Shown here piece by piece: positions 1 to 40,577 of a DNA stretch of 40,577 nt. The stretch lies in the NCBI GenBank assembly GCA_041670905.1, contig JBAXYG010000001.1, positions 1-40,577 of the forward strand. The letters run 5' to 3'. The notes beneath the pieces were generated by a model, which had not been told where the DNA came from, did not search any database, and saw nothing but the letters and a program-made list of their open reading frames with translations. How positions within the stretch are numbered: the first letter of the stretch is position 1; the number at the start of each line of letters is the position of its first letter. A program made the translations under genes and the position numbers. This DNA is from Bacteroidales bacterium. GTDB lineage: Bacteria > Bacteroidota > Bacteroidia > Bacteroidales > UBA932.

Positions 1-566
1 ACATTTCCGTATCTGTTGAGGTGGTCTGGTGTTATGTTCAAAAGTACAGCAATATCCGCTTTGAAATCATACATACCGTCAAGCTGAAAACTGCTTAGTT
101 CCAACACATATATGTCAAATTCCTCTGTGGCTACCTGTAAAGCATAACTTTTACCAATATTTCCAGCCAAGCCAACATTCAATCCTGCATTTTTTAATAG
201 AAAGTAAATCATTGATGTTGTGGTAGTTTTTCCATTGCTTCCTGTAATGCAAATTTTCTTTGCTTTATCATAACGACCTGCAAATTCTATTTCTGAAATT
301 ACCGGGATATTTCTGTTCTTAAGCTCGACAATCAGAGGTGCCGTTTCAGGAATTCCAGGACTTTTTACCACTTCGGAAGCATTTAAAATATTATTATAAT
401 TATGCCCGCCTTCCTCATACATAATACCATATTTGAATAACATCTCTTTTGACTTATCGTTAAGAGAGCTATTGTCTGATAGAAAAACTTCAAATCCTTT
501 CAATTTTGCCAAGACAGCTGCCCCGACGCCACTTTCTCCACCACCTAATACGACAATACGTTTCAT
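1..566 (-). CDS. murD: UDP-N-acetylmuramoylalanine--D-glutamate ligase MurD, N-terminal part (gene runs off the left edge)
   Basis: The reverse complement of 481-566 translates MKRIVVLGGGESGVGAAVLAKLKGFEVFL..., the Rossmann-type MurD N-terminus. The ATG at 566 lies 1 nt after the mraY stop, in the canonical dcw position. It is absent from the ORF track because there is no stop codon inside the window. Confidence 0.88.
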   Translation of the reverse strand, partial: MKRIVVLGGGESGVGAAVLAKLKGFEVFLSDNSSLNDKSKEMLFKYGIMYEEGGHNYNNILNASEVVKSPGIPETAPLIVELKNRNIPVISEIEFAGRYDKAKKICITGSNGKTTTTSMIYFLLKNAGLNVGLAGNIGKSYALQVATEEFDIYVLELSSFQLDGMYDFKADIAVLLNITPDHLNRYGN

Positions 567-567
567 T

Positions 568-1830
568 TTATCTGATTTTTAATGTTATGATTGTGATTAC
601 TGCTAGAAGAATGGATATAATCCAAAATCGTGTTACTATTTTTGCTTCTGGTAATGCTATTTTAGGTCTTGTTATCAAGGCCGGAATTCCTTCTTTCTGG
701 AAATGGTGATGTAGAGGAGCCATTTTAAAAACTCTTCTACCCTCACCATATTTTTTCTTAGTATATTTAAAATATGTTCTTTGAATAATTACCGAAAGAC
801 TTTCAACGAAGAAAATCCCACATAATATTGGAAGTAGTAATTCTTTTCTGATAAGTATTGCACATACTCCGATAATACCCCCTAAAGCCAAACTCCCTGT
901 ATCTCCCATAAATATCTGGGAAGGGTATGAGTTGTACCACAAAAATCCCAACAACGCACCTATTAATGCTGATAAGTATACTGTGATTTCACCACTATTT
1001 GGGATATACATAATATTCAGGTATTCGGCATATCCTATGTGTCCTGACAGATATGCCAGGATTCCGAGCGTGGCTCCAACAATTGCTGAGATTCCAGTTG
1101 CCAGTCCATCCATTCCGTCTGTGAGATTTGTTCCGTTAGAACAAGCAGTAATTACAAAAATTATTACTAGTATATATATGAACCATTTAAAATATTCTCC
1201 TGCCATACCTCCAAAAGGAGAGAGCCATTTATAGTCAAATTCATTATTTTTTACAAATGGAATTGTAGTTCTGGTACTGTTAGATATATTTATATTGTTT
1301 TGTGCTACAATTTCTGTCTCACCTGTGACTGTTTTCTTGACAATTTGCTCTCTGAATCCTAATTGATTGCTGAAAAACATAGTTAATCCTACTATTAATC
1401 CTAATACAACTTGGCCTATAATTTTATACTTGCCTGCAAGTCCCTGCTTATCGTGTTTAAATACTTTGATATAATCATCAACAAAACCAATAAATCCCAA
1501 CCATATTGTGCTTAATATCAATAGTTGAATATTTACATTTGACAAATCACCAAATAATATTATTGGGACCAAAACTGAGATTATGATAATAATCCCGCCC
1601 ATTGTCGGAGTTCCTTTTTTTTGTAATTGTCCCTCAAGGCCAAGTTCTCTAATTTCTTCTCCAATTTGTTTTTTTTGTAGAAAGAAAATGATCTTTTTAC
1701 CGATGAACATTGAGGTTATAATGGCCAGAATGCTGCATAAGATAGAACGGAAAGAGATATACTTCATAAGTCCTATTCCCGGAAAATCGAAGTTATTTTC
1801 TCTTAAATATTCAAATAGTTGGTATAACAT
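568..1830 (-). CDS. mraY: phospho-N-acetylmuramoyl-pentapeptide transferase MraY
   Basis: A 420-aa polytopic membrane protein with MraY signatures (KKGTPTMGG, NGTNLTDGMDGLA, MAPLHHHF). It sits between murE and murD. Confidence 0.97.
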   Translation of the reverse strand: MLYQLFEYLRENNFDFPGIGLMKYISFRSILCSILAIITSMFIGKKIIFFLQKKQIGEEIRELGLEGQLQKKGTPTMGGIIIIISVLVPIILFGDLSNVNIQLLILSTIWLGFIGFVDDYIKVFKHDKQGLAGKYKIIGQVVLGLIVGLTMFFSNQLGFREQIVKKTVTGETEIVAQNNINISNSTRTTIPFVKNNEFDYKWLSPFGGMAGEYFKWFIYILVIIFVITACSNGTNLTDGMDGLATGISAIVGATLGILAYLSGHIGYAEYLNIMYIPNSGEITVYLSALIGALLGFLWYNSYPSQIFMGDTGSLALGGIIGVCAILIRKELLLPILCGIFFVESLSVIIQRTYFKYTKKKYGEGRRVFKMAPLHHHFQKEGIPALITRPKIALPEAKIVTRFWIISILLAVITIITLKIR

Positions 1831-1842
1831 TGATCTAATTTT

Positions 1843-3291
1843 TTATAGCTCATTAAAAGTGTTCATTATTATCTCTTTATCATCAAAGTGGGATTTTTCC
1901 CCTCCAATAATTTGGTAATTCTCATGTCCTTTCCCGGCAACCAGTATAATTGATCCTTCCGGCGCCATCATAAGTGCTGTTCTTATTGCTTCTTTTCTGT
2001 CAGTAATAAACAATGATTTTGATAATGCCTTTTTATCAAGTCCATTTTTGATATCTTCAATAATATCTTCAGGTTTTTCAAATCTTGGATTATCAGAAGT
2101 CACTATCACTTTATCAGCAAATTTTGCTGCAATAACTCCCATTTCTGGTCTTTTGGTTTTGTCTCTGTTACCTCCGCATCCGAATACACAAATAAGTGTC
2201 CTTCCTTTTCCTGTCTCTTTGAGCGTTTTCAATGTGTTTTCTAATGCATCCGGTGTATGAGCATAATCTACAACCGCAGTTAGATCTTTTCCTCCACGTA
2301 AATATTCTAGTCTTCCAGATACTGATTTAAGGCTACTCATATATTTTAAAGTTTCATATTTGTCAGTACCAAGTAGAATGGCTGTTGCATAAACTGCAAG
2401 GAGATTGTACGCGTTGTGATTTCCAATGAAAAGACTCCAGAATTGTGTGTTGTCTATCTTAAGAAGCATCCCATCCATATTTTCCTCCAAGATTTTGCAA
2501 CGAAAATCAGCCATTTTATGGCAAGAATATTTATATATATGTGCTTCAGTATTTTGCACCATTACTTCTCCATTTTTATCATCAATATTTACTAAAGCAA
2601 AAGCATCTTTGGATAAAGAATCAAAGAAACTTTTTTTGCATTTAAGGTATTCAGCAAATGTTTTATGATAATCAAGATGATCGTGTGTCAAATTTGAAAA
2701 AATTCCCCCTTTGAACTGTAGTCCCAAAACCCTGTCCTGATCAAGAGAATGTGAACTTACCTCCATAAAACAATATTCACATCCTTTTTGGACCATTTTA
2801 TATATCAGATTGTTCAAAGAAATAGGGTCGGGGGTTGTATGTTCGGTCTCAATTTTTTCTTCGCCGATATAGTTTGATATTGTGGAAATAAGTCCACAAC
2901 AATATCCTAAATTTGTGAACAGGTTATATAAAAGGGTAACGGTGGTTGTTTTTCCGTTTGTGCCTGTTATCCCGACAAGATTTAGTTTTGAAGAGGGATG
3001 ATCATAGAAATTTGATGCAATAAGAGCGAGTGCTTTTCTGCTGTTATCAACTTTCACCATAGTAATATCTCTTTCCCCTAAATCTCCCTTTTCATATACT
3101 ATTACATTAGCTCCGTTTTCTATAGCTTTATCAATAAATTGATGTCCATCAGCCAATGTTCCATCTACTGCAACGAATAGTGATCCCTTGATACATTTAC
3201 GTGAATCAAAGCAAACAGAGTCAATATCTCCGTTTAAATTCCCTGTTATAGAGAGAACTGATACTCCTTTTAAAATATTAGTTATGTTCAT
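1843..3291 (-). CDS. murE: UDP-N-acetylmuramoyl-L-alanyl-D-glutamate--2,6-diaminopimelate ligase MurE
   Basis: Mur ligase P-loop GITGTNGKTT. The DNPR motif (TSDNPRFE) is typical of meso-DAP-adding MurE. It sits in dcw order. Confidence 0.96.
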   Translation of the reverse strand: MNITNILKGVSVLSITGNLNGDIDSVCFDSRKCIKGSLFVAVDGTLADGHQFIDKAIENGANVIVYEKGDLGERDITMVKVDNSRKALALIASNFYDHPSSKLNLVGITGTNGKTTTVTLLYNLFTNLGYCCGLISTISNYIGEEKIETEHTTPDPISLNNLIYKMVQKGCEYCFMEVSSHSLDQDRVLGLQFKGGIFSNLTHDHLDYHKTFAEYLKCKKSFFDSLSKDAFALVNIDDKNGEVMVQNTEAHIYKYSCHKMADFRCKILEENMDGMLLKIDNTQFWSLFIGNHNAYNLLAVYATAILLGTDKYETLKYMSSLKSVSGRLEYLRGGKDLTAVVDYAHTPDALENTLKTLKETGKGRTLICVFGCGGNRDKTKRPEMGVIAAKFADKVIVTSDNPRFEKPEDIIEDIKNGLDKKALSKSLFITDRKEAIRTALMMAPEGSIILVAGKGHENYQIIGGEKSHFDDKEIIMNTFNEL

Positions 3292-5284
3292 AAATGTCAG
3301 ATAATAATATTTTTATATTTCTTGTACTGTCAATTGGGGTTCCAGGTGCCGGTTCCTGTGTTATTATTTTTCCTTGTCCTTTGAAATAAACTTTATATCC
3401 ATCATTTTCAAGGATATTTAATGCATCTTTTAACCCCATGCCTATAACATTAGGTGTTCCTTGAATAGTATCGTTAATAGTGTTATTTTCATATTGATTA
3501 ATAATTGGCAGTTTTTCTTTTTTTAATATTGGGGCACTCCAATCCGGAGATGCAGCATAAATATTTTCTGCAATCTCTCTTACTACAGGGGCGGCCCAAG
3601 TACCTCCATAATAGTCCTTCTTTGACGGCAATGAGTACAATATTGCAATGGCAGTGTATTTTGGGGCATCTGAAGGAAAAAAACCTATAAAAGTTGCAAC
3701 GTGACTTTTGTTTCCGTTTTTATCAAGATATGAGTGAGTTGTATTGTTATAGATTCGTGCTGTCCCTGTTTTTCCTGAAACACTTATTCTACAATCTTTA
3801 AAAGGTACTTTCCCGGTTCCGTTAAGGACAACTCCACGAAGAGCTTTTTTAGCTTCAGAAATGTTTTTTTGAGAGCTGATAGTAGTTAAAATCTGTGGCA
3901 TAAATTCCTTGGTGATGTTTCCATTTTTCTGAAAATTTTTCACCAGATATGGCTTCATCATTATCCCATTGTTTGCTACGGCATTATAAAAAGTTATAAG
4001 CTGTAGTGGTGTAAGTTCACTGGAATATCCTATCGCTAATGATGGTAGATCAACAGGGCTCCACATTCGGTTGCTTGGCTCTCTCATGCTTCCACTTCTG
4101 AAACCATCAATATCAAAATCAAATTGAGATCTTATATTAAGTTTTTTAAGTGTGTTTGTGAATATCTCCGGTCTTTTTTCAAAATTTTTGATAGCAAGGA
4201 GTCGGAATACATTATTTGAAGAAATTTCAAAACCTCTTTGTACCGATATCTTATCGTAATTTTTTAGATAATGGTCATCTAAAACCCGTCCTCCATATAT
4301 CAAGTTTGTGACTGCATCAATTTCCGTGTCTAGAGTAATGCCATTTTCCAAAAGAACTAGTAATGTAGCAAGTTTAAAAACGGATCCAGGTTCCCTGGTG
4401 CGTGTAATGGCATAATTTTCTATTTCATCAAATTCTCCGTTTTTATTTCTTCCCATGTTGACCATTGCCTTTATTTTTCCCGTAGCAACTTCCATTACTA
4501 TAACTGCTCCTTCTTTAAAGTCATTTGATGATTTAAGATTGTTAAGTAATGCTCTCTCAGCTACATCCTGTATATCTATGTCTATTGTAGTTTGAATATC
4601 TAGTCCGTCTTGAGATGGTATATATTCTCTCTCATTGTCAGGAATCCAGCTTTTATTGTCGGTTAAACGCATCGGCTGAATTCCGGATTGCCCACGAAGA
4701 ATTGTATCGAATCTTCCTTCAAGACCTTTTGTCGTCCGCTCTGTGTTGTTTCTTACATATCCAAGAGTCCTTTTTGCTAATGTTTCGTAAGGATATTCTC
4801 TATGGTCAATTTTTTCTGTAATAATTCCACCATTTCTTTTTCCTGCACTATAGATAGGGAAAGAGCATACTTTAGTCATTTCAGGATATGTTACCGGTCT
4901 GTCTACGACTTTTAGATACCTTTTATTTGCCCTTCTTCCTGATACTATTATCTTCTTATATTGTGCAGTCGATTTATCTTTAAAAAGAGAAGATAATTCT
5001 TTAGAAAGGGCTTCTATATTTTTATTGAATAATTCATCTGAAGCGACAGTACAATCCATATATATTTTATATAAAGGTGTTGAGAAGGCCAGGTACCTGC
5101 CATCATCGGAGAGAATGCTTCCTCTGATGCCATCTGTTACGTCATCTCTTGTCACTTTGTATGTAAATGCTTCTGCATCAGGAGGAGAAATAAACTGAAG
5201 TTGCAGTATTCTCCCTATTGCAATCAGTCCTATTACAAAAAAGAGAAAATAAAAAAAGCCTGCTCTTCCAATGTTTATTTTCAT
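3278..5284 (-). CDS. ftsI: class B penicillin-binding protein / cell-division transpeptidase FtsI with C-terminal PASTA-like domain
   Basis: N-terminal membrane anchor and transpeptidase motifs SVFK (SxxK), SSN and KTGT. The C-terminal ~65 aa (GTPNVIGMGLKDALNILENDGYKVYFKG...) look like a PASTA domain. It sits in the dcw position. Confidence 0.93.
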   Translation of the reverse strand: MKINIGRAGFFYFLFFVIGLIAIGRILQLQFISPPDAEAFTYKVTRDDVTDGIRGSILSDDGRYLAFSTPLYKIYMDCTVASDELFNKNIEALSKELSSLFKDKSTAQYKKIIVSGRRANKRYLKVVDRPVTYPEMTKVCSFPIYSAGKRNGGIITEKIDHREYPYETLAKRTLGYVRNNTERTTKGLEGRFDTILRGQSGIQPMRLTDNKSWIPDNEREYIPSQDGLDIQTTIDIDIQDVAERALLNNLKSSNDFKEGAVIVMEVATGKIKAMVNMGRNKNGEFDEIENYAITRTREPGSVFKLATLLVLLENGITLDTEIDAVTNLIYGGRVLDDHYLKNYDKISVQRGFEISSNNVFRLLAIKNFEKRPEIFTNTLKKLNIRSQFDFDIDGFRSGSMREPSNRMWSPVDLPSLAIGYSSELTPLQLITFYNAVANNGIMMKPYLVKNFQKNGNITKEFMPQILTTISSQKNISEAKKALRGVVLNGTGKVPFKDCRISVSGKTGTARIYNNTTHSYLDKNGNKSHVATFIGFFPSDAPKYTAIAILYSLPSKKDYYGGTWAAPVVREIAENIYAASPDWSAPILKKEKLPIINQYENNTINDTIQGTPNVIGMGLKDALNILENDGYKVYFKGQGKIITQEPAPGTPIDSTRNIKILLSDIYEHN

Positions 5285-5640
5285 TTTTTATCTAAAATTA
5301 TCCTCTTAGGAGGTATTATAGGGCCATGTAGGGTACTATGTTCACTCTCTAATATTTGTTCAATCTTAGTCCTTCTATTAAGGCCTATATACTCCAATGT
5401 CTTTTGGTTGTATTCAATTTTAAGCCCTTCCAGTATTGTCTCATTCTTTTCCATTTTTGCTAGTTGATTTTCCACCATCAGACTCCATGCTATGAATATG
5501 CTGATTAAAAAAAAGCAATAGAGAACAAATTTGATATATCTGTCCCATTTCTTTTTCAGTATTATTTCTCCACTGAAAATCTCAACAAACTTTTTGATTA
5601 TTTTATTTTCTCCCATACCGTTATTCCCTTTTTTTTGCAA
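5281..5640 (-). CDS. FtsL-like small bitopic cell-division protein
   Basis: It lies between rsmH and ftsI, has a single TM helix (FVLYCFFLISIFIAWSL) followed by a coiled-coil-like segment, and its stop overlaps the ftsI start. An alternative start at M9 (5616) would remove the 20-nt overlap with rsmH. Confidence 0.6.
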   Translation of the reverse strand: MQKKGNNGMGENKIIKKFVEIFSGEIILKKKWDRYIKFVLYCFFLISIFIAWSLMVENQLAKMEKNETILEGLKIEYNQKTLEYIGLNRRTKIEQILESEHSTLHGPIIPPKRIILDKK

Positions 5641-6526
5641 TTCTCAGTTTGGCACTCCGTGCACGAGTGTTAGAAGAAATTTCTTGTTCAGAAGGCAGTA
5701 TTGGTTTTCTGTTTACAAGGAGGAAAGGAGATGATCCTTGTCCTAAGAAGTTTTTCTCAATTTCTCCACTTAATGTGCCTGAGCGGAAGAAATTCTTGAC
5801 AATTCTATCTTCTAATGAATGATATGTGATTACTGAAATCAATCCGTTAGGATATAATGACTTTATAGAGCCAGCCATAAAACCCTCAAGTGACTCCATT
5901 TCTTTGTTGACCTCAATTCTTAAGGCCTGATATATTTTTGCTAAATACTTATGTTCGGAAAATTTAGGCAGAACAGGTTCAATGGCTCTGCCTAAATCGT
6001 CAGTTGATTTTATAGGGAAACTCTCTCTTGCTGCACAAATCAGAGCCGCAACTTTTTTACTGTTTTCTACTTCCCCATAAATTCTGAAAATTCTTTCTAA
6101 ATCATCAAAACTATAACTATTTACTACTTCCTCTGCGCTTCTGCCTGAGAGTGAATTCATTCTCATATCTAAAGGCGCATCGAATCGAAAAGAAAAACCT
6201 CTTTCTCCGGTATCAAATTGATGGGAGGAAACCCCCAAATCTGCCAATATTCCATCAACACCAGCAAACCCATGATACCTTACATAATTATGGATAAATT
6301 TAAAATTATTGTGAACCAGTATAAGTCTTTTATCGGCAGGTGCATTTTCAAGAGCCTCTTTATCTTTATCAAAGGCAATCAGTGTTCCCTTTTTCCCAAG
6401 ACGGCGCAATATTTCCATGCTGTGTCCTCCACCTCCGAATGTTGCATCAACATATACACCGTCCTCTTTTATAGAAAGGGCAGATACACTCTCTTCAAGC
6501 AGTACAGGTGTATGGTAGGTAGACAT
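5621..6526 (-). CDS. rsmH: 16S rRNA (cytosine1402-N4)-methyltransferase RsmH
   Basis: MSTYHTPVLLEES... N-terminus and SAM motif VDATFGGGGHS. I chose the internal Met (aa 32 of the track ORF) because it leaves a 14-nt gap to mraZ. Confidence 0.94.
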   Translation of the reverse strand: MSTYHTPVLLEESVSALSIKEDGVYVDATFGGGGHSMEILRRLGKKGTLIAFDKDKEALENAPADKRLILVHNNFKFIHNYVRYHGFAGVDGILADLGVSSHQFDTGERGFSFRFDAPLDMRMNSLSGRSAEEVVNSYSFDDLERIFRIYGEVENSKKVAALICAARESFPIKSTDDLGRAIEPVLPKFSEHKYLAKIYQALRIEVNKEMESLEGFMAGSIKSLYPNGLISVITYHSLEDRIVKNFFRSGTLSGEIEKNFLGQGSSPFLLVNRKPILPSEQEISSNTRARSAKLRIAKKRE

Positions 6527-6540
6527 CAGAACCTCCTTTT

Positions 6541-6987
6541 TTATCCAAGAATCTTTTGTGCAAGTGAAACGAAATCGTCGTTTCCCAATTTTTGTTTTTC
6601 GAATTTTTCCCTTGCCCAAATCTCAATCTTATGGTCATTTCCACTGAAAACAACCTCTTTGTTGACGCCTATATTTTCTAATAAACGTTTTGGTATGAGT
6701 ATCCTGCCAAGTTTTTCATCTGGTTCAACAATAGCCCGATCTCTCATATATTCCCTCCAAAACATAGAATGTTCTTTATTGAAGAAATTTAACCGGGCTT
6801 TTACTGCTTCGGATTCGCGTTCCCATTCAGAGAACGCGAACATTTCCAAGCAGTCGGTAAAAAGGTCTTTTTTAACGACAAAACAAAGCTTTGATCCCTC
6901 TTCCATGAGAGATTTGAAGGCAGAAGGAAAAATCAATCTTCCTTTGTCATCAACCTTTGCTTTGTATTCGCCGATAAATTTTCCCAT
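6541..6987 (-). CDS. mraZ: transcriptional regulator MraZ
   Basis: It starts MGKFIGEYKAKVDDKGRLIFPSAF and carries a second half-repeat, PDEKLGRILIPKRL (two SpoVT/AbrB-like DxxxR repeats). The start is Met96 of the 243-aa track ORF. It is the first gene of the dcw cluster. Confidence 0.94.
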   Translation of the reverse strand: MGKFIGEYKAKVDDKGRLIFPSAFKSLMEEGSKLCFVVKKDLFTDCLEMFAFSEWERESEAVKARLNFFNKEHSMFWREYMRDRAIVEPDEKLGRILIPKRLLENIGVNKEVVFSGNDHKIEIWAREKFEKQKLGNDDFVSLAQKILG

Positions 6988-7018
6988 TCTATAATATTTG
7001 TGATGTGTGTTATGTACG

Positions 7019-7026
7019 CAAAAGTA
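7019..7026 (-). promoter_or_regulatory. Bacteroidetes-type -7 promoter box (TACTTTTG) for mraZ/dcw operon
   Basis: Exact match to TAnnTTTG on the minus strand, 31 nt upstream of the mraZ ATG. Confidence 0.4.
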
Positions 7027-7032
7027 AAAATT

Positions 7033-7072
7033 CTTTTCCACATTTTTACAATTTTTTCCATATTTTTCCACA
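7033..7072 (-). promoter_or_regulatory. four direct repeats with 10-bp period (TGTGGAAAAA / TATGGAAAAA / ATTGTAAAAA / TGTGGAAAAG), candidate MraZ operator
   Basis: Read directly on the minus strand, immediately upstream of the -7 box. The GTGG-type core and 10-bp phasing resemble described MraZ boxes. Confidence 0.4.
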
Positions 7073-7126
7073 TATTTGTTAACAAAAAAATAAAAAATAT
7101 TTAACTTGCACCGCACATAATAGAAA

Positions 7127-8428
7127 ATGAATAATATGGAAACCAAAAAATGGATTGTAATTACTTGTGTGATTGTAGGATTAGTGGCAATATGTACTTC
7201 ATTCTTTTTTATTCTTAAAAATGAAAAAAAGAATAATTCAGAAGAGGAAATAACCAAAACAATAGACGACAATGTATATGAATATGGTATCCCAATAAAT
7301 TTGTATGATGTAGATGAGGTAGTAGTTGAAAAAGGAGATTATTTTTCAACGATATTGAATAAAAGGGGAATTTCTCAAAAGATTATTTATGACATTTCTA
7401 ATAAATACAAACATATTTTTGACGTTAAAGACATTCAGATAGGAAAAACATATCACACTTTCTTTACAAAAGATACTACTGGTAATCCTAAACTTGCATA
7501 TTTAGTTTATGAAAAGGATAAAAAGTCAATGGTTGTATTTCAATTATTGGACACACTGAATGTTAATATTATTGAAAAAGAGGTAAAAACTACAACAAAA
7601 TTTGCTGAAATAACCATTAATAATTCTCTTTGGTATGATATTCAACAAGCCGGATTTTCTCCTCTTTTAGCATTAAAACTTAGTGATATATATGCATGGA
7701 CCATAGATTTCTTCGGATTGCAGAAAGGCGATTCTTTCTTTGCCCTGTATGATCAGGTTGAACTTGATGGAAAAATATTGGATATCAATGATGTACATTA
7801 CTCTGTATTTAAACATTTAGGAAAGAAATATGAATCTTTTTATTTTGATGAAGAGGGGGTATCCAATAAGTATTGGAACAGCAAGGGGGAAAGTTTAAAA
7901 AAGGCTTTTTTAAAGGCACCCTTGATATACTCCCGTGTAAGTTCAACTTTTTCATATGCAAGGAGACATCCAATAACACGTAAAGTTAGACCTCATACTG
8001 GGGTTGATTATGCGGCTCCAAGAGGGACTGAAGTACATAGCATAGGAGAAGGTATTGTTATCGAAAAAGGGTATAAAGGTGGAGGTGGTAATACTATTAA
8101 AATAAAACACAATTCTATTTATACAACAGCTTATCTCCATTTATCAAAATATGGGAAAGATATACGAGTTGGTAAAAGAGTTACTCAGGGCCAAATTATT
8201 GGGTATGTTGGGAGTACAGGCTCTTCAACCGGGCCTCATCTTGATTTTCGTGTATGGAAAAATGGAACCCCTATTAATCCTTTAAAGATGGAGTCTCCTG
8301 CTTCTGATCCTATAAAAAAGAAAGACAAAGAGTTATTTGAAGCTCAAAAACAAGCAGCTTTTAAAATAGTTTCAGAGTTCAGGCTTAAACAAACATACTT
8401 AAAAACAATTATTGAGCCGCTTGGATAA
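7127..8428 (+). CDS. membrane-anchored M23 family metallopeptidase (MepM/YebA-like murein endopeptidase)
   Basis: N-terminal TM helix and LytM/M23 motifs HTGVDYAAPRGT and GSTGSSTGPHLDFRV. The start could instead be M4 (7136). Confidence 0.9.
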   Translation: MNNMETKKWIVITCVIVGLVAICTSFFFILKNEKKNNSEEEITKTIDDNVYEYGIPINLYDVDEVVVEKGDYFSTILNKRGISQKIIYDISNKYKHIFDVKDIQIGKTYHTFFTKDTTGNPKLAYLVYEKDKKSMVVFQLLDTLNVNIIEKEVKTTTKFAEITINNSLWYDIQQAGFSPLLALKLSDIYAWTIDFFGLQKGDSFFALYDQVELDGKILDINDVHYSVFKHLGKKYESFYFDEEGVSNKYWNSKGESLKKAFLKAPLIYSRVSSTFSYARRHPITRKVRPHTGVDYAAPRGTEVHSIGEGIVIEKGYKGGGGNTIKIKHNSIYTTAYLHLSKYGKDIRVGKRVTQGQIIGYVGSTGSSTGPHLDFRVWKNGTPINPLKMESPASDPIKKKDKELFEAQKQAAFKIVSEFRLKQTYLKTIIEPLG

Positions 8429-10496
8429 TAAAGTCTTTCCAGATTGTAGATTCCTGATATAGAGTTAAACTGCTTGAAGGTACAATTAAGGTACATTTTG
8501 TCTTGTCCACTCCATAAAATGAATTATATGCAGCTGATGGTGGATTCACAGGATAGCATGTTATATTTGTAAGTGAGGAACAATTGTTGAATAATGCTGC
8601 TGTGAGTGTGGTTATGTTTACTGGAATATTAATGGACTGAAGTGCAGTGCAACCATCAAAAACTCCATTACCAAATTTGGTGAGATTTTTTGATAATATA
8701 ACTGAGGTAAGAGATGTACATCCACTAAAAGAGTAAAGTCCGATTTCGGTAAGAGCATCAGGGGTTAAGGCTTCTGTTAATGCTATACAATTTTGAAAAG
8801 CATAATTTCCGATATATACAGTTTTTGATGAGAGATTTATGCTTTCAAGTGCTATGCAGTTTTTGAACGTCTGTAATTCAATTCTAGTTACATTTTTAGG
8901 TATATTTATTGATTTAAGAGACGTGCAATCCAAAAAAGCTGATGCTCCGATAGATGTTACAGATGATCCTATCTCTATGTTAATAATACTTGTACAACCA
9001 GAAAAAGAGTTGTTACCTATACTCTTCAGGTTTGCCGGAAAATTGATTGAACTTAATCTCTGACAATTGGTGAAAGCAGAAGTATAAATATCAGTTAAGT
9101 TATCAGGTAAAATTACCGTGGACAGATTTATCATCCCTATTCCATTGGTGCTGAAAGCACTGTAAGGAATAACGGTAAGGTTAGTTCCACTGATATCTAG
9201 ATATTCAAGAGAAAGAAAATTAGTTTTAATTGTGGATATGTCGGTATTTGAAATTATTCCTGATAATATAAGTTTTTTTACTTTTAGATAGTCATCAGTA
9301 CTTATTTGTGTGGCTAGATCGCCTTGCTTTTGAGAGTTGATAAAAAACACACCATTGGCATCTTGCCTTAAATTTAATGTGTCGGAAATATACTTTGCTG
9401 TATTTTTAAAGACTATTTGTCCTGTACGGTAAAATTCAGTGTCGGAACCTTGAAAGAAATCAATACTAAGTTGTATAGTATTTGAAGTTATTCCTTTGGT
9501 TTCTACAATTGAAACCCAGTCAGATATATTTCCCAACATCTCAATACTGTATTCCAAATTTGAATTGACGGTTAAATCCAATAATTGAGCATCCCCATTC
9601 ACAGTAATATCATTATCAGTTAGATATATTGTATCAGTCTGTTCCTGGGATATTTTTAATGTATCGCCGAGATTGAGGGTATTATTTCTGATAATGACCG
9701 TTCCTTCTCTATTGTCAAAAGTAGTATTTTTCAATATTTGAAATTGTAATATATTGTTTGTTAGGGCTTTAGTGGTAATATTTTTGATCCAAGTGTCTGA
9801 ACCGGAAGGGATGGTTATTGTATAGTCTACATTGCTATTAACTTCAACTTCAATGTTTCCACCTTCTGTAGCAAGAGAAAATTGTGTATTATCAATAAAT
9901 ATTGCATTGTCCTGAATTTGTGTTACAAAAATGGTGTCAGTAATGGCTCCGGATGTAAAAGAGATTTTTCCAACTCTAGTAGAATATTGGTTAGGGTTTT
10001 CTGCTACATTGAAAGCTAAACTTTTACTTTGTAGAGCTTTTGTCTGTGTTATCCAGTCGCATTCTGATTTTACTGTATATGCGACATTTGACATAATGTC
10101 TACACTGATTACTCCACCTTTGCTTGATATTTCAAATTCTTTATCATGTATGATTATATCATTGTTCTGAGTTTGGGTTATTTCAATAGTGACGACTACA
10201 TTGTCAGCACTAATGGTGACTGTGCCTGTTTTTTCACCGTAGGAGAGATTTTGCCCAACTGTTATTGAAAATGTAGGAGCAAAATTATCTCCACTTTGCG
10301 GAGAAACCGTGATCCAACTATCACTAGCCGTTACTGTCCATAACCAGTTTGTTGTAAGGGTTATCACTTCTGTCCCTCCTTCAGCGGGAAAAGTAATATT
10401 AGTCTGATCAGCAGATAAATATGGATCAGGAGTGCATCTTGATAAACTAATCATCACGAGTGCAAGATAAAAAAATGCAACAAACTTCCTTTTCAT
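8409..10496 (-). CDS. surface lipoprotein with four BACON-like repeats and a C-terminal BspA-type leucine-rich-repeat domain
   Basis: Signal peptide ending ...ISLSRC. It has four ~85-90 aa repeats, each with the pattern F..EGG...V.V.SN..W/Y....DWI. The C-terminal half is ~23-aa LRR units (F.GC.SL.SI.IP..VT.IG). The 3' end overlaps the convergent M23 gene by 20 nt. Confidence 0.85.
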   Translation of the reverse strand: MKRKFVAFFYLALVMISLSRCTPDPYLSADQTNITFPAEGGTEVITLTTNWLWTVTASDSWITVSPQSGDNFAPTFSITVGQNLSYGEKTGTVTISADNVVVTIEITQTQNNDIIIHDKEFEISSKGGVISVDIMSNVAYTVKSECDWITQTKALQSKSLAFNVAENPNQYSTRVGKISFTSGAITDTIFVTQIQDNAIFIDNTQFSLATEGGNIEVEVNSNVDYTITIPSGSDTWIKNITTKALTNNILQFQILKNTTFDNREGTVIIRNNTLNLGDTLKISQEQTDTIYLTDNDITVNGDAQLLDLTVNSNLEYSIEMLGNISDWVSIVETKGITSNTIQLSIDFFQGSDTEFYRTGQIVFKNTAKYISDTLNLRQDANGVFFINSQKQGDLATQISTDDYLKVKKLILSGIISNTDISTIKTNFLSLEYLDISGTNLTVIPYSAFSTNGIGMINLSTVILPDNLTDIYTSAFTNCQRLSSINFPANLKSIGNNSFSGCTSIINIEIGSSVTSIGASAFLDCTSLKSINIPKNVTRIELQTFKNCIALESINLSSKTVYIGNYAFQNCIALTEALTPDALTEIGLYSFSGCTSLTSVILSKNLTKFGNGVFDGCTALQSINIPVNITTLTAALFNNCSSLTNITCYPVNPPSAAYNSFYGVDKTKCTLIVPSSSLTLYQESTIWKDFIIQAAQ

Positions 10497-10507
10497 AATT
10501 TTTTTAT

Positions 10508-10918
10508 TTATTTTTTCAATAAATCTCGTATTTCACGTAATAAAATAATCTCTTCAGATGTAGCAGGAGCAGCAGGTACTGCCGCTTTTTCCTTTTTTTG
10601 TTTTTCAGTAAATTTGTTTATCCCTTTAATCATAATGAATATCGCCCATGCAATAATCAAAAAGTCAAATACGACTTGGATAAAATTACCATAAGAAATA
10701 AAAATTTCCGGAGTAGTCTCTGTGGCTGTTCTTAACATAATCTTCCAACTTGTAAAATCTATTCCGCCAACAAGAACACTAATCAAGGGCATTATAATGT
10801 CACTTACAAGTGAAGATACTATTTTTCCAAAAGCAGCTCCAATGATTATTCCTATTGCCATATCGAGAACATTGCCTCGCATAGCAAAATTTTTGAATTC
10901 TTTGAGAAAATTTTTCAT
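10508..10918 (-). CDS. mscL: large-conductance mechanosensitive channel MscL
   Basis: 136 aa, starting [39 protein letters not shown], with two TM helices. Confidence 0.95.
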
Positions 10919-10944
10919 AATAAAAAGTAATAATGTTTCTTATA

Positions 10945-10952
10945 CAAAAATA
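10945..10952 (-). promoter_or_regulatory. -7 promoter box (TATTTTTG) upstream of mscL
   Basis: Exact TAnnTTTG match on the minus strand, 26 nt upstream of the mscL ATG. Confidence 0.35.
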
Positions 10953-10978
10953 AGTTTTTAATCAGAGAATATCAATTA

Positions 10979-11608
10979 CTATTTTACCCTGATGATATTT
11001 ATTCCATCTCTTACAGGCAATATTAAATTTTCCACACGTGGATTATTATAAATATACTCATTAAATTTCATTATCCCATGAGTTTGAGCATCATTATGAG
11101 GATTTTTGTCATATACTTTTCCATCCCAAAGGACATTGTCTGCGATAATAAATCCGCCTTTACAAACTTTGTCTATTACAAGATTAAAGTATTCAACATA
11201 TTCGCGTTTATTTGCATCAATATATACAAGATCGTATTTTCTGTTTAATGTTGAGATTATTTTTTTTGCATCGCCGAGATGCAGTTTTACTTTATTCTCT
11301 ATTCCCGCGCGTTTAAATCCCTCAATTATCAGATCTTCCAGCTCGTCATTTATTTCAATTGTATCAATTATTCCATCTTCGGAAAGCCCTGCAGATAAGC
11401 AAATGGCGGAATAACCAGTAAATGTGCCTAATTCTAGTATTGCATCTGGTTTTATCATTTGGGATATATTCTTCAATAATTTTCCCTGAATTTTACCGGA
11501 TAACATTCTCGCATGATTTGTTCTCAGATGTGTCTGTCTTTCCAGCCATTCAAGCACCTCTCCTTGCGGAGTTGAATAATCATTTATGTACTTCTGTTCT
11601 TCGGTCAT
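10979..11608 (-). CDS. class I SAM-dependent O-methyltransferase (family 3, caffeoyl-CoA OMT / YrrM-like)
   Basis: SAM motif ILELGTFTGYSAI and metal-binding-type DLVYIDANK. Length is 209 aa. Confidence 0.85.
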   Translation of the reverse strand: MTEEQKYINDYSTPQGEVLEWLERQTHLRTNHARMLSGKIQGKLLKNISQMIKPDAILELGTFTGYSAICLSAGLSEDGIIDTIEINDELEDLIIEGFKRAGIENKVKLHLGDAKKIISTLNRKYDLVYIDANKREYVEYFNLVIDKVCKGGFIIADNVLWDGKVYDKNPHNDAQTHGIMKFNEYIYNNPRVENLILPVRDGINIIRVK

Positions 11609-11609
11609 C

Positions 11610-12881
11610 CTATTTATATATTAATTTAGACAGCCTTTCCTCTGCAAATATTTCATTTGCAACCTCATAAATATCTGTTGAAGTTACATTTTCTATTTTT
11701 TTTCGTACTATTTCATCCGGAACTATTTCATTATATGAAAGCAAACTTTTACCCATGGAAAGGCACTGTACTTCTCCATTATCGGATGCAATAGCAATCT
11801 GTCCCAGTAATTGCTTTTTTGCAGCATTAAGAAAGTTTTCCGAAAGTTTTTTATTTCTTACTTTATTAATTTCCCTATTGACAAGATCTAGACATTTTTT
11901 AAGGTTGGACTTATCACAGCCGAAGTATAGCATTACGCTTCCTGTGTCTGAATATTGGGTATATGATGCTTCTGCATTATATACAAGTGCGCTTCTCTCT
12001 CTGAGAACCTGATTCAAAAGGGAATTAGATGAAGGCCCTCCCAAAATATTTGTAAGAAGAATCAATGGTACTCGTTTTTTTTCATATAGTGAATATGCCG
12101 ATGATCCTATGATACAATTTGTCTGATGATGTTTTTTGATAGATTCTTTAGTAAAAACCATACCTTTTGACAGACTATCCGAAAGAGGTGCTATAGCTTT
12201 GTTTTCAACTGGAAAAGAGGATTCTTTAAGTGGGAAAATATATTTTTTAAGAGAATTCATTACAAGTTTTTCGACTTTTTCCTGAGAAAGATCGGCAACT
12301 ATAGTGAAACTCATATTCTCCGGTATAAAAAAATCCTTTACATATTTGGTTATTACTTCAGATGATATTTTTTTTAGAGTTTTACTTCTTCCCAGAATTG
12401 ATTTTGAAAGAGGATTGTTGCCAAAAAGAAATTCCTCGAAATCATCAAAAATATACTCAGAAGGGGTATCTTTGTACATGTTAATCTCATCCAGAACTAC
12501 GGAGCGTTCTTTTTTTAACTCCTTAGGGGAAAAAGTTGAAGTAAATACAAGTTCAAAGAGAAGATCTATCGATTTTGAAATATCTTCTTTCAGTATGGTT
12601 GAATAAACTACAGTCTCCTCTTTTGTTGTATAGGCGTTCAGTTCTCCTCCGAGTTTTTCAAGTCTATTGTTTATGCTGATTGAGTTCCTTTTTTGTGTTC
12701 CTTTAAAGAGCATGTGCTCGGTAAAGTGTGCTAATCCGTTATATTCAATAGGTTCATTACGTGTCCCAGATTTTATACTGAGAGCGCAATAGGCAACGGG
12801 AGAATTATTTTTCTTAAAAGCGAATTTTAAACCGCAAGGGAAACGATTTATGTAATATGAGTTATAGCCGATTATCTGCAT
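11610..12881 (-). CDS. M16 family (insulinase/pitrilysin-like) zinc peptidase
   Basis: Inverted zinc motif HFTEHMLFKGT (HxxEH) near the N-terminus, and a length of 423 aa, typical of bacterial M16B. Confidence 0.87.
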   Translation of the reverse strand: MQIIGYNSYYINRFPCGLKFAFKKNNSPVAYCALSIKSGTRNEPIEYNGLAHFTEHMLFKGTQKRNSISINNRLEKLGGELNAYTTKEETVVYSTILKEDISKSIDLLFELVFTSTFSPKELKKERSVVLDEINMYKDTPSEYIFDDFEEFLFGNNPLSKSILGRSKTLKKISSEVITKYVKDFFIPENMSFTIVADLSQEKVEKLVMNSLKKYIFPLKESSFPVENKAIAPLSDSLSKGMVFTKESIKKHHQTNCIIGSSAYSLYEKKRVPLILLTNILGGPSSNSLLNQVLRERSALVYNAEASYTQYSDTGSVMLYFGCDKSNLKKCLDLVNREINKVRNKKLSENFLNAAKKQLLGQIAIASDNGEVQCLSMGKSLLSYNEIVPDEIVRKKIENVTSTDIYEVANEIFAEERLSKLIYK

Positions 12882-12922
12882 TTAAATCTGATTAGAATTC
12901 GGCAAAGTTAGAGAAATATTCC

Positions 12923-12930
12923 TACATTTG
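12923..12930 (+). promoter_or_regulatory. -7 promoter box (TACATTTG) only 5 nt upstream of the dnaX ATG
   Basis: Exact TAnnTTTG match. The spacing implies a leaderless or nearly leaderless mRNA. Confidence 0.4.
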
Positions 12931-12935
12931 TATCC

Positions 12936-14663
12936 ATGGGACAATTCATCGTATCAGCAAGAAAATACAGACCGAATAATTTTGAATCGTTAATCGGCCA
13001 GGAAAATATAGCCAGGACTCTCAAAAATTCAATTTTGAGAAATCAACTGGCTCATGCTTACTTATTTTGTGGCCCCAGAGGGGTTGGTAAAACAAGTACA
13101 GCAAGAATATTTGCAAAGACTATCAACTGTTATAATCCTTCTGAAGGGATGGAACCGTGTGGCAAGTGTGAATCTTGCCTTTCCTTCGCAGAAGGGCGCT
13201 CTTATAGTATACACGAGCTTGATGCTGCTTCAAATAATTCCGTTGAGGATATCCGAACTTTGACCGATCAGGTGCGAGTACCTCCTCAAATAGGAAAATA
13301 CAGCGTTTATATTATTGATGAAGTTCATATGCTATCGCAACAAGCTTTTAATGCTTTTTTAAAGACTCTTGAAGAGCCTCCTTCACATGCTATTTTTATT
13401 TTGGCAACTACTGAAAAACATAAAATATTGCCAACAATATTATCGCGTTGTCAGACATATGATTTTAATAGAATATCGGTAGATAATATTGTCAAGAACC
13501 TTACCTGCATTGCGCAAAAAGAGGGTGTGGATATTTCTTCTGATGCACTTCATATTATTGCACAAAAGGCTGATGGAGCTATGCGTGACGCTTTGACATT
13601 ATTTGACCAGACGGTCGCTTTTTGTGGTACGGACATAACATACGAGCATGTAATTAAGAATCTTAATGTGCTTGATTATGAATATTATTTCAGATTGACA
13701 TCAAATTTTCTTGCCGGAGATTACACTTCAGCAATGATTACGTTTGATGAAATTTTATCAAAAGGGTTTAATGCTCTTCATTTTATTTCCGGTTTGAGTT
13801 CTCATTTTAGAGATTTGTTGGTATGCAAGAATGATGCTTCTCAGACATTATTGGAACTTGCGCCTTCAATTGCACAGAGATATAAAAATGCGGCTGCTGA
13901 GTGTTCTCTTGATTTTCTTTATGAGGCTTTGAGTTATACAACCTCTTGTGAAGCTGGATATAAGACAAGTGGTAATCCACGATTATCCATAGAGTTTACA
14001 CTTTTGAAGTTGTCACAAATATTATACAGGCAGGCTGTCAGATTTGGATCTACATCTGTATCCACACAGCAGACGGCTAAAAAAATAGAGACTCAGCCTA
14101 CTTCTGTAGCTGTTGGACAAAAATCAGAGACAAGGCCCGAGTCGATAAAAGAAAAAATCGAGATACAGGATGATTTAAAGCAAGATAATTCTAAAAAGAC
14201 TCACATGACTGGTGGTCTTTCAATTAAGGCGATGATGAATAAAGTAAACCAGAGTAATTCTCCGGTTGAAAAAGTAGTAGAAGAGGAATATGAGATTAAT
14301 GAAGAGGACTTAAATAAAGCATGGATAAAATTGGCAGAGAGTGAAAGTGAAATGCCCAGACTTTCGTCGGCAATATTTCAAACCACTCCAATTTTGTTGG
14401 AAAATAAGACAGATATACTTTTCAGAGTAAGTAACGAATCACAAATACGATGGATTGAGAGGAATTGTTTGATGCGTATGGACCGTTTTTTGCGGGAGAC
14501 CCTGAAAAATAAAAAAATTAAATTAAAATTGGAATTACTTCTGACTGAAGACGGGTTAGATAAACAGAAGCTATATATGCCTTCCGAGAAAGCAAAGCAT
14601 ATGCTTGAAAACTCCGCTGAGCTAAGAGAATTACATAAAGACTTAGATTTAGAAACATCCTGA
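12936..14663 (+). CDS. dnaX: DNA polymerase III subunit gamma/tau
   Basis: Walker [10 protein letters not shown], Walker [10 protein letters not shown], zinc module CGKCESC, and sensor TILSRCQ. Confidence 0.95.
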
Positions 14664-14665
14664 AA

Positions 14666-15412
14666 ATGAAATTATTTTGCACAAATCTTGTAAAAAAATA
14701 CGGTGTTAGAACTGTAGTAAAAGGTGTTTCCATTGAGGTGGAACAAGGAGAGATTGTTGGCCTATTGGGACCTAACGGAGCCGGCAAGACAACAAGTTTC
14801 TATATGATTACCGGCCTTATCAAGCCTAATTCGGGAAAAATATTCTTGGATGAAGAGGACATAACTGAGTTACCAATGTATAAAAGAGCACAGAAGGGAC
14901 TTGGATACCTTGCACAAGAGGCTTCAGTCTTCAGAAGACTTAGTGTTGAGGATAACATTTCAGCGGTAATGGAGATGGCAGATTTTAATAAAAAAGAGCT
15001 TCAGGACAGACTTGAATCTCTTATCGATGAGTTTGGGCTGCAGAAAGTAAGAAAGAGCCTAGGTATACAACTTTCAGGTGGAGAAAGACGTCGTTGCGAA
15101 ATTGCCCGTGCATTGGCAATTGACCCTAAGTTTATACTTCTTGATGAACCTTTTGCCGGAGTAGATCCTATTGCGGTTGAGGATATTCAGCATATTATTT
15201 CAAAACTCAAGACAAAAAATATAGGTATAATCATAACAGATCATAATGTACATGAGACTCTAGCTATTACTGACAGAGCATACCTTTTATATGAGGGAAC
15301 TATTCTTGAAAGTGGAACAGCTGAAATGCTTGCGGCTAATCCTGAAGTACGTCGCAAATATCTTGGACAAAACTTTGAATTGAGAAAAGCCGTCCTTCAC
15401 GATAAAAAATAA
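14666..15412 (+). CDS. lptB: LPS export ABC transporter ATP-binding protein LptB
   Basis: [17 protein letters not shown] and [12 protein letters not shown] motifs in a 248-aa stand-alone NBD with an LptB-type C-terminus. Confidence 0.92.
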
Positions 15413-15426
15413 TTTTTTTTTAAAAA

Positions 15427-15660
15427 TTATTTGCAAGGAGAGTTACAACATGAGCAGTCAAAAGGCTTATTGTTTTTATTTTTTTTGCCCCATATCTTAA
15501 TTTCTTCTTCTTTTGCACAAATTATTCCTCTCTTACGCATTTCTTTATTTTGGGAGATTTCACTATTGGGAAATTCTCCTCCCTTTTTGAAAATAATGTT
15601 GAAGCACATTCCAAAAATACAAAAAGCTATAATAATTATTGATGCTATTAATATTTCCAT
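15427..15660 (-). CDS. small membrane protein with C-terminal Cys cluster (hypothetical)
   Basis: One N-terminal TM helix (ILIASIIIIAFCIFGMCFNIIF), a basic linker, and a C-terminal ...FDCSCCNSPCK. I chose the start at M5 (15660), which lies 2 nt after the nadE stop. The track ORF starts at 15672. Confidence 0.45.
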   Translation of the reverse strand: MEILIASIIIIAFCIFGMCFNIIFKKGGEFPNSEISQNKEMRKRGIICAKEEEIKIWGKKNKNNKPFDCSCCNSPCK

Positions 15661-15662
15661 GT

Positions 15663-16502
15663 TTATATCCATTTTTCATTAGGTACAAGTGGCTTATCAC
15701 TAATCTTGATTACTTGCGGAATCTGATGTACTTTAAAAGAAGCTCCTTTCATTAGTTTTGATATCATTTTTAAAAGTTCTATGTCTGCGCCTTCTTCAAC
15801 TAAAGAATCAATGCTTTTTCCTTCTTCATTAAGAGAATGCAAAATTGGGTCCAAATCTTCATAAGCAGGGAGAGAATCACTATCTTTCTGACCCGGATGC
15901 AACTCTGCAGATGGAGCTTTTACCATTGTAGATATAGGGATTAATACATTATCAGCGTTAATATATGAAGCCAGTTCATATACTTGCAATTTGTATAAAT
16001 CGGCTATAACCATTAGTGCTCCACAAAGATCGCCATAGAGAGTTCCGTATCCTGAAAAAAGTTCACTTTTGTTTGAGGTATTCAGGAGCAATGCATCATA
16101 TTTGTTAGAATATGTCATCAATATGGTTCCTCTTATACGGGCCTGTAGATTTTCCTGTGCAACACCCCAAGTGTCATTATCAAAGAATGAAGCCATTTCG
16201 TGCATGATTTTATGATATATGCGTTCAATAGGTACTATATCATATTTAATACCTAAATTATTAGCCAGATCAACTGCATCGGAAACAGAATGAAAAGTGG
16301 AAAACTGTGAAGGCATCAGTATTCCATGAACATTATCAGTGCCGAGAGCTTCACATGCAAGGCATGTTACTACTGATGAGTCTATGCCACCTGAAAGTCC
16401 TATGACAGCCTTCTCTTTGTCTGCTTCTTTGAAAAAAACACGTATTTTATTCACAATAATATCGTGAACGGTTTCTATAGAAATATTGTTGTCTAGTATC
16501 AT
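15663..16502 (-). CDS. nadE: ammonia-dependent NAD+ synthetase
   Basis: PP-loop GLSGGIDSSV. The 279-aa length fits the single-domain NadE type. Confidence 0.9.
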   Translation of the reverse strand: MILDNNISIETVHDIIVNKIRVFFKEADKEKAVIGLSGGIDSSVVTCLACEALGTDNVHGILMPSQFSTFHSVSDAVDLANNLGIKYDIVPIERIYHKIMHEMASFFDNDTWGVAQENLQARIRGTILMTYSNKYDALLLNTSNKSELFSGYGTLYGDLCGALMVIADLYKLQVYELASYINADNVLIPISTMVKAPSAELHPGQKDSDSLPAYEDLDPILHSLNEEGKSIDSLVEEGADIELLKMISKLMKGASFKVHQIPQVIKISDKPLVPNEKWI

Positions 16503-16508
16503 ATTTAA

Positions 16509-17462
16509 TTAAAATACAAAAGTATCGCTTATAGGCTTGTAGTTGTATACTTTATCAATGACATCCGCAAATGTTTCGGCAACAGACAAGACTGTAAATT
16601 TTGAAGTATCTGTGTCCGGATCATTTTTTAAAGGAATAGTATCTGTAACAATAAATTCTTTTATTGCCGATTTAGAAACCTTATCATATGCGTTACCTGA
16701 AAGTACTGCATGTGTGCATACTGCACGTACACTCAAAGCTCCTCTTTCAATAAGCATATCGGCACATTTTGTAATTGTACCGGCTGTATCTACCATATCA
16801 TCTACAATAATTACATTTTTCCCTTCCACTTCACCGATGGCAGTCATTGATCCTACAATATTTGCTTTTTCGCGGGATTTATGGCAGATAATCATCGGAA
16901 CACCAAGAATCCTGGAGTATGCATTTGCTCTTTTTGCGCCACCCATATCAGGAGAAGCAATTGACATGTTTTCAATTTTTAAATCTCTTAAATAAGGAAG
17001 GAATATTGAACTGGCATATATGTGATCAACAGGAACATCAAAAAAACCTTGAATCTGATCGGCATGAAGGTCTGAAGTCATGACTCTGTCACAACCTGCT
17101 GCATGAAGCAAATTTGCAACTAATTTAGCTCCGATTGATACTCTGGGGCGATCTTTTCTATCCTGACGTGCCCATCCGAAATAAGGAATGACGGCAATAA
17201 CTTTGTAAGCGGATGCTCTGCGGGCTGCATCAATCATCAACAATAATTCAAAGAGATTATCCAAAGGGGGAAAAGTTGATTGTACTATGAAAACTGTCGC
17301 TCCTCTGACACTCTCAAGGTATGCAGGCTGAAATTCACCATCACTAAATACGGTTAATTCTGCTTGCCCTAATTCCATTTGAAGTTCCTTAGCTATTTTT
17401 TTAGCTAAATATCTAGATTCTCTACAGGAAAAAATTTTAATTTGATGATCATGTTGCTCCAT
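16509..17462 (-). CDS. prs: ribose-phosphate pyrophosphokinase
   Basis: DLHADQIQGFF and the PRPP-binding loop IIVDDMVDTAGT. Length is 317 aa. Confidence 0.96.
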   Translation of the reverse strand: MEQHDHQIKIFSCRESRYLAKKIAKELQMELGQAELTVFSDGEFQPAYLESVRGATVFIVQSTFPPLDNLFELLLMIDAARRASAYKVIAVIPYFGWARQDRKDRPRVSIGAKLVANLLHAAGCDRVMTSDLHADQIQGFFDVPVDHIYASSIFLPYLRDLKIENMSIASPDMGGAKRANAYSRILGVPMIICHKSREKANIVGSMTAIGEVEGKNVIIVDDMVDTAGTITKCADMLIERGALSVRAVCTHAVLSGNAYDKVSKSAIKEFIVTDTIPLKNDPDTDTSKFTVLSVAETFADVIDKVYNYKPISDTFVF

Positions 17463-17495
17463 GTCTGTTAGTTTATTAATTTATAATTTATATAT

Positions 17496-18098
17496 CTATT
17501 CAATTGTACTTTTCAGAATCTCGTTAATATAATTTAATATTTCATCTTTCCCTAACCCTGTCTCTGCAGAACTTAGAAAGGTAGGAGGTAATTCTTCCCA
17601 ATACTTTAAAAGTTCTTCTTTGTTTTTCTTTATTTGGGAATCCAAAACATTAGTTCCTGATTTGTCGCACTTGGTAAATATAATTGAAAAAGGAATTTGT
17701 GATTCTCCCAATTCAAAAAGAAAATCCAAATCAATTTTCTGAATATCATGTCTTGAATCAAGCAGAACGAATAATATAACCATCTCATTTGAAAGGTTAA
17801 CGTATTCTTTAATAACTTTTTCAAGTTTTTGCCGGGTAGTTTTGGATGCTTTTGCATAACCGTATCCAGGAAGATCAACTAAATACCAACTTTCATTTAT
17901 TAAAAAATGATTTACAAGTTGTGTTTTTCCCGGGGTTGAAGAAATATGAGCCAGATTTTTTTTATTGCATAAACAATTTATCAGGGAGGATTTGCCTACA
18001 TTCGAGCGTCCAATAAAGGCAAACTCAGGATGCAGCGCCTTAGGTTTCTGGGTAACACGTTCACTGCTACCAACAAAAAGTGCCTGATTAATGTTCAT
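17496..18098 (-). CDS. engB: ribosome-biogenesis GTPase YihA/EngB
   Basis: G1 GRSNVGKSSLIN, G3 DLPGYGYA, G4 TKCDK. Length is 200 aa. Confidence 0.93.
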   Translation of the reverse strand: MNINQALFVGSSERVTQKPKALHPEFAFIGRSNVGKSSLINCLCNKKNLAHISSTPGKTQLVNHFLINESWYLVDLPGYGYAKASKTTRQKLEKVIKEYVNLSNEMVILFVLLDSRHDIQKIDLDFLFELGESQIPFSIIFTKCDKSGTNVLDSQIKKNKEELLKYWEELPPTFLSSAETGLGKDEILNYINEILKSTIE

Positions 18099-18119
18099 TA
18101 GGAAATTTTTTATTTGTTA

Positions 18120-18127
18120 CAAAAGTA
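18120..18127 (-). promoter_or_regulatory. -7 promoter box (TACTTTTG) upstream of engB
   Basis: Exact TAnnTTTG match on the minus strand, 21 nt upstream of the ATG. A second match (TAACTTTG, 18135-18142) lies further upstream. Confidence 0.35.
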
Positions 18128-18169
18128 TGAAAATCAAAGTTAATAAGAGAAAAAATGTTCATTAAATAT

Positions 18170-18177
18170 TAACTTTG
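18170..18177 (+). promoter_or_regulatory. -7 promoter box (TAACTTTG) only 5 nt upstream of the xseA ATG
   Basis: Exact TAnnTTTG match with the same 5-nt spacing to the start codon as at dnaX. Confidence 0.4.
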
Positions 18178-18182
18178 TTAAA

Positions 18183-19382
18183 ATGAAGACAGAAGGAAAA
18201 CAAATCGGGTTAGTTGAACTGCAAGAACAGATAAAAGACAGTGTTGAAGGTGTTTATAAAGAACACATATGGGTTTGTGCAGAGATTAGTGAAATAAAAA
18301 ATCATCCTTCGGGACACTGTTACCTTACACTTATTGAAAAAGATAAAGATGGTGATGGGGTTAGCGCAAAGGCTGCGGCAATAATATGGTCATCATCATA
18401 CAGAGTTGTCAGACCATACTTTGAAACAACTACAGGTGAGCCTCTTTCAGTCGGAATGCATATACTTGTGAAAGTTCAGGTACAATACTCCATTTTATAC
18501 GGAGTCTCTTTGATAGTATATGACATTGACCCTTCATTTACTGTGGGAGAAATTGAACTTGAAAGACAAAGGACAATTAAAAGATTACAGGAAGAGGGAA
18601 TGTTTGAGATGAATACAACGTTGGTACTTCCTTTACTTCCCAGAAGATTTGCTGTGATTTCAAGTGATACTGCTGCCGGATATAGAGATTTTATGAATCA
18701 TTTACATAAGAATGAGTATGATTATAAATTTTATACCAAGCTATTTTCGGCTCCTATGCAGGGGAAAGATGCCCCTAATGGAATAATATCGGCACTGGAA
18801 GAAATAGCAGACCAGATAGACTCTTTTGATGCAGTTTTGGTTTTAAGGGGAGGAGGTTCTTCACATGATCTTGCTTGTTTTGACGACTATAATCTTGCTG
18901 TAAATATTGCCCAGTTTCCTATCCCTGTATTAACTGGAATCGGGCATGATCAGGATTATCATATAGTTGATATGGTAGCATACGCAAACGTGAAGACCCC
19001 AACTGCTTTAGCGGATTATATTATTGATTTTTTCGTTCAGGAAGAATATCAAATATCCTCACTGGCATCAAGACTGCAACTTGCTTTAAGCGGTAAATGG
19101 CAGCAGGAACTTTCCAGAATAGAAAAATATAAACTTCAGATTAATAATTCATTTTTACGTAAAATAGTTCAAGAAAAAAATAAGATTGAATTATATGAGT
19201 ATAAAATAGCATCATTAAATCCGGTTACTATTCTGGAAAAGGGTTTTGTCGTAGCTTTGAAAGAAGGGGAAAGATTGGATTCGATAGAAAAGATTGTTGA
19301 GGGAGATAATCTGACATTGATGTTTAAAGATGGGATAGTGGAATGTGTTGTAAAATCTAAAACCAAAAACCAAAAAAAATGA
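18183..19382 (+). CDS. xseA: exodeoxyribonuclease VII large subunit
   Basis: N-terminal OB-fold segment (VWVCAEISEIKNHPSGHCYLTL) and a catalytic region with VLRGGGSSHDL. Length is 399 aa. Confidence 0.93.
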   Translation: MKTEGKQIGLVELQEQIKDSVEGVYKEHIWVCAEISEIKNHPSGHCYLTLIEKDKDGDGVSAKAAAIIWSSSYRVVRPYFETTTGEPLSVGMHILVKVQVQYSILYGVSLIVYDIDPSFTVGEIELERQRTIKRLQEEGMFEMNTTLVLPLLPRRFAVISSDTAAGYRDFMNHLHKNEYDYKFYTKLFSAPMQGKDAPNGIISALEEIADQIDSFDAVLVLRGGGSSHDLACFDDYNLAVNIAQFPIPVLTGIGHDQDYHIVDMVAYANVKTPTALADYIIDFFVQEEYQISSLASRLQLALSGKWQQELSRIEKYKLQINNSFLRKIVQEKNKIELYEYKIASLNPVTILEKGFVVALKEGERLDSIEKIVEGDNLTLMFKDGIVECVVKSKTKNQKK

Positions 19383-19567
19383 AAAAGATTTCTTATGAAG
19401 AGGCTCTAAAGCAATTGGATGAGCTTGTAGGGCAAATTGAAGATCCCAAACGCAATTTAACTACAACTGGTGAGGATGTAAAAAAGGCAATGGAACTGAT
19501 AAAATATTGCAAGGAACTTTTGCGTGGTGATCAGGATAAAATTGAAAAGATAATCAACGAATCTTAA
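19379..19567 (+). CDS. xseB: exodeoxyribonuclease VII small subunit
   Basis: A 62-aa helical protein (SYEEALKQLDELVGQIED). Its start overlaps the xseA stop by 4 nt. Confidence 0.85.
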   Translation: MKKISYEEALKQLDELVGQIEDPKRNLTTTGEDVKKAMELIKYCKELLRGDQDKIEKIINES

Positions 19568-19578
19568 TACCAAATGAC

Positions 19579-21552
19579 ATGATATATGAAAATGATCCTT
19601 ATTTGGAACCATACAAGAGTGTGATTATTGAGAGAAATCAGCGTATTCTCCTTCAAAAACAAGAGATTGCTGGGTATGGAAAAACATTGAACAGTGCAAT
19701 TAATAATCATCTATATTATGTTTTGCATAAAAATGATAAAGTATGGGTTTTCAGAGAGTGGGCTCCAAATGCAACGAAAATTTTTCTTATAGGAGATTTT
19801 AATGAATGGGTAAAAAGTGAAAAATATTCTCTTAAACCAGTGGGTAGAGGTAACTGGGAGCTTATGCTGCCTATTGAGGAGGTCCATCACGAAGATAAAT
19901 ATAAATGGTATATAGAATGGCCTGGTGGGGGTGGAGAGAGAATCCCCGCTTATGCTACAAGATGTGTACAGGATGATGTAACAAAGATATTTTCTGCACA
20001 GGTATGGTTTCCTGAAAAGAAATATAAATGGAAACAAAAATTCAACACAAAAATAGAAAATCCAATTGTATATGAGGCACATATCGGGATGAGTTCGGAA
20101 AAAGAGAAGGTTGCCACTTTTGATGAATTCCGTATGGATGTTTTACCTCGAATTTATGATCTTGGATATAATACAATTCAGATAATGGCTTTGCAGGAGC
20201 ATCCTTATTATGGCTCATTCGGATATCAGGTTTCCAATTTTTTTGCCTTGAGCAGTAGATTTGGTACTCCGGATGAATTTAAAGCTTTGGTAGATGAGGC
20301 ACACCGACTAGGTATAGCAGTGATTATGGATATTGTTCATTCCCACTCGGTTAATAATGTTGCTGAGGGGTTAAGTATGTTTGATGGTACTGAAACCACA
20401 TATTTTCATTCCGGGGCAAGGGGACAACATCCTGCATGGACTTCAAGATGCTTTAATTATGGAAAAAGTGAAACATTGCACTTTCTTCTTTCAAATTGTA
20501 AGTACTGGTTAGAAGCGTATAATCTGGACGGATTCCGTTTTGACGGAGTGACTAGTATGCTCTATTATGATCATGGATTGGAAAGAAATTTTGTTGGATA
20601 TCAGAACTATTTTGATGCGGCTGAGGATGAAGATGCCATCACTTATCTTGGTCTTGTCAATATACTAATTAAGGAATTGAATCCTAATGCTTTTACAATT
20701 GCTGAGGATATGTCCGGAATGCCGGGCCTTGCGGCTCCTTTATCTGAGGGGGGAATTGGCTTTGACTTCAGAATGAGTATGGGAATATCTGATCATTGGA
20801 TAAAATGGATTAAGGAGTTGTCTGATTGGGATTGGAATATGGGAGAAATTTATTATCAACTGACAAATAAGAGAGAAGATGAAAAAACTATAAGTTATGC
20901 AGAATGCCATGATCAGGCCTTAGTTGGGGATAAGACGATAATATTTCGCCTGATGGATAAGGAGATGTACTTTAGTATGAATAAAAGTTCTGAAAATATT
21001 ATAGTTGACAGGGGGATGGCTCTTCATAAGATGATTAGACTTGTCACTATTGGAACGGCAGGGGATGGTTACCTTAATTTTATGGGGAACGAATTTGGTC
21101 ATCCTGAATGGATAGATTTTCCAAGAGAAGGTAATAATTGGTCATTTTTTTATGCCAGAAGACAATGGAGTTTGGCGGATTCCGATTTGCTGCGTTACAA
21201 ATTGTTACTCAATTTTGATAAAGCTATGATACACTTGATTGATAATACTAAAATATTGAAAAACAGACCATATTCTTTAAGACAAGATGAAATAAAAAAA
21301 ATTCTTATATTTATCAGAAGTGGTTTTTTATTCGTTTTTAATTTCAATCCTGATTCTTCTTTTGAGGGTTACGAATTTGAAGCGCCTGCAGGCAAATGGG
21401 AAGTGGTTCTTGATAGTGATGCTGTGAAATTTGGCGGGTTTGGACGCAATAGTGATGATATACCACACTTTACTCATTTGGAGGTTGACAAGAATATACT
21501 TTCTTTATATATTCCAAGTCGTACGGCATTGATTTTGCGACAAATCGTCTGA
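19579..21552 (+). CDS. glgB: 1,4-alpha-glucan branching enzyme, eukaryote-like GH13 type
   Basis: N-terminus DPYLEPY... followed by WAPNA...GDFNEW. GH13 regions GFRFDGVTSM, IAEDMSG and ECHDQA are present. Length is 657 aa. Confidence 0.92.
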   Translation: MIYENDPYLEPYKSVIIERNQRILLQKQEIAGYGKTLNSAINNHLYYVLHKNDKVWVFREWAPNATKIFLIGDFNEWVKSEKYSLKPVGRGNWELMLPIEEVHHEDKYKWYIEWPGGGGERIPAYATRCVQDDVTKIFSAQVWFPEKKYKWKQKFNTKIENPIVYEAHIGMSSEKEKVATFDEFRMDVLPRIYDLGYNTIQIMALQEHPYYGSFGYQVSNFFALSSRFGTPDEFKALVDEAHRLGIAVIMDIVHSHSVNNVAEGLSMFDGTETTYFHSGARGQHPAWTSRCFNYGKSETLHFLLSNCKYWLEAYNLDGFRFDGVTSMLYYDHGLERNFVGYQNYFDAAEDEDAITYLGLVNILIKELNPNAFTIAEDMSGMPGLAAPLSEGGIGFDFRMSMGISDHWIKWIKELSDWDWNMGEIYYQLTNKREDEKTISYAECHDQALVGDKTIIFRLMDKEMYFSMNKSSENIIVDRGMALHKMIRLVTIGTAGDGYLNFMGNEFGHPEWIDFPREGNNWSFFYARRQWSLADSDLLRYKLLLNFDKAMIHLIDNTKILKNRPYSLRQDEIKKILIFIRSGFLFVFNFNPDSSFEGYEFEAPAGKWEVVLDSDAVKFGGFGRNSDDIPHFTHLEVDKNILSLYIPSRTALILRQIV

Positions 21553-21632
21553 ATATTTCTAAAATACGGAAGAAATTTGTATTTTAAAATTCACAATTTA
21601 TAGTAACTTGCAAAGTTTAATAACGTGTGAGT

Positions 21633-23570
21633 ATGGCCTATTTGAAATTCAACAAAGCAGAGCTTGTAAATCTTGAATACTCGCTCAAGCGCGAAATGAT
21701 ATCAAGCAATAGTTCGGGTGCGTATGTAAATACAACTATTGTTTTTTGCAATACGAGAAAATATCACGGATTGCTGGTTGTTCCTATTGACAATTTTGAT
21801 GGAGAAAAGCATATTTTGCTTTCATCTCTGGATGAAACGTTGATTCAACATGGAAAAGGATTCAATCTTGGAATACATTGCTACGGTGAGGTCCATGAGC
21901 CTCGTGGTCATAAGTATATTATTGATTTTGAAATTGACCCCATACCTACAATTACATACAATGTAGGAGGAATGGTGTTACAAAAATCTTTTATTCTAGT
22001 AAAAAATGAAAATCAACTGCTGATTAAGTACACTCTTATAGATGCTCATTCAGATACTATACTTAGGCTTAAACCTTTTCTTGCATTCAGAAACATTCAC
22101 TCATTGACCCAAGAAAACAATATTGCCGACAAACACTATGATTTTGTAGAAAATGGTTGTAGATTCAAAATGTATGAAGGGTTTCCCGATCTTAATCTAC
22201 AGATTTCAAAAAAAAACGATTATGTTGCTAATCCTGATTGGTACAAAGGATTAGTTTACAGAGAGGAATTCAGGAGAGGATTTGATTGCACGGAGGATTT
22301 GTTTGTTCCCGGATTCTTTGAGATGCCGATTAAAAAAGGGGAAACGATAATTTTTTCCGCATCAACAAATGAAATAAAATCGGCATCATTAAAACAAAAA
22401 TTTGCTAAAGAGTTGCTTTCTGTCAGAAAGGTGGAAAATTATGAGGATTGCCTTCATAGCTCCGCAGATCAGCTTTTTGCTAAAAGAGGCAATAAAGTGG
22501 AAATTTGTAATGGATTTTCATGGATGGCAACAGGTGTTTTAAGAGATACTTGTATAGCTCTGCCGGGACTGACTCTATATAATAATTCAGACCTTACTTT
22601 ATTCAAAAAAGTGCTGGATGATTCCATTGCCAAACATAATTATTTTATTCTTAACGGCTCTCATCAGGTGGAAGCGCCATTGAGACTTACCGAGACGATT
22701 CAGCATATGGTTTCTTATACTTCTGATGCTGAAGGAGTTTGGGTGAAATATGGGAAATTACTTAAGGATATTATTAAAAGTTATATTAAAGGACGTCCAG
22801 AGGTACAACTTAGTGAAAATGGCTTACTTTGGGCTGAATTGCCTGGTGTGGCGCTTACCTGGATGAATGCGTATATTGAAGGAAAACCATTAAATGAACG
22901 AGCCGGATATCAGGTTGAAACTAACTGTTTCTGGTATAATTCAATCTGCTTTGCCCTCGATATGGAAAAATCATTTGGAGATGAGAAGAGGTTTATTGAT
23001 GAATGTGAACAGATAAAAGTTTTGATAGATAATAATTTTCAGGATATATTTTGGGTTGAAAAACGTCATCATCTGGCTGATTACGTTGGTTCTGGGGGAC
23101 AGAATATGGATACCAGGCCGAATCAGATATATTCATGTTCTTTACAATACAGTCCTGTTTCAGAAGAGATTCAAGCTGATGTCATACGTTCTTTAAGTAA
23201 GGAATTGCTTACAACAAAAGGATTAAGAACACTTTCTCCCAAAAGCCCTCTTTATAGGGGTACTTATGACGGGGATCAGAATCAAAGAGATATGTCTTAT
23301 CACAATGGGTGTGTGAGACCGTGGCTGCTTGGTCCTTATATTTCTGCCAATTTCAAACTTCATGGCGCTGCATTTATTACTACGGCTGAGAAATTGACCA
23401 ATGCATTTGAGGAAGATATGAATATTCACGGTTTGGGTGCACTCGCTGAGATTTATGATGGTGACCCACCACATTATCCCCATGGTGCAATTATTTCAGC
23501 TTTAAGTACTGCTGAATTATTGAGGGCAAAATATCTTATAACTAAGTATAAACAGGAGGAAGAGATATGA
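21633..23570 (+). CDS. glycogen debranching enzyme (GDE N-terminal domain + amylo-alpha-1,6-glucosidase domain)
   Basis: The domain order and length (~645 aa) are typical of the bacterial GDE family. I chose the ATG at 21633; the track ORF begins at a GTG two codons upstream (21627). Confidence 0.86.
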   Translation: MAYLKFNKAELVNLEYSLKREMISSNSSGAYVNTTIVFCNTRKYHGLLVVPIDNFDGEKHILLSSLDETLIQHGKGFNLGIHCYGEVHEPRGHKYIIDFEIDPIPTITYNVGGMVLQKSFILVKNENQLLIKYTLIDAHSDTILRLKPFLAFRNIHSLTQENNIADKHYDFVENGCRFKMYEGFPDLNLQISKKNDYVANPDWYKGLVYREEFRRGFDCTEDLFVPGFFEMPIKKGETIIFSASTNEIKSASLKQKFAKELLSVRKVENYEDCLHSSADQLFAKRGNKVEICNGFSWMATGVLRDTCIALPGLTLYNNSDLTLFKKVLDDSIAKHNYFILNGSHQVEAPLRLTETIQHMVSYTSDAEGVWVKYGKLLKDIIKSYIKGRPEVQLSENGLLWAELPGVALTWMNAYIEGKPLNERAGYQVETNCFWYNSICFALDMEKSFGDEKRFIDECEQIKVLIDNNFQDIFWVEKRHHLADYVGSGGQNMDTRPNQIYSCSLQYSPVSEEIQADVIRSLSKELLTTKGLRTLSPKSPLYRGTYDGDQNQRDMSYHNGCVRPWLLGPYISANFKLHGAAFITTAEKLTNAFEEDMNIHGLGALAEIYDGDPPHYPHGAIISALSTAELLRAKYLITKYKQEEEI

Positions 23571-24865
23571 GAGTTTTGATGTTTGGTTGGGAATTTCCTC
23601 CACATATTGCCGGAGGTCTTGGTACTGCTTGTTATGGTTTGACAAAAGGACTTGCAAAAAATAATGTTGAAGTTCTGTTTGTAATGCCTTCTGCATATGG
23701 TGATGAGGATCAGAGTTCTGTAAAGATAATAAATGCCAGCGATGTAGAAGTTTATGACATATGCAAAAATGTGGATGAATTTTTAAATAAAGTAGATTTT
23801 TTACGTATAGGATCAAATCTGATGCCTTACATTGATCCTGTAAGTTTTTCAGAACTTGTTTCAAAGGAGCAGAGTTTCCAGAGTGAAGAATTTAAGATTC
23901 ATTTTCAACAGAAATATGTTTTCTCCGGGAAATACGGAACTAATCTTATGGAGGAAGTAGCCCGCTATGCAATGGTTGCAGGTGCAATAGCTCTTGAAAA
24001 TAAATTTGATGTAATTCATGCTCATGATTGGTTAACTTATCTTGCCGGAATAGCAGCAAAAAGAATTACAGGGAAACCGCTTATAATTCATGTACATGCT
24101 ACTGAATTTGATCGCTCGGGAGACAATATTAATACCGAAGTGTTCAATCTTGAACAGATGGGGATGCAAGAGGCTGATAAAATCATTACTGTGAGTCAAC
24201 TTACAAGAAATATTGTCGTCAATAAATACGGAATTGATCCCAATAAGGTTGTGACGGTTCATAATGCCGTAGATTTTGATGGAAGAAGTGAAATAACTAT
24301 ACAACGTGGTGTAAAAGAAAAAGTTGTTACTTTTTTAGGAAGGGTCACTTTTCAGAAAGGGCCAGAATATTTTATTGAAGCAGCAAACAAGGTTTTGAAA
24401 ATGTACCCGAATGTTCGTTTTGTGATGGCTGGGAGTGGGGATTTGCTTAACCGTTCTATTCGTCGTGTGGCAAAGTTGGGAATATCAAATAAATTTCATT
24501 TTACCGGATTCTTGAAAGGAATGGAGGTACAAAAGATGTTTGCCAATTCTGATGTCTATGTAATGCCGTCTGTCTCGGAACCTTTTGGTATTTCTCCGTT
24601 GGAAGCAATGAAATCAAATGTTCCAACAATTATTTCAAAACAGTCTGGTGTCGCCGAAGTTTTGGATTATGCAATAAAGGTTGATTTTTGGGATATTGAT
24701 GCTATGGCAGATGCTATTTATGGATTACTTGCTTATCCTGCTCTTTCTGATATGGCGGTAAAAAGTGGACTTGATGAGGTAAATACCTTAAAATGGGATA
24801 TGGCAGCCTCAAAGGTTAAAGATATATATGAAGAAGTTATAAACGGTTCAGAAAATAAAATTTAA
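23567..24865 (+). CDS. GT4 family glycosyltransferase (glycogen-cluster associated)
   Basis: GT-B fold N-terminus MRVLMFGWEFPPHIAGGLGTA and an E-x7-E motif (EPFGISPLE). The start overlaps the upstream stop (ATGA). Confidence 0.87.
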   Translation: MRVLMFGWEFPPHIAGGLGTACYGLTKGLAKNNVEVLFVMPSAYGDEDQSSVKIINASDVEVYDICKNVDEFLNKVDFLRIGSNLMPYIDPVSFSELVSKEQSFQSEEFKIHFQQKYVFSGKYGTNLMEEVARYAMVAGAIALENKFDVIHAHDWLTYLAGIAAKRITGKPLIIHVHATEFDRSGDNINTEVFNLEQMGMQEADKIITVSQLTRNIVVNKYGIDPNKVVTVHNAVDFDGRSEITIQRGVKEKVVTFLGRVTFQKGPEYFIEAANKVLKMYPNVRFVMAGSGDLLNRSIRRVAKLGISNKFHFTGFLKGMEVQKMFANSDVYVMPSVSEPFGISPLEAMKSNVPTIISKQSGVAEVLDYAIKVDFWDIDAMADAIYGLLAYPALSDMAVKSGLDEVNTLKWDMAASKVKDIYEEVINGSENKI

Positions 24866-24875
24866 AATCATTAAT

Positions 24876-26108
24876 ATGAAAAAGACGATTTGTTTCTACT
24901 TTCAGGTACATCAGCCAGATAGATTGAGGTTGTTCCGGTTTTTTGATATTGGTAATGATTTTCATTATTTCGATGAATTTGCTAACAGGACAATTTTGCG
25001 TAGAGTGGCTGACAAATGTTACCTTCCTGCAAATGCTCTTTTGATTGAATTGATAAAAAAGTATGACAAGCAGTTTAAAGTTGCTTTTTCTATATCTGGT
25101 GTTGTTTTAGAACAATTTATTAAATATGCTCCGGAGGTAATAGAAAGTTTTAAGACTCTCGCCCAAACCGGTTGTGTTGAATTTCTTGCCGAAACTTATT
25201 CTCATTCTTTGGCATCTCTTTCTTCAGTATCGGAATTCAAAAATCAGGTTAAACAACATTCCGATATGATTGAAAAATATTTTGGAGTAAAACCTGTTGC
25301 TTTCAGAAATACCGAATTGATATATTCAGATGAGATTGGATCGATTGTGGCGGGGATGGGATATGATGTGATGTTGGTAGAGGGGGCAAAGCATATTCTT
25401 GGATGGAAGAGTCCAAATTATATTTATACTAATGCAATTAATCCAAGGTTGAAACTTTTGTTAAAGAATTTCAGTTTGAGTGATGATATTGCATTCAGAT
25501 TTTCAGACAATTCTTGGGACAGTTGGCCTTTGACTTCGGAAAAATATGCTGCATGGATTGCTCAAGCTCTTGAAAAAGACGATATAGTCAATCTTTTTAT
25601 GGATTATGAGACTTTCGGGGAACATCAAAATGTTTCCACAGGTATTTTTGATTTCATGTATGCTCTTCCCGGGGCTATATTGTCACAGAACCAAATTGAA
25701 TTTTGTACTCCGAGCGAGGCTGTAAAAAAACATCAACCTGTTGCACCTCTTCATGTTCCTTTCCCCATTTCCTGGGCGGACGAAGAGAGAGATACAAGCG
25801 CATGGTTGGGTAATGAACTTCAGAATGAGGCTTTTAAAAAAATATATAGTATTGAGTCAAAAGTACTTAAAACAAAAGATGATAAACTTATAAATACATA
25901 TAGAAAACTACAGGAGAGTGACCATTTCTATTATATGTGTACTAAATTTTTCTCTGATGGAGCTGTACATAGTTATTTTAATCCCTATGACACTCCTTAT
26001 GAGGCATTCATCAACTATATGAATGTTTTTAGTGATTTTGAAATAAGAATAGATAATAAGTTGAAAGAATCTAAGACCCAAAATACTATGAAACACAATC
26101 AAAAATAG
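24876..26108 (+). CDS. GH57 family alpha-amylase/glucanotransferase
   Basis: N-terminal FQVHQPDRL signature and the FMDYETFGEH catalytic region typical of GH57. Length is 410 aa. Confidence 0.87.
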   Translation: MKKTICFYFQVHQPDRLRLFRFFDIGNDFHYFDEFANRTILRRVADKCYLPANALLIELIKKYDKQFKVAFSISGVVLEQFIKYAPEVIESFKTLAQTGCVEFLAETYSHSLASLSSVSEFKNQVKQHSDMIEKYFGVKPVAFRNTELIYSDEIGSIVAGMGYDVMLVEGAKHILGWKSPNYIYTNAINPRLKLLLKNFSLSDDIAFRFSDNSWDSWPLTSEKYAAWIAQALEKDDIVNLFMDYETFGEHQNVSTGIFDFMYALPGAILSQNQIEFCTPSEAVKKHQPVAPLHVPFPISWADEERDTSAWLGNELQNEAFKKIYSIESKVLKTKDDKLINTYRKLQESDHFYYMCTKFFSDGAVHSYFNPYDTPYEAFINYMNVFSDFEIRIDNKLKESKTQNTMKHNQK

Positions 26109-26112
26109 ATTT

Positions 26113-29100
26113 ATGAAAATTGAAAAAACGATTATACCAGATTACCTATTTGAAGTAAGCTGGGAAGTATGTAATAAGATTGGTGGGATACATACGGTTA
26201 TTGCAACCAAATCACTTTTTCTTGGGAAGGAGTTTAAAAAGAACCACATACATATAGGTCCTGATGTCTGGATGGATACTAAACAAAATCCGGAATTCAC
26301 TGAAGATCCGTTACTTTTTCGTTCTTGGAAAGCTGCTGCTAATGAGGAAGGATTACGTGTTAGAATCGGGCGTTGGAATGTCGCCGGCAAACCGGTTGCT
26401 ATTTTAGTGGATTTTACACAATTTATATCAAAAAAAGATGAAATTCTTACCGGATTTTGGAAAAAATTTAAAGTTGATTCTCTAAGTGGTAATTGGGAAT
26501 ATATCGAGTCTGCACTTTTTGGTTATGCTGCTGGAAAAGTGATAGAAAGTTTTGTGAAATTTAATGTTCATCCTCATCATAAGGTTGTTGCACAGTTCCA
26601 CGAATGGATGACAGGAGCAGGTCTGCTTTATATAAAAGATACTAATCTGCCTATAGGAACAATTTTTACAACACATGCTACAATTGTTGGGCGATGTGTT
26701 GCCGGGAAAAACCTTCCTTTATATGATCAGATGTCACATATGAACGGAGATGAACTTGCAAGGGAATTCGGGGTAGTTGCCCGGCATTCTTTGGAGAAAG
26801 CTGCAGCGGTAAACTCCGATGTATTTACGACTGTAAGTGATATTACCGCTATTGAATGCGAACAGTTTTTAGAAAGAAAAGTGGATATTATAACACCGAA
26901 TGGTTTTGAGAACAGTTTTACTCCTAAAGAAGATGAGTTTAAATCATATCAAGATCGTGCCCGTAAGAAACTTCTAGAAGTTGCCTCTATAATGTCCGGT
27001 CAGCATTATGCTGATGACTCTATTCTGATATGCATAAGTGGCCGTTATGAGTATAGGAATAAAGGAATTGATGTTTTCATAGATGCTTTAAGCAGATTGA
27101 ATACAGGCAGTTATTCCGGGAAAAAAGTTCTTGCATTTATTATGGTTCCTTCCGGAAATAACGGACCTAACAAGGATCTTCTTGCAAAAATGCAGAATCC
27201 ATCGATAGATTATACTACAAATACTACTCATTATTTAATTGATGATTATGATGCAATCACAAATCGTCTGAAAGAACTGAATCTTAAAAACAGAGATTCA
27301 GATGAAGTGTCTGTATTTTTTGCTCCTACTTATTTGAATGGTAATGATGGAATATTCAATTTGAGTTATTACGATTTGCTGGTTGGTATGGATTTATCAA
27401 TATTTCCGTCATATTATGAACCATGGGGATATACACCACTTGAATCGCTCGCATTTATGGTCCCTACTGTTACTACAACTTTGGCCGGATTTGGTCTGTG
27501 GGTGCAGATGCATTACCCTAAAAATAAAAGCCATAGAGGCATTGAGATTATATTGAGAAATGATTCTAACTATGATGATGTTGTAAATGGGGTGGTTGAT
27601 CGTATAATTGAGATTGCCAAACTCACTCCAAAGGATATGTTAATTTATAAGCAGAACGCAAAAGATGTTTCGACCATTGCGCTTTGGGAAAATAACATCG
27701 TCTATTATATGAACGCCTATTCTATTGCCATAGAAAAAGTTATAGCTTCAAAAGGAGAGTATCCCGAGATTGTGGACAATAAGCCTCAATCTTACAAGAA
27801 GCTTTGTGCCAATAACCCATCATGGAATAGAGTTCTTATCAACAGACAGATACCTGACAGACTGAAGTCACTTGATACGATTTCTAAAAATATGTGGTGG
27901 TGTTGGAATGAGAATGCTATTGATTTGTTCCGAAATATTGATAAAGAATTGTGGGATTTAACAGATGGGAATCCGATTGCTGTTTTAGATATGATAAATC
28001 TTAAACGGTATAAGGAACTTGAAAAAGATGAAGTGTTTCTGCAAAATCTTGATTCCGTATATGATTCGTTCAACAAATATATGGATGAAAAAAAACATCT
28101 TAAAGGACCAAGCGTTGCTTATTTTTGTATGGAATATGGTTTGGATACCTCGCTTAAGATATATTCTGGTGGATTGGGAATTCTTGCCGGAGACTATTTG
28201 AAGGAATCGAGTGACATGATGGTAAAGATTACAGCAGTTGGACTTTTGTATAGATATGGATATTTTACACAACATTTGTCAGCCATGGGAGATCAAGTTT
28301 CTACATATGAACCTCAGGATTTTATGAAGATACCGGCTATCCCAGTCCGTGATGAAGATGACAATTGGATAACAATAAGTGTTGCCTTTCCCGGAAGAAA
28401 TATTTATGCCAGATTGTGGAGAGTTGATGTTGGGCGTACCGAATTATATCTTCTTGACACCGACTTTGAAGATAACCTGCCTAAAGATCGCCAGGTTACC
28501 CATTATTTGTATGGAGGAGACTGGGAAAACAGGTTAAAACAGGAATTATTGCTTGGCGTCGGTGGTATAAGAGCATTAAGAGCTTTGGGAATAGAAGCAG
28601 ATATATATCATTGCAATGAAGGTCATGCGGCATTTACTGGTGTAGAGAGATTAAATGAATATATTTCGCAAGATAACCTCTCATTTCCTGAAGCAATGGA
28701 GGTGGTAAGAGGTTCATCCCTGTTTACTACGCATACTCCTGTCCCTGCAGGTCATGATTCATTTTCGGAAGATTTATTGAGGGTATATATTGCCCATTAT
28801 CCAGCCCGGTTGAAAATTGATTGGCAAACTTTAATGGGTTTGGGTAAATTAGATGCCTGTAATAGTAATGAAAAGTTTTCAATGAGTATTCTTGCCGCCA
28901 ATCTTTCTCAGGAAATTAACGGAGTGAGTTGGATGCATGGAAAGGTAAGTCGACATATTCTTGCAAACATGTGGCCAGGATATCTTCCAGAGGAGTTGAA
29001 TGTAAGTTATGTGACGAATGGTGTTCATTATCCAACATGGACAGCTCCTGAATGGAAAAAAATACATGCTAAGGTTTTTGGTGAAAAATTCTTAACTCAT

Positions 29101-30351
29101 CATTATGACAAAGAGTGCTTTGAAGGGATTTATCAGATTTCTAATAAAGAGATTTGTGAAACAAGAATGACTTTACGCAAACGGCTGATAGATGAGGTAA
29201 AGGAGTGTATAAGTGATACTAATATAGCAAATCACTATTCACCGCGGCAAATAGTTAAAATAAAGAAAACGCTCAGAGATGATATCCTTACTATAGGATT
29301 TGCCCGTAGATTTGCTACATATAAGAGAGCGACTCTATTATTTAAGAGTCTTGACCGTTTAGATGAAATTGTAAATAATCCGGAACGTCCAGTTCAATTT
29401 TTGTTTGCAGGAAAAGCGCATCCGGCAGATAAAGCTGGTCAGGATTTGATTAAAAATATAATTGAGATTTCAAAAATGCCTCAATTTATTGGTAAAATTG
29501 TTTTTATCCCTAACTATGATATAAAAATAGCCAAGTTCCTTGTTCAGGGAGTTGATGTGTGGATGAATAATCCTACCAGGCCATTGGAGGCTTCAGGCAC
29601 CAGTGGAGAAAAGGCTGTCATGAATGGTGTAATGCACTTTTCAGTTCTTGACGGATGGTGGGTTGAAGGGTATAAAAAGGGAGCAGGATGGGCTTTGCCT
29701 ATGGAAAATACTTATGAAGATCAGAATTTTCAGGATGAACTTGATTCTGCTACTATATATAATATATTAGAGAATGAAATCGCCCCTGTTTTCTATAATA
29801 AAGGTGCGGAAGAACTATCATCAGAGTGGATTCAGATAATAAAGAATACGGTTGCGCAAGTTGCATGTAATTTTACCACCAATAGAATGCTTAATGATTA
29901 TTTCAATAAATATTATTTACCTCTCTATAAACGTCAGAAATTTTTGCTGGATAATGATTTTCGCCAGGCTCGTGAAATTGCTTTCTGGAAGAAGAAACTT
30001 CGCAGGGAGTGGGAGAATATAAGTGTAGTTTCTTTCACAAAACCAGATAATGCAAAAGAATCACTTGTTTTCGGTAAAGAATACAAGTCAGAATTGGTTG
30101 TTTCATTAGGGGATATTGATCCTGAAGACATTGGCGTTGAACTTGTACTTGCTGAACAAAATGCTAAAGGAGAATACAAGATAAAAGAAACATATGAATT
30201 TAAAGTTGTTGATAATAAAGACGGTTTAGTGACATATCAAGCCTATATTCTTCCTGACATTGCCGGAGCATATCATGTGGCTGGAAGAATGTATGCTAAA
30301 AATGAAAAGTTGCCTCATCGTCAAGATTTTGAATTAGTAAAATGGTTGTAG
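26113..30351 (+). CDS. fusion protein: GT3 glycogen synthase (aa 1 to ~555) + DUF3417/GT35 alpha-glucan phosphorylase (aa ~565 to 1412)
   Basis: The N-terminal half has FEVSWEVCNKIGGIHTV and SYYEPWGYTPLE (E-x7-E). The C-terminal half has NPSWNRVLINRQIPDRL...NMWWCWN (DUF3417), YSGGLGILAGDYLKESSD, TTHTPVPAGHD, and the PLP-lysine context EASGTSGEKAVMNG. It is a single uninterrupted 1412-codon frame. Confidence 0.9.
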   Translation: MKIEKTIIPDYLFEVSWEVCNKIGGIHTVIATKSLFLGKEFKKNHIHIGPDVWMDTKQNPEFTEDPLLFRSWKAAANEEGLRVRIGRWNVAGKPVAILVDFTQFISKKDEILTGFWKKFKVDSLSGNWEYIESALFGYAAGKVIESFVKFNVHPHHKVVAQFHEWMTGAGLLYIKDTNLPIGTIFTTHATIVGRCVAGKNLPLYDQMSHMNGDELAREFGVVARHSLEKAAAVNSDVFTTVSDITAIECEQFLERKVDIITPNGFENSFTPKEDEFKSYQDRARKKLLEVASIMSGQHYADDSILICISGRYEYRNKGIDVFIDALSRLNTGSYSGKKVLAFIMVPSGNNGPNKDLLAKMQNPSIDYTTNTTHYLIDDYDAITNRLKELNLKNRDSDEVSVFFAPTYLNGNDGIFNLSYYDLLVGMDLSIFPSYYEPWGYTPLESLAFMVPTVTTTLAGFGLWVQMHYPKNKSHRGIEIILRNDSNYDDVVNGVVDRIIEIAKLTPKDMLIYKQNAKDVSTIALWENNIVYYMNAYSIAIEKVIASKGEYPEIVDNKPQSYKKLCANNPSWNRVLINRQIPDRLKSLDTISKNMWWCWNENAIDLFRNIDKELWDLTDGNPIAVLDMINLKRYKELEKDEVFLQNLDSVYDSFNKYMDEKKHLKGPSVAYFCMEYGLDTSLKIYSGGLGILAGDYLKESSDMMVKITAVGLLYRYGYFTQHLSAMGDQVSTYEPQDFMKIPAIPVRDEDDNWITISVAFPGRNIYARLWRVDVGRTELYLLDTDFEDNLPKDRQVTHYLYGGDWENRLKQELLLGVGGIRALRALGIEADIYHCNEGHAAFTGVERLNEYISQDNLSFPEAMEVVRGSSLFTTHTPVPAGHDSFSEDLLRVYIAHYPARLKIDWQTLMGLGKLDACNSNEKFSMSILAANLSQEINGVSWMHGKVSRHILANMWPGYLPEELNVSYVTNGVHYPTWTAPEWKKIHAKVFGEKFLTHHYDKECFEGIYQISNKEICETRMTLRKRLIDEVKECISDTNIANHYSPRQIVKIKKTLRDDILTIGFARRFATYKRATLLFKSLDRLDEIVNNPERPVQFLFAGKAHPADKAGQDLIKNIIEISKMPQFIGKIVFIPNYDIKIAKFLVQGVDVWMNNPTRPLEASGTSGEKAVMNGVMHFSVLDGWWVEGYKKGAGWALPMENTYEDQNFQDELDSATIYNILENEIAPVFYNKGAEELSSEWIQIIKNTVAQVACNFTTNRMLNDYFNKYYLPLYKRQKFLLDNDFRQAREIAFWKKKLRREWENISVVSFTKPDNAKESLVFGKEYKSELVVSLGDIDPEDIGVELVLAEQNAKGEYKIKETYEFKVVDNKDGLVTYQAYILPDIAGAYHVAGRMYAKNEKLPHRQDFELVKWL

Positions 30352-31256
30352 CTGCTACCGGATTTTTTGATGGTGTTCATTTAGGGCACCGTAAAGTCAT
30401 TGAACAATTGTGTGAAATTGCCAAGAAGGAGAGTAAAGAAAGTGCCGTAATTACATTTTGGCCTCACCCAAGAAATATTCTGCAGCAAGATGCCGATAAA
30501 TTAAGATTACTTACTTCTCTAGAAGAGAAAAAGGCATTACTTAAGTCTTTGGGAGTGGATAATTTTTTTGTAATTCCTTTCGACAAATCATTCAGTATGC
30601 TATCTACTGAGGAATTTATAAAACGATATCTTATTGATATGTATCATGTCTCTACTCTGATTGTCGGATATGATCATCGTTTGGGGCATAAAGCCGGATG
30701 TAACGTACAAGATAACATATTTTCCATTGCACAAAGAGTCGGCATAAAGCCAGTAAGGGTCAGTGAATATGTTTCTGATGATTTTGTGGTGAGTTCAACC
30801 GTTATAAGGGATATGATAACGGCTGGAAAAATAACTGGTGCAAACAAAATGTTAGGTTATAGATACGGATTGCAAGGAGTTGTTGTTTCCGGAGAAAAAA
30901 TTGGCAGAACGTTTGGATTTCCGACTGCTAATATACAATTGTATGAACCTCTAAAATTGATACCAGGAAAAGGAGTTTATACTGTATGGGTGGAAGTTAT
31001 GGGAAAAACATATCTTGGAATATGTAATATTGGAAATCGTCCGACTATAGGAGACAATCGAGGAATAATTGTTGAGACACATATTCTTGATTTTGATGAA
31101 GACATCTATGGTCTTGATATCAAAATAGAGTTTGTAGATAGAATAAGAAGTGAAGTAAAATTCCGAACGAGGGATGAGCTGAGGGATCAACTTATTATGG
31201 ATAAGAAATATGCAGCGCATACTTTTCTTTTATCGGATAAAATTGTTTTAAGATAA
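30342..31256 (+). CDS. ribF: bifunctional riboflavin kinase / FAD synthetase
   Basis: GFFDGVHLGH nucleotidyltransferase motif and the kinase motif FGFPTANIQL. The start overlaps the upstream stop by 10 nt. Confidence 0.93.
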   Translation: MVVAATGFFDGVHLGHRKVIEQLCEIAKKESKESAVITFWPHPRNILQQDADKLRLLTSLEEKKALLKSLGVDNFFVIPFDKSFSMLSTEEFIKRYLIDMYHVSTLIVGYDHRLGHKAGCNVQDNIFSIAQRVGIKPVRVSEYVSDDFVVSSTVIRDMITAGKITGANKMLGYRYGLQGVVVSGEKIGRTFGFPTANIQLYEPLKLIPGKGVYTVWVEVMGKTYLGICNIGNRPTIGDNRGIIVETHILDFDEDIYGLDIKIEFVDRIRSEVKFRTRDELRDQLIMDKKYAAHTFLLSDKIVLR

Positions 31257-31264
31257 AAAAAGGT

Positions 31265-31272
31265 TATATTTG
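31265..31272 (+). promoter_or_regulatory. -7 promoter box (TATATTTG) upstream of the 31289 ORF
   Basis: Exact TAnnTTTG match 16 nt upstream of the ATG. Confidence 0.35.
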
Positions 31273-31288
31273 TAAAAAGCAAGAATAT

Positions 31289-31687
31289 ATGAGCATTTCG
31301 TCAATTTTGGTGCTAGTCTTTATTGTGTTGATTGGTATACTAAGTTCCGCAAAAAAGAAAGCTTTAAGTGAACAACAGGAACAAAGAAGAGCACAGCAAC
31401 GTAAAACTATTGTCTTTGATGAAGAGACAGGAGAATTGGTTATGAGAACCGTTGAGCCTGAACCTAAAACTGTATCCGAAAAAAAGATGGAAGTTGTTGA
31501 TAGGATGATTGATACCAAAAATGAAGACACTTCTTCCGGGAGTTATTCAGGGGTTCAAAGTTCTATATCATTAGATATAAATGAGGGGTTTGAGATTGAA
31601 AATAAGGAAACTAAAGGATTTGAAATAGATCCGAGTAATATGATTATATATTCCGAACTTATGAAGCCAAAATTTGGCGAATTTTAG
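31289..31687 (+). CDS. hypothetical N-terminally anchored acidic protein
   Basis: TM helix (ISSILVLVFIVLIGILS), then a charged, probably disordered region, and a duplicated GFEI(E/D) motif near the C-terminus. I recognise no family. It has its own promoter box. Confidence 0.5.
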   Translation: MSISSILVLVFIVLIGILSSAKKKALSEQQEQRRAQQRKTIVFDEETGELVMRTVEPEPKTVSEKKMEVVDRMIDTKNEDTSSGSYSGVQSSISLDINEGFEIENKETKGFEIDPSNMIIYSELMKPKFGEF

Positions 31688-31706
31688 GTTATAATTAAAA
31701 TTTTAT

Positions 31707-31714
31707 TACCTTTG
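31707..31714 (+). promoter_or_regulatory. -7 promoter box (TACCTTTG) upstream of greA
   Basis: Exact TAnnTTTG match 49 nt upstream of the greA ATG. Confidence 0.4.
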
Positions 31715-31725
31715 TAATAACAAAA

Positions 31726-31758
31726 GGGTCCTGATTAACAGGATTCTTTTTAATTTTT
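31726..31758 (+). terminator. intrinsic-terminator-like hairpin + U tract (terminator of the 31289 ORF and/or attenuator in the greA leader)
   Basis: GGGTCCTG-attaa-CAGGATTC forms an 8 bp stem including two G-U pairs, followed by TTTTTAATTTTT. It lies between the candidate greA -7 box and the greA ATG. Confidence 0.4.
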
Positions 31759-31763
31759 ATATT

Positions 31764-32234
31764 ATGTCGACAATACACTATTTAACACAAGAAGGTTTGG
31801 ATAATCTTAAAGCTGATTTGGCTGAAATGATTGCCCAGCGTCCGCTTATATCCAAGCAAATTGCAGAAGCAAGAGATAAGGGAGACCTTTCGGAGAATGC
31901 TGAATATGATGCTGCGCGTGAAGCTCAGGGACTCTTGGAACTTAAAATTTCTAAGATGGAGAATGTTATTGCCAATGCCAGGGTTATAGATGAATCTAAA
32001 ATAAATACTGAGCAGATTCAAATGTTAAATAAAGTCAAACTTAAAAATTTGACTAATAATACTATTGTTGAATATGTTCTTGTAGGAGAAAGTGAAGCTA
32101 ACTTCAGAGAGGGAAAACTTGCTGCTGCCACGCCTATTGGTAAAGCACTTATCGGACATCATAAAGGTGATGTGGTTGAAGTAAAAGTTCCTTCCGGTAT
32201 GTTGAGATTTGAAATTTTAGATATATCAATATAA
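31764..32234 (+). CDS. greA: transcription elongation factor GreA
   Basis: 156 aa, with the coiled-coil tip motif GDLSENAEYDAARE and a C-terminal FKBP-like domain. Confidence 0.96.
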   Translation: MSTIHYLTQEGLDNLKADLAEMIAQRPLISKQIAEARDKGDLSENAEYDAAREAQGLLELKISKMENVIANARVIDESKINTEQIQMLNKVKLKNLTNNTIVEYVLVGESEANFREGKLAAATPIGKALIGHHKGDVVEVKVPSGMLRFEILDISI

Positions 32235-32237
32235 GCC

Positions 32238-32639
32238 ATGTCATCAATATTTACAAAAATAGTAAATGGTGAGATTCCTTCATATAAAGTGGCGGAAGAT
32301 GACCGTTTTTATGCTTTTTTGGATATCAGTCCATTGACAGTAGGTCATACTTTGGTTATCCCAAAGGTTGAAGTAGATTATATTTTCGATCTTGACGATA
32401 AAACTTATAATGATTTGTTTGTTTTTGCTAAAAAGGTAGCAAAAGCTATTAAATTGTCTGTGCCTTGTAAAAGAGTAGGGGTTGCAGTGTTAGGAATGGA
32501 AGTGCCTCATGCTCATATACATCTTATTCCTTTGCAGACAGAAGGGGATATGGATTTCAGAAAAGAAAAGAAAAAACTTTCCGCAGTGGAATTTAATGAG
32601 ATTGCAAGTAAAATTGCAACAGCATTTGAAAAGTTATAA
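32238..32639 (+). CDS. HIT family (histidine triad) nucleotide hydrolase
   Basis: Histidine triad HAHIHLIP. Length is 133 aa. Confidence 0.92.
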   Translation: MSSIFTKIVNGEIPSYKVAEDDRFYAFLDISPLTVGHTLVIPKVEVDYIFDLDDKTYNDLFVFAKKVAKAIKLSVPCKRVGVAVLGMEVPHAHIHLIPLQTEGDMDFRKEKKKLSAVEFNEIASKIATAFEKL

Positions 32640-32643
32640 ACAT

Positions 32644-33780
32644 ATGAAAAAAATCCTATTATTAGCGTTTGTTGTGTTATTTGTGTCTTCATGTAATAAC
32701 ACACAGAATGCAAAGATAAATGCGACTATAACTGATGCAAAAGATGTAAAAGTTGTACTCCAAAAACTGAACTATAGTAAGATGAGTGTAATAGATACTA
32801 TCACTACTGATTCTGCCGGAAAATTCAAATATAAAGTGAAGCTTCCTAATTCTTCACCTAATTTTTATTATCTCTATATCAATGACACCAAAGTGGCCTC
32901 AATGGTACTATTGCCAAAAGACAACATAACCATTGTTGCTGATGGCAAGGGTTCTTATACTGTTGACGGCTCTCTTGAATCTTCAAATTTGAAGAAAATT
33001 GATAGTACTTTTTATGCTGCAGTTGCTAAAATGAACAGCTTAACAAAAGAGGCACAAACAATAAATACTGACAATAAAGATCAAGTTAAGAGTATAAACA
33101 GACAACGCGGTCAGGTGTATGTTCAGCAAAAAAGAGCAGCCATAAGACATATCATGGACAATCCTAATTCTATAACTTCTGCTGTTGTTTTATTTCAGAA
33201 ATTTGGAGAAAATCTCCCTGTTTTCGGAGAGATGTCAGACGTGATATTATTTAAAAGGGTATATGATTCATTACAGGTGGTCTATCCGGAATCAGAATTT
33301 ATGATAGCTCTTATGGATGAAATAAATGCAAGGGAAAAATTATTTGAATTTGAAAATAAGTTATCAAGCGCATCTGAGATAAGTTTTCCTGATTTGGTTT
33401 TACCTGATATGAATGGTAATCAAAGTATCCTGTCCAGTCTTACTGGAAAGGTTATAATGCTCTCTTTTTGGAGCGTAGCTCAGACTGAGCATAAAATGTT
33501 TAACAATGAATTAAAAGAGCTTTATTCAGTATATAGAGATAAGGGTTTTGAAATATACCAAGTAGCTCTTGATGTAGATAAACCAGTATGGGCATCGGCA
33601 GTGCAGAACCTTCCATGGATAAATGTAAATGATGGACTAGGAACAGCTTCTCCTGCAATAACTGCTTATAACATTAAAAAAATTCCTTCAAATTTCATTA
33701 TAAACAGAAAGGGTGATATTATAGCCCGTGATATTTTTGAAATAAGTAAGATGGAAGAGATAGTAAAGAAAGCTTTATAA
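32644..33780 (+). CDS. DUF4369 + TlpA/thioredoxin-fold lipoprotein lacking the CXXC active site
   Basis: Lipoprotein signal MKKILLLAFVVLFVSSC (Met46 of the track ORF). The C-terminal thioredoxin-fold pattern is FPDLVLPDMNGNQSILSSLTGKVIMLSFW...GFEIYQVALD...IPSNFIINRKGDII. The expected WCxxC is replaced by WSVAQTEHK. Confidence 0.8.
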   Translation: MKKILLLAFVVLFVSSCNNTQNAKINATITDAKDVKVVLQKLNYSKMSVIDTITTDSAGKFKYKVKLPNSSPNFYYLYINDTKVASMVLLPKDNITIVADGKGSYTVDGSLESSNLKKIDSTFYAAVAKMNSLTKEAQTINTDNKDQVKSINRQRGQVYVQQKRAAIRHIMDNPNSITSAVVLFQKFGENLPVFGEMSDVILFKRVYDSLQVVYPESEFMIALMDEINAREKLFEFENKLSSASEISFPDLVLPDMNGNQSILSSLTGKVIMLSFWSVAQTEHKMFNNELKELYSVYRDKGFEIYQVALDVDKPVWASAVQNLPWINVNDGLGTASPAITAYNIKKIPSNFIINRKGDIIARDIFEISKMEEIVKKAL

Positions 33781-34455
33781 TATAGATTTTTTGCTTATTC
33801 CGATAACAAATTCCTTAAGATATAAGGGTTCAAAGTATGCAACATCTTTGAACTCTTTTTTTTGTAAAGATTTTAAAGCTGGTGTAAGCATATAAGTGGC
33901 ATTTGGACAGCAACTTTCAAAGTATGCATTTGGATGATTGATTATAGACCTAAACTTATTTACTCCATCTCCGATGAAAAGAACCGTGTTGTTTTCCAAC
34001 TCATTTTTAAAACTGTTTTCGTCAAGTATTAGTGCCTCAGTTTTACTCTCCTGGATTCCTTCGGAATTAAAAATAGCAGTATATACCTCCATTCTGCGTG
34101 CATCAATCATAGGGACTATTTTTTTTGCTTTTTTAATTCCCTGCATAGCCAGTATTTCTAATGTGCCTACTGCCAATAACGGCTTATTTGCACCAAAACA
34201 CAATCCTTTTACTGTAGAAATTCCTACACGGAGTCCCGTATATGAACCAGGCCCTTCACTAACTGCTATTGCTGTGCAATTGGAAATACTTATACCGGCC
34301 TGTTCAATAACTTCCTTGATAAAAGGGGCAAGGAGTGAGGCATGTTGTTTAGGTGCGGATATTGTCCGTTCTGCGATTATTTTGTCTCCCGAAGATAATG
34401 CTACTGAGCAAGACTCAGTACTGGTTTCAATTAACAAAAGTATTGGGTCTGTCAT
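33775..34455 (-). CDS. tsaB: tRNA t6A37 threonylcarbamoyltransferase complex subunit TsaB
   Basis: N-terminus ILLIETSTESCSVALS and GPGSYTGLRVG. Length is 226 aa. Its ATG overlaps the stop of the upstream adaptor gene (ATGA). Confidence 0.9.
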   Translation of the reverse strand: MTDPILLLIETSTESCSVALSSGDKIIAERTISAPKQHASLLAPFIKEVIEQAGISISNCTAIAVSEGPGSYTGLRVGISTVKGLCFGANKPLLAVGTLEILAMQGIKKAKKIVPMIDARRMEVYTAIFNSEGIQESKTEALILDENSFKNELENNTVLFIGDGVNKFRSIINHPNAYFESCCPNATYMLTPALKSLQKKEFKDVAYFEPLYLKEFVIGISKKSIL

Positions 34456-35714
34456 TTCTTTGGTTCTTCTTTTTCTTCTTTTGCTTTTTCTGTCTTATCT
34501 TTTCCTTTGGCATCCTTTTCAAGTATTTTAACTTTTGACCCTTCTTTTAGAGTCTTACTAATGGCTATATAAGGTGAAACCACAACCTTATCATCTTTAT
34601 TAAGTCCAGATGTTACTTCAATAGAAGTAAGGTCTTGAATTCCTGTTGTGATAATCTTTGCAGATACCGTATTATCATCATTCAAAACCCATACTTGTTC
34701 TTTCAAGTCTCTAGATATGATACATTGTAGCGGGATGGTAATAATCCCTTCCTTTTTATTAGTCAAGATTGATACAGAAGCTGACATACCTGGCCGAAAA
34801 GGAATTATATTTTGACTTAACAGATCATTGTAGGATTCGGGAAGAATTGATACTTTTACTTCAAAATTCGTTACCTGCTCTACAGAAGAACCGATATTTT
34901 TAGCGGAATTTGCAATCTGTGTTACGATACCTTTGAATTTACGCCCGGGATAAGCATCAACTTCTATTTCGGCTGTATCGCATTGTTTGAGTCTTATAAT
35001 ATCATTTTCATTAACATCAACCAAAACCTCCATATTATCTAAATTAGCAATACGGAGCATCTCAGTACCAGCCATCTGGCTTGTCCCTACAACTCTTTCT
35101 CCACGTTCAATGCTCATTTTTGAAATGATACCGCTCATAGGTGCATATATTACGGTCTTTGTCAGGTTTTCGCGAGCTTCTTTTAAAGAAGCTTCACTGC
35201 TCTTAATTGTATATTCTGCAGCATTAAGTTGTTCTTTTGCTACCTCATAATTAGCCATTGCAGTTTCATATTCCGATTCAGAAATGGCTTTTTGCTCGTA
35301 TAAAGATTTATTCCTCTTGTAACTCAGTTCAATCTGGATCAACTGTGCTTTTTGTTGAAGAAATTGTGCTTTAGTTGCATTCAATGATGCTTCAGCTCTT
35401 TCAACGAGAGAAATATATACATCTTGTTTTATTTTAAGAATAAGATCCCCTTTATTTATCTCATTACCCTCTTCAAAGTTTAATTCAACAACTTCTCCGG
35501 ATACGTCTGGAGAAATTTTAACCTCTACTACCGGTTGAATTTTGCCGCTTGCCGGTATTGATTCAACTATATCTTTGGTAATTGGGGTTTCAACGGATAC
35601 TTCCGTTACATTTTTTCTTTTACCACTGAGTGCGGCAACTGCTATAACCAAAAGAATAACTGCCAATGCAATATACCAAGTCTTGATTTTTCTTTTTTTC
35701 TTTTTCTTTACCAT
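34452..35714 (-). CDS. periplasmic adaptor (membrane fusion protein, MacA/HlyD-type)
   Basis: N-terminal poly-Lys tail plus a TM anchor, a lipoyl-like motif (GDLILKI / IYAPMSGIIS) flanking a long alpha-hairpin, beta-barrel regions, and a K/E-rich C-terminal tail. It lies 11 nt downstream of the TolC gene. Confidence 0.9.
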   Translation of the reverse strand: MVKKKKKRKIKTWYIALAVILLVIAVAALSGKRKNVTEVSVETPITKDIVESIPASGKIQPVVEVKISPDVSGEVVELNFEEGNEINKGDLILKIKQDVYISLVERAEASLNATKAQFLQQKAQLIQIELSYKRNKSLYEQKAISESEYETAMANYEVAKEQLNAAEYTIKSSEASLKEARENLTKTVIYAPMSGIISKMSIERGERVVGTSQMAGTEMLRIANLDNMEVLVDVNENDIIRLKQCDTAEIEVDAYPGRKFKGIVTQIANSAKNIGSSVEQVTNFEVKVSILPESYNDLLSQNIIPFRPGMSASVSILTNKKEGIITIPLQCIISRDLKEQVWVLNDDNTVSAKIITTGIQDLTSIEVTSGLNKDDKVVVSPYIAISKTLKEGSKVKILEKDAKGKDKTEKAKEEKEEPKK

Positions 35715-35725
35715 AGTAAGTTTAT

Positions 35726-37048
35726 TTAGAGTATGATAGGAATCCCTTTATAATAATCAATTATCTTTAACTGGAATATGTATTGAAATTTTGCCTGATA
35801 ATATTCCGATTCAGCTTTTATCATATTTGTTTTTGAAATAATGTAGTCGGTACCGTTGATTGCACCGCTTTCAAATTTCTGTTCGGCCATACGGAATGAT
35901 TCTTTCATTGCACGTACATTCTGTTCGGAAGCGAGATATTTCTCATAACAATTACGTGCTTCAGATACAGCAGATTGAATTTCTTTATATATATCCTGAT
36001 GTTTTGTTTTTAAATCTATTTCAGAATTTTTCACAGAAAGTCTGGCATTCTTAACTTTAGTATTTGCCTGAAATCCGTTAAAAATAGGTATGCTTACTCC
36101 TATGCCAACGGAAGGATTACGGTTGTCATTGAATTGTTGCTTGAAAGCTCCCTCTGCGGCATCACTATAATATGTTCCATATCCTGCTGATATGGAAATG
36201 GAAGGATATAGAGCACCTTTTGCCATTGATAATTGGATTTTGCTGTTATCAAGTGCATATTGTGTACTTCTGACCTGTGGTAATTTAAGGGCAACATCAT
36301 AAATGTTTTCTAATGATTCTCCCTGGAATTTTGAAACAATCATTTCCAAGTCCGGAGTTACGATATCGAATTTTTCTGCCGGAGGTAAATCGAGCATTTG
36401 AACCAATGTCAATGTGTTTGTTTCAACCTGGCCGTTAGCATTGACAACTTGTACTCTTTCGGAAGCTACTTGCGCATCAATTTCCAGAAGGGAACTGTAT
36501 GGCTGGCTACCTGCTTCAACTAATTTTGCCGTTCTCTCTCTTTGCTTTTCAATGCTGTTAAAACTAACTAAAGTGTTTTGTTGAATTTGTTTTGAAAGGA
36601 GTAACTGTAAATATGCTTTTGCAATATTAAGGGAAATGTCGTTTCTAAGTTTTTCAATATTCAGGTTGGCAATATTAAGTTGTACTTTATTGCTTTTAAT
36701 TGTATTATGTTTTGAAAAGCCGTTGAATACGGGTAAAGATGCACTTAGGGATGCACTTGTGGCTTGTGTTAACTTATTTTCAATTATGATTAGTTCCTGC
36801 ATATCAACGGAACGTCCCCAATTGAAATTATGCCCGATGGAACCGCTTACACTTGGGAAATAACTTAGTTGGGACTGTTTAAGGGTGTTTTTACTCTGCT
36901 CTACTGCTATTTCCTGCTGTTTTATCTGCAGATTGTTTTCCCATGCGTATTTTATGCATTCTTCAAGGGTCCACAATTTTTGTCCGTAAACTGTAAACGA
37001 CAGAAAAATCATCGAAGCAAGTAATATGTATCGTAAATATTTATTCAT
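35726..37048 (-). CDS. TolC-family outer-membrane efflux protein
   Basis: Signal peptide, then LTLEECIKYAWENNLQIK-type TolC N-terminus. It shows two-fold internal repeat organisation. Length is 440 aa. Confidence 0.9.
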   Translation of the reverse strand: MNKYLRYILLASMIFLSFTVYGQKLWTLEECIKYAWENNLQIKQQEIAVEQSKNTLKQSQLSYFPSVSGSIGHNFNWGRSVDMQELIIIENKLTQATSASLSASLPVFNGFSKHNTIKSNKVQLNIANLNIEKLRNDISLNIAKAYLQLLLSKQIQQNTLVSFNSIEKQRERTAKLVEAGSQPYSSLLEIDAQVASERVQVVNANGQVETNTLTLVQMLDLPPAEKFDIVTPDLEMIVSKFQGESLENIYDVALKLPQVRSTQYALDNSKIQLSMAKGALYPSISISAGYGTYYSDAAEGAFKQQFNDNRNPSVGIGVSIPIFNGFQANTKVKNARLSVKNSEIDLKTKHQDIYKEIQSAVSEARNCYEKYLASEQNVRAMKESFRMAEQKFESGAINGTDYIISKTNMIKAESEYYQAKFQYIFQLKIIDYYKGIPIIL

Positions 37049-37077
37049 GTTTGGAATATTTGAATGTTACTATATTA

Positions 37078-37085
37078 CAAAGGTA
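37078..37085 (-). promoter_or_regulatory. -7 promoter box (TACCTTTG) for the TolC-adaptor-tsaB unit
   Basis: Exact TAnnTTTG match on the minus strand, 29 nt upstream of the TolC ATG and immediately downstream of the hairpin terminator. Confidence 0.4.
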
Positions 37086-37096
37086 TATTATTATTT

Positions 37097-37130
37097 TAAA
37101 AGAGGGTGCCTATTTTTATAGGACACCCTC
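37097..37130 (-). terminator. rho-independent terminator after the peptide genes
   Basis: GAGGGTGCCTAT-tttt-ATAGGaCACCCTC forms a 12 bp stem with one bulge. On the minus strand it is followed by TTTTAAAATAAT. It starts 5 nt after the stop of the 37136-37333 ORF. Confidence 0.55.
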
Positions 37131-37135
37131 AATTA

Positions 37136-37333
37136 TTATGCCCTTTTACCTATTTGAATCACATATTTACCAAATCTGATTGAAAATAGATAAATGTATC
37201 TGCATGCTGTGCCCAATACATACCCTACAAGATATAAAGCTTCTTGCGCTCCTTTGTCAACACCACCAACAACACTTAAGGATTCCATTTCATTTATTAA
37301 AATTAATCCTGTGTATTTATAATCATTTTCCAT
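37136..37333 (-). CDS. double-glycine-leader peptide precursor B (24-aa leader + 41-aa cationic hydrophobic core)
   Basis: The sequence is MENDYKYTGLILINEMESLSVVGG | VDKGAQEALYLVGYVLGTACRYIYLFSIRFGKYVIQIGKRA. The leader has E at -8 and hydrophobic residues at -4 and -12 relative to GG. It is on the same strand as a C39 ABC exporter and just downstream of it, and it is followed by a terminator. Confidence 0.65.
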   Translation of the reverse strand: MENDYKYTGLILINEMESLSVVGGVDKGAQEALYLVGYVLGTACRYIYLFSIRFGKYVIQIGKRA

Positions 37334-37350
37334 ATCAACAATTTTTTAAA

Positions 37351-37548
37351 TCAATTAATAACGGGTGTTCCCCACCCTTTTTTTATTCCCCTTAGTAAAT
37401 GGGGAATATAATCACCGAAAAAATCCAATACAGTCTTAATTTTTTCGATGCAATTTAGTACATCAACAAGAGACGTTCCTCCTCTTGTTTGAAGTTCGGA
37501 AGAATTTAATCCATCCAGCCCCGATTCTCTCATTCTTTTTTCTTCCAT
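37351..37548 (-). CDS. double-glycine-leader peptide precursor A (24-aa leader + 41-aa amphipathic core)
   Basis: The sequence is MEEKRMRESGLDGLNSSELQTRGG | TSLVDVLNCIEKIKTVLDFFGDYIPHLLRGIKKGWGTPVIN. The LNSSEL...GG pattern resembles the LSxxELxxIxGG leader consensus but is one residue shorter. It lies 17 nt after the PCAT stop and 17 nt before precursor B. Confidence 0.6.
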   Translation of the reverse strand: MEEKRMRESGLDGLNSSELQTRGGTSLVDVLNCIEKIKTVLDFFGDYIPHLLRGIKKGWGTPVIN

Positions 37549-37565
37549 AATGATAATAATTAAAG

Positions 37566-39677
37566 TTATACTACAGTTTGAGGTGTGTAGATATCCACCT
37601 TTGAGTGCGCACTCATATCAATTATTTTATCTGCAATCATAATATTGTCCGATTTATGTGTAATCATGATTATACTATTTCCTTTGTCGCGTAAAGCGAT
37701 TATTGTATCAAGTATATATTTTTGAGATTCATTATCCAGTGAAGATGTGGCTTCATCAAGAATAAGGACAAAGGGTTCTTTATATAATGCTCTTGATAAT
37801 GCTATTCTTTGTTTCTGTCCACCTGAAAGGCAGCAACCATGTTCTCCTATTTTTGTAAGAAGCCCCATCGGCATAGAAGATATAAAATCAGACAGTCCAA
37901 GCTTTTCTATAATAGATATTACCTTCTCCAAATCCGGATCGCCATTTCCACAAGTGATGTTTTCCAATAAGGTGCCGTTTATGAGATCCGGATCCTGTGG
38001 AACTATTGAAACATAGTTGCGCCAACTTTTCAGATTAATAAGATTAATATCAACCCCTCTTATCGATATATTCCCTTTCTGAACTCTGTATCCTCTCATG
38101 ATCAGTGCTGCAATTGAACTTTTGCCACATCCGCTTTCACCGGTTATGGCTGTTATTTTCCCACTGTCAATTACCATTGAATAGTTATTTAGCAAAGTGT
38201 TGCATCCGGGATAGGAAAAAGTCACATTATCAAATACAATATCATAACATTTATTTAAAGGGAATTCCAGAGATGAGTCTATTTCAGGCTCCAGATCAAT
38301 TATGTCAAATAATCTTTCAGCGGAGATATTTGCTTCAGTAATTTCATTGTTGATGTTTACCAATTGGCTTAGTGGGGAAGAAAAGAATGCTGTAAGTGAG
38401 TAGAACGAAACCAACTCCCCAACACTTAATTCTCCTTTAAAAATAAAAATTGATCCTGTTATCAGCAATGTTACAGTAAGTACTTTTGAGATGGCATCAG
38501 AATATGTGGCAAATATGCCCAAATATCTTCCTTCGTCATATATCTTTCTTGCAAGCGAAATATACTGGCTCTCTATCCGTCTTGCAAATATGTTCTCAAT
38601 GCCAAAATATTTAATCGCGCGTACTGCAGTAATTCCCTCCACGGTTTTTTCTTCAAAAGAAGCCGCTTTTTCAATAATGTCTCTATTTACCCTTTTGTTA
38701 ATCTTATTTGAAAAATAGTACAGTATTAAATAAGAAGGAATAAATATCAGCGTTAATAGTGCCAGTTTCCAATAGAATGTAAACATTAGGGCAAAAGAGA
38801 CAATGAGCGTGACTACACTGACAATAATACCAATAAGGCCTTCTGTCAGAAATGAGCGTATCTTCATAGCATCACCTATTCTGGAGTTCAGTTCTCCGGC
38901 ACCTCTTAGTGAAAAAAAACTCAGAGGAAGTTTGAACAGATGATTAAGATATTTCAATATTAGAAGATTGTCTATACTTATTCCTGCACGCAGAGTAAAC
39001 AGTATTCTGCAATATCCAATAAATAGTGTGGCAATCATAAGCATGACCATTATTATACCCACTTGGCTTAATGCTGCAAAATCGTGATTGGGTAATACTT
39101 TGTCAATCAGATATTGAAGAAAAAGTGATGTGCTTATCCCTGCGATAATGTATATTAATGATCCGGAGAAGGAGAGAAGAAAATATTTTTTGGTAAGACG
39201 TACAAGAGAGAAGAATCTTCGTGCCACACTCTCAGTTTTGTTTCCACTCTCAAAATTAATATCAGGAGTCATTATGATAAGATAACCACTCCATCGTTTT
39301 TGCAATTGTTCAATAGTCATTTTGTGATATCCACCATCTGCAGGGTCCATTATTGATGCTACACCTTTTTCTATCTTATTTAAGACCACAAAATGAAGAT
39401 CTCCTTCTTCCGTTAAAAAATGAAGAATGCACGGTTTTCCTATATTATAAAGCGGATCAATTTTTGATTCAGTGGATTTGAATGCCTTTGCGGAAAATCC
39501 TATCCGGTTACATCCATCAATTACCCCTTTAATAGTAGTTCCTGATTTACTTGCCCCACAAGCTTCCCTGATGGTAATAAGAGGTAATCTTAGACCATAC
39601 CACTGTGCAATAGAACATATACATGCAACTGCGCAATCCGATTTGTCATGCTGACGAATTTTATGTACTGGCTTCAT
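37566..39677 (-). CDS. peptidase C39 domain-containing ABC transporter (PCAT, bacteriocin/GG-peptide processing exporter)
   Basis: The N-terminal ~135 aa have the papain-like context Q9, C15 (RQHDKSDCAVAC), H95 (GDLHFVVL) and D111 (IMDPADG). This is followed by a 6-TM-type exporter domain. The NBD has GESGCGKSS, LSGGQKQRIALSRAL, LILDEATSSLD and an IMITHK H-loop. Confidence 0.93.
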   Translation of the reverse strand: MKPVHKIRQHDKSDCAVACICSIAQWYGLRLPLITIREACGASKSGTTIKGVIDGCNRIGFSAKAFKSTESKIDPLYNIGKPCILHFLTEEGDLHFVVLNKIEKGVASIMDPADGGYHKMTIEQLQKRWSGYLIIMTPDINFESGNKTESVARRFFSLVRLTKKYFLLSFSGSLIYIIAGISTSLFLQYLIDKVLPNHDFAALSQVGIIMVMLMIATLFIGYCRILFTLRAGISIDNLLILKYLNHLFKLPLSFFSLRGAGELNSRIGDAMKIRSFLTEGLIGIIVSVVTLIVSFALMFTFYWKLALLTLIFIPSYLILYYFSNKINKRVNRDIIEKAASFEEKTVEGITAVRAIKYFGIENIFARRIESQYISLARKIYDEGRYLGIFATYSDAISKVLTVTLLITGSIFIFKGELSVGELVSFYSLTAFFSSPLSQLVNINNEITEANISAERLFDIIDLEPEIDSSLEFPLNKCYDIVFDNVTFSYPGCNTLLNNYSMVIDSGKITAITGESGCGKSSIAALIMRGYRVQKGNISIRGVDINLINLKSWRNYVSIVPQDPDLINGTLLENITCGNGDPDLEKVISIIEKLGLSDFISSMPMGLLTKIGEHGCCLSGGQKQRIALSRALYKEPFVLILDEATSSLDNESQKYILDTIIALRDKGNSIIMITHKSDNIMIADKIIDMSAHSKVDIYTPQTVV

Positions 39678-39688
39678 ATACTTGATAT

Positions 39689-39928
39689 TTAACTGTTATT
39701 TAAAAGGGAGCATTTTCTCACCCACATGGTTGTCTCTCCAATTTGACCTTCTACCTTACACTCCTGCCCCCCGATAAAATATAGTGCTGAAAAGAGACAC
39801 AATGCAAGAGTCAATAGTAATACGGTAATATATAATACGATTGTTGATGTGTTATTTGAAGGAAATAATCCTTCCACTGTGTTCTCTAATTCAGCGGTTG
39901 AAAATATGTTTATGTTCTCCTTTGCCAT
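39689..39928 (-). CDS. 79-aa single-pass membrane protein, first gene of the PCAT operon (immunity/accessory protein, MFP N-terminal stub, or leader-bearing pseudo-substrate)
   Basis: The sequence is MAKENINIFSTAELENTVEG-LFPSNNTSTIVLYITVLLLTLALCLFSALYFIGG-QECKVEGQIGETTMWVRKCSLLNNS. It ends 11 nt before the PCAT ATG. I do not recognise a family. Confidence 0.5.
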   Translation of the reverse strand: MAKENINIFSTAELENTVEGLFPSNNTSTIVLYITVLLLTLALCLFSALYFIGGQECKVEGQIGETTMWVRKCSLLNNS

Positions 39929-39949
39929 GATAAAATAATTTCTGTTTTC

Positions 39950-39995
39950 TTATGAGCAAAGTAGAATAATTACGAGCAAAAGAATATGCTCATAA
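39950..39995. promoter_or_regulatory. three copies of a TTAYGAGCA motif (two direct copies 20 bp apart plus one inverted copy), candidate operator of the PCAT operon
   Basis: On the plus strand: TTATGAGCA (39950-39958), TTACGAGCA (39970-39978) and TGCTCATAA (39987-39995). The last two form a 9-N8-9 palindrome matching 8 of 9. The set lies 22-67 nt upstream of the first operon ATG. Confidence 0.35.
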
Positions 39996-40040
39996 AAACA
40001 AAATATCATTCAATTGTCAGAGATGACAAACAATATTTTT

Positions 40041-40526
40041 TTAGAAAAGATTCTTTAAATATGGAAAGAAATTGTTTGCTAAATTCAATAATGGTGTATA
40101 AAAATTAGATTCAGCAATTTTGTCAGCTGGAAGAAATTCAACCAGTTGATTTATAGAATTAAGTAGAAATACGACTACAGCTAAAATGATTGATATAATA
40201 ACAATAGACAGGATTATACCAAGAAGTTTATTTAACCACCCAAGCAGAGTTATTTTTATTATCTTTTCAATCAAATTACCAAGCAGGTTGAGTAATAATG
40301 CTACTCCGAAAAATATAACTATGAAAGAGACGATTTTTACCCAAAATTGAGTGAGTTCGACATACTTTAATATCCAGCTAGAAACAATATCCGCACATCT
40401 GATTGATAGCCAAATACCCAAAATAAGCGTAGCAAGAGAGATAAGCTGTTTTATAAGGCCGTTTTTTATTCCAAAATAAATGGCAGGAAGGAAGCAAAGT
40501 ACGATGATGATGTCAATAATTCCCAT
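40041..40526 (-). CDS. cvpA: CvpA family membrane protein (colicin V production protein homologue)
   Basis: The start MGIIDIIIVLCFLPAIYFGIKNGLIKQLISL... and four TM helices fit the typical CvpA N-terminus and size. I chose the start at M10 of the track ORF; the track start is 40553. Confidence 0.85.
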   Translation of the reverse strand: MGIIDIIIVLCFLPAIYFGIKNGLIKQLISLATLILGIWLSIRCADIVSSWILKYVELTQFWVKIVSFIVIFFGVALLLNLLGNLIEKIIKITLLGWLNKLLGIILSIVIISIILAVVVFLLNSINQLVEFLPADKIAESNFYTPLLNLANNFFPYLKNLF

Positions 40527-40577
40527 AAAACATTGCTTTATTGTGTTATTCAAAATTAGTGAATTATAGTATCTTTG

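Follow-up and report, generated by a model that had tools for sequence, protein, structure and literature searches.

GxxxG motifs are known as a hallmark of class IIb bacteriocins. The export of class II microcins is defined by a Gly-Gly (GG) signal together with a PCAT, a membrane-fusion protein (MFP) and TolC; in the case of microcin V these are the CvaC precursor, the CvaB PCAT, the CvaA MFP and TolC (PMC12219008). The recognition positions of double-glycine leaders are GG (or GA, GS) at -2/-1 and hydrophobic residues at -4, -7, -12 and -15, and in other systems GG peptides have non-toxin roles (PMC7018657). The bacteroidetocins (class IIf) are single peptides with a 15-aa GG leader and a 42-aa core containing four Cys with disulfides (PMC6671954, PMC8546649), and their loci encode a 5-TM protein and a thiol oxidoreductase, with no immunity gene (PMC6671954).

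Here we consider a locus from a 40,577-nt stretch of Bacteroidales DNA (the window, i.e. the whole stretch that was analysed). Probably, it encodes a diderm exporter together with the two unmodified Gly-Gly-leader peptides to which this exporter is dedicated, probably a two-peptide bacteriocin.

Gene order and boundaries of the block

All elements listed in the initial annotation are present on the minus strand: a small TM ORF of 79 aa (39689..39928; the stub), a 703-aa PCAT (37566..39677) comprising a C39 domain, a 6-TM ABC exporter domain and a nucleotide-binding domain, two 65-aa precursors, pepA (37351..37548) and pepB (37136..37333), and an intrinsic-terminator-like hairpin (37097..37135). 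The gaps between the four ORFs are 11, 17 and 17 nt, respectively. These genes had been considered a compact operon ending at the hairpin; however, the functional unit extends further, to a 440-aa TolC-family outer-membrane channel (35726..37048, minus strand; Pfam OEP, 1.6e-51) and a 420-aa MFP of the RND/MacA type, a periplasmic adaptor (34452..35714, minus strand), both conserved in 10/10 lineages.

The window lineage and nine further lineages of uncultured Bacteroidales carry the block in the order cvpA, an approximately 51-aa TM ORF, PCAT, pepA, pepB, TolC-like, MFP, tsaB, and in all ten these eight genes are flanked by housekeeping genes. The constant upstream neighbour of the module is cvpA (40041..40553, minus strand; Colicin_V production protein family, Pfam Colicin_V, 7.6e-26), which adjoins it in 10/10 lineages, including L071, where the gene beyond cvpA differs; beside the PCATs that are about 40% identical, cvpA was not found. 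No link of the block to mobile elements or plasmids was found, and the block is a vertically inherited core-chromosome module, its rate of evolution being about as low as that of the housekeeping genes around it. No immunity gene is evident in the window or in the related blocks, with no CPBP or other small TM gene after the peptides. A vertically inherited core-genome locus lacking an immunity gene is unusual for a toxin locus.

In agreement with the initial annotation, neither the window nor the precomputed Pfam annotations of related loci contain a modification enzyme, a histidine kinase or a regulator. The reported lack of a thiol oxidoreductase holds for the operon itself, but not for the window, as a ResA/TlpA-like thioredoxin-fold gene (32509-33780) is situated 3.4 kb away, outside the block and beyond tsaB. 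The intergenic region between cvpA and the stub (39929..40040, minus strand) is likely a promoter: it contains a GAGCA-N8-TGCTC palindrome (about 39974-39991), found in five of the nine lineages aligned, and a TTTGC box upstream of the stub, found in all nine.

The peptide precursors and the PCAT

Word-indexed protein searches with the peptides gave no relative beyond clusters at at least 90% identity, as might be the case if pepA and pepB were chance ORFs and not genes. However, the comparison of synteny across ten lineages shows both small ORFs retained as ORFs, with invariant motifs, in all ten, the distance between pepA and pepB varying from 9 to 19 nt. Among 1.84 billion representatives searched, pepB has seven relatives (41-50% identity), all of them in the same synteny as in the window. 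In comparison with L001, pN is far below pS both for pepA (pN = 0.33, pS = 0.72, the latter saturated) and for pepB (pN = 0.32, pS = 0.87), and in comparison with L057, a 98%-identical genome, pepA has one nonsynonymous and six synonymous changes (counted from the alignment). The pN/pS values, the pepB relatives and the conservation in ten lineages refute a chance origin, leaving it a practically negligible probability, and indicate that pepA and pepB are real genes under purifying selection. The mean pairwise identity of pepA in the ten lineages is 47%, and with the mean identity of 44-47% for the two peptides, compared to 49% for cvpA and the MFP, they evolve about as slowly as these neighbours. 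The divergence of the peptides follows that of the PCAT (r = 0.8 and 0.58).

The GG at residues 23-24 of both 65-aa ORFs, noted in the initial annotation, is indeed present, and neither G23 nor G24 varies in the alignment of either peptide family; hence, the GG is no chance occurrence. Both leaders are 24 aa long in the window (23-26 aa across the lineages, mostly anionic). The leader-type pattern said to precede the GG is only partially there. The pepB leader, hydrophobic at -15, -12 and -4 and with Glu at -8 in every lineage, matches the recognition positions (PMC7018657), with Ser or Ala at -7, whereas in the pepA leader (MEE...NSSELQxRGG) the hydrophobic ladder is at -14, -11 and -6 instead of -15, -12 and -7, that is, one residue out of register, and -4 is variable, so that the leaders are incompletely canonical. 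Both small ORFs are supported as genuine conserved GG-leader precursors.

In the exporter, we observed the Pfam domains Peptidase_C39 (PF03412, 1.7e-27), ABC_membrane (PF00664, 1.3e-41) and ABC_tran (PF00005, 1.1e-28), and a match to PCAT1 (PDB 4RY2) spanning residues 7-686 with E = 3.9e-113. Its oxyanion Gln (Q9) and the Cys, His and Asp of the catalytic site (C15, H95 and D111) align with the corresponding PCAT1 residues, which we take to be the catalytic residues of PCAT1, and are invariant in nine lineages. The nucleotide-binding motifs are intact (Walker A GESGCGKS, signature LSGGQ, Walker B LILDEA, H-loop ITHK). The best-scoring NCBIfam model is TIGR01193 (peptide cleavage/export ABC transporter) with 395.8 bits, which does not reach the curated cut-off (523.85); thus, the protein belongs to a divergent branch. 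These data support an active-type PCAT, as had been proposed from the residue contexts of the C39 domain. Most likely, this PCAT cuts and exports pepA and pepB, with cleavage presumably at the GG, and the processing and export of the peptides are well supported.

Both cores comprise 41 aa in the window (30-43 aa across the lineages), and each family has one invariant GxxxG. The pepA core is amphipathic (muH up to 0.68), predicted to be helical, and ends in this motif (G-[FIL]-x-x-G). The pepB core is cationic (+2 to +4) and hydrophobic and starts with [VIA]D[KR]xA[QK]xxhYxhGYxhG (h, hydrophobic); the invariant residues of pepB are G23, G24, D26, A29, Y34, G37, Y38 and G41, and its conservation is strongest where the core begins and not in the leader. 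The AlphaFold predictions have a helix at 27-58 in pepA (pLDDT 68) and helices at 15-20 and 27-64 in pepB, broken at the GG; the predicted architecture is a leader helix, the GG break and a long core helix.

RiPP precursors in Bacteroidota also carry GG leaders, and pepA and pepB could be such precursors, modified before export by enzymes encoded elsewhere in the genome. However, the cores have no conserved Cys, Ser or Thr pattern, with 0-1 Cys per core and none in most pepA cores and half of the pepB cores, and genes for rSAM, LanB/C/M, cyclodehydratase or other tailoring enzymes are found within about 8 kb in 0/10 lineages. Modification thus seems very unlikely, and we treat the products as unmodified.

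At E <= 1, the window pepA and pepB had no match in Pfam or NCBIfam, including PF10439, TIGR01847 and TIGR03949. No GG or bacteriocin model of NCBIfam matched the 19 family members (the Pfam search covered the two window peptides only, and NCBIfam all 19), and the family profiles had no match among PDB sequences. The initial annotation had assigned the cores to no recognised family, and the HMM searches that it proposed bear this out: by their sequences, pepA and pepB are new as a peptide family, within a type of system that is well known.

Proposed export route and function

The first ORF of the operon, the only one there with no assigned role, was correctly listed as a TM ORF, but it is not anonymous, and its conserved form is shorter than 79 aa, being about 51 aa (about 50-57 aa in relatives). 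An ORF of this type occupies the same position in 10/10 lineages and consists of a short cytoplasmic stretch at the N-terminus, where the motif E(L/I)ExT(V)E is found, and one TM helix (maximum KD19 hydropathy 2.4-3.2). The C-terminal tail of the window stub is not conserved, and in a 98%-identical relative the post-TM tail is frameshifted. With an HMM of 45 HlyD N-termini, taken from genes preceding related PCATs, the stub is the top match among 1049 ORFs (E = 1.3e-6), and hhalign of the stub family against these N-termini yields P = 2.6e-5 and a probability of 75%. These matches indicate that the stub is what remains of the N-terminal part of the T1SS/HlyD-type adaptor that precedes related PCATs. 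As only a stub is left of the HlyD-type adaptor of the PCAT itself, another adaptor is needed to cross the outer membrane.

The TolC-like protein has at its N-terminus a hydrophobic segment resembling a signal peptide, and scores 131 bits with TIGR01844 (type_I_sec_TolC), below the cut-off. The MFP, with the Pfam domains HlyD_D23, HlyD_3 and Biotin_lipoyl_2, has its own N-terminal TM anchor, WYIALAVILLVIAVAAL. Its score with TIGR01730 (RND_mfp), 194.6 bits, exceeds the cut-off of 94.9, MacA is second with 145 bits, and type_I_hlyD yields 57.6 bits; this adaptor is not of the HlyD/CvaA (T1SS) type. A T1SS-type adaptor is the normal partner of a PCAT, and the one in the block is of the RND/MacA type.

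There are two variants of what these genes may do. They may complete the diderm exporter set with the PCAT, and all three components are adjacent and conserved. Alternatively, the TolC-like and MacA-like genes could be a separate efflux operon with its pump (MacB or RND) elsewhere, in which case the peptides would reach the periplasm only or would take another route. The type of the adaptor agrees with the latter, and so does the hairpin 3' of pepB. It is formed by 7 bp, a bulge and 5 bp, followed by UUUU, with a folding energy of -20.1 kcal/mol (z = -6.5 versus shuffles); a simple terminator scan missed it because of the bulge. Its pairing is kept through base changes in L057, and a GC-rich hairpin of unrelated sequence, mostly with a T-run after it, is situated at the same place in 8/10 lineages. 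However, in L065 the hairpin is absent and pepB is only 5 nt away from the TolC gene. The TolC-like gene lies directly 3' of pepB in 10/10 lineages, and the MFP gene follows it in every lineage, although the TolC proteins have a mean identity of only 32%. The PCAT gene is the sole pump gene found in or beside the block, as no MacB or RND pump gene was seen among the window ORFs scanned (those outside 568-8428 and 10508-11608) or annotated in the related blocks. Furthermore, the outgroup locus L043 comprises full-length HlyD, PCAT and TolC, and the reduction of the HlyD-type adaptor to a stub also speaks against independent efflux, which we consider unlikely. The adjacent TolC-like channel and MFP would thus be the export route of pepA and pepB.

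We suggest that the promoter between cvpA and the stub would transcribe the stub, PCAT, pepA and pepB, and that the hairpin after pepB would stop most transcripts, with the TolC-like and MFP genes depending for their expression on read-through or on a start of their own. The PCAT would bind both leaders with its C39 domain, and Cys15, His95 and Asp111 would cut after Gly24, freeing two cores of about 41 residues each. ATP hydrolysis would push the cores through the PCAT, while the MacA-like adaptor and the TolC-like channel would span the periplasm and the outer membrane; the mini-protein of about 51 aa with its TM helix, retained from the N-terminus of the ancestral HlyD-type adaptor, probably remains associated with the PCAT. 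Once outside, the core of pepA, which is amphipathic, and that of pepB, which is cationic and hydrophobic, most likely would act jointly as a membrane-active two-peptide bacteriocin; their toxicity and antibacterial activity are presumed by analogy only.

The candidate unmodified bacteriocin system of the initial annotation is in line with the GG precursors, the active-type PCAT and the lack of a local modification enzyme, but less so with the core-genome location and the missing immunity gene. The peptides might be exported as described and yet be no weapons, having a conserved physiological role, e.g. as a secreted signal or an envelope/vesicle-associated pair, which would explain their retention in the core genome. 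The same eight-gene block between housekeeping genes in 10/10 lineages, the housekeeping-like rates of the peptides and the correlation with PCAT divergence, the absence of an immunity gene and of a mobile-element or plasmid link, the pepB core start being more conserved than the leader, and the non-toxin GG peptides elsewhere (PMC7018657) all agree with such a role. On the other hand, genes for a sensor kinase or for an Rgg-type or other receptor are missing from the block, the helical cores, being cationic and hydrophobic and having GxxxG motifs, agree with pore-forming two-peptide bacteriocins, and class IIb-type pairs and CPBP-like immunity genes are found with the closest relatives of the PCAT. 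A physiological role is hence a possibility of some weight, though not a likely one, and the two-peptide bacteriocin remains our preferred reading.

A further, speculative variant, to which we give little credence, combines a chimeric tripartite exporter (the PCAT, a separate HlyD N-terminal subunit of about 51 aa, a MacA/RND-type adaptor and a locus-encoded TolC) with a co-evolving peptide pair whose function, conserved in this clade of Bacteroidales, would be other than antagonism; cvpA may take part as well. We know of no description of an exporter composed of a PCAT, an HlyD stub, a MacA-type adaptor and TolC. If true, the participation of cvpA would help to approach the part, so far unexplained, that CvpA plays in the production of GG peptides (colicin V).

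Comparison with known systems

Similarly to the bacteroidetocins, the peptides of the block have a Bacteroidales producer, a GG leader, a PCAT (required in bacteroidetocins), a mature peptide of about 41-42 aa and no immunity gene. However, there are two peptides, the leaders are of 23-26 aa, each core has 0-1 Cys, and the block has no gene for a 5-TM protein or an oxidoreductase. Bacteroidetocin identity was rejected, since none of the single peptide, the 15-aa leader, the four Cys, the 5-TM protein and the thiol oxidoreductase (PMC6671954) is found in the block; the initial annotation had not recognised the cores as bacteroidetocins either.

The block resembles the class II microcins in the Gram-negative producer, the GG signal, the route via a PCAT, an MFP and TolC, and the small unmodified products. 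It differs from microcin V in having two co-conserved peptides instead of one, TolC encoded in the locus, an RND/MacA-type adaptor with the HlyD/CvaA-type one reduced to the N-terminal relic of about 51 aa, no adjacent immunity gene, and a producer from Bacteroidales, not Proteobacteria.

PCATs 36-42% identical to that of the window are encoded in the L002-L052 clusters (HlyD - PCAT - HTH - CPBP - GG-peptide pair) of Cyclobacteriaceae, Pedobacter and other Bacteroidota. These clusters also contain pairs of GG peptides, and those beside the approximately 40%-identical PCATs are canonical GG pairs scoring above the cut-off for TIGR03949 (class IIb bacteriocin) or TIGR01847. The first peptides of the pairs, like pepA, end with G-[FIL]-x-x-G-[WFY], e.g. 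GIKKGW in L039, and the HlyD of these clusters has an N-terminus homologous to the window stub. In contrast to the block, the T1SS-type HlyD of the clusters is full-length, their leaders are canonical, and they include an HTH gene and putative immunity genes of the CPBP type; they have no adjacent TolC or MacA-like adaptor, except that L043 has a TolC downstream of its PCAT and L006 a divergent TolC-MFP pair, which is unrelated. In profile-profile comparisons, pepA paired with the first peptides (P = 8.7e-5) and pepB with the second ones (P = 0.001-0.002), compared to P = 0.18-0.65 for the swapped pairings; core-only HMMs of the related class IIb-like pairs had no significant match to pepA or pepB. 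Homology of the cores is only suggestive.

The class IIb bacteriocins (lactococcin G, plantaricin EF/JK; TIGR03949, lactobin A/cerein 7B) differ from the peptides of the block in several respects: pepA and pepB match no bacteriocin HMM, the producer is a diderm with TolC and an MFP, the leader of pepA is shifted in register, the locus belongs to the core genome and is inherited vertically, and the operon lacks the dedicated immunity gene that accompanies class IIb peptides. At the same time, in both cases one operon contains a pair of neighbouring precursor genes, the leaders are of the GG type and about 24 aa long, a C39 ABC transporter is dedicated to the peptides, and the unmodified helical cores (the helices being predicted here) comprise 30-43 aa with one GxxxG per peptide; thus, pepA and pepB have the structural features of class IIb, i.e. 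adjacent precursor genes and helical GxxxG cores of 30-50 aa. We may conclude that the block encodes GG peptides that depend on a PCAT and resemble class IIb bacteriocins or class II microcins, and which by analogy with these systems probably function as a bacteriocin.

Gene layout of the predicted export system

The four minus-strand ORFs of the initial annotation lie exactly where it had placed them: a 79-aa ORF with a transmembrane (TM) helix, below called the stub (39928-39689), a 703-aa peptidase-containing ABC transporter, PCAT, with the Peptidase_C39, ABC_membrane and ABC_tran domains (39677-37566), and two 65-aa ORFs, pepA (37548-37351) and pepB (37333-37136), separated by spacers of 11, 17 and 17 nt, respectively. 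As described, Gly-Gly occupies residues 23-24 of each small ORF. The PCAT can be aligned end to end with the structure of PCAT1 (4RY2, E = 3.9e-113), its ATPase motifs are intact, and Q9, C15, H95 and D111, earlier assigned to an active C39 peptidase, align to the corresponding residues of PCAT1, which we take to be the catalytic ones. The proposed hairpin terminator downstream of pepB was also recovered (-20.1 kcal/mol, z = -6.5 relative to shuffled sequences, followed by UUUU); a simple terminator scan overlooked it because of a bulge.

The unit had been described as consisting of four genes. It rather comprises seven or eight, and the system is thus richer than that description. The minus strand continues with a gene of the TolC family (35726-37048) and one for a membrane-fusion protein (MFP; 34452-35714), so that the exporter would be complete, with the PCAT, the MFP and the TolC-family channel. 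At the other end, cvpA (40041-40553, minus strand), a member of the colicin V production protein family, is situated directly upstream of the PCAT module in 10/10 lineages carrying the system, even in L071, which has another gene next to cvpA on the far side; it was not found beside more distant PCATs of about 40% identity. Production of colicin V, a GG peptide exported via a PCAT and TolC, requires CvpA in E. coli. Here, inherited synteny may be all that lies behind the adjacency.

The spacer between cvpA and the stub (39929-40040) contains a palindrome, GAGCA-N8-TGCTC (39970-39995, minus strand), conserved in the window and in L058, L062 and L071, imperfect in L069, and replaced by another palindrome in L001 and L059. 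It is followed in 9/9 lineages by a TTTGC box, mostly about 20-25 nt before the ATG and abutting it in L067 and L071. The two elements look like a candidate operator and a Bacteroidetes-type -7 element. There is no regulator gene in the block, the scan for sigma-70 promoters, a model not applicable to Bacteroidota, gave matches at the chance level, and the Rfam and tRNA scans were empty.

Thiol oxidoreductases had been reported as lacking. The window does contain a ResA/TlpA-like thioredoxin-fold protein with DUF4369 (32509-33780, plus strand), convergent with tsaB and 3.4 kb from pepB, and the statement holds only for the peptide system itself. Involvement of this gene was rejected, as it lies past tsaB, is missing from that position in L001 although syntenic in most related loci, and the peptide cores have no conserved Cys. 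The latter makes the gene probably unrelated to the peptides. Elsewhere in the window, Glycogen_syn and DUF3417 are joined to a glycogen phosphorylase domain in a 1412-aa ORF (26113-30351, plus strand), a fusion also present in L062; the ORF belongs to a glycogen-metabolism cluster with GH57, GT4 and enzymes of the debranching and the branching (amylase) type. A 695-aa protein with BACON domains and BspA-type leucine-rich repeats (8409-10496, minus strand) is probably a surface protein.

Conservation of the two peptide genes

When 5.8 billion proteins were searched by word index with pepA, pepB and a concatenated profile of both, only clusters of at least 90% identity from Bacteroidales MAGs were obtained. 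The family came to light only when 1.84 billion representatives were scanned exhaustively with HMMER, pepB as query giving seven further relatives at 41-50% identity. A metagenome scan with the pepB alignment, for which poor N-terminal patterns had been chosen, returned one close relative only, L057, which is 98% identical to the window, and a tblastn search of plasmids gave no real match. The PCAT scan of GTDB genomes revealed L001 (Bacteroidales UBA1769), whose PCAT is 61% identical to that of the window.

Both small ORFs are present in L001 in unchanged order, with 51% (pepA) and 52% (pepB) identity. In this comparison pN was 0.33 vs pS of 0.72 for pepA, and 0.32 vs 0.87 for pepB, pS being saturated; relative to L057, a hand count from the alignment gave one nonsynonymous and six synonymous changes in pepA. 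Every contig with a pepB relative carries the same block, that is, cvpA, an ORF of about 50 aa, PCAT, a pepA-like ORF, pepB, a TolC-family outer membrane protein, an RND-type MFP and tsaB, and both G23 and G24 are invariant in the two peptide families. Hence the small ORFs are kept beside the same exporter in relatives, the loss of which would have spoken against the initial annotation. We conclude that pepA and pepB are real genes, and that the system is genuine and conserved.

The block lies among housekeeping genes, and ileS, cvpA, tsaB, the thioredoxin-like gene, HIT, greA and ribF are among its neighbours. It evolves slowly, the mean pairwise identity across lineages being 47% for pepA, 44% for pepB, 49% for both cvpA and the MFP, 57% for PCAT, 32% for TolC and 61% for tsaB. 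The divergence of the peptides tracks that of the PCAT, with r = 0.8 (pepA) and r = 0.58 (pepB).

The adaptor and the probable export route

In Cyclobacteriaceae, Pedobacter and other Bacteroidales, a T1SS-type HlyD (type I secretion system) about 390 aa long stands in front of the PCATs of about 40% identity. When an HMM was built from 45 N-termini of such HlyDs, the 79-aa ORF of the window scored best among 1049 ORFs (E = 1.3e-6), and in a profile-profile comparison (hhalign) the stub family matched them with P = 2.6e-5. The reverse search of other loci with the stub-family HMM was not significant (E of about 0.04-0.1), the TM helix dominating the score. Judged by its sequence, the stub is a HlyD relic. 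Its conserved part of about 51 aa consists of an E(L/I)ExT(V)E motif and one TM helix; the additional C-terminal tail of the window stub is not conserved, since it is frameshifted in L057. Retention of an ORF at this position in 10 lineages, despite a mean identity of only 27%, argues that the mini-protein is functional. Speculatively, it would stay attached to the PCAT as one part of a split adaptor, and cvpA may also take part in the system.

The MFP scores as an RND_mfp/MacA-like protein (TIGR01730, 194.6 bits vs the cut-off of 94.9) and not as a type I HlyD, and is by this assignment the wrong adaptor type for a PCAT. Two variants could be considered. In one, the MacA-like and TolC-like genes would form a separate efflux system, set apart by the hairpin between pepB and the TolC-like gene. 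In the other, they would serve the PCAT: both follow pepB on the same strand in 10/10 lineages, with only 5 nt between pepB and the TolC-like gene in L065, and no MacB or RND pump gene was found among the scanned ORFs of the window or in the related blocks. We thus consider it fairly probable that the MacA-like adaptor and the TolC-like channel complete the export route; it is highly likely that the adjacent PCAT takes pepA and pepB as substrates, cleaves them after Gly24 and exports them. A PCAT that has no HlyD-type adaptor save an N-terminal mini-protein, and is accompanied by a MacA-like adaptor and TolC, may serve as a model of which adaptor part the transporter needs.

Peptide properties and comparison with known systems

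The GG leaders are recognized through hydrophobic residues at -4, -7, -12 and -15 (PMC7018657), and the pepB leader has three of the four, being hydrophobic at -15, -12 and -4; position -7 is Ser or Ala, and Glu at -8 is invariant. In pepA, where the MEE start and the SS[ED]L stretch are invariant, the hydrophobic ladder is at -14, -11 and -6, one residue off the canonical -15, -12 and -7 in all lineages. The same operon therefore encodes one leader in the canonical register and one shifted, both presumably facing a single C39 domain. Cleavage of pepA one residue past GG, which would restore the register, was rejected, as it would place T, V, I or A at -1 and R at -4.

In both families the leaders are mostly anionic and the cores span 30-43 aa. 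The hydrophobic core of pepB is cationic, with a charge of +2 to +4, its start, [VIA]D[KR]xA[QK]xxhYxhGYxhG (h, hydrophobic), being the best-conserved stretch of the peptide and including GxxxG. The pepA core is nearly neutral and strongly amphipathic, and ends with an invariant GxxxG, G-[FIL]-x-x-G. AlphaFold predicts, with moderate confidence, a long core helix in both peptides and, in pepB, an additional short leader helix with a break at GG. An inter-peptide disulfide was ruled out, Cys being conserved in neither core.

No member of either family matched NCBIfam, TIGR01847 and TIGR03949 included, and the two window peptides matched nothing in Pfam, including PF10439; such a check of the precursors had been proposed. 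PDB sequences gave no meaningful match to the family profiles. At this scope, current bacteriocin and GG-leader models detect neither family, which provides a concrete example of Bacteroidota diversity missed by the pipelines that mine microcins and class II bacteriocins.

The loci of the PCATs of about 40% identity (L002-L052; e.g. L052 8165-9829, L009 8412-9208) have the order HlyD, PCAT, an HTH_11 protein of about 100 aa, CPBP-like TM proteins and at least one pair of canonical GG peptides, the first ending with F-x-x-G-[FWY] and the second starting with GLSE...GY. These pairs reach TIGR03949 or TIGR01847, and the loci seem to form a large family of class IIb-like type within Cyclobacteriaceae and Sphingobacteriia. 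Homology of the cores is not claimed, as core-only HMMs gave E = 11 for pepA, and 0.11 and 5.2 for pepB. In profile-profile comparisons, pepA matched the first peptides (P = 8.7e-5, with a common G-[FIL]-x-x-G-[WFY] end) and pepB the second ones (P = 0.001-0.002), the swapped pairings yielding P = 0.18-0.65, which is suggestive of a distant common origin.

As the pair fits the pattern of class IIb two-peptide bacteriocins, the two cores might, by analogy, act together as a membrane-active bacteriocin, a role to which we give an even chance. A non-antagonistic role is retained as a live alternative: it would agree with the core-genome location of the block, its slow evolution and the missing immunity gene, the last being a feature shared with bacteroidetocin loci (PMC6671954). 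Such a core-genomic, slowly evolving pair could show whether some GG pairs of Gram-negative anaerobes serve in housekeeping and not in attack; if toxic, the peptides would be candidate narrow-spectrum anti-Bacteroidales agents.

Bacteroidetocins can be excluded by each of the features that define them (PMC6671954), in agreement with the initial annotation, where the peptides were not recognized as such. Class II microcin export is defined by a GG signal with a PCAT, an MFP and TolC, and the system fits this definition (PMC12219008). It represents a known kind, PCAT-dependent GG peptides, to which it adds two peptide families that had no model before and an adaptor arrangement that is remodelled.

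Follow-up and report, generated by a model that had tools for sequence, protein, structure and literature searches.

Organization of the Locus

The window, by which we mean the whole 40,577-nt stretch of DNA analyzed here, carries the genes for CvpA, a small membrane protein, a PCAT, two double-glycine (GG) precursors named A and B, a TolC-like channel, an RND-type adaptor and TsaB, in that order. The features of interest are the following.

39689..39928, minus strand: small membrane protein, a 79-aa ORF in the window whose conserved part covers about the first 52 codons
37566..39677, minus strand: PCAT of 703 aa with a C39 peptidase domain, six TM helices and an ATPase
37351..37548, minus strand: precursor A, 65 aa; leader (codons 1-24) at 37477..37548, core at 37354..37476
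37136..37333, minus strand: precursor B, 65 aa; leader (codons 1-24) at 37262..37333, core at 37139..37261
37098..37130, minus strand: hairpin with U tract; the GC-rich hairpin (37102..37130) starts 5 nt after the stop codon of B
37078..37085, minus strand: promoter-like box TACCTTTG, 29 nt upstream of the TolC-like start codon
35726..37048, minus strand: TolC-like outer-membrane efflux protein, 440 aa (Pfam OEP, E = 1.6e-51)
34452..35714, minus strand: RND/MacA-type periplasmic adaptor, 420 aa, with an N-terminal TM anchor

The surroundings are core chromosome, including mraY, murE, a PBP gene, dnaX and glycogen genes, with uniform GC content and no sign of mobility within the window. A genome scan with the PCAT returned one true orthologous locus (L004) together with about 50 loci whose PCATs share approximately 40% identity, and a full HMMER scan for the B family across 1.84 billion representatives added seven further B representatives (41-50% identity). 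The window, L004 and these seven make up the nine lineages, all of uncultured Bacteroidales, on which the comparisons below are based. The locus occupies the same chromosomal position in the nine lineages and is conserved to the same degree as the adjoining housekeeping genes. The gene cvpA, long linked to colicin V production, was considered as a general partner of PCAT loci and rejected for the wider clade, since outside the A/B lineages it is not adjacent.

The PCAT matches the Pfam models Peptidase_C39, ABC_membrane and ABC_tran and the NCBIfam model bacteriocin_ABC (396 bits), and aligns over the full length with PCAT1 (4RY2; E = 4e-113). The motifs of the PCAT1 peptidase domain are kept, namely Q-x5-C ("RQHDKSDC" vs. 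"RQYDLTDC" in PCAT1), "HFVV" and "DP" ("MDPADG" vs. "ADPGKG"), and the protein is presumed to be both the leader protease and the inner-membrane exporter of A and B. Its gene ends 17 nt before the start of A, and A and B are themselves 17 nt apart on the same strand.

The small membrane protein starts with a cytoplasmic segment bearing the motif [LI]-x-x-x-[ED]-[LI]-[ED]-x-T-[VIA] followed by one TM helix, and its orthologs in all nine lineages are of 50-52 aa with the stop codon placed right after the helix. A profile of this family matched the very N-terminal end of at least 14 ORFs of HlyD size situated just upstream of related PCATs; taken singly these matches are marginal (E = 0.03-3.4), and all are in register. 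The protein thus seems to resemble the N-terminus of the HlyD adaptors preceding related PCATs, and it could be a PCAT accessory, a piece of a split adaptor or a candidate immunity protein.

The Two Precursors

The precursors, written as leader and core, read MEEKRMRESGLDGLNSSELQTRGG and TSLVDVLNCIEKIKTVLDFFGDYIPHLLRGIKKGWGTPVIN for A and MENDYKYTGLILINEMESLSVVGG and VDKGAQEALYLVGYVLGTACRYIYLFSIRFGKYVIQIGKRA for B. The original prediction had described twin 65-aa precursors with GG at positions 23-24 and 41-aa cores of dissimilar sequence, and in the window the ORFs and their translations agree with this description, with BLASTP returning no alignment between the two cores at E ≤ 100. The composition given there was likewise correct: core B is hydrophobic with five Tyr and a net charge of +4, core A is amphipathic and near neutral (net charge +1), each core holds a single GxxxG (G30-G34 in A, G13-G17 in B) and each holds a single cysteine (C9 in A, C20 in B). 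An alternative start at Met6, chosen by some gene callers, would shorten A to 60 aa; the N-terminal "MEE", unlike Met6, is invariant across the nine lineages, which supports the 65-aa form.

Neither precursor matched any Pfam (scan at E ≤ 0.01) or NCBIfam (scan at E ≤ 0.1) model, nor specifically TIGR03949 (class IIb, lactobin A/cerein 7B) or PF10439 (Bacteriocin_IIc). The presence of GxxxG within a single genome is unremarkable, given that 25% of shuffled A sequences and 39% of shuffled B sequences contain one. A long helix is predicted for each core at moderate model confidence: AF2 run on the single A sequence placed a helix at residues 27-58 (mean pLDDT 68), and run on B with nine sequences it gave helices at 15-20 in the leader and at 27-64 in the core (mean pLDDT 66, with 80-87 over residues 31-50).

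Conservation of the Pair

Orthologs of A and B share 38-62% identity across the nine lineages, a divergence on a par with that of the neighboring CvpA, PCAT and TsaB. Pairwise dN/dS was 0.04-0.44 in seven comparisons per gene (0.04-0.40 for A and 0.13-0.44 for B), and with respect to a 95.5%-identical strain A shows six synonymous changes and one non-synonymous change and B three of each. These values, together with syntenic orthologs in all of the related lineages found, establish A and B as real genes under purifying selection and not chance ORFs.

In the nine-lineage alignments the invariant residues are M1, E2, E3, G10, S16, S17, L19, G23, G24, F43, Y47, P49, G54 and G58 in A and E17, G23, G24, D26, A29, Y34, G37, Y38 and G41 in B. 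Each family thus retains one GxxxG without exception, in cores that vary at most of their other positions; that of core A (G30xxxG34) sits in a tail of the form Y-I-P-x-L-x-x-G-[FIL]-x-x-G-[FWY], and that of core B (G13xxxG17) lies within a conserved N-terminal block, [VIA]D[KR]xA[QK]xx[LI]YxxGYxxG. In the leaders, B keeps E at -8 and V/I at -4, and A keeps S-S-E-L at -9 to -6. Of the identical 24+41 architecture only the leader half holds for the family: a leader of about 24 aa is conserved in all lineages, whereas the cores range over 35-43 residues in A and 30-41 in B. Exactly equal lengths (65/65 and 41/41) belong to the window lineage only and, as regards the cores, are a coincidence. Net charge runs from -1 to +1 in core A, which is amphipathic, and from +2 to +4 in core B, which is hydrophobic. 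A correlation between A and B in core length or charge was set aside as evidence of covariation since nine points that are phylogenetically non-independent cannot carry it.

The co-occurrence of the two genes had been proposed as a check on their joint function, and they were found together in fixed order in nine of nine lineages, each B recovered by HMMER belonging to this locus and having an A-family gene 9-19 nt before it; no case of A alone, B alone or a duplicated gene was seen among the nine. It could nevertheless be argued that A and B are independent class II bacteriocin- or microcin-like peptides which have one exporter in common and separate targets. The two core sequences are unrelated, multi-peptide PCAT loci are common (several of the related loci have three or more GG peptides), and tight linkage would by itself account for co-inheritance. 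We consider this unlikely in view of a strict one-to-one pairing whose order is fixed and whose spacing stays at 9-19 nt in all nine lineages, of the fact that neither gene has been lost, gained or swapped in spite of a divergence down to 38-62% identity, and of a complementary pattern of charge and hydrophobicity which is itself conserved alongside the invariant GxxxG of each family.

The cysteines behave differently. It had been suggested that A and B form a heterodimer after export through a disulfide between Cys9 of A and Cys20 of B, and the window lineage does have exactly one cysteine per core. Across the family, however, a cysteine in core A is found in the window lineage only, the residues aligned to it elsewhere including F, A, I, V, L and K, and the cysteine of B is present in four of the nine lineages and absent from five, so that three lineages have a cysteine in B and none in core A. 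The operon lacks a thiol oxidoreductase, and Bacteroides has been reported to lack general disulfide-forming machinery (PMC6671954), for which reason bacteroidetocin loci carry an oxidoreductase of their own (PMC6671954). With the cysteines not conserved, the disulfide heterodimer is rejected as the mechanism of the family, and we regard it as highly improbable. A thioredoxin-like lipoprotein (32509..33780, plus strand) was weighed as a possible disulfide catalyst and dismissed, being encoded on the other strand with tsaB between; at the equivalent position L004 has an unannotated 449-aa multi-pass membrane protein.

Putative Transcription Signals and the Presumed Exit Route

The hairpin after B folds with -22 kcal/mol (z = -2.98); it was found by folding, a terminator scan having failed to pick it up. 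Hairpins with a U tract, unrelated in sequence, occupy the same site in eight of the nine lineages, the exception being L062, where the TolC-like start lies 5 nt after B. The structure looks like an intrinsic terminator or attenuator closing a transcription unit composed of the small protein, the PCAT, A and B. Downstream of it, the box TACCTTTG fits the Bacteroidetes -7 promoter consensus, TAnnTTTG, and the same motif is found again in the corresponding spacers of L061 (TAACTTTG) and L067 (TACCTTTG). It may serve the channel and adaptor genes as a promoter of their own. A scan for sigma-70 promoters performed no better than expectation (26 sites vs. 24.7 from shuffles).

The TolC-like gene follows B in nine of nine lineages, and the adaptor gene follows the TolC-like gene in every lineage whose contig reaches that far. 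The adaptor scores 194.6 bits against NCBIfam TIGR01730 (RND_mfp; cut-off 94.9) and 145 bits against MacA, the latter below the MacA cut-off. We presume that the TolC-like protein is the outer-membrane exit duct and that the adaptor bridges the PCAT to it in place of a full-length HlyD, a partnership for which invariant synteny is the sole pointer. These two genes might instead be unrelated neighbors belonging to a distant pump, with the peptides confined to the periplasm or leaving by another outer-membrane route. The terminator-like hairpin and the promoter-like TAnnTTTG box between B and the TolC-like gene would fit such a separation, as would an adaptor of the RND/MacA type and not of the HlyD type usually paired with PCATs. 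That the two genes come so consistently after B, that no RND or MacB pump gene adjoins the adaptor, and that in L062 the spacer has shrunk to the few nucleotides given above make the separation, in our judgment, quite unlikely. Moreover, the full-length HlyD of related PCAT loci is here reduced to a mini-protein of about 50 aa, and another adaptor is therefore needed.

No immunity gene follows the pair, there being no ORF between B and the TolC-like gene. The sole small membrane protein in the A/B unit is that of about 50 aa resembling an HlyD N-terminus, and the PCAT gene stands between it and A/B. The locus also contains no gene for a sensor kinase, a response regulator or another receptor.

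Related PCAT Loci in the Bacteroidota

Among the related loci, an adjacent pair of GG peptides was present in 20 of the 43 loci having GG peptides, and there are six pair types in which the same two partners come together repeatedly. In the pairs of Cyclobacteriaceae and other Bacteroidota (L005-L055) the GG peptides lie side by side as in A/B, either overlapping by up to 26 nt or separated by up to 25 nt; the first peptide has a tail similar to that of A (G-[FIL]-x-x-G-[FWY]-like) and the second often has a G-Y-x-x-G block as in B. Their leaders are shorter (15-18 residues, MEKFKELS...GG), and, unlike the A/B locus, these loci have a full-length HlyD before the PCAT and neither a TolC/adaptor pair nor cvpA alongside.

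Two of the four first peptides tested from related loci pass TIGR03949 (22-26 bits; cut-off 21.5). When the nine-lineage alignments were compared by hhalign, the A cores matched a first-peptide type (probability 67%, E = 5e-5) and the B cores a second-peptide type (probability 19-27%, E about 1e-3), and the crossed comparisons (A with second, B with first) were not significant; support from this comparison is moderate, an earlier one with three sequences per family having been weak. An HMM of the type 1 core gave A 3.9 bits, a score equaled by 7 of 1000 shuffles of A and 24 of 1000 of A', with no clear separation. Homology of A and B to the wider pair families is hence suggestive at the level of sequence profiles. 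Word-indexed protein searches with A, B and the fused A+B alignment returned only the 90% clusters of the window itself, and a metagenome scan with the fused alignment returned no contig beyond the known one.

Discussion

In this work two adjacent GG precursors directly behind a PCAT have been followed through nine lineages of Bacteroidales. The reading best supported, which we hold at about even strength, is that A and B form a two-component, class IIb-like agent exported by the PCAT route. Of the original proposal of a two-peptide agent, the tandem pair, the GxxxG of each core and the complementary chemistry have stood, and the disulfide and the equal cores have fallen away. In favor of this reading are the placing of the two genes, with 17 nt between them, immediately after a PCAT that keeps its peptidase motifs, the strict pairing in nine lineages, the dN/dS values, the invariant GxxxG, the conserved complementary charges and the long helices predicted for both cores; the adjacent GG pairs of related PCAT loci and, more weakly, the profile links to them point in the same direction. 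Against it stand the terminator-like hairpin and then the TolC-like gene where an immunity gene might follow, and a fixed core-genome position with housekeeping-level conservation, unlike most bacteriocin loci. Adjacent genes are co-inherited anyway, and co-occurrence is thus no proof of joint action. In A the GxxxG belongs to a polar tail that comes behind a conserved proline (Y-I-P-x-L-x-x-G-F-K-D-G-F) and is not a typical membrane helix; no bacteriocin model was matched, and the links to a wider family, being built on short motifs, appear weak.

Class IIb bacteriocins are defined by adjacent genes in one operon, GG leaders of 15-30 residues, a dedicated ABC transporter and a GxxxG in all members, a criterion which admits AxxxA or SxxxS, with an immunity gene in the operon of the two structural genes (PMC2850506). 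As with lactococcin G and plantaricins EF and JK (PMC2850506), A and B are different peptides encoded by adjacent genes, with GG leaders and a C39 ABC transporter, and their cores of 30-43 residues are predicted to be helical, carry a GxxxG each and include one peptide more cationic and hydrophobic than the other. The two genes are on the same strand, 17 nt apart, with a terminator-like hairpin only after B; the leaders, judged from sequence, are of 24 residues ending in GG beside a PCAT which keeps its peptidase motifs; and G30xxxG34 of A and G13xxxG17 of B are invariant in nine lineages. No immunity gene was found after B. Further differences are that the producer is Gram-negative (Bacteroidales), with export consequently needing an adaptor and a TolC-like channel, that there is no match to TIGR03949, PF10439 or the lactococcin G families, and that the locus is fixed in the core genome.

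The class II microcins, such as colicin V with CvaAB-TolC (PMC12219008), resemble A and B as small unmodified peptides with a GG leader and a PCAT; the PCAT cuts their leader and exports them by way of a membrane fusion protein and TolC, a route which may have its counterpart in the A/B locus. They are described as single peptides with leaders of 15-19 residues and an adjacent membrane immunity protein (PMC12219008), whereas A and B are an obligate-looking pair with 24-residue leaders and no small membrane protein gene adjoining either. The PCAT, adaptor and TolC-like genes are all present in the locus, with an adaptor that is RND/MacA-type and not CvaA/HlyD-type, accompanied by the mini HlyD-like protein. 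Bacteroidetocins (proposed class IIf; PMC6671954, PMC8546649) are likewise GG peptides of Bacteroidales of about 40 residues with a PCAT alongside and no immunity gene. They are single peptides with leaders of 15-16 residues and four cysteines in intramolecular disulfides, and their loci encode a thiol oxidoreductase and a 5-TM protein (PMC6671954); by description, A and B are set apart by 24-residue leaders, at most one cysteine per core and the lack of an oxidoreductase or 5-TM gene. The CdzC/CdzD system of Caulobacter (PMC5380434) is also Gram-negative and two-component, with leaders ending in G[G/A/S], type I secretion and glycine helix-packing motifs. It is contact-dependent (PMC5380434), and its proteins of 60-151 residues have GxxxGxxxG zippers of small hydrophobic residues, form aggregates on the cell surface and are accompanied by the immunity protein CdzI (PMC5380434). 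In contrast, A and B differ in composition and have a single GxxxG per core, with residues that include Y, K and D between the glycines, and no CdzI-like gene.

On the two-component reading, A and B would be two unrelated double-glycine prepeptides, co-transcribed with the small membrane protein and the PCAT, and the C39 domain of the PCAT would remove both leaders by cutting after Gly24. The cores set free in this way, helical and about 41 residues long, would then be exported in one step, from the PCAT through the RND/MacA-type adaptor to the TolC-like channel. Outside the cell the peptides would act jointly as a membrane-active, class IIb-like agent, the cationic hydrophobic B inserting into the membrane and the near-neutral amphipathic A packing against it by means of the single invariant GxxxG face of each peptide, with no disulfide involved. 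Cleavage, export route, joint action and antibacterial activity are all features that we infer for A and B.

The pair may alternatively be a physiological system and not a weapon, with peptides that act on the envelope of the producer or serve as signals and are retained in the core genome next to cvpA. The fixed chromosomal site in all nine lineages, the housekeeping-like conservation with dN/dS well below 1, the uniform GC of a core-chromosome window free of mobility signs and the lack of an evident immunity gene all lend themselves to this view. The last of these weighs little, since bacteroidetocin loci too are without immunity genes (PMC6671954). The absence from the locus of a sensor kinase, response regulator or receptor gene speaks against signaling, and cores of 30-43 residues which are cationic or hydrophobic and predicted to be helical are like pore-forming bacteriocins and unlike typical short pheromones. 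We therefore rate a physiological role as rather unlikely, slightly less so than that of independent toxins.

We conclude that the A/B locus is an unannotated variant of double-glycine class II peptide systems, unusual in its fixed core-genome position and its split or replaced adaptor. Two-peptide bacteriocins were defined in Gram-positive bacteria (PMC2850506), and according to a 2023 survey the bacteroidetocins, which are single-peptide, are the only class II bacteriocins reported from the Bacteroidales (PMC10352776). A bolder and tentative reading, which we hold to be rather unlikely, a little above a physiological role or independent toxins and well below the two-component agent itself, is that the locus represents the first class IIb-type system of Gram-negative Bacteroidales, or else a non-antagonistic peptide pair, kept for long as a core module tied to cvpA with a rebuilt exporter. 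As part of that reading, HlyD would have been reduced to a mini-protein of 50 residues comprising a cytoplasmic segment plus a TM helix, its periplasmic role having passed to a MacA/RND-type adaptor and a TolC-like channel.

If this is true, the locus would offer a natural handle on the function of CvpA and of the HlyD N-terminus in the export of double-glycine peptides. A and B make a clean and testable Gram-negative two-peptide candidate, having stayed paired through approximately 40-60% divergence with an invariant GxxxG each and cores which can be synthesized. The combination of a PCAT, a mini-protein resembling the HlyD N-terminus, a MacA-type adaptor and a TolC-like channel beside cvpA could illuminate how GG peptides pass across two membranes. 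Were the peptides to prove something other than toxins, a conservation like that of housekeeping genes would suggest that exported peptide pairs have a physiological role not recognised so far.

Conservation of genes A and B as a pair

Genes A and B each encode a precursor peptide with a GG leader followed by the core, and lie in a series of minus strand genes, listed here in order of transcription together with one neighbour.

Features of the A/B locus
40041..40553, minus strand: CvpA (Pfam/NCBIfam), first in transcription order
39689..39928, minus strand: mini membrane protein ORF after CvpA, 79 codons, one TM helix
37566..39677, minus strand: PCAT, 703 aa, with C39 peptidase, ABC membrane and ATPase domains (Pfam/NCBIfam)
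37351..37548, minus strand: gene A, 65-codon ORF; leader MEEKRMRESGLDGLNSSELQTRGG, then core TSLVDVLNCIEKIKTVLDFFGDYIPHLLRGIKKGWGTPVIN
37136..37333, minus strand: gene B, 65-codon ORF; leader MENDYKYTGLILINEMESLSVVGG, then core VDKGAQEALYLVGYVLGTACRYIYLFSIRFGKYVIQIGKRA
37098..37130, minus strand: GC-rich hairpin and U tract after B; -22 kcal/mol, z = -2.98
35726..37048, minus strand: TolC-like outer-membrane protein (Pfam/NCBIfam)
34452..35714, minus strand: RND/MacA-type periplasmic adaptor (Pfam/NCBIfam)
33775..34455, minus strand: TsaB (Pfam/NCBIfam), last of the same-strand series
32509..33780, opposite strand to the operon, beyond tsaB: thioredoxin-like lipoprotein

A and B are real genes. 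The original prediction of two 65 aa precursors, each with GG at positions 23-24 and a 41-residue core holding a single Cys and a single GxxxG, is borne out by the window ORFs, as is the dissimilarity of the cores, the A and B proteins having no detectable similarity; on recounting, core B has a charge of +4 and five Tyr, and core A a charge of +1. A starts 17 nt after the PCAT stop, and the distance from A to the start of B is again 17 nt. Relative to the closely related strain L001 (95.5% identical), A carries six synonymous changes and one non-synonymous change, and B three of each kind, the non-synonymous ones being conservative; in seven pairwise comparisons between lineages dN/dS was 0.04-0.40 for A and 0.13-0.44 for B. 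Some gene callers start A at Met6, but this residue is not conserved while codons 1-3 (MEE) are invariant in all lineages aligned, and the 65-aa form of A therefore stands. Neither peptide matched a Pfam or NCBIfam model, word-indexed protein searches returned only their own clusters, labelled "hypothetical protein, Bacteroidales bacterium", and the window holds no further A-like, B-like or GG-leader ORF. AlphaFold2 models, of moderate overall confidence for both peptides, show one long helix per core, at residues 27-64 in B (nine sequences; pLDDT 80-87 near the conserved block) and 27-58 in A (single sequence).

A genome scan with the PCAT identified one orthologous locus, L004 (Bacteroidales UBA1769; PCAT 61% identical), which encodes orthologues of 59 aa (A') and 55 aa (B') in the same order as in the window. 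Scanning 1.84 billion representative proteins in full with HMMER, B being the query, added seven family members (41-50% identity), and the contigs of all seven showed an identical gene order: CvpA, a ~50-aa TM protein, PCAT, A-family peptide, B-family peptide (9-19 nt after A), TolC-like protein, RND-type adaptor and TsaB. Co-occurrence had been put forward as a check on the pair, and in the nine lineages now available (the window, L004 and these seven loci) A and B are always together, with no locus holding either one alone or extra copies. That A and B are two independent toxins which happen to share an exporter is in our judgement unlikely. Identity to the window is 38-59% for A and 39-62% for B, a divergence similar to that of the flanking CvpA (40-62%), PCAT (49-67%) and TsaB (mostly 56-68%).

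Conserved motifs and the fate of the cysteines

In the nine-lineage alignment the A-family leader reads MEE...G....SSEL..GG, and its core has an amphipathic, variable N-half followed by F-x-x-x-Y-[IVL]-P-x-[LF]-x-x-G-[FIL]-x-x-G-[FWYV], with F43, Y47, P49, G54 and G58 among the invariant positions; G54 and G58 are the G30xxxG34 of the original prediction in core numbering. The B family has invariant E17 (position -8), G23 and G24 in the leader and D26, A29, Y34, G37, Y38 and G41 in the core, all six of the latter falling within the block [VIA]D[KR]xA[QK]xx[LI]YxxGYxxG, where G13xxxG17 also lies. Since shuffled sequences contain GxxxG by chance in 25% (A) and 39% (B) of cases, the invariance of the motif in both families weighs far more than its presence in a single genome. 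The type of charge is also kept, A ranging from -1 to +1 and B from +2 to +4 over the nine lineages. The "identical 24+41 architecture" holds in the window, but elsewhere A leaders have 24 residues except in one lineage, with 26, B leaders have 23-25, and core lengths vary (35-43 in A, 30-41 in B), so that the matching 41-residue cores are a coincidence. In the B leader the canonical E and V/I stand at -8 and -4; the A leader has an invariant S-S-E-L at -9 to -6, hence E at -7 and L at -6, with a Cys at -4 in L004 and in the related locus L064. The leaders of A (37477..37548) and B (37262..37333) thus differ in register, and presumably one C39 domain cuts both.

An intermolecular disulfide between A and B had been suggested from the one Cys in each core. 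The core-A Cys is found only in the window lineage and a B Cys in four of the nine; in L004, L064 and L061 B has a Cys and core A has none. Given this lack of conservation, we reject the disulfide as a mechanism of the family. A disulfide-linked heterodimer specific to the window organism, the one lineage with a Cys in both cores, we consider extremely improbable; no thiol oxidoreductase is present in the operon. According to Coyne et al., Bacteroides lack general disulfide-forming machinery, and this explains the oxidoreductase dedicated to the task in bacteroidetocin loci (PMC6671954). The thioredoxin-like lipoprotein was considered as a catalyst and discarded: it lies past tsaB on the other strand, and L004 has an unannotated 449-aa multi-pass membrane protein in its place.

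The operon and its exporter

Over its whole length the PCAT aligns with the PCAT1 structure (4RY2; E 4e-113), and its peptidase domain retains the aligned motifs Q-x5-C (RQHDKSDC; RQYDLTDC in PCAT1), HFVV and DP (MDPADG; ADPGKG in PCAT1). From these residues it looks like an active leader peptidase, unlike HlyB-type transporters, whose C39-like domain is inactive. Upstream of PCATs of ~40% identity lies a HlyD-family adaptor of full length (380-420 aa); in all nine A/B lineages this position is filled only by a ~50-aa protein that consists of a cytoplasmic N-terminal part and a single TM helix and stops just past the helix (the window ORF runs 27 codons beyond the usual end). Its profile aligns in register with at least 14 HlyD ORFs upstream of related PCATs, at their extreme N-termini, the matches being individually marginal (E 0.03-3.4) and consistent in pattern, which suggests a split or truncated adaptor under selection. 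The TolC-like and MacA/RND-type adaptor genes always directly follow B in these lineages, with no RND or MacB pump gene nearby.

Eight of nine lineages have a hairpin and U tract after B, its sequence unrelated each time, so that structure and not sequence is conserved; in the exception, L062, the TolC-like gene begins 5 nt past B. This suggests a terminator or attenuator giving high peptide and lower exporter expression. Between hairpin and TolC-like gene, TACCTTTG matches TAnnTTTG, the -7 promoter consensus of Bacteroidetes, making a separate promoter for the channel genes possible. The gene cvpA ("colicin V production protein") lies directly upstream of the export locus, itself of the colicin V type (PCAT, GG peptides, TolC-like channel), in nine of nine lineages and is not adjacent to the ~40%-identical PCAT loci of other Bacteroidota; its adjacency may be functional or merely mark an insertion site.

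The remaining window is ordinary core chromosome (mraY, murE, a PBP, dnaX, glycogen metabolism genes) of uniform GC content (~35%). At 26113..30351 (plus strand) a 1412-aa ORF joins glycogen synthase, DUF3417 and alpha-glucan phosphorylase domains, and so enzymes of glycogen synthesis and breakdown, in one polypeptide; it lies in a group of glycogen genes with a branching-enzyme-like one (19579..21552) and one for a debranching enzyme (21627..23570), and the fusion is also called in the syntenic L001 and L002. Encoded at 8409..10496 (minus strand), a protein of 695 aa combines BACON domains with BspA-type leucine-rich repeats, as is typical for surface proteins of Bacteroidales, and is unrelated to A/B.

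Peptide pairs in related Bacteroidota loci

We examined ~50 loci with ~40%-identical PCATs, mostly from Cyclobacteriaceae and other Bacteroidota. At least one GG-leader ORF was present in 43, and 20 of these 43 had an adjacent pair, its spacing between a 26-nt overlap and a 25-nt gap (e.g., L022 3933..4315, L055 9475..9832, L015 10898..11274). First peptides nearly always have the leader MEKFKELS..E...GG and the core tail [FIL]-x-[DEKG]-G-[FWY]; second peptides have another leader and can be divided into several types. At least six pairings of a first with a second peptide were seen, partners unchanged, in two or more genomes, in different genera. Two first peptides passed the cut-off of the NCBIfam model "class IIb bacteriocin, lactobin A/cerein 7B family", and most of the rest matched GG-leader models below threshold. 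These pairs look like a widespread, uncharacterised "pair module" of Bacteroidota. In profile-profile comparisons based on the nine-lineage alignments (tests with fewer sequences gave weaker support), the match of A cores to those of first peptides covers the tail P-x-L-x-x-G-F-K-D-G (probability 67%, E 5e-5) and that of B cores to those of second peptides the I-G-Y-x-x-G block (19-27%, E ~1e-3); the crossed comparisons were not significant (E 0.24 and 0.6). The sequence profiles are thus suggestive of the window pair being a divergent offshoot of this module, which it may be.

Comparison with known systems and proposed function

Measured against the published definition of class IIb bacteriocins (PMC2850506), A and B agree in being neighbours within a single operon, in having GG leaders and GxxxG and in being accompanied by a dedicated transporter, but their locus has no immunity gene and by the sequence-family criteria they fall outside the class; by analogy the pair would work like a class IIb system, yet we do not count it among the members. 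A and B are not bacteroidetocins, given the length of their leaders, the number of their cysteines and the genes of their locus, and they are not Cdz-like (PMC5380434), having no extended glycine zipper. In its proposed export logic the locus resembles class II microcins (PMC12219008), but not in its layout, theirs being a single peptide plus immunity gene. Predictions of class II peptides in Bacteroidota run into thousands (PMC12648112). A 2023 survey lists bacteroidetocins as the only reported class II bacteriocins of Bacteroidales (PMC10352776), and the literature searched yielded no description of a two-peptide system in Bacteroidota.

The core-genome position of the locus, its housekeeping-like conservation and the missing immunity gene would fit a non-antagonistic role, physiological or in signalling; the last point is not decisive, since bacteroidetocin loci also lack such a gene (PMC6671954). 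Against this role, which we think improbable, the locus has no receptor or regulator gene and the peptides are bacteriocin-like in size and chemistry. The most likely reading, to which we give roughly even odds, is that A and B form a class IIb-like two-peptide agent. PCAT would cleave both after Gly24, the cleaved peptides would leave through PCAT, the adaptor and the TolC-like channel, and once exported they would act jointly on membranes through their invariant GxxxG faces, with no disulfide. The function of A and B is thus a predicted one; their peptide families are new and unannotated, and the exporter composition and core-genome fixity of their locus are unusual.
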